From assembly GCA_963796955.1 (NCBI GenBank), contig CAWCNJ010000005.1, positions 32,001 to 96,000 on the forward strand: a stretch of DNA of 64,000 bases, given 5' to 3'. This DNA comes from Endomicrobiales bacterium. Its GTDB lineage: Bacteria > Elusimicrobiota > Endomicrobiia > Endomicrobiales > JALOBY01. The notes beneath the pieces are model-generated. The model did no database searches. It had not been told where the DNA came from and worked only from the letters and a program-made list of their open reading frames with translations. The translations under genes were made by a program, and so were the position numbers. Positions 1 through 64,000 of this stretch are shown here, in pieces; positions within the stretch are counted from its first letter, which is position 1, and each line of letters opens with the position of its first letter.

Positions 1-382
1 AATTGTGGCGCTTCACCGCGCCGGCAAAACCCTTACCCTTGCTTCTGGAGGTAACGTCCACGAAGTCGCCTTCCTGGAACATATCGGCCTTAAGCTCCTG
101 GCCTACCTGAAAGCTTGCAACGTCGTCAAGGCGGAACTCTTTGAGCACGCGCTTAAGGGTGAGGTTCTTTTTCTTGAACTGTCCAAGCTCAGGCTTCGTA
201 AGGGCTTTTTTCTTAACTTCGCCATAGCCCAGCTGAACCGCGGTGTAGCCATCGCGTTCTTTGGTGCGCACTTCGGTGACAAGGCACGGGCCCGCCGCAA
301 CAACGGTAACAGGCACGATGTTGCCCTTCGCATCGAATATCTGCGTCATCCCAACTTTTGAACCAATGATTGATTTTAGCAT
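1..382 (-). CDS. rplC: 50S ribosomal protein L3 (5' part; runs off the window edge)
   Basis: Manual translation from ATG at 382 gives MLKSIIGSKVGMTQIFDAKGNIVPVTVVAAGPC...DGYTAVQLG, the L3 N-terminus. Follows rpsJ. Confidence 0.95.
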   Translation of the reverse strand, partial: MLKSIIGSKVGMTQIFDAKGNIVPVTVVAAGPCLVTEVRTKERDGYTAVQLGYGEVKKKALTKPELGQFKKKNLTLKRVLKEFRLDDVASFQVGQELKADMFQEGDFVDVTSRSKGKGFAGAVKRHN

Positions 383-401
383 ATTTTTCCCTTATTAGAC
401 A

Positions 402-477
402 GTCATCCCCGAACGCCTCTATCAGGGATCTGCTGTTTGTGCGAAGCAGATTCCCGATAACGGCTTTCGGGAATGAC
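402..477. repeat. Long palindromic (REP/RPE-like) intergenic element
   Basis: Outer arms GTCATCCCCGAA...TTCGGGAATGAC and inner arms ATCAGGGATCTGCT...AGCAGATTCCCGAT, between rpsJ and rplC. Confidence 0.7.
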
Positions 478-505
478 AGTTCTCACGTCGACAAACACGA
501 CCAAT

Positions 506-829
506 TTACATTTTTATTTCAATATCCACACCCGCCGGAAGATCAAGCTTCATAAGTTCTTCGACAGTTTTCTGAGACGGCTCAAGAATATCAATAAGCC
601 TCTTGTGAACTCTCATCTCGAACTGCTCGCGCGATTTTTGTCCGCGTGAACAGAACGGTTGACGTAGTACTTCTTAATAGCAGTCGGAAGAAGCACCGGG
701 CCCGTAATACTGGCGCCTGTGCGCCGGGCCGTTTCTACGATCTTCGCGAGCGAATCGTCAAGCATCTTGTGGTCATAGGCGCGAGCCTGATTCTCAACCT
801 TTGCGTGGTATACTTTTTCTATTGACCAT
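506..829 (-). CDS. rpsJ: 30S ribosomal protein S10 (apparent frameshifts, probably sequencing errors)
   Basis: Fragments read [37 protein letters not shown] and [13 protein letters not shown]. Lies between tuf and rplC. Confidence 0.9.
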
Positions 830-834
830 TGTTT

Positions 835-927
835 TAGCTCTCAGCTCTCAGCTTTCAGCTTCCAGCTTCAGTACTCAACTAAGATTTGTCTCTTTAGCTG
901 ACCGCTGATCGCTGACTGCTGATTGCT
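835..927. repeat. Inverted heptamer tandem arrays (TCAGCTY x ~5 / GCTGAYY x ~4)
   Basis: tcagctc-tcagctt-tcagctt-ccagctt faces gctgacc-gctgatc-gctgact-gctgatt in the tuf-rpsJ gap. Confidence 0.75.
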
Positions 928-935
928 CGTATTTG

Positions 936-2144
936 TTATTCTACAATCTCTGTCACTACTCCCGCACCGACCGTGTGGCCGCCTTCGCGGATCGCGAAGC
1001 GCAGCTGCTTCTCCATCGCTATCGGAGTTATCAGCTCTATGTCCATCAGAACGTTGTCCCCGGGCATCACCATCTCCATCCCGGCCGGAAGCTGTCGCAA
1101 CTCCCGTAACGTCTGTCGTTCTGAAATAGAACTGCGGGCGGTATCCCGTAAAGAACGGTGTGTGCCTTCCGCCTTCTTCTTTGTTCAATATGTAAACCTG
1201 GCCTTTGAATTTCTTGTGCGGCTTTATTGATCCCGGCGCTGCTATAACCTGCCCGCGCTCCACCTGGTTCTTTTCTATTCCGCTCAGCAGCACTCCTACA
1301 TTGTCTCCTGCCTGTGCTTCGTCAAGCAGCTTCCTGAACATCTCTATTCCGGTCGCCACTGATTTCTGCGTGTCCATGTATTCCTACAATCTCTACTGCG
1401 TCGCCAACCTTTAGTTTGCCGCGTCTCCACCCTGCCGGTCGCCACTGTTCCGCGCCCGGTTATCGTGAATACATCTTCCACTGACATAAGGAAAGGTTTG
1501 TCTATTTCTCTAATAGGAATCGGGATGTACTGTCCAATGCATCCATCAGCTTCATTATTGAATCTACTCCGAGCCGGATCTTTCGCCGCTGCATCGCCTT
1601 CATCGCTGAACCCCTTATCACCGGTATCTTGTCGCCGGGGAAACTGGTACTTCGTCAAAGGCTCCCTGACTTCCATCTCCACAAGGTCCAAAAGTTCTTT
1701 GTCTTCTACCGCGTCGCACTTGTTCATAAATACTACTATGTGCGGCACGTTAACCTGTTTGGCGAGCAGTATGTGCTCGCTCGTCTGAGGCATCGGGCCG
1801 TCTATGGCTGATACCACAAGTATCGCTCCGTCCATCTGCGCGGCGCCGGTGATCATGTTCTTTACATAGTCAGCATGGCCGGGGCAGTCTATATGAGCGT
1901 AATGCCTTTTTTCCGTCGAATATTCAACATGGCGACACGGCTATGGTCAGGATCTTTGAATCGTCGCGGCGTCCCTGGGCTCAGAAGCTTTCGCTACTAT
2001 GTCATATGATATGAATGTCGCAAAACCTTTGTCGGCCTGCACTTTCGTGATCGCCGCTGTCAATGTCGTTTTGCCGTGGTCAACGTGGCCTATCGTTCCT
2101 ATGTTCACGTGCGGCTTTGTGCGGTCAAATTTTGTTTTTGCCAT
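936..2144 (-). CDS. tuf: Elongation factor Tu (split over 3 or more frames, probably sequencing errors)
   Basis: [42 protein letters not shown] and [25 protein letters not shown] in successive ORF fragments. Confidence 0.95.
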
Positions 2145-2168
2145 TTTCTTATTCCTCCGTGTTAATTT

Positions 2169-2202
2169 GTACGGTCGCGCAAGTAAATATTTTCGCCCCT
2201 AC
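2169..2202. repeat. Degenerate GTAG-type REP-like palindrome
   Basis: GTACGGTCGCG...TTTTCGCCCCTAC; shares its 3' half with the copy at 4853-4880. Confidence 0.55.
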
Positions 2203-2211
2203 TTATCTTAA

Positions 2212-4322
2212 TTATTTCTTCTGCGTTGCTGATTTTTCAAGTATTTTATCTGCTATCTGTTTGGGCACTTCTTCATAATGCGAAGGTTCCATGGTATAGT
2301 TCCTCGTCCCTGTGTAAGCGAACGCAGTGTGGTCGAGTAGCCGAACATCTCGGAAAGGGGCAACGAAGCCGTGTATATGCTGAAGCTTGTTCCTTATTCC
2401 ATGTTCTCTATTTTTCCGCGGCGCGAGTTAAGATCGCCGATGACATCGCCCATATAATCTTCGGGCACGACAACTTCTATTTTCATAATGGGTTCAAGGA
2501 TAATGGGGTTCGCTCTTTTGGCAGCCGTCTTTTAAGCGCCATGGAAGCGGCGATCTTAAAGGCCATTTCATTGAAGAGTCGACTTCATGGAACGAGCCGT
2601 CTATAAGCGTTGCCTTGAAATCAACCATCGGATATCCCGCAAGCACGCCGGAGGTCAGTGCTTCCGTATACCCTTTTCAACAGCCGGGATATATTCTCTG
2701 GGAACAATGCCGCCACTTAATATTATCTACAAACTCAAAACCTTTGCCCGCCTCAAGAGGTTCGATGTTCATGACACACATGGCCGTACTGGCCTCGGCC
2801 GCCGGTCTGACTGAATATATTTACCTTCTGCCTCAACTTTTTTCTTAATTGTTTCGCGGTAAGCGACCTGCGGCCTGCCGACGTTCGCCTGCACGTTGAA
2901 TTCGCGGCGCATACGGTCAACAATGATATCCAGATGAAGCTCGCCCATGCCGGAGATGATCGTCTGATTTGTTTCTTCGTCGGTACGAATGCGGAACGTA
3001 GGATCTTCTTCAGCAAGACGGCTCATGGCAATGCCCAGCTTTTCTTCGTCAGCTTTGGATTTCGGCTCGATAGCTACTGAAATAACGGGTTCAGGGAAGA
3101 CCATGGATTCAAGCATGATCAGGATGATCCTCATCACAGAGCGTATCACCGGTCGTTGTGTTGCGCAGGCCTACCGCGGCGGCTATATCGCCTGCACGCA
3201 ACTATCTTAACTTCTTCGCGGTTGTTCGCATGCATGCGAAGTATGCTGGCAGATTCTCTCTTTGTAACCCTTTGTGGCGTTATATACATATGATCCGCTT
3301 TCAAGAGTTCCCGAATAAACTCGGAAGAATGTAAGTTTTCCCACGAACGGGTCGGTCTGGATCTTAAAGGCAAGAGAAGCAAAAGGAGCGTCGTCGCTGA
3401 CATCTCTTAACTATTACCTCATCGCCGGTATCGGGGTTAACGCCGGAGAGCGATTATCTTCTCGAGAGGAGAGGGCAGGTAATCACAGACAGCGTCAAGC
3501 AGGGGCTGTACGCCTTTGTTCTTGAAAGCGGTACCGCACAGGCAGGGAACCATCTTTATCGCGAGCGTTCCTTTGCGGATCGCACGTTTAAGCTGCGCCA
3601 CTGTGGAAGGCTTGCCTTCCATATAATTGCTCATAACTTCATCGTCAAAGTCCGCGACCTGCTCAACCATCTTGTCGTGATATTCTTTGGCTTTTTCTTT
3701 GTAGGCTTCGGGTATTTCTATCGTGCTGAATTTCGCGCCGAGCTCTTCACCGTGCCAGATATGGGCGTTCATCTGTACCAGGTCAATAACACCTTCGAAC
3801 TTATCTTCGGCGCCGATCGGCAGCTGAATGGCTACCGGGTTCGCCGCAAGCTGGTCTTTTACCTGGCCGAGCAGCATATAAAAATCCGCGCCTACTTTGT
3901 CCATCTTATTGCCGAACACAAGGCGGGGCACGCCGTAACGGTCGGCCTGGCGCCAAACGGTTTCAGACTGGGGCTCTACGCCGTTTCCGGAGTCAAAGCA
4001 GACACCGCACCGTCAAGCACTCGAGGGAGCGCTCAACTTCGACGGTAAAGTCTACGTGGCCCGGGGTGTCGATTATGTTGAACTGGCAGTCCTGCCATTT
4101 GCAATAGGTTGCAGCTGAAGTGATGGTGATACCGCGTTCGCGCTCCTGCTCCATCCAGTCCATGGTCGTTGAGCCTTCATGGACTTCGCCGATCTTATGG
4201 ATGCGGCCGGTATAATAGAGAATTCTCTCGGTCGTGGTCGTTTTACCCGCGTCAATGTGGGCAACGATACCGATGTTCCTGATCTTTTCTATTGGATATT
4301 CGCGTTTAGTTACTTCAGCCAT
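2212..4322 (-). CDS. fusA: Elongation factor G (multiple apparent frameshifts)
   Basis: [34 protein letters not shown] and [19 protein letters not shown] in consecutive fragments. Follows rpsG. Confidence 0.95.
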
Positions 4323-4355
4323 AATCTATTCCTTATTTAATTAAAAATTTAATTT

Positions 4356-4835
4356 TTACCACTTATAATGAGCGAATGCCTTGTTAGCTTCGGCCATTTT
4401 GTGGGTGTCTTCGCGTTTCTTCATGGCGTTGCCTTCCTTGCGGCTGGCTTCCATGAATTCTGTCGCAAGGCGTGTTGCCATCGGGGCGCCTTTGCGAGCG
4501 CGCGCGTATGCAAGTATCCAGCGGATGCAAAGCGCTATAGAACGATCCTCAGGAACTTCCATCGGCACCTGATAGGTTGCTCCGCCGACGCGGCGGGCGC
4601 GCACTTCAAGGAGAGGGCGAACGTTCTCTACGGCCCGGGTGAATACACCGATCGGGTCTTCCTTCATTTTTTCTTCGATGTTCGCGAGCGCTCCGTACAT
4701 TATGCGCTCGGCGGTGGTCTTCTTACCGGTCGCATTAAGCTTGTTAATGAACTTCGCGAGCAGGGATGAGCCGTACTTTGCGTCAGGTGTCGTAACTTTT
4801 TTTCTTGTCTTATTTTTGATCACTTTGCGCGACAT
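4356..4835 (-). CDS. rpsG: 30S ribosomal protein S7
   Basis: [11 protein letters not shown] and [13 protein letters not shown] motifs. Confidence 0.98.
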
Positions 4836-4852
4836 GTTTATTCCTCTTTATT

Positions 4853-4880
4853 GTACGGGCGAAAGATTTTTCGCCCCTAC
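4853..4880. repeat. GTAG-type REP-like palindrome
   Basis: Reverse complement GTAGGGGCGAAAAATCTTTCGCCCGTAC forms a hairpin; lies between rpsL and rpsG. Confidence 0.7.
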
Positions 4881-4884
4881 CTTA

Positions 4885-5277
4885 TTATTTCTTGGCAGCT
4901 GCGTCTTTCTTGGGGCGTTTCATTCCGTATTTCGAGCGGCCCTGGCGGCGGGTGTCAACACCGGTCGCGTCGAGTGTGCCGCGGATAATGTGATAGCGTA
5001 CACCGGGCAAGTCTTTAATACGGCCGCCGCGGATCATGACGATCGAATGCTCCTGCAGGTTGTGGCCGATACCGGGGATGTAAGCCGTAACTTCGTAGCC
5101 GGACGTAAGCTTGACGCGGGCTACTTTGCGAAGCGCCGAGTTGGGCTTTTTAGGCGTCGTGGTGTAAACTCTGGTGCAGACGCCCCTGCGCTGCGGGCAC
5201 TCTTTCAGCGCCGGCGATTTTGTTTTGTTGATCAGTGTACGCCTTCCGTGTTCAATCAGCTGGTTTGTTGTTGGCAT
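4885..5277 (-). CDS. rpsL: 30S ribosomal protein S12
   Basis: [13 protein letters not shown] and [13 protein letters not shown] motifs. Confidence 0.98.
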
Positions 5278-5289
5278 TTGTTCTCTCTT

Positions 5290-8200
5290 TTATTTTACTT
5301 CGGCGCTGTTGGCGCCGGCTCCGGCGACCGGGGCTTTAAGGCCCGTGCCGGCCGGGATAAGATGACCTATAGAAACGTTTTCTTTCAGGCCGCGCAGGAA
5401 ATCGGACTGTCCTGAGACCGCCGCTTCGGTAAGCACCCGGGTCGTCTCCTGGAAGGAGGCTGCCGAGATGAACGAATCCGAAGACAGTGAAGCCTTGGTG
5501 ATACCGAGCAGGATCGGCTGCGCTACCGGCTGCGTGCCGTCTTTCTTTGTGACCGCTTTCTTTTCTTTTTCGAAACGGTATTTGGAAACGATCTCACCGT
5601 TAAGGAAGGCGCTGTCGCCGGACTCACTGATGCGGACGTTGTAGAGCATCTGGCGTACTATGATCTCGATATGTTTGTCGTTAATGGTAACACCCTGAAG
5701 GCGGTACACCTGCTGGATCTCATTGACCAGGTGTTCCTGCACTTCCTTGGGTCCCTTAACTTTAAGTATGTCATGCGGGTTTACGGCGCCGTCTGAAAGA
5801 GGCTCGCCGACACCGACGCGGTCACCTTCGTAGACCACCAGATGGCGGCCCGTCGGGATAACGTATTCGCGCATAAGCTTTGTCTCTTCGTTGGTAACGA
5901 CGACTTTGAAGTTGCCTTTCGCCGTCGGCTCGCCCAGGTGTACCACGCCGTCGATTTCTGAAACGACAGCAGAGTTCTTGGGACGGCGGCCTTCGAAGAG
6001 TTCGGCAACACGCGGCAAACCGCCGGTGATGTCTTTAGACTTCGCTATTTCCTGAGGTATCTTGGCAAGCACGTCGCCGGCCTGTATGTTGAGCGCCGTC
6101 TTCGGCGACAAGGTTCGTCTCGACAGGAAGCGGATATTCCACCAGCACCTTGCCGGCCTTTTTGATAACTATGCGCGGGCGCAGGCGTTCAGTAGGATGC
6201 TCTATGATCACGCGCTCGATCTGGCCGGTGATCTTTGATTTTTCTTTGTGCAGGGAAACGCCTTCTTTGACGTCTTTCAGTTCCACGGTACCTTCGAGTT
6301 CAGAAATAATGGGTTTCGAATGCGGATCCCACTCGGCAAGCAGCTCGCCTTTCTCAACTTTCTTGTTGTTGGCAACTTTAAGACGCGCGCCGTAGGGCAA
6401 CTGATACACTTCGCGTTTGCGGTTAGGTGTATCGGATAATACCAGCTCTGAGGCGCGGCTGACGACTATATTCTGTCCTTCACGGTTCTTAATTGTTTTG
6501 ACGTTGTGCAGGCCGATAACACCTTCCTGGCCGGAATGCACTTCGGACCTTGTAAGAACGCGGCTGGCCGTACCACCGATGTGGAACGTTCTAAGGGTCA
6601 GCTGCGTGCCGGGTTCGCCGATGGACTGGGCGGCGATAATACCTACCGCTTCGCCGACTTCGGCAACGCGGCCGGTGCCCGGGTGTATGCCATAGCACTT
6701 CGCGCATACGCCGCGCTCCGCTTCACAGGTAAGCACGCTGCGGATACCGATACGTTCTATGCCGGCTGCAGCGACTTTCTTCGACATTTCAGGAGTAATA
6801 ACCTCACCGCGCTTAACGATGAGCTCTTCCTGCATGTCGCCTTCTTTGGTTGTCAGGATGCCCATTATGTTATCAAGGGCAACGCGGCCTACTATACGCT
6901 CTTCCATCTTTTCGATAACTTCGTCGCCGCTGTGCAGTGTGCCGACGCGGACGCCGTTGATGGTTTTGCAATCCTCAATGTTAACGACCACGTCATGCGC
7001 GACGTCGATGAGACGGCGGGTAAGATATCCGGCGTCGGCCGTTTTAAGAGCGGTGTCGGCAAGACCTTTGCGTCCGCCGTGCGTGGATATGAAATATTCC
7101 ATAACGGTAAGGCCTTCGCGGAAGTTTGAAATAACGGGAGATTCGATAATTTCACCGATACCGCCGGTTAGTTTCTTCTGCGGCTTGGCCATAAGACCGC
7201 GCATACCCGCAAGCTGGCGAACCTGCTGGCGGGAACCGCGAGCGCCTGAATCTGCCATCATGAATATGTTATTGAATCTATTGATGCCTTTCTTATAAGG
7301 AAGCACTTCGTCTTTCTTCATTTCGTCGAACATGATGTCGGCGACTTTATCGGTCACGTGCGTCCAGATGTCTATGACCTTATTATAACGTTCGCTTTCG
7401 GTGATCAAGCCCATGCGAGACTGCTTCTGGATCTCCTTAACAAGGACCTGAGCATCTTTGACCATCTTTTCCTTCGCAGGAGGGATACGCATTTCGCTGA
7501 TGGAAATGGAAACCCCGGCCTTTGTGGCATATTTATAGCCCAGTGTCTTGATCTCATCAAGCAGGATCACGGTGCGGTAATGGCCGAGTTCTTTATAGCA
7601 ACGCTCAACCATTTCGGCCAATTCACGTTTAGTGAACATTTTATTATAATAGCCCAATTCAACGGGAAGATGTGAATTGAATATAATACGTCCGACAGTG
7701 GTATGATTCTTCCAGTTCTTAACATCGCGCTGATCCGCATCCTTAACGCCTTCTTCACGGATCTTGGTAATACCTTCACATTTCACACGCGCGTGAAGAT
7801 CTACACTGCCGGTTTGATAAGCGGTCATGACCTCTTCCGGGCTTGAGAAGATGGTGCCTTCTCCGGGAACCCCGGACTTTTCTTTTGTCAGGTAGCAGAT
7901 ACCAAGCACCATGTCCTGGCTGGGCACCGCTATAGGCTTACCGGAGGCAGGGGAAAGGATATTGTTGACGGAAAGCATCAGCAATCTCGCTTCCAGCTGG
8001 GCTTCGGCGGATATAGGAACGTGCACGGCCATCTGGTCACCGTCAAAGTCAGCATTGAAGGCGGAACAGGTAAGCGGGTGAAGGCGGATGGATTTGCCTT
8101 CAACCAGCACCGGTTCGAACGCCTGAATACCGAGGCGATGCAGGGTCGGCGCGCGGTTAAGCATGATCGGGTGATGTTTGGTCACGCGTTCAAGTATGTT

Positions 8201-9460
8201 CCATACGCCGGCGGCGCCGCGTTCAAGCATCTTGCGGGCGGCTTTAAGAGTAACTTTTTCTTCTTTTATAAGCTCGCGGATAATGAACGGTTTGAAGAGT
8301 TCCAGCGCCATTTCTTTCGGCAGTCCGCACTGGTGCAGCTTCAGTGTCGGGCCGACAACGATAACGGAACGACCGGAATAGTCTACGCGTTTACCAAGCA
8401 GGTTCTGGCGGAAACGGCCCTGTTTACCTTTCAACGTATCGGAAAGGGATTTCAGAGGACGGTTGCCTGCCCCGGTTACCGGCCTGGAACGGGACTCATT
8501 GTCTATAAGGGCGTCAACAGCTTCCTGCAGCAGGCGTTTTTCGTTATTTATCATAACGATAGGCGCTTTAAGCTGCTCTATGTGGCGCAGTCTGTTGTTC
8601 CGGTTTATAATGCGGCGATAAAGGTCGTTAAGGTCTGAGGTCGCGAACCGTCCGCCTTCAAGGGCGACGAGCGGACGAAGATCGGGCGGGATCACGGGAA
8701 GAACGTTCAGCACCATCCATTCCGGACGTGTCTCGGAATTAAGGAAACCTTCCACAACGCGCAATTTGCGGATCAGGCGGGCGCGTTCGGCGTCGGACTT
8801 GGTTTTCTTTATTTCTTCACGGATCTCTTTGGCCTCAGCAGCGAGGTCAAAATTGCCGAGCAGTTTACGGATAGCGCCGGCTCCGATGTCCACTTTCAAT
8901 TTGTCTTTATATTCCTGACGGAATTTGTGATACTCTTCTTCCGTGATAAGCTGTGTTTCTTTCAGCACCATTTTGCCGGAAGCATCTTTAAGGTCTTCCA
9001 TGACAAGATAGCGGGTGTAATAGATAACGCGTTCAAGATCGGTCAGCTTCATATTAAGAAGGATGCCGATGCGTGAGGGCGGCTTACGCAGGAACCACAA
9101 ATGGGCGACAGGGACCGCAAGTTCAATATGACCGAAACGTTCACGGCGCACTTTGGATTCGGTAACCTCAACGCCACAGCGGTCGCAGACCTGGCCTTTA
9201 TGTTTTACATATTTGTATTTGCCGCAATGACATTCCCAGTCCTTGGTAGGCCCGAATATGCGATCACAGAAAAGGCCGTCCCGCTCAGGTTTGAACGTAC
9301 GGTAGTTTATGGTTTCCGGCTTTTTCACTTCACCATAAGACCATGAGCGGATCTGATCGGGGCTTGCAATAGTAAGCCTTACCGAATCAAAACCGGTGAA
9401 GTTAAGCGTTGGTGCGCATTTCTTCTTGCTGCCTGGTACCGCGAATGTTAGTTTTGCCAT
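5290..9460 (-). CDS. rpoC: RNA polymerase beta' subunit (one apparent frameshift near 6100)
   Basis: N-terminal zinc finger and [12 protein letters not shown] in the 1141-aa part; DITGGLPRV and SAASFQETT in the 273-aa part. Confidence 0.97.
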
Positions 9461-9490
9461 ATTTTTCCCTGTAACTGATTTATATATACT

Positions 9491-13300
<3,810 letters not shown>

Positions 13301-13351
13301 AGTTTTTTTAAATAATAGAAATATACATCATAGTATGAACAATAGATAGAG

Positions 13352-13380
13352 ATTCTACTTGTTTTAATACTGCTTGTCAA
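13352..13380 (-). promoter_or_regulatory. sigma70-type promoter for rpoBC
   Basis: TTGACA-17 nt-TAGAAT on the minus strand, about 50 nt upstream of the rpoB start. Confidence 0.75.
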
Positions 13381-13418
13381 GCAAAATCAGTGTATTTTTA
13401 ATGGCGAATGCAAGTTCA

Positions 13419-13485
13419 GAAAATTGAAAATTAGAAAATTAAGGTGTTGTTGTTGCCTTAATCTTCTAAATTTTCAATTTTTCTT
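13419..13485. repeat. AT-rich inverted short-repeat array; possible terminator after rplL
   Basis: GAAAATT-GAAAATT-AGAAAATTAAGG pairs with CCTTAATCTTCTAAATTTTCAATTTTTC. Confidence 0.55.
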
Positions 13486-13495
13486 AATTGTTAGT

Positions 13496-13882
13496 TTACT
13501 TAAGTTCAGCGGTCGCTCCTGCTTCCACAAGCTTTTTCTTCATATCGTTCGCGGCATCTTTGGCAACGTTCTCTTTTACGGTTTTCGGTGCGCCATCGAC
13601 GAGGTCTTTGGCTTCTTTCAGGCCAAGGCCGGTCAACTCGCGGACCACTTTAATTACATTTATCTTGTTGGCTCCGGAAGAAAGAAGCACAACGTTGAAT
13701 TCGGTCTTTTCCTCGGCGGCAGGACCGGCGGCAGCGGCAACGGCGGCGCCAGCGGCGGCGACGGGGGCGGCGGCTGATACACCGAACTTCTCTTCGAGGG
13801 CTTTTACCAGCTCGGAAAGCTCGATAACCGTCAAGGTGGAAATTGCTTCGATGATCTGGTCTTTGTTGAGTTTGTCTGACAT
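13496..13882 (-). CDS. rplL: 50S ribosomal protein L7/L12
   Basis: EEKTEFNV and [18 protein letters not shown] motifs. Confidence 0.98.
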
Positions 13883-13924
13883 TGTGCTATCCTCCGTTTT
13901 TAAAATGCTGTATTTATACCCGGC

Positions 13925-14455
13925 TTAGGCGGCGGGCTGCGCTTCTTTCTGTTTCTTTACCGCGTCAAGAACATACACTACACTGCGGATATTGGCCTGC
14001 AACACATTGACAAGGCCGTACAGCGGGGCCTGCATGCTGCCAAGCATCTTGCCGATGAGAACGTTCTTCGGCGGGATGGTGGACAGCTGCTTGACTTCGG
14101 CGGCGCTCAGGATCTTTCCATCCATAAAGCCGGCCATAAGTTTAAGCTTCGCATGGTCCTTCGTGTAATCCACAAGCACTTTCGTCGCACCTACAGGATC
14201 GCCCCTGTGAATAGCGATAGCCGTGGGACCGGTGAATTTCTTTGAAAATTCTTCCATTCCTAATTTCTTGAGCGCGATTGAGGCAAGCGTGTTCTTAACT
14301 ACTGTGTACTCGCAGTTAAGAGTGCGCAGCTTCGTTCTAAGCTCGGAAATTTCTGCAACGGTCATGCCCTGGTACTCGGTCAATATGACACCATTTGTGT
14401 CTTTTAACTTTTCGCTGAGAGCTTCAACCATCTGCTGCTTTTTCTGGGTTGGCAT
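13925..14455 (-). CDS. rplJ: 50S ribosomal protein L10
   Basis: YQGMTVAEISELR and VVKNTL motifs; directly upstream of rplL. Confidence 0.97.
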   Translation of the reverse strand: MPTQKKQQMVEALSEKLKDTNGVILTEYQGMTVAEISELRTKLRTLNCEYTVVKNTLASIALKKLGMEEFSKKFTGPTAIAIHRGDPVGATKVLVDYTKDHAKLKLMAGFMDGKILSAAEVKQLSTIPPKNVLIGKMLGSMQAPLYGLVNVLQANIRSVVYVLDAVKKQKEAQPAA

Positions 14456-14477
14456 TCGTCATTCACCTCGTTTTTGT

Positions 14478-14580
14478 AAAAAAATACTTCTCTCATAAGA
14501 CACGAGAGAAGTAACTTAACAAATTTTTCTCTGTCTCGGTAAGATTTATCCGCAAAGGCGGCACTTACTGTCTTAGACTA
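14478..14580 (-). promoter_or_regulatory. Ribosomal protein L10 leader with terminator hairpin
   Basis: Minus strand reads AAGACAGTAAG...TAAATCTTACCGAG (L10-leader-like), then the hairpin TACTTCTCTC/GAGAGAAGTA plus a U-run just before rplJ. Confidence 0.8.
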
Positions 14581-14587
14581 TTTAAAT

Positions 14588-15373
14588 TTAAAATTCTATG
14601 TTCCAGCCTACTGTAAAGGCCGTCTGTCCGATAAAAGATGCTTCAACTATCAGACCGTCTTTACCGGCCATCGCTACTTTGCAGCCTGCGAAGAGCGAAA
14701 CAAGGTCTTTTATGCCGCTGACAGAACCTGCGGTGTCAGTGTTGTAAAGCCAAAGGCCTTCTTTTGCTATCCTTAGTCCACTATACGGCTCAAAATGCTG
14801 GTACTTTTTGCTTGCGGTCAGGGAAGCCTGCACTTCCGTCTGCACGATCCTGTCGGAAACGACCGATGAAGAACCGGATTGTTGAAGCCTGTGCAGGCCG
14901 CATTCCAGATATTCGCCGCCCAAGTCAACCGCTATCGCGGGTGTCACGATGGTTCCCGGCATTAACAGCTTGCGAAAACCGAAACCTACGACATATCCAT
15001 TCCCGTCAGACAACAGAGTGTTCGTTATCGTCGAAGATGGATATGACAGCTCGTAATTCGCGCTGCCTATTTTGAACCAATAGTCGATCTCAGGCGTCGG
15101 CTGAAAAGCCCAGCGCACCGCCACACGATCGCTTTTTACATCGGTTGAAAGATCATTGGTAACAGCACTATGGTACTGAGCGTTACCAACCGCTATCGTG
15201 TCATTACTGTTCACCAGGAGCGATAACGTCTCGCTTGTGTGCGTGTAATAGACAGAAACCGCGCCATAGCTGGAACCCAGCTGTCGCGCGGTGAATGCTG
15301 TCTCGCCCGCGAAAACCGCGGAACTAGAGAGCATTAGTGCCATGAATAAAAGCACCAACGGTTTCTGTTTCAT
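14588..15373 (-). CDS. Putative outer-membrane beta-barrel protein
   Basis: Signal peptide (ends AVFA), alternating beta-strand pattern, and a C-terminal aromatic signature (VGWNIEF). Confidence 0.7.
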   Translation of the reverse strand: MKQKPLVLLFMALMLSSSAVFAGETAFTARQLGSSYGAVSVYYTHTSETLSLLVNSNDTIAVGNAQYHSAVTNDLSTDVKSDRVAVRWAFQPTPEIDYWFKIGSANYELSYPSSTITNTLLSDGNGYVVGFGFRKLLMPGTIVTPAIAVDLGGEYLECGLHRLQQSGSSSVVSDRIVQTEVQASLTASKKYQHFEPYSGLRIAKEGLWLYNTDTAGSVSGIKDLVSLFAGCKVAMAGKDGLIVEASFIGQTAFTVGWNIEF

Positions 15374-15384
15374 TAAAAATCTAA

Positions 15385-15502
15385 TCCCGGCAACGACCTA
15401 CTCTCACATGACCCTGCGGTCACACTACCATCGGCCCTGGTGGTCTTAACTTCCGAGTTCGGAATGGGATCGGGTGTTTCCCCACCGGAAAAGTCACCGG
15501 GA
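15385..15502 (-). rRNA. rrf: 5S rRNA
   Basis: Contains CCCGATCCCATTCCGAACTCGG and GAGAGTAGGTCGTTGCCGGGA on the minus strand. Confidence 0.95.
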
Positions 15503-15558
15503 AAACTAAATAATCGTTATATTGGTAATCAAACTAAGCATTAAAAGATCGAAAAATA

Positions 15559-18557
<2,999 letters not shown>

Positions 18558-18753
18558 TATTTTTTAATCCTGCATACTCGCAGAACTGTACTGGACTTGA
18601 TTAAACTAATTGCGGTCAATTACTTCTAGATTACTTCGTGTGTTTTGACGCTGATTACTTAATTACAGACGTTTTGCTGATAAGATTCGTGTAGAGATTC
18701 TGCTCCCACTTCCAGAAGGGAATTACGCGATTCACCTTAGAATTTGCCTTGAA

Positions 18754-18766
18754 TTTTCAAAGAACA
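18754..18766 (-). promoter_or_regulatory. Spacer boxA antitermination element
   Basis: TGTTCTTTGAAAA on the minus strand between tRNA-Ala and 23S. Confidence 0.7.
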
Positions 18767-18804
18767 GAAATTATTTTGCCGAGTTGTCTACGATCCCTAA
18801 GGTG

Positions 18805-18877
18805 TGGAGCTAGCGAGGCTCGAACCGCTGACCTCCTGCTTGCAAAGCAGGCGCTCTCCCAGCTGAGCTACAGCCCT
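18805..18877 (-). tRNA. tRNA-Ala(TGC), with a few imperfect positions
   Basis: GGGCTGTAGCTCAGCTGGGAGAGCGCCTGCTTTGCAAGCAGG...GGTTCGAG in the rrn spacer. Confidence 0.9.
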
Positions 18878-18911
18878 ACATGCCTTACCGATTTCATTCG
18901 CTGATCAGAAC

Positions 18912-18988
18912 TGGTGGGCCTAGGATGGAGTTGAACCACGACCTCACCCTTATCAAGCGTGCGCTCTAACCAACTGAGCTATGGGCCC
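18912..18988 (-). tRNA. tRNA-Ile(GAT), with a few imperfect positions
   Basis: GGGCCCATAGCTCAGTTGGTTAGAGCGCACGCTTGATAAGGGTG...CCA. Confidence 0.9.
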
Positions 18989-19120
18989 ATACTATGCAGT
19001 TCGCATTAAACCCTACTGAAGCCACTATACTTATGTAATTTATTTATGCAGGCAGATAGCACACCCTGAACGCTAGATTAAAGGATCGACCTATATACTC
19101 CTCGCCGAAGCGGGAAAGGA

Positions 19121-20676
<1,556 letters not shown>

Positions 20677-20822
20677 AAATGGCTAGTTGATACTTAACTT
20701 ACTAATTTTGAGACTGGCCTTGATCTACACTTCTGTTTTTAGACATGGTCTCTAGATAGAAACCAGGTCCGCAGATAAGGGGTGCTTATCTGCCTGCATT
20801 TATTACATAATATGTATGTGTC

Positions 20823-20834
20823 TTTTCAAAGAGC
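20823..20834 (-). promoter_or_regulatory. rrn leader boxA
   Basis: GCTCTTTGAAAA on the minus strand upstream of 16S. Confidence 0.7.
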
Positions 20835-21144
20835 TTCGGTGCTGATACTTCAACCGTTCCCCGAAGGAAGCTGCTGAAACACCATTTTGAGAGAAAAATA
20901 CTCTCAGGCACTTTTTCCCCACTCTGGCGGAGTAAGTGCGTTTAAATACATCCAAGGTTCTTAGTAATTGTTTGAAGCGATACGTTTGTCTTCGTACGGA
21001 GGTTGCAATCGGACGTTTGTCCGGGTAGGCTTGCTTCGCTGGTTTGTGCAGCGTAGTTTGAGGTGCCTCCCTCCCATCATTACTGCTATGTTTTGCTGCG
21101 TTACGTTCAGCTCAGAGATCGATGCTTCGTGTTTCGGTCTACAC

Positions 21145-21173
21145 AGTTTAGCAAACAGAAAAACTTTTGTCAA
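21145..21173 (-). promoter_or_regulatory. rrn promoter P2
   Basis: TTGACA-17 nt-TAAACT with an AT-rich UP-like region. Confidence 0.75.
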
Positions 21174-21251
21174 CAATTATTTTAAATTATTTTCAAAAAC
21201 TTTTTTCTTCACTCAACCGCTCAAGGAACCGTGCTGCAATTTCGTTTTGGT

Positions 21252-21281
21252 ATTCTAGCAAAACAACACAACCCTTGTCAA
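21252..21281 (-). promoter_or_regulatory. rrn promoter P1
   Basis: TTGACA-18 nt-TAGAAT preceded by an A-tract. Confidence 0.7.
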
Positions 21282-21364
21282 CACTTTTTTTCTCGACGGA
21301 AAAATGATTAAAATTTATTCTTCAACTAGCTTTTTTTGCACACATGCTATCCATTTGTATTGCC

Positions 21365-21667
21365 TTACACTATTTTCAGTTCAACTTTTTTATGGCATGC
21401 AGCAGCTATTCTGAAAATACTTCTTAGCGTTACATTCCTGTCGCCACGTTCAATTTTAGAAACAACGTTCTGCGTTGTCTGCGCGCGTTTAGCCAACTCA
21501 CCCTGGGTCAAATGCTGCTGTTCTCTAAGCATCCCTATCTGAACAGCTATCTTGGAATATAAGTCTTCCTCATTATAAGACTCCCTGACTTCAGGATTCT
21601 TTAGCTTTTCGTTCAAAAAGTCTTTAAATTGAATATGTCTTGAATTTTTCATTCTATTTACCTCCAT
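21365..21667 (-). CDS. XRE-family HTH antitoxin (HigA-like)
   Basis: LREQQHLTQGELAKRAQTTQNVVSKIERG HTH; overlaps the toxin stop. Confidence 0.85.
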   Translation of the reverse strand: MEVNRMKNSRHIQFKDFLNEKLKNPEVRESYNEEDLYSKIAVQIGMLREQQHLTQGELAKRAQTTQNVVSKIERGDRNVTLRSIFRIAAACHKKVELKIV

Positions 21668-22004
21668 GCTTATAGTATTCTTTCATGCAACTAATAGCCC
21701 GCTCGATCTCTGAACCCGGCGTTGCCCTTGTTTTCTTACAAAAACCATGAGTAATCACAATCTTGTTACCATAGAAAAAGTAGAGCAGGCGTATGTCCAG
21801 GTTGCCAAAGTTAACAATCAATTCCCGTATCTTGTCTCTCAGCTGATCCGCGTATGGCCGGGTTAGCCCCGGGCCATATTCCTCAAGACGTGCAATAAGT
21901 TTAAGAACCTTTCCCTGCACCTTATCCGGCAACTCTGAAATAAATTCAGCCGTCGGGTTGTCTCCGCGAATAGTGGTGTAGAAACTTACCTCAAACGTAT
22001 TCAT
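21654..22004 (-). CDS. Type II TA toxin, RelE/HigB (Gp49-like) family
   Basis: L..PYADQL..KIREL...IRLLYFF...IVITHGFCKKT..TP..EI..A pattern; toxin-first order with an XRE partner. Confidence 0.85.
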   Translation of the reverse strand: MNTFEVSFYTTIRGDNPTAEFISELPDKVQGKVLKLIARLEEYGPGLTRPYADQLRDKIRELIVNFGNLDIRLLYFFYGNKIVITHGFCKKTRATPGSEIERAISCMKEYYKHGGK

Positions 22005-22017
22005 AACCTCTCATTCA

Positions 22018-22046
22018 ATTGTATATCTTAAAAGATATATTGTCAA
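22018..22046 (-). promoter_or_regulatory. TA operon promoter with palindromic operator
   Basis: TTGACA-17 nt-TACAAT; the spacer is filled by the palindrome ATATCTT-N2-AAGATAT. Confidence 0.8.
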
Positions 22047-22098
22047 TGACTAATTGTTGATGACGTATGATTTTGCGTCTCTGCGGAGATATGTTTTG

Positions 22099-22533
22099 TT
22101 ATTTTGATTGTTTTTGTTTACTTTTCGAGGGTTTATTATTCTTACGACCCGAACCCAAGTATTCAGGACACAAATGTCCAGTTGCATACGCTTCCAATAG
22201 TGCTCTTTCCCGGGAACCACGCAAGACAAAAAACCTGTATTCGTAGTTTCCAGATCCTATATAGAGCTTTTTTTTCGTGAAATAACCTTTTGCAAGAGTA
22301 GAACACTTGCTTCGATGCTCATTAAGACGCCCATTTAGTCCATCTGCTCTGTACATCGTTCTTCCTACATAAACAACCACACGTTTACGCTTTTTACGAA
22401 GTTTGCGATAGATGACATAGACACCGTGTTTCCATGGAACATCTTCGACAGCGATTCTTGTCCCTTTCTTAGGGAATATTTTAGGCCTATTTTTTGTAGT
22501 TAATTGTTTGAATAGTTTTTTCACATTGTCCAA
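22099..22533 (-). CDS. GIY-YIG nuclease-like protein
   Basis: GVYVIY...VVYVGRT...LNGRLNEH...LLEAY pattern; very basic protein. Confidence 0.65.
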   Translation of the reverse strand: MDNVKKLFKQLTTKNRPKIFPKKGTRIAVEDVPWKHGVYVIYRKLRKKRKRVVVYVGRTMYRADGLNGRLNEHRSKCSTLAKGYFTKKKLYIGSGNYEYRFFVLRGSRERALLEAYATGHLCPEYLGSGRKNNKPSKSKQKQSK

Positions 22534-22590
22534 TTCAGATATATACTTCCGCTATGATAACGATTACGCTCGGCTGTACTGGGACACGTC

Positions 22591-22676
22591 GGTCAGTTTG
22601 ACAGAATAAATCTGGCGTTTTGGGCTATGACTATCAATATAACTCGTGCAATCAATGTTAATCTGTCAAACTGACT
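22591..22676. mobile_element. Putative 86-bp MITE
   Basis: Perfect 14-bp inverted repeat GTCAGTTTGACAGA (22592-22605 and 22662-22675), flanked by the direct repeat ACGTC (22586-22590 and 22677-22681). Confidence 0.6.
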
Positions 22677-22935
22677 ACGTCTCTAAACCCCATACACAAT
22701 CGTGTTCTTTAAATATGATATTCATTTCCTTTTCTTCTGCCACTTTTCCTGCAGCAACTTTCGCATCCCGAATCGTTTCATACGGACCACCCCATTGACC
22801 ATTTTTATTGTCTAATGGATGTTCATGACAACCTTTCCCATTATTACAGAACCCACAATTACCGACATGAATTGTTGCTTGAATTGTTGCCCTTACTTCT
22901 TGCACCTGCCAATTTAGATAAACATAATAACTCAT
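22675..22935 (-). CDS. Small hypothetical protein with HxxxCxxC motif
   Basis: 86-aa ORF with a GGAGG RBS; IHVGNCGFCNNGKG...WGGPY. Confidence 0.65.
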   Translation of the reverse strand: MSYYVYLNWQVQEVRATIQATIHVGNCGFCNNGKGCHEHPLDNKNGQWGGPYETIRDAKVAAGKVAEEKEMNIIFKEHDCVWGLET

Positions 22936-23886
22936 TCGGTTTATCCTCCACTAAATTTATTTAAGATACCAACTCAGACTATTCGTCTGAAACATTAATC
23001 TTTTTACCATAGCTGTAGTATTCGCAAATACCTTTACAATAATCTCCACACCTCAAATCATTCCCAGCAAATATGATATAAAATGGAGCTTTATCAAGAT
23101 CATTTGACGAAGGAGTATTTCCAAATGTCATATCCCATACATAATATTTCACAAAACCATGCCCACCATCATAACTTCCGGATGGTTCACCAATTATCTG
23201 CGTAATCAAATCAATGACACGTGTGCTCGTTCCTTGCCCCATGTCCCGCAATGCCTGATCATATATTTGCGAATGAAGACGCTTCGCTTTTGTGCGCCAG
23301 GGTTTCCTCGCAGCATCTATTTTTATTTTTTCGGCCATACGAAGCTTAGACTCAATCTTTGACAATTGTTGCTTAGCGGCCGCACCCAATGAACTAGCAG
23401 GATATCTATTAACAACATTTTCAAATACACTTTTTGCTCCAGACAAATCTTCGCCAGACAACTTCGCTTTACCTTCTTCAAAATACAACTCAGCAGTTTT
23501 CTCTTGACCAGTTTTATCATATTCCTTTTCGATACCATTTTTCATACCTTCTTTCCATTCACATGTGCCTTCTAAGGTACCATCTGAACGCCACCACATT
23601 TCTGTTCCATCTTCAAGACCATTTTTATAGGAAATCTTATTAGCCGGTTTCCCATCCTCATCGAATTCTTCTTCGATACCATTTTTCTTGCCTTGTTTCC
23701 ATCCCTATTTCTCAGCGATAGTGACCTCATCAGTGGCAGTTAATTCACTATTGAGCCTTTGTCTTTGACGTTGCCGTTGGCCGGTCAAAGACATTGGTTC
23801 AAGATGTGAAGAAGACGTGCCTCAAAGCCGTTGCCGTTTGTTCCGCGCGGCTAAAACTGAGTATAATGACCCAAAGGAGCCTATCA

Positions 23887-24213
23887 TTGGAAAATATCAT
23901 AACTGCAAAAAAAGAACGCTTAAAGCTGACACCCGAACTGTTGTTCAACATCTACCTGGAATGCACCGCTCCCGGAGCGCCAGTAAAGTCAATTCTGGCT
24001 CGCCACGGCCTAAAACCCTGGGATCTGGTAGCAATCCGCAAGAAAGTCCGCGCTGGCGCCATAGAAGCCCTAGCAAACGCCAAGCCGGGCAGAAGAAAGC
24101 ACGTTGTGGCCGTCGAACAGTTCCAGCAGGTATCAAAGGAACTGGGCGAAACCAAGGATGCCCTGGCGGCAGTGGGGCACGAGCTATCATTGCTAAAAAA
24201 AAGAGTGAATTAG
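23887..24213 (+). CDS. IS OrfA (HTH plus leucine-zipper-like region)
   Basis: TTG start after an AAGGAG RBS and TATAAT (23862-23867); ends ELSLLKKRVN over the AAAAAAAAG site. Confidence 0.7.
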   Translation: MENIITAKKERLKLTPELLFNIYLECTAPGAPVKSILARHGLKPWDLVAIRKKVRAGAIEALANAKPGRRKHVVAVEQFQQVSKELGETKDALAAVGHELSLLKKRVN

Positions 24214-25250
24214 CTCTTGAAGGCCCGCTGCTGGGTCATTTTACAAAAGAGGTCAAAGAACAAGTGGTAAATATTATCAAAGAAGCGGTCAATTCCGGCT
24301 TAACCCAGAATCAAGCCTGCATTACTTTCGGCCTTGCGGCCAGAAAGTTCCGCAGGTGGGCTAAGCCTAAGCCCGTTAAACAGCGTTCCGCCTGGAACAA
24401 AACGCTTAAACATGAATGTGAAGCAATTGAAGCCGCTGTCTATGAGCCGGAACTTATCGGCAAGCCGTTAAGCCATGTCTTCGTACACGGCCACAGAACA
24501 GGCAAATTCTTCGTTTCGCTGGCCACCGTTTTCCGCGTACTTAAAAGCAAAGACCTTGTTAAACCGCTGAGCTTTTACAGATCACGTAAAACAAATTACG
24601 TTCCTGCTCAGGCGCTGATGGCCGACGGTTATTCGCTTCTTTGCTATGACGGCACGCAGTTCGTTACAGTGTTTGGCACTATCGTTTGGGCCATACCGGT
24701 CTTGATTCTTCCGGCACGCTATCTGCTTCATGTCGGCTATTGTATCGGCGGTGTTACATCAGCCAATCTTACAAACGCCGTTAAAGAAGCTCTTGCGTTG
24801 CTGCCGGAACATCTTATGACTAACCTCATTGCCCATTCGGACAGAGGCTCTGCCATGAAGGCCGTCAAAACCCAGAAGATTATCAAAGAGCTGCTTGGCG
24901 CTGATGTTCACTACGGACGCCCAAACACCCCTGACGATGAGGCCTGGATTGAGTCGCTTATCAATTCCCTGAAACATCACAGGGATGCGCCGGTTTCCTT
25001 CGAGCAGGTTGATGACGTCGTTCAGTGGATCAGCAGCTTTCCACAAATCCACAACAACGATCCACACAGCGCCCACAAGTACGTTACACCGCTTGAAGTC
25101 CTGTCCGGACAAAAGGAGGTTATCTTAAATCAGAGAAAGAACAATTTGACCGTAGCGCGCCTTTTGCGCTATACTGCGTGGAAAGCTGCTTCCGGAAAAG
25201 TCGCCAAAACATTGGCTCTTCCGGCCTCAGCAGTAGAAGTTGGTTGCTGA
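24195..25250 (+). CDS. IS OrfB DDE transposase/integrase core, reached by -1 frameshift
   Basis: CYDGT (D), AHSDRGSAM (D) and DEAWIESLINSLK (E). Frame is -1 relative to OrfA. Confidence 0.85.
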   Translation, partial: KKKSELALEGPLLGHFTKEVKEQVVNIIKEAVNSGLTQNQACITFGLAARKFRRWAKPKPVKQRSAWNKTLKHECEAIEAAVYEPELIGKPLSHVFVHGHRTGKFFVSLATVFRVLKSKDLVKPLSFYRSRKTNYVPAQALMADGYSLLCYDGTQFVTVFGTIVWAIPVLILPARYLLHVGYCIGGVTSANLTNAVKEALALLPEHLMTNLIAHSDRGSAMKAVKTQKIIKELLGADVHYGRPNTPDDEAWIESLINSLKHHRDAPVSFEQVDDVVQWISSFPQIHNNDPHSAHKYVTPLEVLSGQKEVILNQRKNNLTVARLLRYTAWKAASGKVAKTLALPASAVEVGC

Positions 25251-25662
25251 TTTGAGGTCAAACTCGCTGAATTGCGCCGCCATTCGCATGTGCTGGCTAA
25301 CTTGCCATTAGACAGCCATCTAGTTTCTGCTCCGTCCTCAAGTCCAGCTTTGTAATTGATTTTATAGGCTAGCTGTCCATTAGGGAAATAACCATAGCCT
25401 TCTCCAATCCTGAATCCATCTTTGACAGTCCTGACATTTTTGATCTGCTTTTCGACATTACCATCATAAAATATGACCTTCCCTGTAGCTTTTTGACCAT
25501 TATCTTTATAGGTATAAATATGTGTATTATCATCCATGCTTACTTTATTTCCGTCTATCCGATTGAAACAACCGATCAGACTGAACGCGATGAAAATGAG
25601 GCAACCCACCAACAAGCCTTTTTTATACCATAAACTTAACGACATAAAACCTCCAAGTTAGT

Positions 25663-26010
25663 TTACTCTTTTGAAAAACCTTTTATCTTTAGCGGTTTAT
25701 CGGGGCCGGCTAGCAGGATTGAGCGCAGTGTGTCAAAAACAACCTTGAAATTACTATCACTCTTCTTTTCCATCTCGTTGATCTTTTTCCAGACCTCTTT
25801 ATTGTCCAGGGCCATTTGGCGAAGCCGGGTGAAGGCGCGCATTATCTGGATGTTCACATCTATGGCTCTTTTGCTCTTTAACACGCTTGAAAGCATTGCG
25901 ACACCGTTTTCAGAAAATGCGTATGGTAAGTAGCCGCCTAAATGCTGGCGTGAAGGTATCACAAATTGTGATACCATAACTGTGACCTCTTCTTCCGTCA
26001 TCAGAAATAG
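25663..26010 (-). pseudogene. ORF6N-domain protein remnant (N-terminal half missing)
   Basis: SQFVI...LPYAFSENGVAMLSSVLKSKRAIDVNIQIMRAF is the ORF6N-protein signature; the upstream sequence is unrelated. Confidence 0.75.
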
Positions 26011-26114
26011 TGAAAGGGGAGTGGCAATTTGCCCCCATCCTTGGAAGGTCGTAGTATTAGCCGGATTACGGAAGGCCCCCATGGTTGCAATGTTTACAAC
26101 GCGGCGTCAGGGCA

Positions 26115-26143
26115 ATTATACCACAAGTTAATAAAACCTGCAA
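26115..26143 (-). promoter_or_regulatory. sigma70-type promoter with extended -10
   Basis: TTGCAG-17 nt-TATAAT with TGn immediately before the -10. Confidence 0.6.
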
Positions 26144-26167
26144 ATTTGTGGGATTTATATATGAATG

Positions 26168-26638
26168 TTATTTAAATAGGTAGTTTTGGGGCGGCGAGGA
26201 GGCTTGGTAAATTATTTTGCCTTCCTTGCTGATGATTATGGTGGTTGGCACGCTGGTCAAATTAAACTTGCGGCTGGCTTTTCTGTTACTATCGGTAAGG
26301 ACCGGGAAGGGATAATTGTTCTTCTCCAGGAAGTAACGGATGAGGGCATCGTTCTCCCCGACGTTTATCCCATAGAATACCGCCTTATCGGCACCGGGGC
26401 TTGCTTTCAGGGCCGCCAGAGCGGGTATTTCTTCTTCACAGGCGGAACACCAGGAGGCCCAGAAATTCAGAACTATGATCTTCTTGCCCACGAGCGCGCT
26501 AACATTAACTGTTTTGCCGCCCAATTGCTTCAACTTAAGTTTTGGAATAGCGGCAGCGCCCACCGAGACGGCAGCAAGGCACACTATCATAATTGAGAGA
26601 TATATTTTATTCACGCGTTTATGGTATCCAGGTTGCAT
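26168..26638 (-). CDS. TlpA/ResA-family thiol-disulfide oxidoreductase
   Basis: LNFWASWCSAC and the cis-Pro motif VPTT; N-terminal signal or anchor. Confidence 0.9.
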   Translation of the reverse strand: MQPGYHKRVNKIYLSIMIVCLAAVSVGAAAIPKLKLKQLGGKTVNVSALVGKKIIVLNFWASWCSACEEEIPALAALKASPGADKAVFYGINVGENDALIRYFLEKNNYPFPVLTDSNRKASRKFNLTSVPTTIIISKEGKIIYQASSPPQNYLFK

Positions 26639-27540
26639 TTTACCACGGCGCCATCAGGTGCTATCATTACCGCCCGGGCATTCGTTTTTCCCAACAGGAA
26701 CTGGGCTCCGTCGCGCATACCCAGCGACATGGCCGCGGTCGCGTAGGCGTTGGCGATCGTTGCCGTCGGTGCGAGCACGGTCACGCTTGAAAGGTCGTCG
26801 CGTATCTCGCCGGTCCGGGCGTCAATAATATGATGATAGCGTTTTCCCTGGTGGCTTAAATAACGCTCATAATCACCTGAGGTTACGACCGCTCCGGTTG
26901 ACACCTCTATTACTCCACAGGGGGCTTTGTCCTTGCGCATCGGGTTGGTGATACCGATTTTCCATGCGCGTGGCGCGCCACGGGCAGAGGAAACACGCAG
27001 GTCTCCGGCACCGTTTACAACAAAATTTTGTACGCCAAGGCCTTTCAGAACTGAGAACACCCGGTCTACTCCGTATGCTTTGCCTATTGAGCCAAGGCCC
27101 AGGCGCATTCCCTTCACAGGAAGGAAGACCTCGCTGCTTTCGATATATATATGTATGTTATTATATCCTATATAGGACTTTGCCTTCGCGATCTCTTCCG
27201 GCGCGGGAGGGGTGCCGCTTTTAAATGATTCGCGCCATAGAATGCCGACAGAAGCATAACTGAGATCAAAGGCGCCATTCGTTTGCGCTGAAATCTCCCA
27301 GCTATACAGTATCAGAGAAAGAACCTCGGGAGGTACTTTTACCGGGCGGATGCCGGCGTATTTGTTTATCTCGTTGAACGGGCTTTCTCTGTAATCGGTG
27401 AGAAGGTCTTCTATCCGGGATATCTCGGCATAGGCAAGGGTTATGGCGGCATTTAGTTCTTCCGGCGACTGAGAATCAGGGTAGGCCTGTATGCTGAAAC
27501 TACCACCCATACAATTTTTATTTACCACTACCGGCCCCAT
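26611..27540 (-). CDS. apbE: FAD:protein FMN transferase
   Basis: GAFDLS, LGSIGKAY, GDLR and VVTSGDYERY...YHHIIDARTG. Confidence 0.92.
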   Translation of the reverse strand: MGPVVVNKNCMGGSFSIQAYPDSQSPEELNAAITLAYAEISRIEDLLTDYRESPFNEINKYAGIRPVKVPPEVLSLILYSWEISAQTNGAFDLSYASVGILWRESFKSGTPPAPEEIAKAKSYIGYNNIHIYIESSEVFLPVKGMRLGLGSIGKAYGVDRVFSVLKGLGVQNFVVNGAGDLRVSSARGAPRAWKIGITNPMRKDKAPCGVIEVSTGAVVTSGDYERYLSHQGKRYHHIIDARTGEIRDDLSSVTVLAPTATIANAYATAAMSLGMRDGAQFLLGKTNARAVMIAPDGAVVKCNLDTINA

Positions 27541-28742
27541 TAGAATGTACCGCCAAGGCTTAACTGATAGAGAACCGCGCTCAAGTCGTTGGAACGGTTA
27601 TAATATATTATGCCACCGCCAAATTCAATTTCACTGAACATCATGTTAACGTCAATGCTATAGGTGCATTGCAGGCCCAGTTCACGCGAGTCGAACCGTG
27701 CGAGGTCGGAGTCCGACGTCATATACGGCAGGCGTACCGTAAAATTGTCCTTATAATACGCGGAGCCATTCTGGGAATAATACCGGTACAATAACCGTAT
27801 CAGGCCCTGCTGTCTTTCGCCGAGGGCAAAAGCAAGGGACGGTTCATAGGTGTTGGCGTAAATACCCCAATCATCAGTGTAATAGCGGTAATCCAAATGC
27901 ACCGCCAGATAATCGTTGATGCCGTGTATCAGGCGAATGGTGTAGGTGTTCTTATTTCGTTTGTCCGGCAACACCTCTGCAACCCTGGCGCCCGTGAGGG
28001 CTTCACTGTTGCGATCGGTAGAAAGATGCCCGCTCTGGCGAGTAAAACCTGAACCAAACAACACAACATCATCGGGGCTCAGTATCTGCGAGATCGAAAT
28101 GTCATACGTGTCCGTTACCCTGGGCGCCCAGCCGGTAAACGTGGTAGTGGGCAGATCAAAAAGGTTCACCTGATCATCGTAGTGCATTACGCCGGCGGAC
28201 AACATGAAGTTGTCTTCCACGAGTGACCGTTGAAGGCTTACACCGCTATGATTAGAGTGGTAGTCCTGTTGCGTTGAAGCGCCAAAAGTTGGAATTAGTA
28301 CCCAGGCGCCTGCTTTTTGTGCCAGCGAAATATCAAAAGCCTGCCGGTTCTCCCATTTCCTTTGCGGCGCGGATGTGCTCGCGCTAGCAGGGTCATCTTC
28401 ATCCTCATCAGTGATTCCATGTCCCGGGTTGGTGTTCGCCGCGGGCGCCCCGCCAGAAGCCCCCGTGGCCGTATCGAAAATGGCGTCAGAGGCCCCTGAA
28501 AATGTATCCAGCGTGAAATTCAAATTCAATTTAGTACGGCTGCTTATCTGATCTTCCATATATAATACGGGCTCATGTACCGTCAGGCTTTGATCCCCGC
28601 TGCCATCGTAGACCTGCTTTCCGCCTTGGCCTGCCTGGTTTATCATGGTATATACCAAAAGCGTTTTGATACGCGCGTGGGCAACCATCTCCAGATACAA
28701 AAGGATCGCCCCGATCACAAGGGATCTTTTAATTACAGCCAC
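27540..28742 (-). CDS. DUF3570-family outer-membrane protein with two flavinylation-like motifs
   Basis: GTG start after AGGAGG. DTFSGAS and DTATGAS; LPDKR, YRYYTDDWGI and SDSDL motifs; C-terminal F. Confidence 0.85.
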   Translation of the reverse strand: MAVIKRSLVIGAILLYLEMVAHARIKTLLVYTMINQAGQGGKQVYDGSGDQSLTVHEPVLYMEDQISSRTKLNLNFTLDTFSGASDAIFDTATGASGGAPAANTNPGHGITDEDEDDPASASTSAPQRKWENRQAFDISLAQKAGAWVLIPTFGASTQQDYHSNHSGVSLQRSLVEDNFMLSAGVMHYDDQVNLFDLPTTTFTGWAPRVTDTYDISISQILSPDDVVLFGSGFTRQSGHLSTDRNSEALTGARVAEVLPDKRNKNTYTIRLIHGINDYLAVHLDYRYYTDDWGIYANTYEPSLAFALGERQQGLIRLLYRYYSQNGSAYYKDNFTVRLPYMTSDSDLARFDSRELGLQCTYSIDVNMMFSEIEFGGGIIYYNRSNDLSAVLYQLSLGGTF

Positions 28743-28950
28743 AGCCTCCTCCTGCGTTTTGCCCGGTACCCCCGGAGGCGCCTTCCCGTATGGCATGAAA
28801 TTCATACAGCGTTCCCTGAAGCTGAGGCTGGGGTTCAAACTGCATTTTTTGCGTCGCAAGGTCTCCGCGGTCTATCTGGTGGACCATCGCGCACGAGCTT
28901 ATGCCAAACGGCAGGGCGCAAATGACAATGGACAGAAAGTAGCGTTTCAT
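28729..28950 (-). CDS. DUF4266-family small lipoprotein
   Basis: Lipobox-like ISSC and the C-terminal REGASGG...GGGCGCN signature. Confidence 0.9.
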   Translation of the reverse strand: MKRYFLSIVICALPFGISSCAMVHQIDRGDLATQKMQFEPQPQLQGTLYEFHAIREGASGGTGQNAGGGCGCN

Positions 28951-28951
28951 T

Positions 28952-30379
28952 CTAACAGTCGCCCCGTTCGCTGATATCCCTGATTATCGCCTGATAATAT
29001 TCTATCCACTCTATCACAAAATGCTGCATGCTCACTTCAACCGGGAACGTGGTGCCATCCTTTCGCTTGTGGGTCGCCCTGAAAATATTCGAACCTTTTT
29101 GATCCACTATCAATAGGCCGGTTTTCACGCTTTCCAGTGAATCTGTGGTTACCAGGTCATTAAATGTCATTTCCGCCAGCTCATCGTGGGTGTATTGGTA
29201 CACCCGCAGGGCTTTGTCATTGGCCTCTACAACGCGCATATCTTTGTTCATCATCATAATAATATCGTTGGCGAATTTTATCAAATAGTCGTACTTTTTC
29301 GTCATGGATTTTCGTTCCACTTCGAAGGTGTACTGTTTCCGGTAAAAACCTACCAGCTGGCCGTACCACATAATGCCAAGCCAGGCGCCAAGCCCGACCA
29401 CAAAGATCACGTCGAGAACAATAACATAGTACGCCCTTTCTCTAACGGGCTCGTTGACTTCCGCTTTATCGATCTTCTCTATCAGCTGCCAGGACGTACC
29501 AGGGATGCTGCGTAGGGAAACAAGCACGGGAACACCGCGGTAATCCAACCCCTCGCCTTTTAGTTTTTTGTCGCCTACCGCCAGAGGGTCCAGGTAACCC
29601 TCTTTTGCCGAAGGCTGCCTGAGCGTAAGGGCACTGTCCTTTAAATACTTCAGTTCGTTCAGATATTGTACGCTGTCATCTTTTTCCCTGACCAGATAGG
29701 TTTCCATAGTTTTGTCCAGGCCCGGGCTTGCCTGCAAAAGCGGGTAGAGAAATTTGTATGGATTGATCTTCAATACGATAAGGCCTATTACTTTTGTAGT
29801 GTTCAGGCTTGTCTCAAATACCGGTACATAAATATCCAGGTCTATGGTCTGGTCAAAATCGTTCCGGTAGAGGTCCGAGAATATTATTTTCTTTGTTTGT
29901 ATGGCCTTCAGCCCCTGGCCGGTGCCATATTTATCAAGCGGCACATGCTCGCCGCCGGAACAGCCGAAGGCGATAAGCTTAAGCGATGTATCATACAAAT
30001 AGATGCCATCGTACTCAGGGTTTTTGTGGATATCGGCGGTCCATTTGCAAAAAAACTCCTGCCGCACGATGCTGTCGCCTATGTCGGACAGGTGCTTGAA
30101 TTTCCGGGCATCTACATAATACGGCGTCAGCGTGAAGGCGTCGTCCAGGCGTTCCTGTCGCCAATTGGTTATCTGGTTGGCCTTTAGCTCAGATATTATC
30201 GCCAGGTCGTTCTCGCTCTCCCTGATGTTTATTTTCTTTATGCTTCGAAAATATACGTAACTGGCCGCGATAACTATAACTATCAGCAGCACATAGACGG
30301 AGGACAAACGTTTTATGGTGGTCTTTAGATTCTGGTTTATTGCGGTGAACTGGATGATGGTATTTCTCCTGTATATCAA
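28952..30379 (-). CDS. Membrane sensor: TM-Cache-like-TM-PAS, no output domain
   Basis: Two TM helices; DYRGVPVL Cache-like end; PAS/PAC (RKDGTTFPVEVS...AIIRDISER) followed by a stop. Confidence 0.8.
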   Translation of the reverse strand: MIYRRNTIIQFTAINQNLKTTIKRLSSVYVLLIVIVIAASYVYFRSIKKINIRESENDLAIISELKANQITNWRQERLDDAFTLTPYYVDARKFKHLSDIGDSIVRQEFFCKWTADIHKNPEYDGIYLYDTSLKLIAFGCSGGEHVPLDKYGTGQGLKAIQTKKIIFSDLYRNDFDQTIDLDIYVPVFETSLNTTKVIGLIVLKINPYKFLYPLLQASPGLDKTMETYLVREKDDSVQYLNELKYLKDSALTLRQPSAKEGYLDPLAVGDKKLKGEGLDYRGVPVLVSLRSIPGTSWQLIEKIDKAEVNEPVRERAYYVIVLDVIFVVGLGAWLGIMWYGQLVGFYRKQYTFEVERKSMTKKYDYLIKFANDIIMMMNKDMRVVEANDKALRVYQYTHDELAEMTFNDLVTTDSLESVKTGLLIVDQKGSNIFRATHKRKDGTTFPVEVSMQHFVIEWIEYYQAIIRDISERGDC

Positions 30380-30452
30380 TTACATAATTGTACTTGATAA
30401 ACCGGCGCTCAGGGGTAACGGCTTTCTACGTTACGATGACTAGTTTCCGGGC

Positions 30453-30497
30453 AAAAAAAACGGGTGCCGCGAATTTTGTCCGCGACACCCGTTTTTT
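30453..30497. terminator. Bidirectional intrinsic terminator after glutamine synthetase
   Basis: A8-CGGGTGCCGCG...CGCGACACCCG-T6. Confidence 0.8.
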
Positions 30498-30512
30498 ATT
30501 TAATCTGCGCCC

Positions 30513-30540
30513 GTAGAGACGCAAAATATTGCGTCTCTAC
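30513..30540. repeat. GTAG-type REP-like palindrome
   Basis: GTAGAGACGCAAAATATTGCGTCTCTAC. Confidence 0.75.
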
Positions 30541-30541
30541 A

Positions 30542-32631
30542 TTAATATATAAACAACATCTGTTCGTACGTCGGAACCGGCCACAGGTCGCCGGGGATCT
30601 CGGCTTCCAGCAGGTCTACCTGCTCGCGCAGTTTCTTCATGTTAGCTATAAGTACCGCGGGGTCAGCACCTTTGTCCAACGCTGCCTCAAGGGCGCCGGT
30701 GACCGTGAATATCTTATCGCCTAACGCCGCTACCGTGGCAAGAGAAGAAGCCGTGGCTTTGGATTCCGTCCCTGACTTTTTGATACTTTCGCTCAGGTTA
30801 GAAAGTTCGGCCTGATAGGAAAGGGCAGCGGGAATGAAGAGCGTCTTCGCCATCTTAAGGGCTACGCCGGCTTCAATATGAACAACTTTTTCATATAGTT
30901 CCTTGTAGATCTCATTGCGGGAATGCAGCTCTTCCTTGGTAAGCACTTTATGTTTCTCAAAGAGCTTGAAGGTCTCTTCCTTTTCCATTTCGGCAAGTGC
31001 TTCCGGGGTCGTCTTCAGGTTCAGCAGGCCGCGTTTTTCAGCTTCGGCATGCCACTCTTCGGAATAGTTGTCGCCGTCATAGACAATGCGCTTATGTTTC
31101 TTGACGATATCCTGCAACACTTTCTGCAGGTCTTTATTGAAGTTGGCCTTGCTGGATTTCTCAAGGATGTCGCACATATCGCTGATCGCGTCGGCAACGA
31201 TGGTGTTAAGGATGAGGTTGGCGGCTCCCAGGCTCATGGAAGATCCCACCGCGCGGAACTCGAACTTGTTGCCGGTGAAGGCAAAAGGCGAGGTGCGGTT
31301 ACGGTCGGTCACGTCGCGGCCAATCGGCGGCAACATGGTTACGCCAAGCTCAAGCGTGCCGCCTTCCTTGGAAGACTTCGCGCCGCCTTTTTCTATCTGG
31401 CCGATGATGTCGGTAAGCTGTTCGCCAAGGAATATGGAGATTATAGCAGGCGGAGCTTCGTTGGCTCCAAGGCGGTGATCGTTGCCGGCAGAGGCGACGG
31501 CTGCGCGCAGCACGCCCTGATGTGTATCAATAGCTTTTAGCAGGGCGCATATAACGGTGATAAAGATAGCGTTGTCATGCGGGGTCGCGCCGGGTTCAGC
31601 CAATTCTTTCCGTCCGGGCCGATTATTGACCAGTTGTTATGCTTGCCCGAGCCGTTGATACCGGCGAACGGCTTTTCGTGCAGCAGGCAGACAAGGCCGT
31701 GCTTATCGGCAAGCTGACGCATGGTTTCCATGACCATCATGTTGTGGTCGATGGCAAGGTTCATTTCTTCATATATAGGAGCGAGCTCGAACTGTGCGGG
31801 AGCCACTTCGTTATGACGTGTTTTTGCCGGAATGCCAAGCTTCCACAAGCCGCGGTCAAGATCTTCCATGAAATTCATGATCCGCGAGCGTACCGCGCCG
31901 AAATAGTGGTCTTCCAGCTGCTGATTTTTTGAAGGCTTGCGGCCAAACAATGTGCGGCCGGTCTGCATCAGGTCGCTGCGCTGAAGGAAATATTCTTTAT
32001 CTATAAGGAAATATTCCTGCTCGGGCCCTACGGAACCGAAAGCGCGTTTGCCTTTGGTGTTTATGCCAAAAAGCTCGCCCAGGCGGTTAGCCTGGCGGGA
32101 AAGAGCGTCCATGGAACGGAGAAGGGGTATCTTTTTATCCAGCGCTTCGCCGTGGTATGAGTAAAACATTGTCGGTATGCAGAGTGTCGCACCGGTGTCA
32201 GAACGTTTAATGAAAGCCGGGGACGAGGGATCCCACACGGTGTACCCGCGGGCTTCTGCTGTTGCGCGCAGACCGCCCGACGGAAAGCTGGAAGCATCGG
32301 GTTCGCCCTGGATAAGCTCTTTGCCTGAGAATTTCCAGACCGCTCCGCCCTCACCGTCAGGGGAAAGGAAGGAATCGTGTTTTTCAGCGGTGGTGCCGGT
32401 CAGGGGCTGGAACCAATGGGTAAAATGTGTTGCGCCCTTTGAAAGCGCCCAATCCTTCATTGCGCCGGCGACTTCGTCAGCTATTTTGGGATCCAGGGTT
32501 TTACCTTCTTTTATCGTTGCACGCAGGGAATTATACGCTTTATCGGACAAATATTCCTTCATTACCTTCAGCGAAAATACATCTTCACCGTAGTTCTTCA
32601 CAACCGACGAGGCAGCCTTCTTCGTAGCCAT
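30542..32631 (-). CDS. glnA: Glutamine synthetase type III (one apparent frameshift near 31600)
   Basis: [51 protein letters not shown] and [18 protein letters not shown]. Confidence 0.93.
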
Positions 32632-32664
32632 TAGAGTCTCCTTCAAATTTATGTTGCCCCAAAT

Positions 32665-32745
32665 AAAAAAGCCCTTGCTCACGCAACAATATTGTGTGAG
32701 GTAAGGACCTCGTTGTCCTTTGCCGTGTGCTCACCGCTGATCAAA
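32665..32745 (-). promoter_or_regulatory. Putative ANTAR-type dual-hairpin attenuator
   Basis: Hexaloop hairpins TC-AGCGGT-GA and GGAC-AACGAG-GTCC (A1/G4 loops); the second overlaps a terminator ending AAGGGC-TTTTTT. Confidence 0.65.
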
Positions 32746-32813
32746 CCATGATTATCGGGGCTACTTATATATACAAAATATGGAATTGCGGTGTCAAGCA
32801 AATGTGCACCTAA

Positions 32814-32849
32814 AAGAACAGCCTCGCATTGACGTGCAAGGCTGTTCTT
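32814..32849. terminator. Intrinsic terminator after the TonB-dependent receptor
   Basis: AAGAACAGCCT...AGGCTGTTCTT hairpin. Confidence 0.65.
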
Positions 32850-32873
32850 GTACTAAGACGCTTCTACCGTAAT

Positions 32874-34973
32874 TTAGAATTTATAATACGCGGTAACATC
32901 GATCGTTGCGCCCCTTGGAGCTTCAACTGACATCCTGAACGGCGCGGCCACGAGATTTCTATTATCAAAAATATTCTTGCCCGTAAGCGCAACATCTAGC
33001 CTGTTTCTAATTACATTGTTCCAGCATAAACCAAGATCTGCATAAACCTGATTGTTTATGTATGCCCATTCACCGCCGGATGCATAATTAAAATACCCGG
33101 GCTGTTGCGTAAAGTAGTGCACGGCAGGGCTCAGGAACACATTTTCTATTACCTTATACTCGCCTATTAGATTTGCCATGATCTTGGGGACTGCCACGGC
33201 ATCGCCGGCCGGATCAGCAACGGAAATAGTAGAACCTGCGGCGCCCAGGATGCCGCCTACCGTACTGGAATAGGCAGTGTATGGGGTAAAATCTGTCTTT
33301 TGATAGCTCGCATTAGAGGTTAAGGTGAAGCTGTCGCTGAACTTTGTCTGTATTTCTAATTCAGCGCCGCCGCCTTGGAAGTTGCCAACGTTTGTGGCCG
33401 GGCTATACCAGGAAATATAGTTATCAAGCTTCTGAATATAAAAGTTTAACGATATCCTGCTTTTTGCCGCATACACAATGTTATCCCATTCCAACGCGCT
33501 CAAAACTTCCGGTACTTTGGCGTTCGGCTGGGATGCCCAGGACCAAATTGGAGCAACTTTCGCGCTGCCCCAAATTTCATTATATACACTGGCGGCAGCA
33601 TCAGGCATGTGGGTAGCGGTATTATACAGCAGTTTGGTAATGAACTTATCAACCGGCTTATAAACCAAAGCCACCCTGGGGGAAAGATAGATTTTATCCT
33701 TGTCTTCGAGGATCGAATCTTTGTCGCCCCTGCAGGCGCCTGTCAGCGTAAGGTTATCGTTAACTTTGTACTCATCAGACAAATATAAGCCAACGGCAGG
33801 GATATCGGCGTTCTCTATCATCTGCCAGGCATCCGTATTACCGGGTGCCACCGGAGACGGGTTGCTTGCGGCAAAATCCGCTAGATAATTGTCACGCACC
33901 TGTCTGTTTTTGTATTGCAGCCCCGCCTGGAAAAAGTTACTCGGTTTTTTGTATTGAACAGAATACTCTAAGCCGTAATCTTTTTCATTCCAGTCAAGAG
34001 TTCCTGAATCATCGTTGATATCAACGCTTTGCAGTTTTGTCCGGACCGTTCGTTTTGAATCATACGTCATTTTAAAATCGCCGGTCAGTCCATCCAGCAG
34101 ATCATTAAGGCTGTGGTTGTTATCAAGCACTACCGAATCCATGAATTCAAAACGATGACCCGGCGCCGCCAAAGATCCATCCGCATTACCGCCGTTTGCG
34201 GTATCGCTATTGATCGAATTTGCAAGAATGGTCCAGTTATTGACCTGCGCCTTGCCGGTAAGCATATAGCTGGGATAGATTGTCAGGACATTACTATCCA
34301 GGTTATCATTATCATTAGGGATCAACACTTTCGACGGCCTCATATTTACGCCGTTATCCTCATTAAAGGTTGCCGATGTCATAACGCTTACCTTGTCCGA
34401 CAATTTAGAACCGGATACTATCGAGGTTCCAAACTTGCCCTGGTTGCCTCCATGGACGATAACTTCACTGCCATCAGGCTGCTTTGTTATTAAGTTAATT
34501 ATAGCGCACAACGTGTCCGCGCCATACAACACGGAACCGGGACCTACTATGATCTCTATTTTTTCCACGTTGTCCAGGTTTATAGGTCCCTCAAGACAAC
34601 CCTCATTGGCGCTTACTATCGGGTGGCCGTCTATCATTATTGTGATCTTTTCATTATCATTGGGCGCTATGCCTCTTACCTGGGCGACACTGGTAATGTC
34701 CTTGTAAAACACGTTCATGCTGGGGATGGATCTTAGAACGTCCGACAGCGTGTTATACCCTCTCTCTTTGATCTGCTGGGCTGTAACAACATACATCGCA
34801 TTTGGCGCCTCGTCTATAGATTCCGCTTTCTTTGATGCCGTCACAACCATCGGGATTTCCATGAACAGCAGGTCTTCGGAACTACCTCTACTCACCTGCT
34901 CTAAACCCATAGCCTGGAACGGCAACGCACACACAGCCAGCAGGGACACCATCGCAACATGTAGCTTACACAT
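32874..34973 (-). CDS. TonB-dependent receptor
   Basis: Signal peptide; plug motifs VVTASKK and IEIIVGPGSVLYGA; KNIFD; C-terminal YYKF. Confidence 0.92.
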   Translation of the reverse strand: MCKLHVAMVSLLAVCALPFQAMGLEQVSRGSSEDLLFMEIPMVVTASKKAESIDEAPNAMYVVTAQQIKERGYNTLSDVLRSIPSMNVFYKDITSVAQVRGIAPNDNEKITIMIDGHPIVSANEGCLEGPINLDNVEKIEIIVGPGSVLYGADTLCAIINLITKQPDGSEVIVHGGNQGKFGTSIVSGSKLSDKVSVMTSATFNEDNGVNMRPSKVLIPNDNDNLDSNVLTIYPSYMLTGKAQVNNWTILANSINSDTANGGNADGSLAAPGHRFEFMDSVVLDNNHSLNDLLDGLTGDFKMTYDSKRTVRTKLQSVDINDDSGTLDWNEKDYGLEYSVQYKKPSNFFQAGLQYKNRQVRDNYLADFAASNPSPVAPGNTDAWQMIENADIPAVGLYLSDEYKVNDNLTLTGACRGDKDSILEDKDKIYLSPRVALVYKPVDKFITKLLYNTATHMPDAAASVYNEIWGSAKVAPIWSWASQPNAKVPEVLSALEWDNIVYAAKSRISLNFYIQKLDNYISWYSPATNVGNFQGGGAELEIQTKFSDSFTLTSNASYQKTDFTPYTAYSSTVGGILGAAGSTISVADPAGDAVAVPKIMANLIGEYKVIENVFLSPAVHYFTQQPGYFNYASGGEWAYINNQVYADLGLCWNNVIRNRLDVALTGKNIFDNRNLVAAPFRMSVEAPRGATIDVTAYYKF

Positions 34974-35016
34974 CGATCCTCCCTGAAACTTTATAATTAT
35001 TTCAATAACTACAATA

Positions 35017-35045
35017 ATTCTAACTATTACCCTGTCGGATGTCAA
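35017..35045 (-). promoter_or_regulatory. sigma70-type promoter for the TonB-dependent receptor
   Basis: TTGACA-17 nt-TAGAAT. Confidence 0.7.
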
Positions 35046-35159
35046 TGCTTTTATAATTCGTGCCAGACGGGTTCATAAAAAAGCCACTCCCCATATATAC
35101 CCTATATATATGAGGAGTGGGCTGGAAGCTTTTATAGGCGGAAGAACGATTACGATGAA

Positions 35160-35699
35160 CTATTTGCCCTGCTTTTCCTGCTCGGCATCAAGTTTGTCAA
35201 AGGCCTTGTCGGCGTTGGCTTTGATGTATTCTTTTACCTGGGCGCTAAGCTGGTTTACCTGGTCGGTCATCGATTTCAGATCGGCAAGGTCGAGAGCGGC
35301 AAGGGCATAGGTGACTTTGCCGTCATCGTAACGATCGATTATCTTTACGCCCGACAGTGTGTTAGACGAGAATGTTTTGACCGTGTTCTCGACATACTGC
35401 TCACCGCTGGTCTTTTCTGCCTCTGTGGCCGCGGCCGATGCCATGTAATCGCGCATGAGGGACGTTGACATGGTCGAGATCTGCTTGGAAACTTCGTTTA
35501 TAGCGCGGTTATCGGCCGTTGTGCGGCGAAGGGCCTCAGAGCGGATCTGTTCGGCAAGGCCGACGCCGTACAGTACCTTCTTGCCGTCTTTAAATGCGGC
35601 GCTGCCTTTGGTGACCCAATCCGGACGCTTCGGGCCGCTGGCGCAGCCTGCGAACACCATAAACAACGCTACGAGAGACAATGCTAATGCTTTCTTCAT
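35160..35699 (-). CDS. LPP20-like lipoprotein
   Basis: Lipobox FAGC, PDWV, YGVG and A..RA..E pattern. Confidence 0.75.
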   Translation of the reverse strand: MKKALALSLVALFMVFAGCASGPKRPDWVTKGSAAFKDGKKVLYGVGLAEQIRSEALRRTTADNRAINEVSKQISTMSTSLMRDYMASAAATEAEKTSGEQYVENTVKTFSSNTLSGVKIIDRYDDGKVTYALAALDLADLKSMTDQVNQLSAQVKEYIKANADKAFDKLDAEQEKQGK

Positions 35700-35718
35700 A
35701 CGATTTCCCTCCCGGGAT

Positions 35719-35734
35719 GTCCGCCGCGGCGGAC
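35719..35734. repeat. 16-bp perfect palindrome
   Basis: GTCCGCCGCGGCGGAC in an intergenic gap. Confidence 0.6.
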
Positions 35735-35756
35735 GAATTCTGTGGCAGCTACACCG

Positions 35757-36779
35757 CTACTCTCCGAATAAATAGTTTTTTACCAGCACTTCGGCGATAG
35801 ACGCCGCTTCCTGTTTGCTGATGGATTGTGCCTTTTGCTTTACTGCTTCGTCGGTAAGCTGGGAGACCTGGCCTTCTTTAGAATCGCTGGCCAGTATCTT
35901 TTCATTATTGAAATAATCCAGTAGTTGCACTGAACATTGATAGGTATAGAATTTCCAATCCGGATTATTACGCTCAAGCGGCTCCAATGAAGATTGAGCG
36001 CGTATCAGCAGCAGGGTGTCCGGCCCGGAAGCCGGCACAGCCTCCTGTACCTTAAACCCCAGGGCGGATATTTTTGAACCGATCAGCTCTTTGGCGCCGG
36101 GCTGCGCCGCCTCAATAATGAACTTTAACTTATTAAGGGCGAGCCGCTGGCGTTGTTGGATCTCAGTTCTGGAGACCGCGTCAACATCGGCTACCGCGAC
36201 CGGATCGACAACCCGTTTTTCAGCCGCAAGAGCATTTTTTTTATCCAGCGCCTTAAGAGCAGCGGCGTAATCACGCACCTGCTCGATGGCCGAGACCGTT
36301 TCTTTAGCCGCCTTCAACTGTGCTTCGACCGTTTGTTCCTGCTCCGCGATCTGCCCGGCAAGCGCCATGCGTAACTTTTGTTTATCCAGCACCGCGAGGG
36401 CGTATTGCGAAGCGTTCTTCGGGTCCAGCCAGGTTTCAGTGATCTCTACGCCTTCCAACTGCATGTCGGTCATGACTTGCGTATTTACAGAGGCTTCTAC
36501 TGAACTCGAATTGGCGGATTTTTTTCCGGACTGAACCGTGCGTTCGCTCTGGGTTTCTTTGGCCAGCTGGCTTACCTGAGCTTTAAAAACCTTTGCAACC
36601 TCCGCGCGCGCATTACCGCGGGCGCCGTCAAGGGAATCGGCTATACCGACGCCGATAAGATATTTATCGGCGGGGTACTGGGCGCTTATGCCGTTTACCC
36701 AATCAGGGGCGGAAGATCTCGCGATAGCACATACGCTGCACAACAACAGCAACGCGACAACAGACGACAGTTTCTTCAC
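35757..36779 (-). CDS. LPP20-like domain secreted protein
   Basis: Signal peptide; PDWV...YLIGVG...ARAEVAK pattern. Confidence 0.7.
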   Translation of the reverse strand: MKKLSSVVALLLLCSVCAIARSSAPDWVNGISAQYPADKYLIGVGIADSLDGARGNARAEVAKVFKAQVSQLAKETQSERTVQSGKKSANSSSVEASVNTQVMTDMQLEGVEITETWLDPKNASQYALAVLDKQKLRMALAGQIAEQEQTVEAQLKAAKETVSAIEQVRDYAAALKALDKKNALAAEKRVVDPVAVADVDAVSRTEIQQRQRLALNKLKFIIEAAQPGAKELIGSKISALGFKVQEAVPASGPDTLLLIRAQSSLEPLERNNPDWKFYTYQCSVQLLDYFNNEKILASDSKEGQVSQLTDEAVKQKAQSISKQEAASIAEVLVKNYLFGE

Positions 36780-36794
36780 AGTATCTCCTATGGA

Positions 36795-38213
36795 TCATTT
36801 AGCCGAGCGGACTTCGGCAAAGGTTTTCTTTTTCGCGACTATTTTCACATTCTCCAGCAGTTGTTCCCCAACCACCGAGCCGGAACGGTTCCTGAAGGTG
36901 ACTTTGATCGTGTGCGTGCCGGCGGGCAGGGGAATACGGACGGTCATTATTTTGTCCGGTAATGAACGCCAGCTGCGCTTATCGGAGGTTTCTGTACCGG
37001 TGGCAACGGCGCTCAGACCTTTTTTGGCGAGACTGGCGGCGAATTTGCCGTAGTTTTTCTCGACCATGTCGGAGACTTGTTTGGCAAGTATATGTTTTAC
37101 TGCCGCCCGGGCAATGGCCTTTATGCGGACGCGGTTGATATGGTCATCAAGGTTGGTTTTGGCTATAGAGCCGATATCGTCGGCCAATTGACCCGAGACC
37201 GGAAGACCGTTCAGATCTACCACCTGAGCTTCCACGGACACGGCTTCATACGGTATGTCGTCGTATTTCGGGAAGGCGATACGGATCATATCGTCGGCAA
37301 TGACAGATTTGGCGAGGCCTGCCGCCATGGCGGTTTTTTGGGCGTCTTCACCCTTCGGCTTCATCAAGGCGACGTTCGCCCAGGCTTTCCCAAAGGCCAT
37401 ATCGATAAAGAAATCAACCTTCTCGGGCGAGTAACCGGTGTAGGAAAGCAAAACCAGTTCTCCGGAACCCGCGGGAATGGTGTACGGGAAAACAGTAAAA
37501 TTCTTTTTTATATCGGCAATGTCATCGTTCATGCCAAGCTTTGCTGCAAGGCGCAGCGCGTCCGCCACCAGCTCCGTTGGAGGTGCGCAGTTAAAGTATT
37601 TGAACCCGTCTTTATACGCCTTCAGCGCCTGGTAATAAGAAATGTAGGCGTCATTAAGCTCGCCCATGTTCTCTTGCAGCATGCCCATAAGGTAGCGGGC
37701 GAAGGCGTCTTCTTTATAAATATTCTTTGATCCGGTATCGGTTTGCAGTTTGGTAAGGAACTGGTCCACCTGGCGGGCTTCTACCAGAGCGTCGTTGTCC
37801 TTGCCGAGGAAGGCATAATTCAAGGCAGAGAAGATATTTATGAGAGCGCGTTCAAAATCCTCGCCGTAATAAGGGCGGGTGTTGTCGCTGACCAGGAAAG
37901 TCGAGAGCTCGGTGGTAACGCTTTTTGTGAAATAATCGTCGGAAATCTTTTTGGCGCGCTCGAAAGACTCATTGCTTGCATCGTACTGGCCGGAAAGGTG
38001 CTGCAGGTAGCCAAGGTCAAGGTAATAGAGCAGGGCGTTCTTCTCGCCGTAGGACGTCATTTTTTCTGATTCTATCAGACCGGCGGCCTCGGGGTACCGT
38101 TTTTCGCCGATCATTTTATTCAAGTTGTTGTAGTAAGCGGTATTAGTGGCGCAGGAGGTAAGCAGGATTGCGCCGAAAGCGGCTGTCAGCAGGCATTTGA
38201 TGAGAGACTTCAT
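36795..38213 (-). CDS. COG3014-family TPR lipoprotein
   Basis: Lipobox LTSC; YYGEDFE, ALVEAR and DKRSWRSLP motifs. Confidence 0.8.
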   Translation of the reverse strand: MKSLIKCLLTAAFGAILLTSCATNTAYYNNLNKMIGEKRYPEAAGLIESEKMTSYGEKNALLYYLDLGYLQHLSGQYDASNESFERAKKISDDYFTKSVTTELSTFLVSDNTRPYYGEDFERALINIFSALNYAFLGKDNDALVEARQVDQFLTKLQTDTGSKNIYKEDAFARYLMGMLQENMGELNDAYISYYQALKAYKDGFKYFNCAPPTELVADALRLAAKLGMNDDIADIKKNFTVFPYTIPAGSGELVLLSYTGYSPEKVDFFIDMAFGKAWANVALMKPKGEDAQKTAMAAGLAKSVIADDMIRIAFPKYDDIPYEAVSVEAQVVDLNGLPVSGQLADDIGSIAKTNLDDHINRVRIKAIARAAVKHILAKQVSDMVEKNYGKFAASLAKKGLSAVATGTETSDKRSWRSLPDKIMTVRIPLPAGTHTIKVTFRNRSGSVVGEQLLENVKIVAKKKTFAEVRSAK

Positions 38214-38251
38214 AAATTTCGATCCCCTGTTCGCAAAACGACGGTAAAACA

Positions 38252-38308
38252 AGATCCTTTGCCCTTCTCCGCCGGAGCTTTAGCGCAGGCGGAGCGGACA
38301 AAGGATCT
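38252..38308. repeat. Hairpin containing a TCCGCC-AGCTTTAGC-GGCGGA type palindromic element
   Basis: AGATCCTTTG...CAAAGGATCT encloses TCCGCCGGAGCTTTAGCGCAGGCGGA (38268-38293). Confidence 0.65.
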
Positions 38309-38321
38309 ATAAATATAGTTT

Positions 38322-38936
38322 TTAGAAGCTTGAGCTGCTCTTTTTCACGACTTTCTTTATTTTCTTCTGGCCTATCCAGGCTTTTTCGCCGTTAGACATA
38401 TCTATCAGTTCAAGTTCTATCTGGTAGTACTTAAGGGATATCTTGCCGGCTTCGTCCATGATCGTGTTGATCTTGCCTTTTATCATGAAGTCCGCGCCGG
38501 TTTCATTTCCCGCAGCTTTGGCGCTAGACATGGAGGCGTTCTTGGCCTGATCCTCGCGTTCTGCGCGCATCTCTTCACGTTGCGATTTTGAAGCGACGAA
38601 TTTAACGCGGCCGGAATTGGTAAGTTCGCGCTCAAGGTCGGCAACAAACGTCTCGGTATTTATATGTTCATGGCTTTTGTTCAATACTTCGCCGACGATA
38701 ACACGGGGCTTGTTCTTCTTGGCGGTCACAAATTCGTCCAGCCAGGGGCGGCTGAGTGAGTCATTGATCATTTCTTTGGAGACAAGCTGGGAGTCCGTAT
38801 CGTTCCAATTGCCGCTGACGTCTATCATGGCATCGGATGACTCGCGGGTAACGACCGGCATACTGGAGCAGCCTGAAATACCGAACACTACAACGGCGGC
38901 TGCTGCACTTGCTGCAAGGGCGCGTACTAATTTCAT
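38322..38936 (-). CDS. Penicillin-binding protein activator LpoB-like lipoprotein
   Basis: Lipobox ISGC; SGNWNDTD, NKSHEHI, GADF and W...KKIKK. Confidence 0.8.
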   Translation of the reverse strand: MKLVRALAASAAAAVVVFGISGCSSMPVVTRESSDAMIDVSGNWNDTDSQLVSKEMINDSLSRPWLDEFVTAKKNKPRVIVGEVLNKSHEHINTETFVADLERELTNSGRVKFVASKSQREEMRAEREDQAKNASMSSAKAAGNETGADFMIKGKINTIMDEAGKISLKYYQIELELIDMSNGEKAWIGQKKIKKVVKKSSSSF

Positions 38937-38976
38937 TGTGGATCCTCCATTTATCTGCCTTCGTGCGGTACGAATA

Positions 38977-39005
38977 ATCCTAACAAAAATCATCAGTATG
39001 GTCAA
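38977..39005 (-). promoter_or_regulatory. sigma70-type promoter for the lipoprotein cluster
   Basis: TTGACC-17 nt-TAGGAT with TGn. Confidence 0.55.
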
Positions 39006-39010
39006 GGCTT

Positions 39011-41116
39011 TTATGCGACGCAGCTTTTAAAATTAAACTTGACGGTATTAACCGGATTTTCGCCTGCGCTATACGCCTCAAACACCGACTGCCACAACTT
39101 TTTATCCGTCTTACTATACGACAGATCTATGCCGAAGTTTTGCACGCCGATCTCTTTGAGTTTTCTTATACCCGTAAAGATACTGACCGGTTTTTCCGGT
39201 ATCAGCAGACTGAGCTCCGATTCAAACACCGGGTAAAACGCCGAACGGAGCGCATGTTCGTGGGCGCCGTTCGCAGGAGCGCGGTCGGATACTTTGCCTG
39301 CGGTAAGCATTTCGCGGGTAATGAACCTTGAGCGCACGACCGGCACGAAACCATACGTATACACGACCAGATGTTTGCCAAGACCCGGGCCGCACATTTT
39401 GCGGATATTCAGGAAATCGTCTTCCCAGGAAACGGTAACATAGCGCACGCCAAGGCCCGCCCAAAATGCCGCCGTATACGCATTCCAGGTGTACAGCAGG
39501 TGACCGGCTATCAACGCTACATCCCTGCCTTTGAACAATTCAAAATGCGAAACATTATTAAGGACCCAGCCGGTCACCCCGGCGGCGATCATCGTGTCTA
39601 TCGCCTGTTTATACAGTTCGATATCCCGCTGGGCGATAAAAGGCGGCAGTTCGCCTAAGAATCTGCGGCCGCTTGTTTGCAAGGATCTGCACTGATGAAG
39701 ATTTTCTTTTGTAAGGTAGAGGACATAGCGGGCACCGGGTATTTCCGGTAACACAGTAAGCCAGTCGGCATTATCGAACCGTATCCACAAGGCGTCTTTC
39801 GCGGCGGCATGGACACCGGCACTCTTCGCTTCTTTCCAGATATTGGAGATCAGCGAAGTATACGTCTGTGCAAGCGGCTGGCTTTTGCGCAGGCCCGGGC
39901 CGTGTTTGGCCGTGAACGCCTTGTACATCGCGTCGATCTCGGTCGAAATATCCTGCTGGTCGCCGGCGGCATCAATAGTCTTAAAAACCGGGTTGCCAGC
40001 GGCGAATCTATCTGCTTTTTCAAAGGGGATCGTGCATAGCAGCCCTTCACGGGCGCATTCCTTGATCTTAAATGAGATGGTTATATCGGTTGCGGGGTTT
40101 GAAAGACGCAGGCGGTCGCCCGCGGCGATTTGAACTGATTCATCGTTGAGTGTTATTGAAAGCACGCCGTTATTACTTGCGGTGATCTCGCCTATGCCGT
40201 TGCCCAGACACTGGGCTTTGAGGGGCTGAAAAAGATGCTCATCGCGCCCGGAAAAGAGCGCAGTGGTTTTTTCGCGTGCAGCATCGCCGGAAAGTATCTT
40301 TCCAGCCTCAGCCAGGGCGGCGGCAAAATCGCTCTCCGGAGCGTCTATCAGCATACGGTAGGCCTTCACTGTTTTATAGACGTACTCGCTGCTTCTCATG
40401 CGGCCTTCGATCTTCAATGAGGCGACACCGATCTGTTTTAGTTTTTGTATGTGTGCGGCAAGCTCCAGATCCCTGGGTGAAAATAAGTACCCCTGCCGGT
40501 TGCCGTTTTGCCACAGCCGCCGACAAGGCTGGGTACAGCGCCCGCGGTTGCCGCTGAGACCGCCGATAAAGCTGGAGAACAAACACATGCCTGAAAGAGA
40601 AAAACAAAGGGCCCCGTGACAAAAGATCTCTATAGGGATAGGCGAGCCTTTAACGATCGCTTTCAGCTCCGAGAACGTAAGCTCTCTGGCCAGTATCGCC
40701 CGCTTGAAGGAATGCCGCGCAAGAAAATCGACGCCCATCCTGTTATGCACGGCCATCTGGGTGCTGGCGTGCAACTCCAGGTCCGGGTAATATTTGGCTA
40801 TGATACTAGCTATGCCAAGATCCTGCACTATAACCGCATCAGGCCGCAACCTGTTTATATATGAAATACTTTTAACTACGTCATTTATCTCTTCGTGTTT
40901 AACGAGGGTATTGAGGGCAAGAAAAACTTTAACGTTTTTTTCATGGGCGTGGTCTATGATGACCTGCAGATCATATTCGTTTATGTTGTCGGCGGAAATA
41001 CGCGCATTAAAGCCGGGTACGCCCATATACACGGCGTTGGCGCCGGCGCGTACCGCGGTAATAAAAGATTCCTTGCTGCCGACGGGGGCGAGCAGTTCGA
41101 TGGTTTTTGTACTCAT
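39011..41116 (-). CDS. U32-family peptidase (RlhA/TrhP-like RNA hydroxylation protein)
   Basis: ELLAPVG, HASTQM, HGALCFSLSGMC, NRGRCTQPCR and LKIEGR. Confidence 0.9.
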   Translation of the reverse strand: MSTKTIELLAPVGSKESFITAVRAGANAVYMGVPGFNARISADNINEYDLQVIIDHAHEKNVKVFLALNTLVKHEEINDVVKSISYINRLRPDAVIVQDLGIASIIAKYYPDLELHASTQMAVHNRMGVDFLARHSFKRAILARELTFSELKAIVKGSPIPIEIFCHGALCFSLSGMCLFSSFIGGLSGNRGRCTQPCRRLWQNGNRQGYLFSPRDLELAAHIQKLKQIGVASLKIEGRMRSSEYVYKTVKAYRMLIDAPESDFAAALAEAGKILSGDAAREKTTALFSGRDEHLFQPLKAQCLGNGIGEITASNNGVLSITLNDESVQIAAGDRLRLSNPATDITISFKIKECAREGLLCTIPFEKADRFAAGNPVFKTIDAAGDQQDISTEIDAMYKAFTAKHGPGLRKSQPLAQTYTSLISNIWKEAKSAGVHAAAKDALWIRFDNADWLTVLPEIPGARYVLYLTKENLHQCRSLQTSGRRFLGELPPFIAQRDIELYKQAIDTMIAAGVTGWVLNNVSHFELFKGRDVALIAGHLLYTWNAYTAAFWAGLGVRYVTVSWEDDFLNIRKMCGPGLGKHLVVYTYGFVPVVRSRFITREMLTAGKVSDRAPANGAHEHALRSAFYPVFESELSLLIPEKPVSIFTGIRKLKEIGVQNFGIDLSYSKTDKKLWQSVFEAYSAGENPVNTVKFNFKSCVA

Positions 41117-41222
41117 GGGTCTAATTAGCCTCTATTAAATGAGAAATTTCAGGAAAGGAACTGCGTATATCAGATATCGAATGTTTTTAAACATGTAAAA
41201 TCTAGTCAAATGTAGCGATCTC

Positions 41223-44200
41223 TCAGGCATGTAATAAAATTTTCTCGGTTATCAAATTAAGCTCATTTTGCAGATTCTCCGGCAACCCTCTTTTCTGATG
41301 TGCAATTTTTGCAATCTTACAAATTTTATTATGATCCTTATTAGCTTTATCATAACTGGGAATATTGATATGTTCAAGAATGTGACTCGAATAAAACCAC
41401 GATATGTAAGACACAACAAAATCATTTACTGCTTTGCTATTTAATATGCCACATAAAAAAAATGCATCATTCTCATTTTTAAAAGGAACCATTAAAACAT
41501 TGTGGTCCGGTATAATCATTCTTTCAGACAAAAGGGAAGTATTCATACTAGAAACCACACTTGCGATCATTCCGTTCGCCAATGCCTTCCAAACTACCTT
41601 ATATTCACTAAAAGTGTACTTCCCGATATCATACAGGGCGTGTTTAGGAGCATTTGCACTTTTCAAATGTTTTTGAAATATTCCGCGGTTTTCAAGCCAT
41701 CGCTCTATCGTAGGGTCTGTTCTATAAAAATACTTGTAGGCAAATGGATAATCAATTTTCAAGGCATTATCTGACAAGCATTTACCATCTAACGAATATG
41801 GAATTATTGAATAACACCTGGGATTACAACACCATCTTTCTATGTCTTTGCCTCGTAACATCGGATAGATTAGGCCCTTTTCAATGAATACCTCATAAGG
41901 TTTCATTTTTTTATCGCCGACATCGAAAAGGTTATTGAAAATCACGGTGTTTTTATACTTCGAAGGAGAAATTTTACCCCAAAATAATCCGTTTAAACTA
42001 AAGTCAACCCCTTTTCTTGCCTTGTAACTGGAGCATCCAACTAATTTTTTCAACATTCCTATCTTATGTGGTTTAGCAATCAGCCACGAAGAATTAATTT
42101 TTTCATCCTTAATTGGCTCAGCGCACAATTCTGCGCTTTTTATGAGGGGCATAATTGCAGTAATAGGTTGATCTGATTTAATTATTCCCCTATTTTTTTT
42201 TGACCACCTGAAATACTTGACGGGGTATTGTGTTTTTTCCCCCTTCTTTAAGAGAATAACGGCAGGTTTATTTGAAGCTCCCATATCGGCGAATGGCTGA
42301 ACTGGAGCAAAATCATCTACTCGAATTACCTTAACATGATCATTATCTTTTACTTGAAATCTACGAAACCCATCACCGCCGCCTGAAGCCTGAAATAAAT
42401 TTTGAGGCAATACAAAACCCAACATCCCGCCATTTGTCAAATATTTATCAATGACAACATAGGTCAACAAAACACTTATATCGTCATGCGCAGACCCAAG
42501 CCTTGCTCTCAGTCCCTTATGAAGAAACACACGATAATCATCCCAATACTTCTTCACAGAATTTCTATAATCTTCTGGAAGATTTTGCCAATTTATCCAC
42601 GGTGGGTTGCCAACAACATAATCAAAATTATCAAAAAAAGCTGGCGCAAATATATTCTTAATTATCTTTGCCCAAATCCCATTAAGTCCTTTTTTTTGCA
42701 GGTCTAAAAGAATCTTATAAAATTCAACTAACAGCACTTCGTCAGATTCAGAAATAGTTAAGCCAAGTTTGCATAATTTAACAATAAAATCCTTACAATT
42801 AAGCTCGATCTCAACGCATTCTATAACTAAATTTAGGAATGTATCTAATTGTTTATTTGCAATTAAAGACACTGGGATTTTGAATATACCGACTTTCGTT
42901 GGCAATGAGAATATGTCTTTATCTCGTGTTTTATACTCCAGGGGGGCGAGAAGAGAATCGCTTAAATAGATTGGGATATCTATGCCACACTCATCAATAT
43001 ATTGGAGGTGCTCTGAAAGTGCAATCAAATAATTTGTTTTCGCCGAAATAACAGCAAGCGGGTTTAGATCAATTCCGATGACACTTTGAAGTATCTTTTT
43101 TAACTCTTCTTTCTTCTTTAGCCCACTATACGTCTTGATATTCCCTATTAAAATTGACAAGAATGTTCCTGAACCACACGTAGGATCAAGGGCTCTAAAT
43201 CCCGAGGAATATTTTATGCCAAGTTTTTCAACAACAAACTCCGCCAACCAATCAGGGGTGTAGTATTCGCCCAGGCTATGTCGTAGATTTTGTGGTAGTA
43301 AATAATGATAAATGTTTTTTATTAAATCTTTTGCTTCTTTAGGCTCCAGATTCAAGGAACTAAAATCGTAATCTTTCAACTTATTAACAATACGAGCAAG
43401 TATTTTTTCAATCTTATCATTCCAGCAAAGTAAATACCAATTGAAGAAGTCACCTTCAATGAAATTATTAATACCTTCACGCCTAAACAGTTCGCCGCTT
43501 TCCAATGAAGTCATCTGAGCTTTTAAATTGGACAATGCGGTTAAAAAGCTTGTTTCTCTATGTCTAAAATATGTTAGTGTTTCGGCAGCCAATAGTTTTA
43601 TGAATATTGCATAGTATGTTTGAATAGCAAATATTACTATTGCCAGCTCTATACTTTCGTGTTCTATTTCTAATAATTTCAGTAATTCTGTAATCTCACT
43701 TTTTTTAGTTTCAAAATCATACCCGCAGACCTCTCTAAACAACACTTTCCATTGCTCAAACAATAGGTTATTCTTTCCTTTATTATTTTCGATAAAATTC
43801 ACAACCAACTCACGTATATCATTACGCGACTCATTAGACAAGATACTAAAATCTCTTACGAGGTTGTCAATAACAAGAGCCTTTCCTTGTAGCCCGATGG
43901 AAAATATTCGCTGCAACAACAATTTAAAAGTGCTCTCATTAACTATCGCTGGGTTTTCAATATCCCAAATATTGTTTCGTCTTCGAATAAACACTACCCT
44001 GTCACCATCAAAAATTATCCCCAAATATCGGTTTATCTGTTTATTTTGCTTTTTATTAATGCCTTCAATATGCCTTTTAACCTGATCAATTGCTTTAGAA
44101 TTAGCAACAGACGAATTATCATCTTTTAAATATTTAGGTTCCTTATATTCAATTATTACCTCTCCATAAAGAGAATCGAGTCTTCCCCTGAAAACAGTGT

Positions 44201-44375
44201 ACTCATGTCGTTCCTCGGGAATTATTATTGAATTTTCCTGGCAAATATTGTTTATCAGAGAAGAAAAGGCGACCCTTAAGTCTTCCTCACTAAAGACTTT
44301 CTCTTTCTTTGACAAAAAGAACTGGTAATATTTACCGTTCAATTTGTTTATCAATATATCTATATTTTTTATCAT
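41223..44375 (-). CDS. Type IIG-like fused restriction endonuclease/N6-adenine methyltransferase
   Basis: GRLDSLY...IIEYK (PD-D/ExK-like), LGEYYTP, DPTCGSG and VGNPPW; C-terminal TRD-like region; strongly AT-rich. Confidence 0.85.
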   Translation of the reverse strand: MIKNIDILINKLNGKYYQFFLSKKEKVFSEEDLRVAFSSLINNICQENSIIIPEERHEYTVFRGRLDSLYGEVIIEYKEPKYLKDDNSSVANSKAIDQVKRHIEGINKKQNKQINRYLGIIFDGDRVVFIRRRNNIWDIENPAIVNESTFKLLLQRIFSIGLQGKALVIDNLVRDFSILSNESRNDIRELVVNFIENNKGKNNLLFEQWKVLFREVCGYDFETKKSEITELLKLLEIEHESIELAIVIFAIQTYYAIFIKLLAAETLTYFRHRETSFLTALSNLKAQMTSLESGELFRREGINNFIEGDFFNWYLLCWNDKIEKILARIVNKLKDYDFSSLNLEPKEAKDLIKNIYHYLLPQNLRHSLGEYYTPDWLAEFVVEKLGIKYSSGFRALDPTCGSGTFLSILIGNIKTYSGLKKKEELKKILQSVIGIDLNPLAVISAKTNYLIALSEHLQYIDECGIDIPIYLSDSLLAPLEYKTRDKDIFSLPTKVGIFKIPVSLIANKQLDTFLNLVIECVEIELNCKDFIVKLCKLGLTISESDEVLLVEFYKILLDLQKKGLNGIWAKIIKNIFAPAFFDNFDYVVGNPPWINWQNLPEDYRNSVKKYWDDYRVFLHKGLRARLGSAHDDISVLLTYVVIDKYLTNGGMLGFVLPQNLFQASGGGDGFRRFQVKDNDHVKVIRVDDFAPVQPFADMGASNKPAVILLKKGEKTQYPVKYFRWSKKNRGIIKSDQPITAIMPLIKSAELCAEPIKDEKINSSWLIAKPHKIGMLKKLVGCSSYKARKGVDFSLNGLFWGKISPSKYKNTVIFNNLFDVGDKKMKPYEVFIEKGLIYPMLRGKDIERWCCNPRCYSIIPYSLDGKCLSDNALKIDYPFAYKYFYRTDPTIERWLENRGIFQKHLKSANAPKHALYDIGKYTFSEYKVVWKALANGMIASVVSSMNTSLLSERMIIPDHNVLMVPFKNENDAFFLCGILNSKAVNDFVVSYISWFYSSHILEHINIPSYDKANKDHNKICKIAKIAHQKRGLPENLQNELNLITEKILLHA

Positions 44376-44397
44376 TTTATAATTCAGATTGGCCGTG

Positions 44398-45798
44398 CTA
44401 TTTCTTTCCAAGATCCCGTAGCGTAAGAAGGATGCTTCCATCTTGTTGAGTTCTTCTTTGATCAAACAATTCTATTGCCTTTTGCTCTATTAGCTTTCTG
44501 TTTGCTTCAAAAATACTGTCAGGTTCATTACTCGATTGATCATAATCTCTAAGGTCATTTCCATATACCTTACATTTTACTAACCTGTTTTCGATTTCTA
44601 TTGTGAATTCGAAAATATCAGACAATGAATTATGAAATACTTTCATATATTTCTTTTTTCCAGCCTGTAAAACACATTCTTTTTTTATCGTGAGCAACTT
44701 ATCTTGACTAAGCCTTTCGCCGTCCATTTTCACTCCGCCCTGTTCGATTAACCGCCTTGCCTCGTTCTTGGTTCCAACTAAACCAGAATTAACGAGCAAA
44801 TCGACAAGCTTAATCTGCTCGACGCCACAATTATATTTCTCCATTGTTTCTGGCATCTCTTTCTTGCTGAAGACGTTGTCGAAATCCTGGCGCGCGGCTT
44901 TTGCGGCCTCAGCGCCGTGGTAGCGAGCGGTTATCAGCTCACCCAGGTTGGCCTTGGCTTCACGTGGGTGCAGCGCTTTCACCGCTGGCATATCTTCTTC
45001 TGTCAGCAGCTCGTAGTATTTGTACATTAATATATCAGATATAGACATCAGCTTGCCGAACATATCTTTCGGCGTATCATTCAGGGCGATGTAATTGCCG
45101 TACGATTTGGACATCTTGCGAACGCCGTCGGTGCCTTCAAGCAGCGGCATGGTAATGATAACCTGCGGCTCCTGCGCGTTATCCCGCTGGAAATCGCGGC
45201 CCATAAGCAGGTTGAATTTCTGGTCGTTGCCGCCCATCTCGATATCGGCTTTCACCGCAACGGAATCGTAGCCCTGCAACAGCGGATAGAGGAATTCCAC
45301 GATGCTGATCGGCTGGCCGCTCTTGTAACGCTTCTCAAAATCATCGCGCTCCAGCATTCTGGAAACCGTGCTTTGGGAGGCAAGCTTCAGCATGCCCTCG
45401 GCGCCAAGAGGTTTCAGCCAGGTGCTGTTGAAAACCACCTCGGTCTTGCTGCGATCGAGGACGCGAAACACCTGGTCCTGATACGTTTCAATATTGGCCG
45501 CAATAGCTTCTTCGCTCAACATCGGGCGCGTTTCCGAGCGGCCGGAGGGATCGCCGATACGGGCGGTAAAATCGCCGATAAGGAAAACGACCTTATGGCC
45601 CAGATCCTGAAACAGCTTTAGTTTGTTCAGCAGCACGGTGTGGCCCAGGTGAATGTCGGGGGAGGTAGGATCAACGCCCATCTTAACGCGCAGAGGAATG
45701 CCTTTAGCGAGTTTACGCTTAAGTTCCTCTTCAGAGATAAGGTCGGTGCAGCCGCGCTTTATACGGGCGATATCGGAATTTATTTTATGTGATAGCAT
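44398..45798 (-). CDS. tyrS: Tyrosine--tRNA ligase with a ~79-aa C-terminal extension
   Basis: [17 protein letters not shown] and an S4 domain ([11 protein letters not shown]...QAGKKK), then extra sequence. Confidence 0.95.
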
Positions 45799-45801
45799 TG
45801 C

Positions 45802-47787
45802 TTATAATTTAAAGCCTGCGATAGCCCCTTGCAACAGCTTCGCGGTATTGGAGAGCTCGTTGGTAACGGAGGCTATCTCTTCTATAGCCGCGGTCTGTTC
45901 TTCGGAGCTGGCGGCGGCCTCTTCGGAGCTGGCGGCTGTCTCTTCGGCAGCGGAAGCTATCTCCGATATCTGCTGCACCATTTCCTGAACGCGGTTCAAT
46001 ATTTCTTTGAACTGCGTGCTGGAATCCTGGGTAAGGCCGGCACCTTCGTTTATAGCTACCTGGCCTTTTTTCACGGAGATAACGGCGGTACCCGTCTCTT
46101 CCTGCACTTCCTTGATGATGCGGGCGATCTCCTGGGCGGAATGTGCCGAGCTTTCAGCCAGCTTGCGGACTTCGTCGGCAACCACCGCGAAACCATGGCC
46201 CGCCTCGCCTGCGCGCGCCGCTTCGATGGCCGCGTTCAGCGACAACAGGTTCGTCTGATCGGCGATCTTTGTGATAACGCTCACTATTTCGCCGATCTGA
46301 GTGGAGCGCGTGGCAAGGCCGTTCATTGCGGTGGCCGAACCCTGCTCAACGTCGCGGATAGCCTGGATTTTTTCTACCAGTTTTTTCATGGATTCCATGC
46401 CGGTGATACTCGCCTTATCAGCGGCAGAGGCGACCGATGCAGCGGAATGCGAGTTCTTGGCTACGGTGGCCGTTGAGGCCGAAATGTGGCTGACGGTAGT
46501 AGACAGCTGCGCGATGGTCTGCGTGGACTGCTGCGTGATCTGAGCAAGCGCCGTCGAGGAGGCTGCAAGGGTATTTGATTGCTCGATAACGCGCGAGATA
46601 AGATTCTTAAGATTTTCGGTCATTTGTTTAAAGGCCTGGCCCAGCTCGTCGCGGGTCGTGCGAGGGTTAACGGTCACGGAAAGATCGCCCTGCGCGATCT
46701 GCTTGGCCGCGTTCGACATCTGGTGCAGGTAGGCTATCATCTGGTTGGTAACCTTGCCGAGACGGTTAAAGATGTCTTCGCCGGTGTTTTCGTTCGCCAC
46801 CACGCCCAGATCCCCTTCGGCAAGTTTCTGGAAGAGGACAAAATATTCATCCAATAGCACTTTCTGTTTTTCGGTAAGGTTGCGAAGGTCCCCGGAGCTG
46901 CGCTCCAGGTCTTTTACCATTTTGTTGAACGACGTCGACAAAATATCCTTGTCCGAACGCACGCGCACCGTGGCCGTCAGGTCGTTGGAGGCCACGCGAT
47001 TAACGGAGGTAGCGATCTCCTTAAAATACGCGATCATTTCATTGAACACACGGGCCAGTTGAGCGATCTCGTCGTTACCGTGCGCCATTATTTCCTGCTG
47101 CGAAAGATCACCTTCTTCGCTGATCTTGCGCGCGACCACCATAACCCTGGTCAGGGGCGCTATAATATCGCGGCCTACTATAAGATTGTACGTGAATGCC
47201 CCGCCGACTAGCACCAGCAGCCCTGCAAGTACCAGCAGCAGGACTATGGTGAACACCACCGTCGTAATGCTCTTGCGGGAAAACCCGATACACAGAACAC
47301 CTATCTTCTGGCCCGCCGACATAACCGGCACCGCCACATCGCTTACCCCGGCAATAGAAGACCGTGCCATGACCGTAATAGCCGAAACACCCATGATCTC
47401 GCGCTGCAGGTCCGTTTTGTTGAACAACGTATTGCGAAGGGCGTCGTCGGTTGAAGCCACGCATTTGCCCGAGACTTCCATAAGGGCGATATAGGAAACA
47501 TCCTTATCGCTTGCCTGGACCCCTTTAAAGGTCTGCGTCAGTTTATCGACGTCCGACGACATGGACGTGTCCATGGCATACGAGAGGGACGTAAGCGGGT
47601 CTGCGCAGGCAAGCGACAGGTTAGCCGTTACGGAGCGGGCTTTCTGCATGAATTCGTTGCGCAACGAGGAACTGGAAAGGCCTACGGCGATGCCGGCGAC
47701 CACGAGAATGGACAGCACGAAAATAACCGTGAAATACCCGATTATCTTCTGCTTAAGATCGAATTCTGAAAATTTTGGCAGCCCCAT
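45802..47787 (-). CDS. Methyl-accepting chemotaxis protein (2 TM, several HAMP domains)
   Basis: [42 protein letters not shown] motifs DEIAQL and DELGQAF. Confidence 0.95.
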
Positions 47788-47801
47788 GTGTATCCTCCTG
47801 A

Positions 47802-48710
47802 TTATCGGACAACGTCAGTGGCTTCTGAAACTGCTGAACCTGAAAGCTGAACGCCCAATTGAGTCGCGACCAGCGTGTTAAGAGAATAACGGGACTTGCG
47901 GGGACGCTGAGATTTAACCGTTCCCGGCTTTTCGCCGTTAAGGATGCGGGCTCCCAATTCACCGGCCTGACGGCCGATATCGCGGTAGTCACAATCTACC
48001 GATATAACCGCTCCGCCCTTTGTGAAAGCCAGCGCGAGGCCGATCACCGGAACCTTGTTTTTCTGACTCTCCAGCAGCAAGGTCTTTACCGCCTGTCCAA
48101 AATATACCTTGGTATCCAGTATCATCATCACACAATCCGCCTGCCCGCCCATAAGCGCCTGTACGGCCGGAAGGAAGTCCATCTCGGAGGCAACACCGCG
48201 GCCTACTGCCTTCAAACCCACGGCACTACAGGCGGCCGATATCTCATCAAAACTCGCTTGATTGTCCGGCGAATACAACACACCGATGCGCTTGACTGAC
48301 GGCAGCACCGCTTTTACCCGTTCCACACGCAGCATGGGGGGAATATCAACCGAAACGCCGGTAGCGTTCGCCGTATCGTGCTCCGGGTTATTGGAAACCA
48401 ATGTGTACACACCCGGTATTGCAGCCAATTCTGATTTTAAAAGGCCGGATGCTTCACCGCCAACGGTAAGTACCAGATCCGGTTTTTGCGCCTGTACCTT
48501 TGAGGCAACCGTCGCAGAATCCTGCTCTTTCAGACTATAGATCACCGGCTGCCCGGGAAATCCTTTGTCGGAAAGAGCTGAACAAAATCCGTCCTTCAGG
48601 GCTTGCACGGAATCATTATTAAGCGAAAGAATAACGGCCACCGATTTCGCCTGTACCTGCGAGACCGCTGCACAGAAGACTATTGAACATATGATCAGTT
48701 TACGGATCAT
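47802..48710 (-). CDS. Periplasmic substrate-binding protein (ABC_sub_bind-like), paralog 2
   Basis: Signal peptide; ATGVS, KRIGVLY and [17 protein letters not shown]. Confidence 0.85.
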
Positions 48711-48743
48711 CCTGGAACTCTCCCGGGCGCAAGCTCTTTCTTT

Positions 48744-49649
48744 TTACCTAACTACTTCTGAAGCGCCTGACACAGCAGAACCGGCAAGGGATTTCCCCAG
48801 CTGGGTTATCATCTGCATGTTAAGGGAGTACTGGGCCTTGCGCGGTCTCTGGGACCTGATAGCAGAAGGTTTTTCTCCCTTCAGGATGCGGGCGGCGATC
48901 TCCCCTGCCTGGCGGCCAAGGTCATGATAATCGCAGTCAACCGACATTGCGGCACCGGCCTTGGTGAACATCATGGACAAGCCGACAACCGGCACTTTAT
49001 TTTTCAGGCTTTCCAGCAGCATCGTTTTAACCGACTGTCCGAAATATACCTTCGTATCGATTATCATCAGAATGCAATCGGCCTGGCCTCCCATAAGCGC
49101 CTGCACAGCCGGCAGAAAATCGCCTTCCGTTGCCACGCTGCGGCCCACGATCGCAAGGCCGGCAGACTTGCCGGCGGCAGCGATCTCATCAAAATTCTGA
49201 GCGGTGGCCTGCGAGTACAACACACCAATGCGCTTGACATCCGGCAATACGGACTTGACGAGCTCAAGGCGCAGCTGGGGCGGCACGTCTATTGATATGC
49301 CGGTTAAATTCGCGGCGTCGAATTCAGCATTATTCGTTACTATGGTGTACACACCCGGGATCCCCTGCAGGGACTTTACCAGTTTTGCGGCTTCACTGCC
49401 GACGGCCAGGGCCATGACAGGGGCTTGCGCCTGCACCAGAGAGGTGATCGTGGCCGCATCCTTTTCCTTCAGATTATAGACGGTTGGTTGTTCTGCAAAA
49501 GACCGGTCGGCCAGGGTAGATAAGAAACTTTCCTGCATGCCCTGCACCGAGTCGTTATTCATTGAAAGGATTATCGCGACACCGCCGGCACATGCCTGGG
49601 CGATGCCGATCAGCAGCACACATGCAGCCAAAAACAGAGAACGCACCAT
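48744..49649 (-). CDS. Periplasmic substrate-binding protein (ABC_sub_bind-like), paralog 1
   Basis: NLTGIS, KRIGVLY and GRQAGEIAARILKGEKP; clearly similar to its neighbour. Confidence 0.85.
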   Translation of the reverse strand: MVRSLFLAACVLLIGIAQACAGGVAIILSMNNDSVQGMQESFLSTLADRSFAEQPTVYNLKEKDAATITSLVQAQAPVMALAVGSEAAKLVKSLQGIPGVYTIVTNNAEFDAANLTGISIDVPPQLRLELVKSVLPDVKRIGVLYSQATAQNFDEIAAAGKSAGLAIVGRSVATEGDFLPAVQALMGGQADCILMIIDTKVYFGQSVKTMLLESLKNKVPVVGLSMMFTKAGAAMSVDCDYHDLGRQAGEIAARILKGEKPSAIRSQRPRKAQYSLNMQMITQLGKSLAGSAVSGASEVVR

Positions 49650-49658
49650 TACGGCCTC

Positions 49659-50141
49659 CTACACATTTTTAGATTTGCTTTCCAGATCTTCAATTATCAT
49701 TTCCAGGTTAAGCACTATCACAAGCTGCCCATCCATTTTTGCCACACCCCTCACAAAAGCGCTGTCCAGGGTACAAATAGATTTGGGAATAGCCTCGATG
49801 CGGTCGGCAGCTACCCGTATGACCTCTGAGACGGAATCCACTATCAACCCCACAGGCTGATCCCCGACGGAGGAAACAATTATCCGCGTGGCATCGCTTA
49901 CCTGCTTCTCGCCTAATTTGAAGTGTTTATACAGGTCCACTACCGGCACTATTTTTCCCCGGAGATTTATGACGCCTTCCAGGAATGCCGGCATTTTTGG
50001 GACGGGGGTTATTTCGGTTGGTTTTATTATTTCCTGCACCTGAACGATAGGTATACCGTAATGTTCGTTGAAGATCCTGGCAACGACCAGCTGGATCGCT
50101 TCATCTGCGCCTGCTATGCTTTTGTTTAACGTATTGTTCAC
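49659..50141 (-). CDS. cheW: Chemotaxis coupling protein CheW (GTG start inferred; alternative ATG at 50186)
   Basis: VQEII...ITPVP...GVINLRGKIVPVVDL...GLIVDSVSEV. Confidence 0.92.
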   Translation of the reverse strand: MNNTLNKSIAGADEAIQLVVARIFNEHYGIPIVQVQEIIKPTEITPVPKMPAFLEGVINLRGKIVPVVDLYKHFKLGEKQVSDATRIIVSSVGDQPVGLIVDSVSEVIRVAADRIEAIPKSICTLDSAFVRGVAKMDGQLVIVLNLEMIIEDLESKSKNV

Positions 50142-50269
50142 TCGATTCCCTGTAATTGAAGTATGCTCTTGATGTATATTATACATGCATTATCACAAAA
50201 TATCAATGAGAACTCAACAAGAAGTTGTAATTATGCAAAAGTGCCGCTCTATTTTGCTATAATAAAACA

Positions 50270-51343
50270 GTGATGATACCTTTAGTAATTTCAATTATCA
50301 TTTTTGCAGCCGTGATAGCCGCCGTCTCGATCTTTTTTGCTTTGAGACAGAAACCTGATAACTCTGCCGCCCTGCTGCAGCAGCAAATGGAGGGACTCAG
50401 GCGGCAAATGGCCGACAGTATTCAAAAAAACACCGATGCCATGAACCAGCAGCTGAATAATATTACCAGCCAGCTCATGAATTCCCAAAAGACGGTGAAC
50501 GAGCGGCTGGACAACGCGGCCCGGGTGGTGGGTGATGTGCATAAGGAACTGGGATCGCTTGCCAAGGCCAGCGAACAGATATTCAATGTGGGGAAAGACA
50601 TAGCGGGTTTGCAGGAAATTCTGCGCGCGCCGAAATTGCGCGGTTCTTTAGGCGAGCTTTTCCTTGGGGATCTGCTGGGACAGCTGTTACCCGCTGCGCA
50701 TTTTACGATACAACATAAATTCTGCAGCGGCGAAATAGTGGATGCCGCCATCCGCCTGGGCAGCGGCCTGGTACCGGTAGACTCGAAATTTCCGCTGGAA
50801 AATTTTAAACGGGTGCTGGACACGACCGACGAGGCGGAACAAAAAGCAGCCCGTAAGCAATTCGGCCGCGACGTAAAAAAACATATCGACGCGATCGCGT
50901 CAAAATATATCTTACCTGACGAAGGCACGTTCGATTTCGCGTTGATGTATATTCCGGCGGAAAATGTATATTATGAAACGATAATAAAAGATGAGGATAC
51001 CACTGAAAGCAGCCTCTCGGCATACGCGCTTTCGAAACGGGTGATACCGGTTTCCCCTAATTCACTTTTCGCGTATTTGCAGGCGATCGTGCTTGGTCTG
51101 CGCGGCCTCAGGATAGAGAAAAGCGCGCAGGAGATAATTGCGCACCTGGCGCGGCTGAAGGGCGATTTCGCCCGGTTCAATGAGGAATTCGACACACTGG
51201 GAAAGCATATAACCAACGTAAAAAACCGCTATGACGACGCCGCTAAACGGCTGGAGAAATTCGACACCAAACTCCAATCCTCCGGCGACGACCAGCTGCC
51301 TGCCGCCGCCTGCGCGCCGGAACAACCAAAACTGCATCTTTAA
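50270..51343 (+). CDS. rmuC: DNA recombination protein RmuC
   Basis: N-terminal TM plus coiled coil; RGSLGE, VDSKFP, KYI, DFALMYIPAE and VSPNS. Confidence 0.92.
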   Translation: MMIPLVISIIIFAAVIAAVSIFFALRQKPDNSAALLQQQMEGLRRQMADSIQKNTDAMNQQLNNITSQLMNSQKTVNERLDNAARVVGDVHKELGSLAKASEQIFNVGKDIAGLQEILRAPKLRGSLGELFLGDLLGQLLPAAHFTIQHKFCSGEIVDAAIRLGSGLVPVDSKFPLENFKRVLDTTDEAEQKAARKQFGRDVKKHIDAIASKYILPDEGTFDFALMYIPAENVYYETIIKDEDTTESSLSAYALSKRVIPVSPNSLFAYLQAIVLGLRGLRIEKSAQEIIAHLARLKGDFARFNEEFDTLGKHITNVKNRYDDAAKRLEKFDTKLQSSGDDQLPAAACAPEQPKLHL

Positions 51344-51356
51344 TAAACAACAACCG

Positions 51357-54300
51357 TTATCCTGCCCGCAGCACTTCTGCGACAGCCTCACTATCAAAGA
51401 TGGTTTGGTCTATGCGGATATTTTTCGGCAGTTTGCGCTCGGCGTAAGCGACGATCAGGGCGATCACTGTATTTATGTCCTGCGGTTTGGTTGAATCGTG
51501 CAGGCTGAACACGTTTTCCCGCAATTTGCGGTAGAATTCGGCGGTGTTCGTGAGTTCTTTCCTGGCCGCCAGATCAGGCGGTATTGCCGTACCTTTGGCC
51601 TCCAAAGCGCCGGCCTGCTGCTCGATCAGATCCTTGCCGAGGATCACCTCTAAATCGCCATCTACAAGACAATCATGTTCCCCATTCCCCAAACGGGATT
51701 TTGCGAACATTTTTTCTGCTAACGCAATTAAGAAGGCCTTCTCAAGCACCGGGTACTGCGCAGGATCTTCCTTCTGTATTTTCTCTAGATACGTTTTCAC
51801 AGCACCGCTTTCATGGATACCCATTGCGGTCTTTATGGCGGCAACATTTCCGGTTTTAGCGTCTTTCGCAAACTGTACCGTATCCGCAGGCATGGCTGGC
51901 AGAACATCGCGGTCCCAGGAGTAGGCTACATTTTTTACATAATTTTCCGACAATGTGTTGGCGCTGTACAGGCTGAGCACCGCCGTCTTAAGGATCTCTG
52001 CAAGTGCGGTCCGGTCGGTGATCGGACGATCACCGCCCTTGAGCAGCCCCTTAAGCTCGCTCAGCTTCAGGATCTTACACGGCGACTTGGAGCTGCCCAA
52101 CTTGCTGCGCAGGGCGGGAGCGCCGTCATAGCCGGTAATGTCTTCGGCTCGCATGGCCGCCTGATCGATGTAACGTATCAGCTTTTGTTGATCGCCCCTG
52201 CCGGAAATATAGCCATAAAATCCAAGAGCGCGATACCGGTCTGTAGTGCCAATGTCGGCGGTAAGGTCAACGCATATGCGCACCCCTCTTTTGCGGGCCA
52301 GTTCGACCAGCGCCTCTATCCGCTCGTCACTTATACCCCCGAACACTGCGGGCTCCACGATCATCTGCCCGTTGCCTGCTTTATTGAAAGCTTCAAGATT
52401 CGCCATAAAATCAGTAATATTCGCCTGACCGTCAAGGCGAATAAATATATTCTGCGGCAAAGCCTCGCTTTCAGCCTTTCTAATAACCTCAAGCTCGGCA
52501 AGCTTAACCGGAATAGCCTCTCTCCTGCTTAAACCCGGCACATCAAAGAAATCAGATGAAACGGCCACACTACCGTCTGACATGTTTTGTATAGACTTTT
52601 CTGATGCAGAATGATCAATGATAAACCCTGGGACAAAACCGCGGGAGCGCAGATCGGAGTTCGTCGCCATAAGCAGATCAGAAAGTTTTTCTTCCGCCCA
52701 TGCGTCACCTTTCATACCTGGTTCGTCCGTGATCGCACCATTGATGGTCTGCGCAACAACATGCGCGTCCGAACCCTCGGAAAACACCGTCAACGCCCCT
52801 TCTTTACTACATGCCCATATAGGTTTACCATTAACGTTTATCCCTAAATCCTGCCAATCATGATCCTCCCAGCCGTCCGGCCTTTTATCCATGCAATAAA
52901 TTTCAGTGCGCACCCGCCCTGCAGCATCGATCGACGCTGCACCAAAGTCCTTCACCGCCAGCTCTAACTCCGCCGCCTTTACAACATGCCAGTCAAGCGA
53001 CGCTTCAGCAGCCAGTTTAGGTATAAAGGAAGCAGGTGGCATTGGAATTTTTAATTGTTCGAAATTCAGCTTATTGGAAGCCTTACTCACGTCAATAAGA
53101 TCCGGGTTAGGGTTGCCGCTTTTAAAGCTTACGTAACCTGCCGTTTCTTTTTCGGAAAGTGTTGTCACTAATCTGCCGTCAAAGCTTTTCCAGACCCAGC
53201 CTTTTCTACCGCCCAATCGGCTATGCCCGACTACCAACGTACCGCCCGGAACCCCCATTCTCGACAGAAAATCCAGTACATCTCGTTTTGTAAACTCATT
53301 AATCGGATTATCCGTTTCCTCTCTTCCCCATATCAAGTCCTCTACCAGGCGGTTGGCACAATCCAGCGGATTTGCTTTCTCGATCGCCTGCGCATCCGCG
53401 TCGCCTTTTACCGGGCCGCCGTGCGCCGCGACAAAATCTTTCCCAAGTACCGCAAGCGGACTTAACCCAAGCGCGCTATTGTAGAGCTTTAAGTAATCCC
53501 GGCCATATTGCCGGATAAGCGCGTTTTCATACTCCGCAAATTGGTTAACCATTTTGAAATTAGTAGTTCGTCTGGGCCCCATCCGTATGTCCAGGTCGTG
53601 ATTGCCGGCGACGTAATACACCCCATCGGGGTTCTGTATGGTTAACTGCATTATGAACTGCATCGTTCCTATTGATGAGCCCATTTCTTCTATACCATAC
53701 AAATCTTCCCGGTGAACCGCATCGCCCAGGATTACGATAACCGCCTCCCCCCGCTGTATCTTGCCGAAGTTGTCATTGGTGTTAAGTATCTTTTGCAGGT
53801 TAGATAAGTTGGCGTGCAGGTCTCCGACAATTATTACTTCTTTTCCCTCAGGCAGTTTTGACAGGTCAACCAGAGCGCCGCGCTGGTATTTTCCCTGCCG
53901 CTCCTTAAGTACTTTGTTATACTCCTCAAGCTGGGCAATAGCCTCTTCTTTACCAAGCAGCGTTTTCTTTATTTCCTCTTCAAAGCGCAATTCATTTGCG
54001 AGCCGGTCCTCGTGGTAATTTCCATTTGACCTTATTTCTTCCAAGAGGAGGCCCAGATCAACCGACGAGGCACTACCGTCCGTGGTCAGCAGACTGTAGC
54101 GTATTGGTTTTTTAAAGGTCAGAACCCTGCCGATGTTCACGACGGTCGTTTTGATCAGTACGCCGAGATTATAATGCCAGTGGACGTTGACGATAGCTTC
54201 GGCTATGGCGTTTGAGAGCGCCGTATTGTCCAGCAGACCGGTCCATTCGGTTCCGGGTGGGATAAGGTCACGAACGACGGCCTCGATGTTTGCCAGTGCG

Positions 54301-57300
54301 CTAACGCGAGCGCGGCGATCGGGGCTTGCGAGCCATTGCGCGTATCTCATACCCTGCGGTTTGTGAGCGTCTATGAACGAATCGTATATCTTTGTATTGC
54401 CGCCGATCTTCAGCCCGATGGCGCACGATATCTGCACCAGCTCCGCGCGAGCCGCTCCCAATGGCCCGCGCTCGATAGATACCCAGGCAACGACGAACCC
54501 CCTGCCGAGCCAGAGAATATTGTGGTTGTAAATGAACCGCATGACAGGGTGTTTGGCGATATAATTAGTAACCGTTGCATCGGTGGTAAGCGGTCTTGGG
54601 AAGCCACTGTTATTGGGGTTACCTTTACCGGCTATCAAACCAAAAACTTCTCTTACTGCTCGGTTCATGTTATGTTTGGAAAGATCTATCTCTTGAAACA
54701 TGCGGGCCGCATCTGCATGCAGGGAACCGCCGGACCTGAAAGCATCGCTGCGGTCATAGAGAGAGTTTTCTATCAACTCTATCCAGGGCGTGAAGTAATA
54801 TTCGTTTGAGTCCACGCCCTTGCCGTTTGCTTTACAATATTCCAGGTGTGACGCTTTCAAGTCGCGCAGCAGCGTTGCGGTCCACACTGGCGGGTTGGCG
54901 CTTATCCACTCAAAATCGCCGGCTTGGGCTCCTTTTGCGTTGGCAAACAAAATCATGAGCGCGTCTGCAACTTTCTTTGACACGCCATTGAATTCTTCCG
55001 CAGAAAACTTTTTAACGATCGCCTTGAATACGCGTGAACGGCGTATAAGAACCGCTGTTTGCGCCGGCGACAGCGTTTCCAGCATCTTTAAGATCTGCGA
55101 GCGGTTGCGCAGACTATTAACGATAAGCGGGCTTTCTTTCCAATCTACTGCAAGCAGCGTACCGTACGTGTCCATTTGGCCATCCGAAAGAAATACATTG
55201 TAAAGGAAACTAATATCTTTTCTAAAACCCAGTTTCCCCATAATCCCAGTAAAGCTTGTTCTGACGTAATCCACTGCGAAACTGTCTAGGCTGTTAACCT
55301 GGGCGGCCAGTGCGACCACCGCGCCTAATTGAGTATCAATATCCTTTAAGCTTTCCCTGTCTGGTTGGCGAAGGTCTTGGGGTTGAACGATCCCGCCAGC
55401 TGCCCGCGCCTGCGCAGCGATCTCCGGCTCGTGCAGTATCGCGTCAAGGGTGGAACCGAACGAAGTTGTTGCATAGTATTCCGCTTCCTCTTTGTTTATC
55501 TCACGCCGTTCGTAAGCTGCACGAAGCAGATATTTACCCAGAAGTTTTTCAGGGTCCGCTTTATCCCAGCCCAAACGCGTATACTTTAAGGTGTAGCAAA
55601 ACAACATCAGTTTGGCGGGTTCTGAATATTTATCTATATACAGTGCATCGTTAAATAGAGCCCTTCTTCCTGTTTTGCCCCGGGTTTCGACCATAACATT
55701 CCCGGCATTAAAATCAGGGATAAATTCGCCCATGTTTCTGTCATACATAGGGAAGGCGTACCCTTTGTTGATCAATAGGTCAAAAGCATTGAACACTAAT
55801 TCCCATTCTTCATTCGACATTTGCCCTGTCTGGGCAGCTTTCTCAATATCAATACCGTCGATATATTCAACTTCCAGGTAACCACATTTTGAACCTGAGG
55901 TACTGCCAGCCCTGAATGCGCGTGGCACCGGGATGCCAGCATCGAACAATTCAACGTACGCATCTTTTTCTTTTTGCGCCCCTTGCTCTGAGCTATGCGG
56001 CATAACCCTTATCGCTATTGACCCATCCCTGTAGACCGCCGATAGCTTACCCGCGCCAAGTTTTGTAAGCGGCTTGCCATTAAGCACCAGATTCTGCCCA
56101 TCAAATTTATATGAATAAAGGGAGCGGATTAGATAACTTGATAGTTCCTGTGAAAAGCCTGCAAAATCTAAGAAAGGAAAAAGCCTGGCAATTGCATGGA
56201 CAAGGTTTTGGGAGATAATGGAAATTGATGAGTTAATTACTTCACTATCTTGCTTGGCGAATTCTTGAATGTTGACAAATTCCGGGGATAAGGCGGTCTC
56301 TGTTGCAAGCCATTGTTCGCAAGCATGCCACTGCTCGAACGGCGACAAGTCACCGCGAGGTTTATAATTGGCAAGGAAGTATTTCAGAACTTTTGCTTGA
56401 ATAGAGTTCGGTTCGTTAAGCGCCATATGCTCGGCCAGTTCGTGGGAGAATCGCGCAATTGCTTCGTTTGTATTTTTGTATGCTGCGAGGTCGACGAGCA
56501 GAACGTCTTTGTCCGCCTGAGCCTTGGCGAAGGAGGGCATATTGGCAAGGCCTATGCCATCATCGGTCGCGATAACAGCACCGGTGTGCCTGTTGAATTT
56601 TACGGTCTTTATCTCCGGCAGTGCCTTGGCTGTACGCAAAGCATTGAACTGGTCGAGCAGCCCTCTGGCAGCGGGCGAAATTTGAGCGATCTGGTCGAGG
56701 GTAAATTCTTCGATGCCATCGGGTTTTGAAGGATCGAAACCGAACCGCGCAAGCACGTTCTCTGCCAGTTTTGTCTCATCTTCGCAGGAAGGTACCATGC
56801 CGATTTGCTTAAGGGTCCGGATTGCTCCGGTTAATGCTGCACGGCTGAACCCAAGGAAACCGGATTTTATGTCAGCATGCGGCGCGACAGAGGTCTCATT
56901 CATGCTATCAGGCACAGCCCAGGTTCTTTGCGGTTCTCTGGAAGAGACTGCTGATTCATTGTTCTGGCTACGCCCTTTGATTTGAAAAACTTTCAGGGCG
57001 GGCCACCAAAGAATCGCAAAAAGTACGGCGCCGGCGATAATAAAGGGCATTGAAGGCACTGCGACGAACGCAATAAAAAGTACGGTGGCGCCGCACATCC
57101 AATATAATGAGCTCACAACAACAATGCCGGCTGAATTTTTAGACAGCTTGCCGGGCAACGACCAATTTAATGCCTTGAACGCAAATTTCGGAAGTTTTGA
57201 CTTAAGCATTGCCAGTACGTTCAGGTTGCTCTCCTGAAAGATCAGTGGCGTGAACATCCCCCATATCATGCCTCCTACTGTACTGACAAGATTTCTTTTG

Positions 57301-60300
57301 ACCGTATCGGGCTGAAGGAGAGAGACAAATATTATAACTGACCATGCGAAAAATGAAAGAAAAGTATAATCGGCGCTGTTTTTTCTCAGACGGTCAACCG
57401 ATTTGCTGTAGCTTAGCCCTTCTTTGAAATAGTATCCTGCGAACTGGTTCACAGGATTAAATAACAGGGGTGAAAGAATTATCTGGTTGACTAAGGTTTG
57501 CGAAATTTTCCCGTGAATAAAGTTTATAACCCATCCGTAAACGAACAGACCATATACCGGTGCAAAGAAAAGAGCTGCGGTAAGCGCGTACCGCAGGATA
57601 CGCCAGATGTCATTTTTAGCAGTTTTATGCAAAATATTTTTATCAATACGTTGCGATATATATGTGGCTACGATGGATGACAAAAACCCTTGTGTCATTA
57701 ACTGTGGTAATACGGATAATTTATAGTGGCCAAAAATGCTTGCGCCGTGAACACCAAGAACAAAATGGGCGAAAACAGCAAAAAGCCCAATAAGCGCCGT
57801 GTATATCAGAGATTCTTTTACCCTTACAGCTGTCGAAGATGGGGCCGGTTCAGGTTGAGGGGTCGCGTTTTCAGAATATTCGTATCGAAGTGGACTTAAG
57901 AAGGAATTCACCTTTGCCAAACCGTAGGCTTTAATCGTCTTTTTATATTGACTATGTGTATCACGATTTTCATATAAGCGTGCCAGCGCACTTATAACAT
58001 TATCGCGGTTGGCCCTGTAGAACGCGTTTTCATGCAGATAACCGTCAAATTTACGAATATAGTCTTGTTCGTTCAGCCCGGGCTTTTCCAGCAGATCATT
58101 TATATCATCACGTGTAAGCCTAAAGAACTCCAGGACGGCCAAAGCTGATACATCCCCATTCACTCTTTTATGGACACTGTTGACGATCTGCATATCAAAC
58201 CCGGCCCGATCTATATCCTCCGATCTTCGATAGTATCTGAGGAAGGAAGCTATTATAAAATTAGTGAGATTGACGGACGAGGTAGAACGCCACGACACAT
58301 CTTCGTGGATAAGATGCGTTTCGGGCGTCATAAGATACCCGAAAAGAAAGCCGCATTCCCTGATACGCCGTGCCCATTCAGAATTTCCATCGTTGTTGTG
58401 GTCGGGAGGAAAAGGCATGGCGGTAGCGATCTCATCCGGAACGACCATTAACATGCCATCCATTTCTGAAGAATAATATACCCCGTTGCCGAGAGGATAT
58501 TTGAGCTGATTCGACCGCGGCCTGAGCGGCTCGCCGCTCTCGAATACCGGCAGTGACGCAATGCCGATCTCCGGACGATCTTTTAGTAATTTGATCGCCC
58601 GCGGAATAGCGGGGCCCACCATTTTGACATCATCATCTAAATATACACGATATTTGCCTGATGAATGGATGGTTCCAAGATTCATGTTTACGCGAATATT
58701 ATTTATGTTCGAAACGACTATCTTAACCGGGTAGTGAACCGACTGGCACAGGCGTGTGAGAGCGATCTCGCGTTCCCTTGAAAAATTGTTCCTGTCAGCG
58801 ATCACCAACACCAGTTCAACGGCATGGTCCTTCGCAAGGACTTCCAATTCGTTCAAACGTCTTTCAAGGTTTTCGCTCCGGTTTGAAAGTGTAACCATAG
58901 CCACGCTTATCTCACGCGCCGCCCCATCCTTATTGAATGCTCTTACCTCTCCTTCCTGGTACTTCCGCACTTGCGCAAAATACTCTTCGGCTACCCGCAC
59001 GAATTCCGGCCTTCTTTGCCGGAATTCCTTGCGCGCGTCCTCCATTTTCATTGCATCGTCCTGGTCTAGCTTAACACGAACCGGCACAAATTCAATCTTG
59101 CCGTCGATAAGAACAGGCCAATCATTCGTTTCCATTCTTTGCTGCATCAATGTATATGCGATCTCGTCGCTTTCTGTTGTAGCTTTGGGAGCCGGAGCCT
59201 TAGGTGGCGTAGTTGTACTAAGGGACGTGGTTAAGTAATCAAGTAGTGCCGTAGATACCTGCGCAAGGTTGACGACCGGGAAGATGCGGACTAAGGCTTC
59301 GGCAAGGCTTTGGGCGATCGTTGGGAGGGAGGTTTCAATAAGTTTTGCATCTTGTTGGGCAAATTCTTTTAATGCATCAAAGTCTTGTTTTGAAATTCTG
59401 TTTTTGACAAGTATTCCCTGGATCTCGGGCGAATCGTGGGCAAGGCCGGAAATCCATTTTTGGCAGGCGTGCCACTGCTCAAAGCGTGTGACCGGGAATA
59501 TGTCGCCGCGGGCCTTATGGTAGCCAACGAAATACTCCAGTACCTTCGCCTGAATGGAATCTGGTTCATTAAGCGCCATATGCTCGGCCAGCTCGTGGGC
59601 AAAGCGGGCCAGCGCTTCTTCAGGGGAGCTGTAGCGGGCTGCGTCCATAGTGAGCGTTCCGGTATTGCCGGGCGCATCCATATTGGCTAGGCCCATGCCA
59701 TCTTTGGTGGCAATTATTTCGCCGGTGTGTTTGTTGAATTTAACGGTAGTTATCTCCGGCAGACCTTTGGCTTTGCGCAAGGCGTTGAATTGGTCGAGAA
59801 GACCTTTGGCAGCGGGCGAAATTTGAGCGATCTGGTCGAGGGTAAATTCTTCGATGCCATCGGGTTTTGAAGGATCGAAACCGAACCGCGCAAGCACGTT
59901 CTCTGCCAGTTTCGCCTCATCCTCACCTGAGGGCACTAGGCCAACCTGTTTGAGGGTCTGCATCGCGACTTGCAATGCTTTTTTACTAACACCTAGAAAT
60001 CCCCCTGCCGCATTTCGATGGGATCTTACCTCGTAACAACTAGCAGTGATATCATATCCGTTAAATGTTTCTGTCTGGTCCAGCGTTAGGGCAGAACCCA
60101 GAACAAATGCCTGGAACGCCGATTTTGTTATCTGCGCCCTGTTGCTGAGCGCGCCCTGCATATCAAGCGGTGCGAGCACTTTTACTTTCTTGCCCGTCTT
60201 CGCTTCGATCGTGCGGGCAATATCTTCAGCGTACCCGATCACCCCTTCCAGAATATCATCCGTGCTGTATTTTTCGGTGATGCGCGCTGAAGGGTCAATG

Positions 60301-63300
60301 GCGCGCAGTATCAGCACCGGGTTACCGCCAACCGTGTTTTCCAGTAACAGCGTGCTGCCCGCAAACTGCTCTTCTTCTCCTGAGCCTTCTGATAAAGCTA
60401 CCGCCGTTAAATTCTTCTTTTCCATGATGTTGCTGACCGCTGTGTAGCAGGCATCGCCAAGGTCCCCGGCCATCTCGCCGATAACTCCCTTTGTCGGGCG
60501 CGCGGTGATACGCAGCTTGTCGCCTTCTATTGTCCGGATCCTGCCCAGCTCTTCTTCAAATGTTTTTATCCACATCTTTTTTAAGATCGATCTCTTCATT
60601 TCATCCGGTGTTTGGGCAAGTACATGATCTTTCAGCATCACGTTCCTCATCTCTATCAAAGCCGCGACGCTTTGCACCGACAAACCCGATCGCACTGACA
60701 TCAGCAAACCGGTAGTGAATTCCTGATACTCGGGAGTTGATAGCAGTTGCGCCGCCATGATCGTGATCACCGCTGATGACGGCGTCAGTACCGCTGCGAG
60801 CTCGATGAGGTTGGTTGCATTTGCGACCGCCTGCTTGTCAGTGTCACTCAGCGCGGCTTCAGCGTATTCCGCCTTCAGTTTTGCCAGAACCTTCTCGGGC
60901 GTTTGCTCCTGTTTGACGATCTCTTCCGCCTTCAAAATCGCTTCCTTGAATTGATCAAAAGCGTCCGCGGCCACATTGGAGAATGTTGCCTTGCCGGCCT
61001 TCCGTACTTCAAAGGTATAAGAGATGTTTTCCGCGTACTCAGGTTTTAACGGCGGCACCATACCCGCCGCTTTTCGCGCATTGAAATTTCTGATAAATTG
61101 TGCGATATCCAATCCTCTTTTTGACCCATGCCCCCAGTTCGGCGCGCTGTTAAAACCTGTCACCATGCCGACAATGCCCATCATAAGGGGGCTGTATGTC
61201 CAGTTGTCGGGAATATCCATTTTATCGAACAACTGCCGGTTAATGCTGCGAACCAGTTCCGCCAATTGTCTTATGCCCGCTTCGCCCTGCTCCGTGATGC
61301 CCAGTGCCTTCATTTCCTGCGCCAGGTCCTCGTTCGGCTGCATCACCCGCCTCAGGCAGAGAAACATCTCGAAAAAGGTGCGGTTCGTCATAAAGCCAAA
61401 GCGCGGCAGTGCTTCCTTGAAATAGAGTTCCCATACGGTATCGCTATCTTGCGGCGTTAAACACATACCCTCGATCGCATTTGCCGCGCCTCTCAGGAAA
61501 CTTAACCGTTCATTCCGGCGCTGACTGCTGTACTGCTTTTTGACTATCTCGAACGATCGTGGACCGATCCCGCTGTTGCCGCAAACTCGTACCAGCTCAA
61601 GCTTGGCTTCCAGCTCTACCCCGTGCGAGGCGCCGATGAATTCCTGAAGCGCTTTCATATTTCCTGCTGTTGCAACAACAACAGGGATATCAACGAAAAC
61701 GTTGTAGGTGCTTTCATCGGAAAGCCGTTTGCCAAGTTCAGCAAAATACGTAAGGATTCCCCGGGCGGAATCATCGTCCTTTAAACTATACTCGCCTGCT
61801 TGTTTAACGAACGCCTCGTATTGTTCAAATATCTTTCCGGCAAGCTGACCGGCACCCAGTCCTGAATCAATAAAGGCCAGCAAAAAGGGCTGAGTCGAAC
61901 CGACAGTGTACGCCTTCGTGATAACAAACTGGCGGGCTGTATCATTGAATAAAAATCCCAGCAACGCATTTTGGCTTTCAATGGTTTTCGCCGTACGTAC
62001 GCGTTCATAGATCAGTTTGAGGCACTGGAATTGTGCCGTTGTCGGTTTACCGAAATACCAGCCGGTCATCATGTCGAACCAGCCGTCAACGTCAAGGGTT
62101 GGCATAAACTCTCCGGGAGCATCCATTGCCCGACACTGATGGGTTTTAAATGCAGCGCGCACGTTACAGATCATTTCGGCGGTCTTGAACCTGTTCAATG
62201 TTGCCATGCCGCACAGCGTTGCAAAAAGAAAGATATTTCCTGCATGCAATTCACCGCTTTCAACAAGAGCAATTATTCCTGTACCTGCTGTGCCAGCAAC
62301 CTGTTTCTCGTCAAGGAAACTAAACAAAACCGAAACAATATACAATGTTTCAGGTGTAACCACCTTATGATCAGCGAGTACTTTCAGGGCCTGGTAACGT
62401 GCAGCCGGGTCGTACACTGTAGAGTTTTTATTTGGAACCAACAGCTCGTTTACAACCGTAATGTTGTCTGGCCGAAGAACCCCGGCCTTAGCAAAGGCCC
62501 CCAGGGCTGCAAATGCATCTGTTTTGCAATCGTAATATTCCTCAAAATTTCCACACTGAATACGTTCGTACAGACCCCGCAGGGCCTGGAAATTGTCTTT
62601 GGAAATTGCGCCCGTGGCAAGTACAGCATTTAAAGCGGCAAAGGCTGGTTCGAACTTCTCTTTTCCAACTGTTTGCAGGAATTTTGCGCAATCATCAATG
62701 TTTGACTTGTCAAAGATGTGCAAATGCACCAACAGCTCGGCTGCCTGTCGGGCGAGGGGTTCGTCATTCATCTCGGCGTTCGCCAGAATAGCATCCACTG
62801 CATCCCGGTCGCGGGCGGCGAACATATCTTTGGTTGGCTGGCGGGCGAGAAATTCCTTCGCATTCGCACTGCCGTGTTCAGCAAGAAAATCCATTGCGTG
62901 CAGCAACGGACGCAAAGCCTCAATGCGCTCATCGTCATGGCCCGCTAGGCGGTTGATCAGCCGTTCCACCGTTTCAGTGCATTCACCCGCCGCGCCATCA
63001 CCATGCAAAAACACGCGGGCGCGCACTATGGCGAAGGCTTTTTCGGCGGTAGCCACATCCATCTCGGATGGAAGGTCCGCAAGTCCGCTAAACAACTTGT
63101 CCGCATCCTGCGGAGAAACCAGCATACCGGCTCGCCACAGGTGTTCCATCGCTTCAAAAAATGCCTGTTTACCGTCGTTCCCTGAGGATGTTGTCATCCA
63201 GGTCGTTAACTGGCCGAAAGGGAAGTGCGGTATATTACTTTCATTGTCTTGCCTGGCTCGTTTCGCCGCCGCCATCTCCGCGCCGGTGATCACGCCGGAT

Positions 63301-64000
63301 CGCACCAGCAACTCCAGGCTTTCGGCAGGAACCCGGCATTCCTTCAGCCAGTTGAACACAGGGTGAGCGACACCGCCAAGCAAGTTCTCAGCAACCGCCT
63401 GCGGCCACATACTTTCGACGGGCGACGACATCGTTCGCTCCTGCGACATGGCAATACCGGGGCGGTCATAATAATAACTCCACGCTCTTTCCACGATCTT
63501 GTTATCCATCAGGAAGCTCAGCAACCGAGCGGAAACAAGGCCGGTGTTTCCATGACGACCAGCCTGTTCCAGGCATTTTTGAACGACACCCGCCCTGCCG
63601 GCGTCATCCTCCAAAAGCAGCTTCTCGCCCAATTCAACCATGCCCGACTTGGTTAGTGTTTCCAGCGCCTGAAGGGAGGCGGCAATGTTTGTATCCGAGC
63701 TCTCTGCGTAAGACGAATATTCCAAATCTTTACCCAATGCCAGCTCACGCATTATATCGGCGCTCAATATCTCATTTGCATACCCGGCTTTTTTCAGCAT
63801 GGCTAGATACCATGCCGCATACCTGCGCGCAAAAGCATCTTTGGCGCCCAGCATCGTTTTCATGTCTTCAATAATATGCAACCGGGCGACATCATTTCCA
63901 TCGATCAGCTTCTTTTCAGCCAGCGTCAAGGCAAGCAATGAAGCATCTTCTTTCAGTTTGGGTTCTTTCAGGCATTCTTCCAGCATGGTTACGTATTTTT
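51357..64000 (-). CDS. Giant multidomain protein (at least 4209 aa; 5' end probably outside the window)
   Basis: Uninterrupted 12.6-kb ORF whose frame stays open to the window edge. Contains a GT2 DxD motif, a TM bundle, kinase-like and metallophosphoesterase motifs, and a duplicated module. Confidence 0.92.
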   Translation of the reverse strand, partial: KYVTMLEECLKEPKLKEDASLLALTLAEKKLIDGNDVARLHIIEDMKTMLGAKDAFARRYAAWYLAMLKKAGYANEILSADIMRELALGKDLEYSSYAESSDTNIAASLQALETLTKSGMVELGEKLLLEDDAGRAGVVQKCLEQAGRHGNTGLVSARLLSFLMDNKIVERAWSYYYDRPGIAMSQERTMSSPVESMWPQAVAENLLGGVAHPVFNWLKECRVPAESLELLVRSGVITGAEMAAAKRARQDNESNIPHFPFGQLTTWMTTSSGNDGKQAFFEAMEHLWRAGMLVSPQDADKLFSGLADLPSEMDVATAEKAFAIVRARVFLHGDGAAGECTETVERLINRLAGHDDERIEALRPLLHAMDFLAEHGSANAKEFLARQPTKDMFAARDRDAVDAILANAEMNDEPLARQAAELLVHLHIFDKSNIDDCAKFLQTVGKEKFEPAFAALNAVLATGAISKDNFQALRGLYERIQCGNFEEYYDCKTDAFAALGAFAKAGVLRPDNITVVNELLVPNKNSTVYDPAARYQALKVLADHKVVTPETLYIVSVLFSFLDEKQVAGTAGTGIIALVESGELHAGNIFLFATLCGMATLNRFKTAEMICNVRAAFKTHQCRAMDAPGEFMPTLDVDGWFDMMTGWYFGKPTTAQFQCLKLIYERVRTAKTIESQNALLGFLFNDTARQFVITKAYTVGSTQPFLLAFIDSGLGAGQLAGKIFEQYEAFVKQAGEYSLKDDDSARGILTYFAELGKRLSDESTYNVFVDIPVVVATAGNMKALQEFIGASHGVELEAKLELVRVCGNSGIGPRSFEIVKKQYSSQRRNERLSFLRGAANAIEGMCLTPQDSDTVWELYFKEALPRFGFMTNRTFFEMFLCLRRVMQPNEDLAQEMKALGITEQGEAGIRQLAELVRSINRQLFDKMDIPDNWTYSPLMMGIVGMVTGFNSAPNWGHGSKRGLDIAQFIRNFNARKAAGMVPPLKPEYAENISYTFEVRKAGKATFSNVAADAFDQFKEAILKAEEIVKQEQTPEKVLAKLKAEYAEAALSDTDKQAVANATNLIELAAVLTPSSAVITIMAAQLLSTPEYQEFTTGLLMSVRSGLSVQSVAALIEMRNVMLKDHVLAQTPDEMKRSILKKMWIKTFEEELGRIRTIEGDKLRITARPTKGVIGEMAGDLGDACYTAVSNIMEKKNLTAVALSEGSGEEEQFAGSTLLLENTVGGNPVLILRAIDPSARITEKYSTDDILEGVIGYAEDIARTIEAKTGKKVKVLAPLDMQGALSNRAQITKSAFQAFVLGSALTLDQTETFNGYDITASCYEVRSHRNAAGGFLGVSKKALQVAMQTLKQVGLVPSGEDEAKLAENVLARFGFDPSKPDGIEEFTLDQIAQISPAAKGLLDQFNALRKAKGLPEITTVKFNKHTGEIIATKDGMGLANMDAPGNTGTLTMDAARYSSPEEALARFAHELAEHMALNEPDSIQAKVLEYFVGYHKARGDIFPVTRFEQWHACQKWISGLAHDSPEIQGILVKNRISKQDFDALKEFAQQDAKLIETSLPTIAQSLAEALVRIFPVVNLAQVSTALLDYLTTSLSTTTPPKAPAPKATTESDEIAYTLMQQRMETNDWPVLIDGKIEFVPVRVKLDQDDAMKMEDARKEFRQRRPEFVRVAEEYFAQVRKYQEGEVRAFNKDGAAREISVAMVTLSNRSENLERRLNELEVLAKDHAVELVLVIADRNNFSREREIALTRLCQSVHYPVKIVVSNINNIRVNMNLGTIHSSGKYRVYLDDDVKMVGPAIPRAIKLLKDRPEIGIASLPVFESGEPLRPRSNQLKYPLGNGVYYSSEMDGMLMVVPDEIATAMPFPPDHNNDGNSEWARRIRECGFLFGYLMTPETHLIHEDVSWRSTSSVNLTNFIIASFLRYYRRSEDIDRAGFDMQIVNSVHKRVNGDVSALAVLEFFRLTRDDINDLLEKPGLNEQDYIRKFDGYLHENAFYRANRDNVISALARLYENRDTHSQYKKTIKAYGLAKVNSFLSPLRYEYSENATPQPEPAPSSTAVRVKESLIYTALIGLFAVFAHFVLGVHGASIFGHYKLSVLPQLMTQGFLSSIVATYISQRIDKNILHKTAKNDIWRILRYALTAALFFAPVYGLFVYGWVINFIHGKISQTLVNQIILSPLLFNPVNQFAGYYFKEGLSYSKSVDRLRKNSADYTFLSFFAWSVIIFVSLLQPDTVKRNLVSTVGGMIWGMFTPLIFQESNLNVLAMLKSKLPKFAFKALNWSLPGKLSKNSAGIVVVSSLYWMCGATVLFIAFVAVPSMPFIIAGAVLFAILWWPALKVFQIKGRSQNNESAVSSREPQRTWAVPDSMNETSVAPHADIKSGFLGFSRAALTGAIRTLKQIGMVPSCEDETKLAENVLARFGFDPSKPDGIEEFTLDQIAQISPAARGLLDQFNALRTAKALPEIKTVKFNRHTGAVIATDDGIGLANMPSFAKAQADKDVLLVDLAAYKNTNEAIARFSHELAEHMALNEPNSIQAKVLKYFLANYKPRGDLSPFEQWHACEQWLATETALSPEFVNIQEFAKQDSEVINSSISIISQNLVHAIARLFPFLDFAGFSQELSSYLIRSLYSYKFDGQNLVLNGKPLTKLGAGKLSAVYRDGSIAIRVMPHSSEQGAQKEKDAYVELFDAGIPVPRAFRAGSTSGSKCGYLEVEYIDGIDIEKAAQTGQMSNEEWELVFNAFDLLINKGYAFPMYDRNMGEFIPDFNAGNVMVETRGKTGRRALFNDALYIDKYSEPAKLMLFCYTLKYTRLGWDKADPEKLLGKYLLRAAYERREINKEEAEYYATTSFGSTLDAILHEPEIAAQARAAGGIVQPQDLRQPDRESLKDIDTQLGAVVALAAQVNSLDSFAVDYVRTSFTGIMGKLGFRKDISFLYNVFLSDGQMDTYGTLLAVDWKESPLIVNSLRNRSQILKMLETLSPAQTAVLIRRSRVFKAIVKKFSAEEFNGVSKKVADALMILFANAKGAQAGDFEWISANPPVWTATLLRDLKASHLEYCKANGKGVDSNEYYFTPWIELIENSLYDRSDAFRSGGSLHADAARMFQEIDLSKHNMNRAVREVFGLIAGKGNPNNSGFPRPLTTDATVTNYIAKHPVMRFIYNHNILWLGRGFVVAWVSIERGPLGAARAELVQISCAIGLKIGGNTKIYDSFIDAHKPQGMRYAQWLASPDRRARVSALANIEAVVRDLIPPGTEWTGLLDNTALSNAIAEAIVNVHWHYNLGVLIKTTVVNIGRVLTFKKPIRYSLLTTDGSASSVDLGLLLEEIRSNGNYHEDRLANELRFEEEIKKTLLGKEEAIAQLEEYNKVLKERQGKYQRGALVDLSKLPEGKEVIIVGDLHANLSNLQKILNTNDNFGKIQRGEAVIVILGDAVHREDLYGIEEMGSSIGTMQFIMQLTIQNPDGVYYVAGNHDLDIRMGPRRTTNFKMVNQFAEYENALIRQYGRDYLKLYNSALGLSPLAVLGKDFVAAHGGPVKGDADAQAIEKANPLDCANRLVEDLIWGREETDNPINEFTKRDVLDFLSRMGVPGGTLVVGHSRLGGRKGWVWKSFDGRLVTTLSEKETAGYVSFKSGNPNPDLIDVSKASNKLNFEQLKIPMPPASFIPKLAAEASLDWHVVKAAELELAVKDFGAASIDAAGRVRTEIYCMDKRPDGWEDHDWQDLGINVNGKPIWACSKEGALTVFSEGSDAHVVAQTINGAITDEPGMKGDAWAEEKLSDLLMATNSDLRSRGFVPGFIIDHSASEKSIQNMSDGSVAVSSDFFDVPGLSRREAIPVKLAELEVIRKAESEALPQNIFIRLDGQANITDFMANLEAFNKAGNGQMIVEPAVFGGISDERIEALVELARKRGVRICVDLTADIGTTDRYRALGFYGYISGRGDQQKLIRYIDQAAMRAEDITGYDGAPALRSKLGSSKSPCKILKLSELKGLLKGGDRPITDRTALAEILKTAVLSLYSANTLSENYVKNVAYSWDRDVLPAMPADTVQFAKDAKTGNVAAIKTAMGIHESGAVKTYLEKIQKEDPAQYPVLEKAFLIALAEKMFAKSRLGNGEHDCLVDGDLEVILGKDLIEQQAGALEAKGTAIPPDLAARKELTNTAEFYRKLRENVFSLHDSTKPQDINTVIALIVAYAERKLPKNIRIDQTIFDSEAVAEVLRAG
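56120..56862 (-). repeat. Internal repeat module, copy 2, of the giant protein
   Basis: GFLG...KLAENVLARFGFDPSKPDGIEEFTLDQIAQISPAA...HELAEHMALNEP...FEQWHAC. Confidence 0.9.
59220..60002 (-). repeat. Internal repeat module, copy 1, of the giant protein
   Basis: Same motifs as copy 2; 59807-59912 is identical to 56666-56771. Confidence 0.9.

Follow-up and report, generated by a model that had tools for sequence, protein, structure and literature searches.

Few phyla are as rich in huge proteins as Elusimicrobiota, and these proteins are uncharacterized and lack an orthologous-group assignment (Amaral and Devos). Three described systems come closest to the protein considered here. MARTX toxins carry a variable array of enzymes between conserved ends, and their self-processing has been shown. 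The giant multi-enzyme proteins of Omnitrophota, among them the archaeovorins (West-Roberts et al., 10.1101/2023.11.21.568195; Nielsen and Lui, 10.64898/2026.06.07.730766), are chromosomally encoded, bear signal peptides and membrane segments, and combine glycosyltransferases, HAD hydrolases, GNAT, HD, radical SAM and glycolytic enzymes in one chain; autoproteolysis has been proposed for them. Polyvalent proteins of phages and conjugative elements contain diverse enzymes and one to five interspersed zincin-like domains, which are the proposed processors (Iyer et al. 2017, PMC5512222). Whether and where giant bacterial proteins act whole or cut is an open question (West-Roberts et al.). Here we describe a giant gene whose family lies outside all three systems on the features tested and yet, by analogy, appears to work like them. 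In this family, the whole-versus-cut question can be reduced to small parts: the head as a candidate protease (530 aa), the module (270 aa), the tail (560 aa) and a control element of 500 nt.

The window, the 64,000-nt stretch of DNA that was analysed, corresponds to positions 32001–96000 of contig CAWCNJ010000005.1 (hereafter C5). An open reading frame (ORF) of more than 4,200 aa had been predicted from the letters of the window alone, and it is real: a single frame on the reverse strand (51357–63998) is open for 4,213 codons. The frame continues past the window to C5:102844, giving 6,495 open codons. With the first ATG after an upstream terminator chosen as the start codon, the gene spans C5:83357–102817 (−), a length of 19.5 kb encoding 6,486 aa, and starts 6.8 kb outside the window (Table 1). 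Extension of the contig, which had been proposed as a check, thus led to an N-terminus with a signal-like sequence at C5:102817. Because they lie outside the window, the head and the leader–terminator, which are the most characteristic features of the family, escaped the original prediction. That the giant is an assembly artefact fusing separate genes is very improbable; other giants of the assembly, such as the closest paralogue, are split, which shows that it is not error-free, but assembly errors break frames instead of joining them, and single ORFs running from head to tail (1,788–9,302 aa) are found in independent genomes. A public representative library also contains a protein (P0006) of identical length, 6,486 aa, that shares its three modules.

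Table 1. Features of the giant gene and its control region; domains are listed from the N to the C terminus. Coordinates are those of the window unless prefixed with C5.
Feature	Coordinates	Strand	Residues	Remarks
In-window part of gene	51357..64000	-	2274-6486	
Leader ORF	C5:102845-103345		166 aa	outside window
Terminator	C5:102827-102861			outside window
Signal-like sequence and TIKI/EreA/ChaN-like head	C5:101138-102817		1-560	outside window
APH-like kinase	C5:99458-100510		770-1120	outside window; low GC; Pfam E 3e-8
HAD-like (HAD-IIB-like) phosphatase	C5:98258-99325		1165-1520	below Pfam cut-off, motifs intact
2H phosphoesterase-like domain	C5:97523-98110		1570-1765	below Pfam cut-off, motifs intact
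Module copy 0	C5:96680-97486		1778-2046	outside window
Region without family match	60528..64000	-	2274-3430 in window	starts at about aa 2060; about 1,370 aa without assignment
Alpha/beta-type domain	60018..60530	-		two metagenomic homologues, 40-43% identity
Module copy 1	59211..60017	-	3601-3869	HELAE 59597-59583; followed by Pro/Thr linker
GT2-like glycosyltransferase and downstream region	57888..59120	-		Pfam match about 58491-58883, E 0.001, below curated cut-off; VYLDDD at 58637
Hydrophobic (membrane) bundle	57009..57806	-		at least 4 predicted membrane segments (hydropathy)
Module copy 2	56112..56873	-	4649-4902	
Kinase-like domain	55518..56090	-		GAG loop, DFNAGN and FND at 56057, 55715 and 55655; Pfam APH-like E 0.002, below curated cut-off
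Two regions without assignment	54048..55520	-		second (54048-54650) also in C4 paralogue and L096
Calcineurin-like metallophosphoesterase	53058..54020	-		DLH, GDAVH, GNHD, HG, GHSR at 53822-53228; Pfam E 6e-12
Conserved tail	51360..53045	-	5925-6486	ends Ala-Gly

As shown in Table 1, the GT2-like domain, the multi-TM bundle, the kinase-like domain and the metallophosphoesterase all stand where the original prediction had placed them. Both repeat modules called in the window are likewise real, being 62% identical to each other, and a third copy lies upstream of it. The proposed strict alternation of scaffold and effector domains did not survive: the APH, HAD and 2H domains abut without a module, as do the kinase-like domain, the two unassigned regions and the phosphoesterase, and the three modules among about 12 domains are interspersed, not alternating. 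In the kinase-like domain, an Arg stands in the place expected for the ATP-binding Lys. For residues 2280–3420, the putative helical solenoid of the original prediction, Pfam and NCBIfam searches gave no significant match, HEAT repeats included, and no internal repeat was detected. Around the alpha/beta domain (window 59988–60680), the metagenomic homologues (P0013 and P0014) are short and share the motif GE(L/M)A(A/G)DIGDACY.

The gene is a member of an Endomicrobiales (Elusimicrobiota) family that consists of a signal peptide, a head of about 530 aa, a variable string of enzymes and a tail of about 560 aa. The head was found in 34 of the 41 genomes searched, including the gene's own, with up to 37 matches per genome; it was not found in the other seven, among them the sole genome of the same taxonomic family (99% complete). 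Within the own genome, the head matches six further loci. Almost every named record bearing a head has Endomicrobiales, Endomicrobiaceae, Endomicrobia or Elusimicrobia in its title (79 of 279 loci were kept). A search for relatives sharing the module and the C-terminal part, which had been suggested as a check, recovered the module profile in 9 of 301 genomes of the phylum (four of them weakly) and the tail in 19 of 41 genomes. Among 33 tail matches outside the own genome, 16 lie in an ORF whose head stands among the 150 head matches listed (judged by eye). In small genomes of one genus, heads are few or not found (4 of 8 genomes, at most 4 matches), and this scarcity, set against the expansion of heads in many other genomes, hints at a tie to lifestyle.

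Twenty regions from relatives, picked for the strongest head, module or tail match, were fetched for comparison. Their long ORFs share with the query only the head, about 200 aa after the head, the module, the tail and three single domains (the 2H domain, the phosphoesterase and one unassigned region, once each), and none has the query's middle in common with it. The ends are therefore fixed and the middle is variable. Consistent with this, of 17 relative ORFs searched against Pfam, ten had domain sets unlike the query's, one had a single marginal match and six had no match; the cargo included CofD, radical SAM, PFK, starch synthase, HD, GNAT, deaminase, HATPase and LMW phosphatase. The smallest natural members have about 1,800 aa. 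No orthologue with a fixed architecture was encountered, and the idea of a polyprotein-type multi-enzyme array of Elusimicrobiota has held up: the proteins are giant and signal-bearing, and their architecture varies among relatives.

The third-position GC content (GC3) of the APH domain is 0.28, against a genome median of 0.60 and a 5th percentile of 0.42, which fits a recent in-frame capture. Module copies 1 and 2 share an identical tract of 106 nt (56666–56771 and 59807–59912) within sequence of about 75% identity; in comparisons that involve the other 14 genes, identical runs reach at most 36 nt. Gene conversion is the simple reading of this tract, and an assembly effect is also possible. 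Together, the tract and the low-GC APH domain point to recombination and in-frame capture. A variable middle of this kind could also be hypervariable bulk, serving as a decoy or as antigenic variation against phages, predators or hosts, with the captured enzymes as folded filler. The lack of a shared middle, the insert of foreign GC content, the number of heads per genome, the weak family scores and the altered kinase motifs are all in keeping with such bulk, but the motifs of the HAD, 2H, GT2 and phosphoesterase domains are intact and similar enzyme classes recur in the Omnitrophota giants described by West-Roberts et al. and by Nielsen and Lui, and we regard filler as improbable.

Residues invariant across 26 heads include D80, H82, E110 and H508 (full-protein numbering). 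In an alignment of 117 rows, duplicates included, all 116 rows with a residue at position 110 have the Glu and all 112 with a residue at position 508 have the His; the pattern used to search for 79 of the loci contained D80 and H82 but neither E110 nor H508. The head contains the two-His, two-acid constellation of TIKI/TraB-PrgY/EreA/ChaN hydrolases as candidate catalytic residues, and the spacing of 28 residues from the His of D80-x-H82 to E110 equals that in RRSP (3902/3930) and Bcr135 (85/113) (Jang et al.). The head differs from these hydrolases in having Asp in place of the first Glu, in a long insertion before the last His and in leading off giant polyproteins. Long ORFs of other Elusimicrobiota were picked out by the ChaN family (PF04187), two of them above the curated cut-off, and four loci found in this way, three of which lie in ORFs of 1,630–4,034 aa, match the head profile with E values of 1e-27 to 1e-36. 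Direct comparison of the head by Pfam, PDB-sequence and hhalign searches gave no significant match. The assignment of the head as a TIKI/EreA/ChaN-like domain, and so as a predicted protease or esterase, is partly supported at the level of residues, the link to PF04187 being transitive.

Eleven module copies taken from five genomes were aligned, at 20–62% identity. Its invariant residues are N, G, H145, E146, A, N, S, L, R, W, C and D. The HExxE motif has His-Glu in all 11 copies and ends in Glu in ten and Asp in one, and a downstream His is present in ten. The canonical zincin feature, HEXXH with a downstream Glu ligand, is absent, the motif being HExxE...H. Searched against 1.84 billion representatives, the module profile gave three marginal and four strong matches, the latter all giants of 1,870–7,422 aa, the own protein among them. 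The structural model (pLDDT 83) places strands at residues 95–130, the HExxE helix at 136–154 and a His-bearing helix at 179–194, which is the order of strands, active-site helix and second ligand helix in zincin-like peptidase domains (Iyer et al. 2017). No PDB or BFVD entry matches the model significantly; among the weak BFVD rows (E 0.1–0.4) are LPD, M48, M61, M34 and zincin-fused proteins. Because a confidently modelled fold carries HExxE...H, the module probably has a zincin-like core and may be a candidate zincin-like peptidase rather than a scaffold, a role for which it had been proposed and which the invariant His, Glu, Arg, Trp, Cys and Asp around the HExxE helix make doubtful.

Alternatively, the chain may stay whole as a membrane-tethered envelope platform, with the modules as structural spacers and a head acting on outside substrates. 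In the model, the two ends of the module appear to form a small bundle or subdomain around the core (60–90 aligned residues within about 10–275), as would suit a spacer, and the protein has an internal hydrophobic bundle. Furthermore, 94% of long Omnitrophota proteins have membrane helices or a signal (Nielsen and Lui), and N4 RNA polymerase and ArdC, with their zincin domains, travel unprocessed (Iyer et al. 2017). However, a spacer would not call for invariant His, Glu, Arg, Cys and Asp in 11 diverged modules; several ORFs of the family, or parts of ORFs, lack any membrane segment at the hydropathy cut-off applied; and ATP-dependent cargo outside the cytoplasm would have no obvious substrate. 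A platform of this kind seems fairly unlikely, and we place self-processing of the chain slightly above even.

The stop codon of the 166-aa leader ORF lies in the loop of a hairpin followed by a U-tract that ends 10 nt before the ATG of the giant gene. This layout recurs in the family. Among 87 distinct heads (91 minus 4 with too little upstream DNA), a terminator stands within 150 nt upstream of 56, compared with 6–10 in five shuffles. With the own locus added by hand, a terminator lies within 30 nt of 38 of 88 heads, as against 22 of 829 control ORFs (three of the 22 being family members), and there is therefore no room for a promoter behind it. For the 57 heads with a terminator, the leader stop falls in the hairpin in 34, at most 15 nt before it in 6 and beyond it in 12; it falls 16 nt or more before the hairpin in none, and 5 have no leader by the rule used. 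Ordinary terminators, by contrast, stand at least 16 nt downstream of the stop codon in 57 of 67 cases in the own genome and in 14 of 14 in relatives. The leaders (155–205 aa) begin with a hydrophobic signal, and little of their sequence is conserved except the C-terminal part; the hydrophobic segment ends 12–22 codons before the hairpin in 46 of the 46 measured. The remaining 31 heads showed none, and several stand directly after the tail of another long ORF. On another contig of the own genome (C6:1–41734), two heads in a row of three tandem giants directly follow the L-x-A-A end of the previous gene, with no leader or terminator found.

The E. coli pyrBI and rph-pyrE attenuators are ribosome-occluded intrinsic terminators. 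The arrangement described above resembles them, as well as the engineered tR2 terminator (PMC4824070), in that a leader ORF overlaps a terminator ahead of the regulated gene; an E. coli terminator a few bases past a stop codon is almost fully repressed by the ribosome (Li et al.). In the N-terminal hydrophobic signal and low conservation, the leaders also resemble those of secretion monitors (SecM, VemP and the RQH family, PMC10987492). They differ from both groups in that a giant secreted-protein gene would be gated. Arrest-peptide leaders of the RAPP type have been described (Fujiwara et al.), whereas here no RAPP-like motif stands out (among 51 leaders, RAPP, HAPP, QAPP and RGSP occur in one each and a PP of any kind in nine), and the leader region has no Rfam match. 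Because the leader ends inside the terminator just ahead of the start codon, read-through is likely to depend on the ribosome: transcription would enter the 19.5-kb gene only while the hairpin is covered by a leader-translating ribosome. Passage might further depend on engagement of the export machinery by the leader, as its signal-like N-terminus and hydrophobic segment at a fixed distance suggest. Upstream of an unrelated giant without a head (C7:33899–62483), a small hydrophobic ORF runs through a hairpin-like stretch into the start, and the leader layout may therefore reach beyond the head family.

Judged by eye, the N-terminus of the giant reads as a cleavable Sec signal (a basic stretch, a hydrophobic stretch and Leu-Tyr-Ala), and by hydropathy the first strong hydrophobic segments after it appear only at residues 3337 and 4338. 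Sec export is thus likely. The opposite placement, in which the enzymes face the producer's cytoplasm behind an N-terminal anchor or with the head alone exported and form a metabolic or signalling assembly, agrees with cargo classes that are those of cytoplasmic enzymes; in Omnitrophota, such cargo fits an inner-membrane-anchored reading (Nielsen and Lui). The cleavable character of the signal and the long stretch before residue 3337 argue against an anchor, the cargo forms no coherent pathway, and we think this placement quite unlikely.

Taken together, these observations are tentatively read, at somewhat less than even likelihood, as those of a Sec-exported cassette protein with fixed head and tail that is cut by its own head, and perhaps by the module, so that the enzyme pieces act on a partner, host or prey cell. 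In this scheme, expression would be gated by the leader, and the middle is variable: it is different in each relative examined and contains the domain of foreign composition and the recombination-type tract. After export through the N-terminal signal, the TIKI-like head, present in all members by definition, would release the pieces by proteolysis, and the HExxE module, which occurs sporadically, would serve as a second cutter or as a cutting site. The weakest step is the last: because kinases and glycosyltransferases need ATP or nucleotide sugars, the released enzymes would act in a cytoplasm other than the exporter's, and the Ala-Ala/Gly C-terminus may be a handle or a degradation tag. Action on another cell, including the manipulation of host or prey put forward in the original prediction, is about as probable as its opposite. 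A bolder version would be an undescribed self-processing delivery system of Endomicrobia, with a secretion-sensing leader that permits transcription, a TIKI-like head and a new HExxE zincin-like class that cut the exported chain into captured enzymes, modules that also serve as recombination handles for reshuffling the cargo, and an Ala-Ala tail by which an unfoldase draws the chain into the recipient cell; we consider it doubtful, well below the simpler scheme.

The last two residues are AA or AG in 20 of 24 tails, compared with 11 of 904 ORFs, and tmRNA was not found in the own genome. The helical C-terminal domain that had been predicted corresponds to one part of the tail; the model of its 562 aa has a helical subdomain and, in addition, alpha/beta and partial TIM-barrel-like ones.

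The comparison with MARTX toxins, to which the protein had been likened, holds for the variable enzyme array between conserved ends; self-processing is only proposed here. RRSP, which is TIKI-like, is cargo in MARTX, whereas the TIKI-like domain is the fixed head here. The Gly-rich terminal repeats are absent from the own protein (no GGxGxD motif, Gly 6.4%, no terminal self-repeats), and no Pfam match to the C80 cysteine protease was obtained in it (E ≤ 0.1 for both halves, ≤ 1 for 14 segments). A search of the own genome also gave no C80 match, a result that is weak alone because that search's controls likewise matched nothing. As to the route, the signal-like N-terminus argues for Sec as opposed to the type I secretion of MARTX, and a TolC/RND-like cluster lies about 5 kb upstream (by eye). 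Given the N-terminal signal and the lack of RTX repeats and of a C80 match, MARTX membership was rejected.

The likeness to Omnitrophota giants extends to the features listed at the outset, and of the Atlas clusters, the one closest to a head consists mostly of Omnitrophota (score 0.90), which is no more than a lead. Archaeovorins, however, belong to Omnitrophota and exceed 30 kaa, whereas the Endomicrobiales family has about 2–12 kaa and belongs to another phylum. The own protein has no match to SecA-like, C39 or S8 domains, and the single match to the divergent SecA DEAD domain (PF07517) in the own genome is an 891-aa ORF on another contig. Archaeovorin membership was rejected on phylum, size, the lack of SecA DEAD and the lack of type II secretion or pilus genes nearby. 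The passages on Omnitrophota in the two reports do not mention a TIKI-like head, a conserved tail or a leader–terminator ('tiki' occurs 0 times in both main texts, 'attenuat' 0 times in that of Nielsen and Lui). Polyvalent proteins are similar in joining diverse enzymes and interspersed, here putative, zincin-like domains in one chain, but they are encoded by phages or conjugative elements and have HEXXH...E, in contrast to the HExxE...H of the module; the own gene is chromosomal and signal-bearing and stands among rRNA and tRNA-synthetase genes. The module had no match in the 50,697 records searched, all of them from phages. Membership of the polyvalent proteins was rejected on the chromosomal context with an rRNA operon and the lack of a phage match. 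In the literature, preprint supplements being outside the scope, we found no paper on the head, module, tail or leader of the family.

The neighbours of the giant gene are rmuC, cheW, MCP and tyrS, with tRNA-Glu and a serS-like gene upstream. No type II secretion, pilus or PilZ genes were seen beside it, and the two secretins of the genome are on contig C8. Downstream of the giant and past the convergent rmuC, CheW, two tandem ABC-type substrate-binding proteins and an MCP occupy window 45802–50186. Between tyrS and a U32 peptidase gene lies an Eco57I-like restriction–modification gene of 1,080 aa (window 41223–44465), in a stretch of low GC content (0.35), and an rRNA operon with two tRNAs and an L10 leader is found at window 14472–20678. 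About 5 kb upstream of the giant, a divergent cluster (L002:9944–20000) encodes, by eye, a TPR plus SpoIID-like protein, TolC-like and membrane-fusion proteins and two AcrB-like proteins, one of which has a long Pro/Glu-rich tail. A lipoprotein-like ORF of 202 aa (L002:7475–8083) adjoins the leader upstream, and the closest paralogue has a similar one (by eye). This paralogue (C4:265691–285538) consists of two ORFs of 3,501 and 3,065 codons, the former bearing the head and the latter the tail. It carries three copies of a module of its own, marked by a G-x-I-G-F strand, HEP and a subsequent His; this module is loosely similar to that of the query and is not matched by the query's module profile. 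The own genome, of 2.1 Mb, contains 24 ORFs of more than 2,000 codons, several of them apparently frameshifted.

Follow-up and report, generated by a model that had tools for sequence, protein, structure and literature searches.

A repeated zincin-like module and a 106-bp identical tract in a giant multi-enzyme gene of the Endomicrobiales

The reverse strand of the window (the whole 64-kb stretch of DNA analysed here) carries part of a giant multi-enzyme gene that contains repeated copies of a module undescribed before within the literature and databases searched. Judged from its sequence, the module is a likely zinc binder with a predicted role in cleaving the giant chain into separate parts. 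A 106-bp tract, identical at silent sites as well, is shared by two of its copies. Our preferred reading, held tentatively and at somewhat less than an even chance, is that the module is likely a zinc-dependent self-cutting spacer and the tract likely the scar of recent, unprogrammed recombination.

Gene layout and module copies

The open reading frame extends beyond the window and encodes a protein of the Endomicrobiales giant multi-enzyme type, which begins with a signal-like segment and a family-wide QDLHC domain. Confirmation of a TIKI/ChaN-like identity for this N-terminal domain, suggested by a motif, was sought and not obtained. The features relevant here are as follows.

51357..63998 (-), giant multi-enzyme gene, 3' two-thirds; full length 6,486 aa, start past the window at G000:C5:102817
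59202..60011 (-), module copy A, aa 3603-3872
59991..59999 (-), F-L-G boundary motif of copy A; follows the family pattern small-[L/F/M]-[G/S/A] and is a candidate site for cutting in cis
59807..59912 (-), 106-bp identical tract of copy A, module residues 34-69
59583..59597 (-), HExxE (HELAE) of copy A; predicted ligands His3741 and Glu3745, predicted general base Glu3742
59469..59474 (-), W-H of copy A; His3783, predicted third metal ligand
58482..58883 (-), GT2-like cargo domain; PF00535, E 3.1e-4, under the curated cut-off
56958..57860 (-), membrane block; 5 hydrophobic segments above the scan threshold used
56106..56870 (-), module copy B, aa 4650-4904; 63% identical to copy A
56850..56858 (-), F-L-G boundary motif of copy B
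56666..56771 (-), 106-bp identical tract of copy B
56430..56444 (-), HExxE (HELAE) of copy B; His4792, Glu4793, Glu4796
56325..56330 (-), W-H of copy B; His4831, predicted third metal ligand
55518..56105 (-), kinase-like cargo domain following copy B; PF01636 APH, E 8.4e-4, under cut-off
53028..54020 (-), calcineurin-like metallophosphoesterase cargo; PF00149, E 2e-11

Copy A consists of the boundary motif, a helical N-subdomain, a zincin-like core and C-terminal helices. The sequence-only reading had described two copies of an HExxEH module, each keeping HELAEH and FEQWHAC and each immediately preceding an enzyme domain. Both motifs were indeed present in copies A and B, but a third, diverged copy (37-38% identical, carrying HEGGEY) was found outside the window in the same gene, and the final His of HExxEH occurred in just 2/28 modules, so that the family motif is HExxE. 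The glycosyltransferase and kinase domains were both matched, albeit at the sub-threshold E-values listed above, and the GT2-like domain does not follow copy A directly, since its onset lies about 106 aa past the end of the module. The kinase-like cargo has Arg in place of the catalytic Lys usual in kinases. No Pfam match at E < 0.2 was obtained for the region after the third copy.

Third-position GC of the 3,141-bp block between the tracts (181/315) was the same as that of its flanks (679/1168 and 331/568), and the block is thus unlike a recent foreign insert. The 8 flanking ORFs scanned included serS and genes for a SpoIID-like protein, an RND pump, an RmuC-like protein, a DNA methyltransferase and a chemoreceptor; recA was also found. 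C39 peptidases were noted in two other giants of the same genome, and PF02517 had no match anywhere in the genome.

Family distribution

Within the order, 43/104 genomes had the module, for the most part in giant frames, although most giants of the genome studied here are without it. Domains that follow it differ strongly from protein to protein. Searches of Pfam (also with 6 short-form copies), PHROG and PDB sequences gave no significant match for the module. A homologue search limited to proteins of up to 2,000 aa returned no relatives, a negative that is weak because of this size limit; a search of 1.84 billion proteins with copy A gave 4 hits including its own protein, all of 1,870-7,422 aa. 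A scan of genome contigs with copy A yielded no relative among 103 pattern matches, and a weak tblastn match on contig C1 was discarded because it stems from a fold-back artefact at the end of that contig. In the ESM Atlas, unnamed clusters were found at 0.90-0.91, together with weak leads at 0.89 in which 18% of members carried LPD23 and 15% a SprT-like label. The accessible part of the literature held no account of the module or the tracts; HExxE variants may sit in bioRxiv supplements or in the online alignments of Iyer et al. CLCA1, considered as a literature case of HExxE, has HEWAH as its actual motif in the available part of the source.

Motif conservation and predicted fold

Conservation of putative metal ligands was evident across highly diverged copies. 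Thus, HExxE was kept in 62/69 non-redundant modules at 14-30% identity and an aromatic-His pair downstream of it in 63/69, as opposed to 5/69 in a control window, these counts being biased towards the motif because they derive from profile hits. In 33 domains outside profile building, the first His was present in 29, the first Glu in 31 and the second Glu in 30. The Glu right after the first His, at the position of a general base, was the best-kept residue (28/28 and 67/69 modules and 31/33 held-out domains), while position +4 was Glu in 26/28 and 65/69 modules, with no His in these columns. The module therefore lacks the HExxH of clan MA zincins (gluzincins and MPTases), and where gluzincins have a third-ligand Glu on a later helix it has His instead. 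Nor does it carry the HxxEH of inverzincins (M16), its sequence being H-E-x-x-E-H with the last His rarely kept. From these sequence patterns, the module looks like a gluzincin with metal ligands 2 and 3 swapped.

The boundary motif, located 108-191 aa before the motif His, had L/F/M in 62/69 modules and G/S/A in 68/69, and the stretch preceding it was more polar (0.61 vs 0.42). The bare HExxE pattern was not enriched in 78 ORFs (15 vs 14.7), whereas canonical HExxH in sister giants was (36 occurrences against an expectation of 3.1 in the 78 ORFs); of 19 HExxH copies picked out, at least 90% had a Glu further downstream. Profiles of the HExxE and HExxH modules did not match each other (probability 0.6%).

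Confident AlphaFold models (pLDDT 86.8 and 89.4) placed a helix, three strands and the motif helix in an order that fits the backing helix, sheet and active-site helix of zincins. When the predicted core was submitted to Foldseek, 22/46 rows were of what we take to be zincin fold, including selecase, jannalysin and TTHA0227, all at E > 0.1. The best zincin score in VIA was that of the mini-zincin Acel_2062 (Z 4.4, rmsd 3.9, 79 aligned), where no row reached Z of at least 5 and the top row was a non-zincin. Fold searches with these predicted structures thus point weakly to minimal zincins, and none of the matches is significant by itself.

Predicted function of the module

On the preferred reading, the first His, second Glu and later His would hold one metal, a set of two His and one carboxylate as in HExxH…E gluzincins but with the second and third ligands exchanged, and the role of general base would fall to the first Glu of HExxE. 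Cutting would take place in cis, either at the L-G motif or next to it (a hydrophobic P1' is favoured by enzymes of the thermolysin type), so that each released piece would begin with a module and carry its own downstream cargo. The sequence-only reading had suggested an autoprocessing protease, and this suggestion gained partial support: the conserved putative ligands, the boundary motif and the canonical zincins of sister giants argue for it, while the HExxE…H motif and the weak fold matches do not.

It is unlikely, in our estimate, that the module is instead a catalytically dead or merely metal-binding scaffold derived from zincins, which spaces its cargo or helps it fold and leaves the chain uncut. 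Absence of the defining HExxH motif, weak fold similarity and the existence of degenerate copies (7/69 without HExxE) are in line with such a scaffold, and, in the available part of Iyer et al. (PMC5512222), N4 virion RNAP, ArdC and TraC1 have MPTase domains yet go uncut when packaged or transferred. However, pseudopeptidases tabulated in the accessible part of PMC11266112 have mostly lost the general-base Glu or ligands, whereas that Glu is the one retained most faithfully here, and the change of His to Glu is accompanied by a conserved His further on.

We consider it similarly improbable that the module works as an active metalloenzyme and is itself one of the cargos, with other molecules as its targets, be it as a protease in trans or by chemistry of the YbeY-nuclease or HExxH-oxygenase type. 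YbeY was level with the mini-zincins in VIA (Z 4.2), the HExxH oxygenase ChlBH was the top row of a whole-module Foldseek search (E 0.04), and the giants are assortments of unrelated enzymes. Against this reading, the module recurs up to four times per ORF stretch between unrelated cargos, is the sole internal repeat of the 6,486-aa protein, and has a conserved L-G motif on the edge of the linker, over 100 aa away from the motif of the active site.

The 106-bp tract

Positions 56666-56771 and 59807-59912 proved identical throughout and constitute the maximal identical run, and the spacing of 3,141 bp (1,047 codons) is in frame, as the sequence-only reading had noted. Its contrast between synonymous sites inside and outside the tract also held: the tract had full identity at codons (34/34) and at four-fold sites (18/18), compared with 58/118 codons (counted among same-residue codons) and 25/60 four-fold sites outside. 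None of 200,000 permutations attained the run of 37 silent-capable codons identical between the copies, the flanks of the tract were 60% and 78% identical between copies A and B, and conservation of the tract region was weak in the third copy and in the family at large. The silent-site run thus has the marks of a gene conversion tract, being beyond chance, in register and unexplained by protein constraint, and recent homogenisation, proposed earlier from the sequence, is supported by the permutation result. An older, nested conversion gradient over residues 70-112 was not significant (p 0.065). The tract had been called the core of the module; lying upstream of the motif, it is not the catalytic core.

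Similar tracts were found in related genomes. Thus, perfect tracts of 106, 110 and 98 bp joined diverged copies in 3/33 same-gene pairs, the genomes concerned belonging to three families, and for each tract the number of permutations that attained it was 0/20,000; the impression of a one-off (1/55 pairs, 1/8 same-genome pairs, 11 closest modules) was dropped when wider sampling gave two more. One further candidate repeat of 98-99 bp was discarded as a run of N. All three tracts begin 105-128 codons before the motif His (offset -120 relative to His at 2115 in the G011 pair), a positional clustering of about 0.02, assessed post hoc on three tracts.

On the preferred reading, conversion or crossover of the RecA type between copies would make a single patch of the N-subdomain uniform time and again. 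A crossover in the tract would add or remove a whole block in frame (1,047 codons, comprising core, GT2 domain and membrane block) and would leave an intact cut site and core. Tract recombination is best read as a sporadic, evolutionary route of shuffling at the module front and not as a programmed cassette system.

That the tracts are maintained anchors of programmed cassette swapping or excision, as the sequence-only reading had entertained, appears very unlikely. The three tracts are alike in length and in module part, the edges of the G014 tract are abrupt and non-homologous, and the RmuC-like gene (E 1.8e-12, under cut-off) adjoins the 3' end of the giant gene. Nevertheless, a genome-wide search found the 106-bp tract at two places only, each of the other tracts likewise occurred just twice in its genome, and the third module shares no more than a longest match of 10-14 nt with the tract. 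In addition, no DNA motif common to the three tracts was visible, no site-specific recombinase was present among the 8 flanking ORFs scanned, RmuC had no match at the other loci examined (partial neighbourhoods), 26/33 same-gene pairs share at most 16 bp, exact repeats occur in other repeated domains too, and longer ones are common in other giant genes of the same genome. An assembly or polishing artefact is very unlikely: although the tract lengths are close to common assembler k-mer sizes and the assembly is flawed elsewhere (fold-back and frameshifts at the start of contig C1), collapse would require near-identical copies and not such diverged flanks, the tract is in register in both copies, three separate assemblies have the same pattern, and the assembly resolves repeats of 400-1,500 bp.

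A bolder reading, to which we give a small chance, combines both parts: a new clan of ligand-swapped His-Glu-His zinc peptidases would cut Endomicrobiales giants at the L-G motif, and the module front would be a recombination hot spot, so that every cargo block would move with its own cut site and protease in a self-processing, self-shuffling polyprotein.

Significance

Whether giant bacterial proteins work whole or cut is an open question in West-Roberts et al., according to whom the cut points are unknown. For testing it, the module offers a construct of about 300 residues in which four residues and a predicted cut site can be named. The zincin signature would be widened by a functional HExxE…H peptidase, because searches with the HExxH motif miss HExxE…H. 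The recurring tracts of about 100 bp are a direct trace of how such mosaic genes may gain or lose domains.

Comparison with known systems

Polyvalent proteins contain zincin-like MPTase domains, for which autoproteolytic release is proposed in the available part of Iyer et al. 2017 (PMC5512222). Like the MPTases described there, the module stands in one to several copies among unrelated enzyme domains of one long chain, and its predicted structure resembles theirs in the order of a three-stranded sheet, a motif helix and a later putative ligand helix with variable inserts. It differs in having HExxE and a later His as opposed to HExxH or HExxxH with Glu as third ligand, in its conserved L-G boundary motif, and in belonging to giants that are chromosomally encoded, open with a signal-like segment and contain membrane blocks, whereas the MPTases occur in phage and conjugative elements. 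No phage, prophage or conjugative element, the setting of polyvalent proteins, was indicated by the 8 neighbouring ORFs.

The minimal zincins selecase, jannalysin and abylysin (4qhf, 4jix, 4jiu), Acel_2062 (3e11) and TTHA0227 (2ejq) were the best recurring neighbours of the predicted core, at weak similarity (Z 2.6-4.4; E > 0.4). Minimal zincins are stand-alone proteins with HExxH.

Giants of Omnitrophota and other members of the PVC group (West-Roberts et al., 10.1101/2023.11.21.568195; 10.64898/2026.06.07.730766) are likewise membrane-anchored chains with GT, kinase, phosphatase and HEAT/TPR domains in which repeated domains are common. Self-cleavage has been proposed for them, with C39 and S8 peptidases as the cutters, in contrast with the zincin-like module described here. 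The terms 'zincin' and 'recombin' have 0 occurrences in the main text of the former paper, as have 'HExx' and 'recombination' in the latter.

Shufflons and silent-cassette conversion employ conserved multi-copy sites, silent cassettes or a dedicated recombinase, whereas the present tract occurs twice, with no DNA motif shared with the other tracts and with no recombinase in the 8 flanking ORFs. Ectopic gene conversion between repeated coding modules is a general, RecA-dependent process, and the short perfect tract between diverged paralogous copies, silent sites included, resembles its products. What sets the tracts apart is their return to a single part of the module, in some cases between copies whose cores (33-39% identical) are too diverged for RecA pairing to start outside the tract.

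Giant gene and its N-terminal domain

The open reading frame (ORF) that carries the module extends past the window, and its product, at 6,486 aa, is equal in length to a protein in the public protein library. The module was the sole internal repeat of this protein, in which the following features were noted from the N-terminus:

Signal-like segment, then an N-terminal domain common to the family
APH-like kinase (Pfam E 5.6e-8)
2H-phosphoesterase-like region (weak, E 0.013)
Module copy 0, outside the window (37–38% identical, HEGGEY)
Stretch of ~1,250 aa without Pfam match
Module copy A, then a GT2-like domain (E 3.1e-4)
Membrane block
Module copy B, then a kinase-like domain (E 8.4e-4)
Metallophosphoesterase (E 2e-11)
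C-terminal region common to a paralogue

Third-position GC was ordinary in the block between the tracts and uneven along the gene (0.30–0.38 over the APH cargo vs ~0.6), as expected for a mosaic origin. An RmuC-like gene (window 50270-51343, +) converges on the giant gene, with 13 bp between them; this neighbor was not found in the remaining module loci examined, and its adjacency is probably due to chance. A low-GC (~35–44%) gene for a 1,080-aa adenine methyltransferase-like protein directly after tyrS (window 41223-44465, -) was probably acquired. Between cheW-like and chemoreceptor genes, a tandem pair (window 47802-49649, -) encodes substrate-binding-like proteins that resemble each other, with 73% identity over 281 nt. 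At the start of another contig of the source genome (G000:C1:1-1525), the sequence folds back on itself at 82% identity, frameshifts included, which is an assembly artefact.

The N-terminal domain (G000:C5 beyond the window; locus L001:18139-19611, -) was found in six giants of the source genome. A search with it gave 261 public matches, from which 78 loci, nearly all titled Endomicrobiales or Elusimicrobiota, were retained. QDxHC, EG, RN and GGFH are kept in the six giants and the public matches, a pattern that we take to resemble the metal sites of TIKI, ChaN and EreA. Judged from these residues, this may represent a second domain with a processing or metal role; no supporting Pfam or PDB match was found.

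Probable homogenization of module copies

The duplicated module and tract described in the sequence-only reading were confirmed. Window positions 59807-59912 and 56666-56771 (-), in copies A and B, respectively, were identical over exactly 106 bp and offset in frame by 3,141 bp. Codons were identical at 34 of 34 positions in the tract vs 58 of 118 same-residue codons elsewhere in these copies, four-fold sites at 18 of 18 vs 25 of 60, and none of 200,000 permutations matched the observed run of 37 identical silent-capable codons. This silent-site identity beyond chance supports the recent homogenization that had been proposed, and protein constraint does not explain the tract, because the residues involved (module residues 34–69) are poorly conserved across the family. 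An artefact is a very unlikely cause of the identity. The tract has just two occurrences in the source genome (2.1 Mb, 81% complete). A programmed cassette system is very unlikely. Among the 11 closest modules, a tract was seen in the A/B pair alone (1 of 55 pairs).

Wider sampling gave 33 same-gene pairs from 20 ORFs, with at most 16 bp in common in 26, 29 bp in one, and cores 92–93% identical in three from a single gene. Three diverged pairs, one in each of three families (core identity 60, 33 and 39%), had exact tracts of 106, 110 and 98 bp, each significant (0 of 20,000 permutations). The latter two, like the first, had two occurrences only. All three begin 105–128 codons upstream of the His, a clustering with a chance of ~0.02 as calculated post hoc, and no common DNA motif was seen on comparison. 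In a tree of 11 rows, the three copies of the source genome formed one clade (97/94) and two copies of a related genome (G004) another (99/98); thus, copies arise or are homogenized within lineages.

Of 23 exact repeats of 100–999 bp on the same strand in the source genome, 18 had both copies within ORFs 1,500 aa or longer, and such ORFs account for 14% of the genome. These figures indicate that homogenization is common in the giant genes of this genome. The genome contains recA. In-frame exact repeats of at least 35 bp were also found in other repeated domains (157 ORFs scanned). Perfect in-frame repeats of 641, 1,084 and 70 bp were noted in the giant genes of L176 (aa 3203/4338), L075 (aa 800/1489) and L114 (aa 707/1560), respectively; two of these fall in a membrane module with a CPBP-like motif. 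In L073:9803-17347, a 36-bp sequence is repeated directly and in frame (aa 604 and 1567), with flanks that are unrelated; the repeat resembles a target-site duplication and encloses ~960 codons for an oxidoreductase, a radical SAM domain and one HExxE module.

Distribution, motifs and predicted fold

Copy A as query matched 5 of 61 related genomes. Across the phylum (401 genomes), module profiles matched 9 and later 20. In the order (104 genomes, varying in completeness), a profile of a more distant form matched 43, and 106 of its 117 matches lay inside open frames 1,000 aa or more in length. Near and distant forms matched as profiles (probability 96.5%, E 9e-10) and had no members in common. 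The HExxE module was found in 0 of 44 genomes of genus g11 (listed genomes 0.6–1.4 Mb) vs 31 of 89 for the family overall.

The motif first given as HExxEH proved to be HExxE, the last His being kept in 2 of 28 modules. Among 69 non-redundant modules, each with 200 aa of upstream sequence, HExxE was present in 62 and a downstream aromatic-His, the predicted third metal ligand, in 63 (vs 5 in a control window), and in 33 domains outside the training set the H, E and second E were kept in 29, 31 and 30, respectively, these counts being drawn from profile hits and so biased towards the motif. The front edge of the module is marked by a small-[L/F/M]-[G/S/A] motif (L/F/M in 62 and G/S/A in 68 of 69), preceded by a more polar linker. 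The following domains vary by protein (HD, GNAT, GT2, kinase-like, membrane segments).

AlphaFold models were confident (pLDDT 86.8 for the whole module, 89.4 for the core), with the order helix, three strands, motif helix and a helix that carries the W-H. No fold search with either was significant by itself. The whole module was closest to an HExxH oxygenase, at E 0.04, and to Ste24p, at Z 3.7 (rmsd 4.5, 140 aligned). Foldseek returned 46 rows for the core, all with E > 0.1, of which we class 22 as zincin-fold, and VIA placed Acel_2062 at Z 4.4 (rmsd 3.9, 79 aligned) and YbeY at Z 4.2, scores level with non-zincins. We infer a zincin-like module in which ligands 2 and 3 have exchanged positions, giving His, Glu, His for His, His, Glu.

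Proposed mechanism and comparison with known systems

Beyond the repeat, the tract and its recurrence, the motifs, the distribution of the module and the variable cargos, all of which are observed, we tentatively favor a self-cutting metal-dependent spacer combined with unprogrammed recombination at its N-subdomain. The module would hold a one-metal site with Glu as general base and would cleave in cis at or beside its front-edge motif, freeing units of module plus cargo. Unprogrammed conversion or crossover in the N-subdomain would add or remove whole blocks in frame, leaving cut site and core complete. The module is unlikely to be a dead scaffold, and an enzyme with other targets is equally doubtful.

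In the 78 family ORFs, which cover at most ~10 kb each, HExxH was seen 36 times vs 3.1 expected (20 ORFs, at most four per ORF). Of 19 picked copies, at least 90% retain a downstream Glu. Bare HExxE was at background in these ORFs (15 vs 14.7 expected). Profiles of HExxE and HExxH modules did not match each other. In five Endomicrobiales giants (L140, L120, L114, L130, L133), canonical HExxH…E gluzincin-like domains number two to four per protein and have weak Pfam hits at best (DUF6782, Peptidase_M78). C39 peptidases are present in two other giants of the source genome.

No description of the module was found in the open-access literature searched. For giants of Omnitrophota, West-Roberts et al. 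(10.1101/2023.11.21.568195) propose self-cleavage by C39 or S8 peptidases and leave the question open. Polyvalent proteins, as described by Iyer et al. (PMC5512222), carry one to five zincin-like MPTases between other domains, for which autoproteolytic release is proposed, and some MPTase-bearing proteins remain uncut. Although the module differs from zincins both in lacking HExxH and in its predicted third ligand, its mode of action is most likely that of the MPTase spacers of polyvalent proteins.
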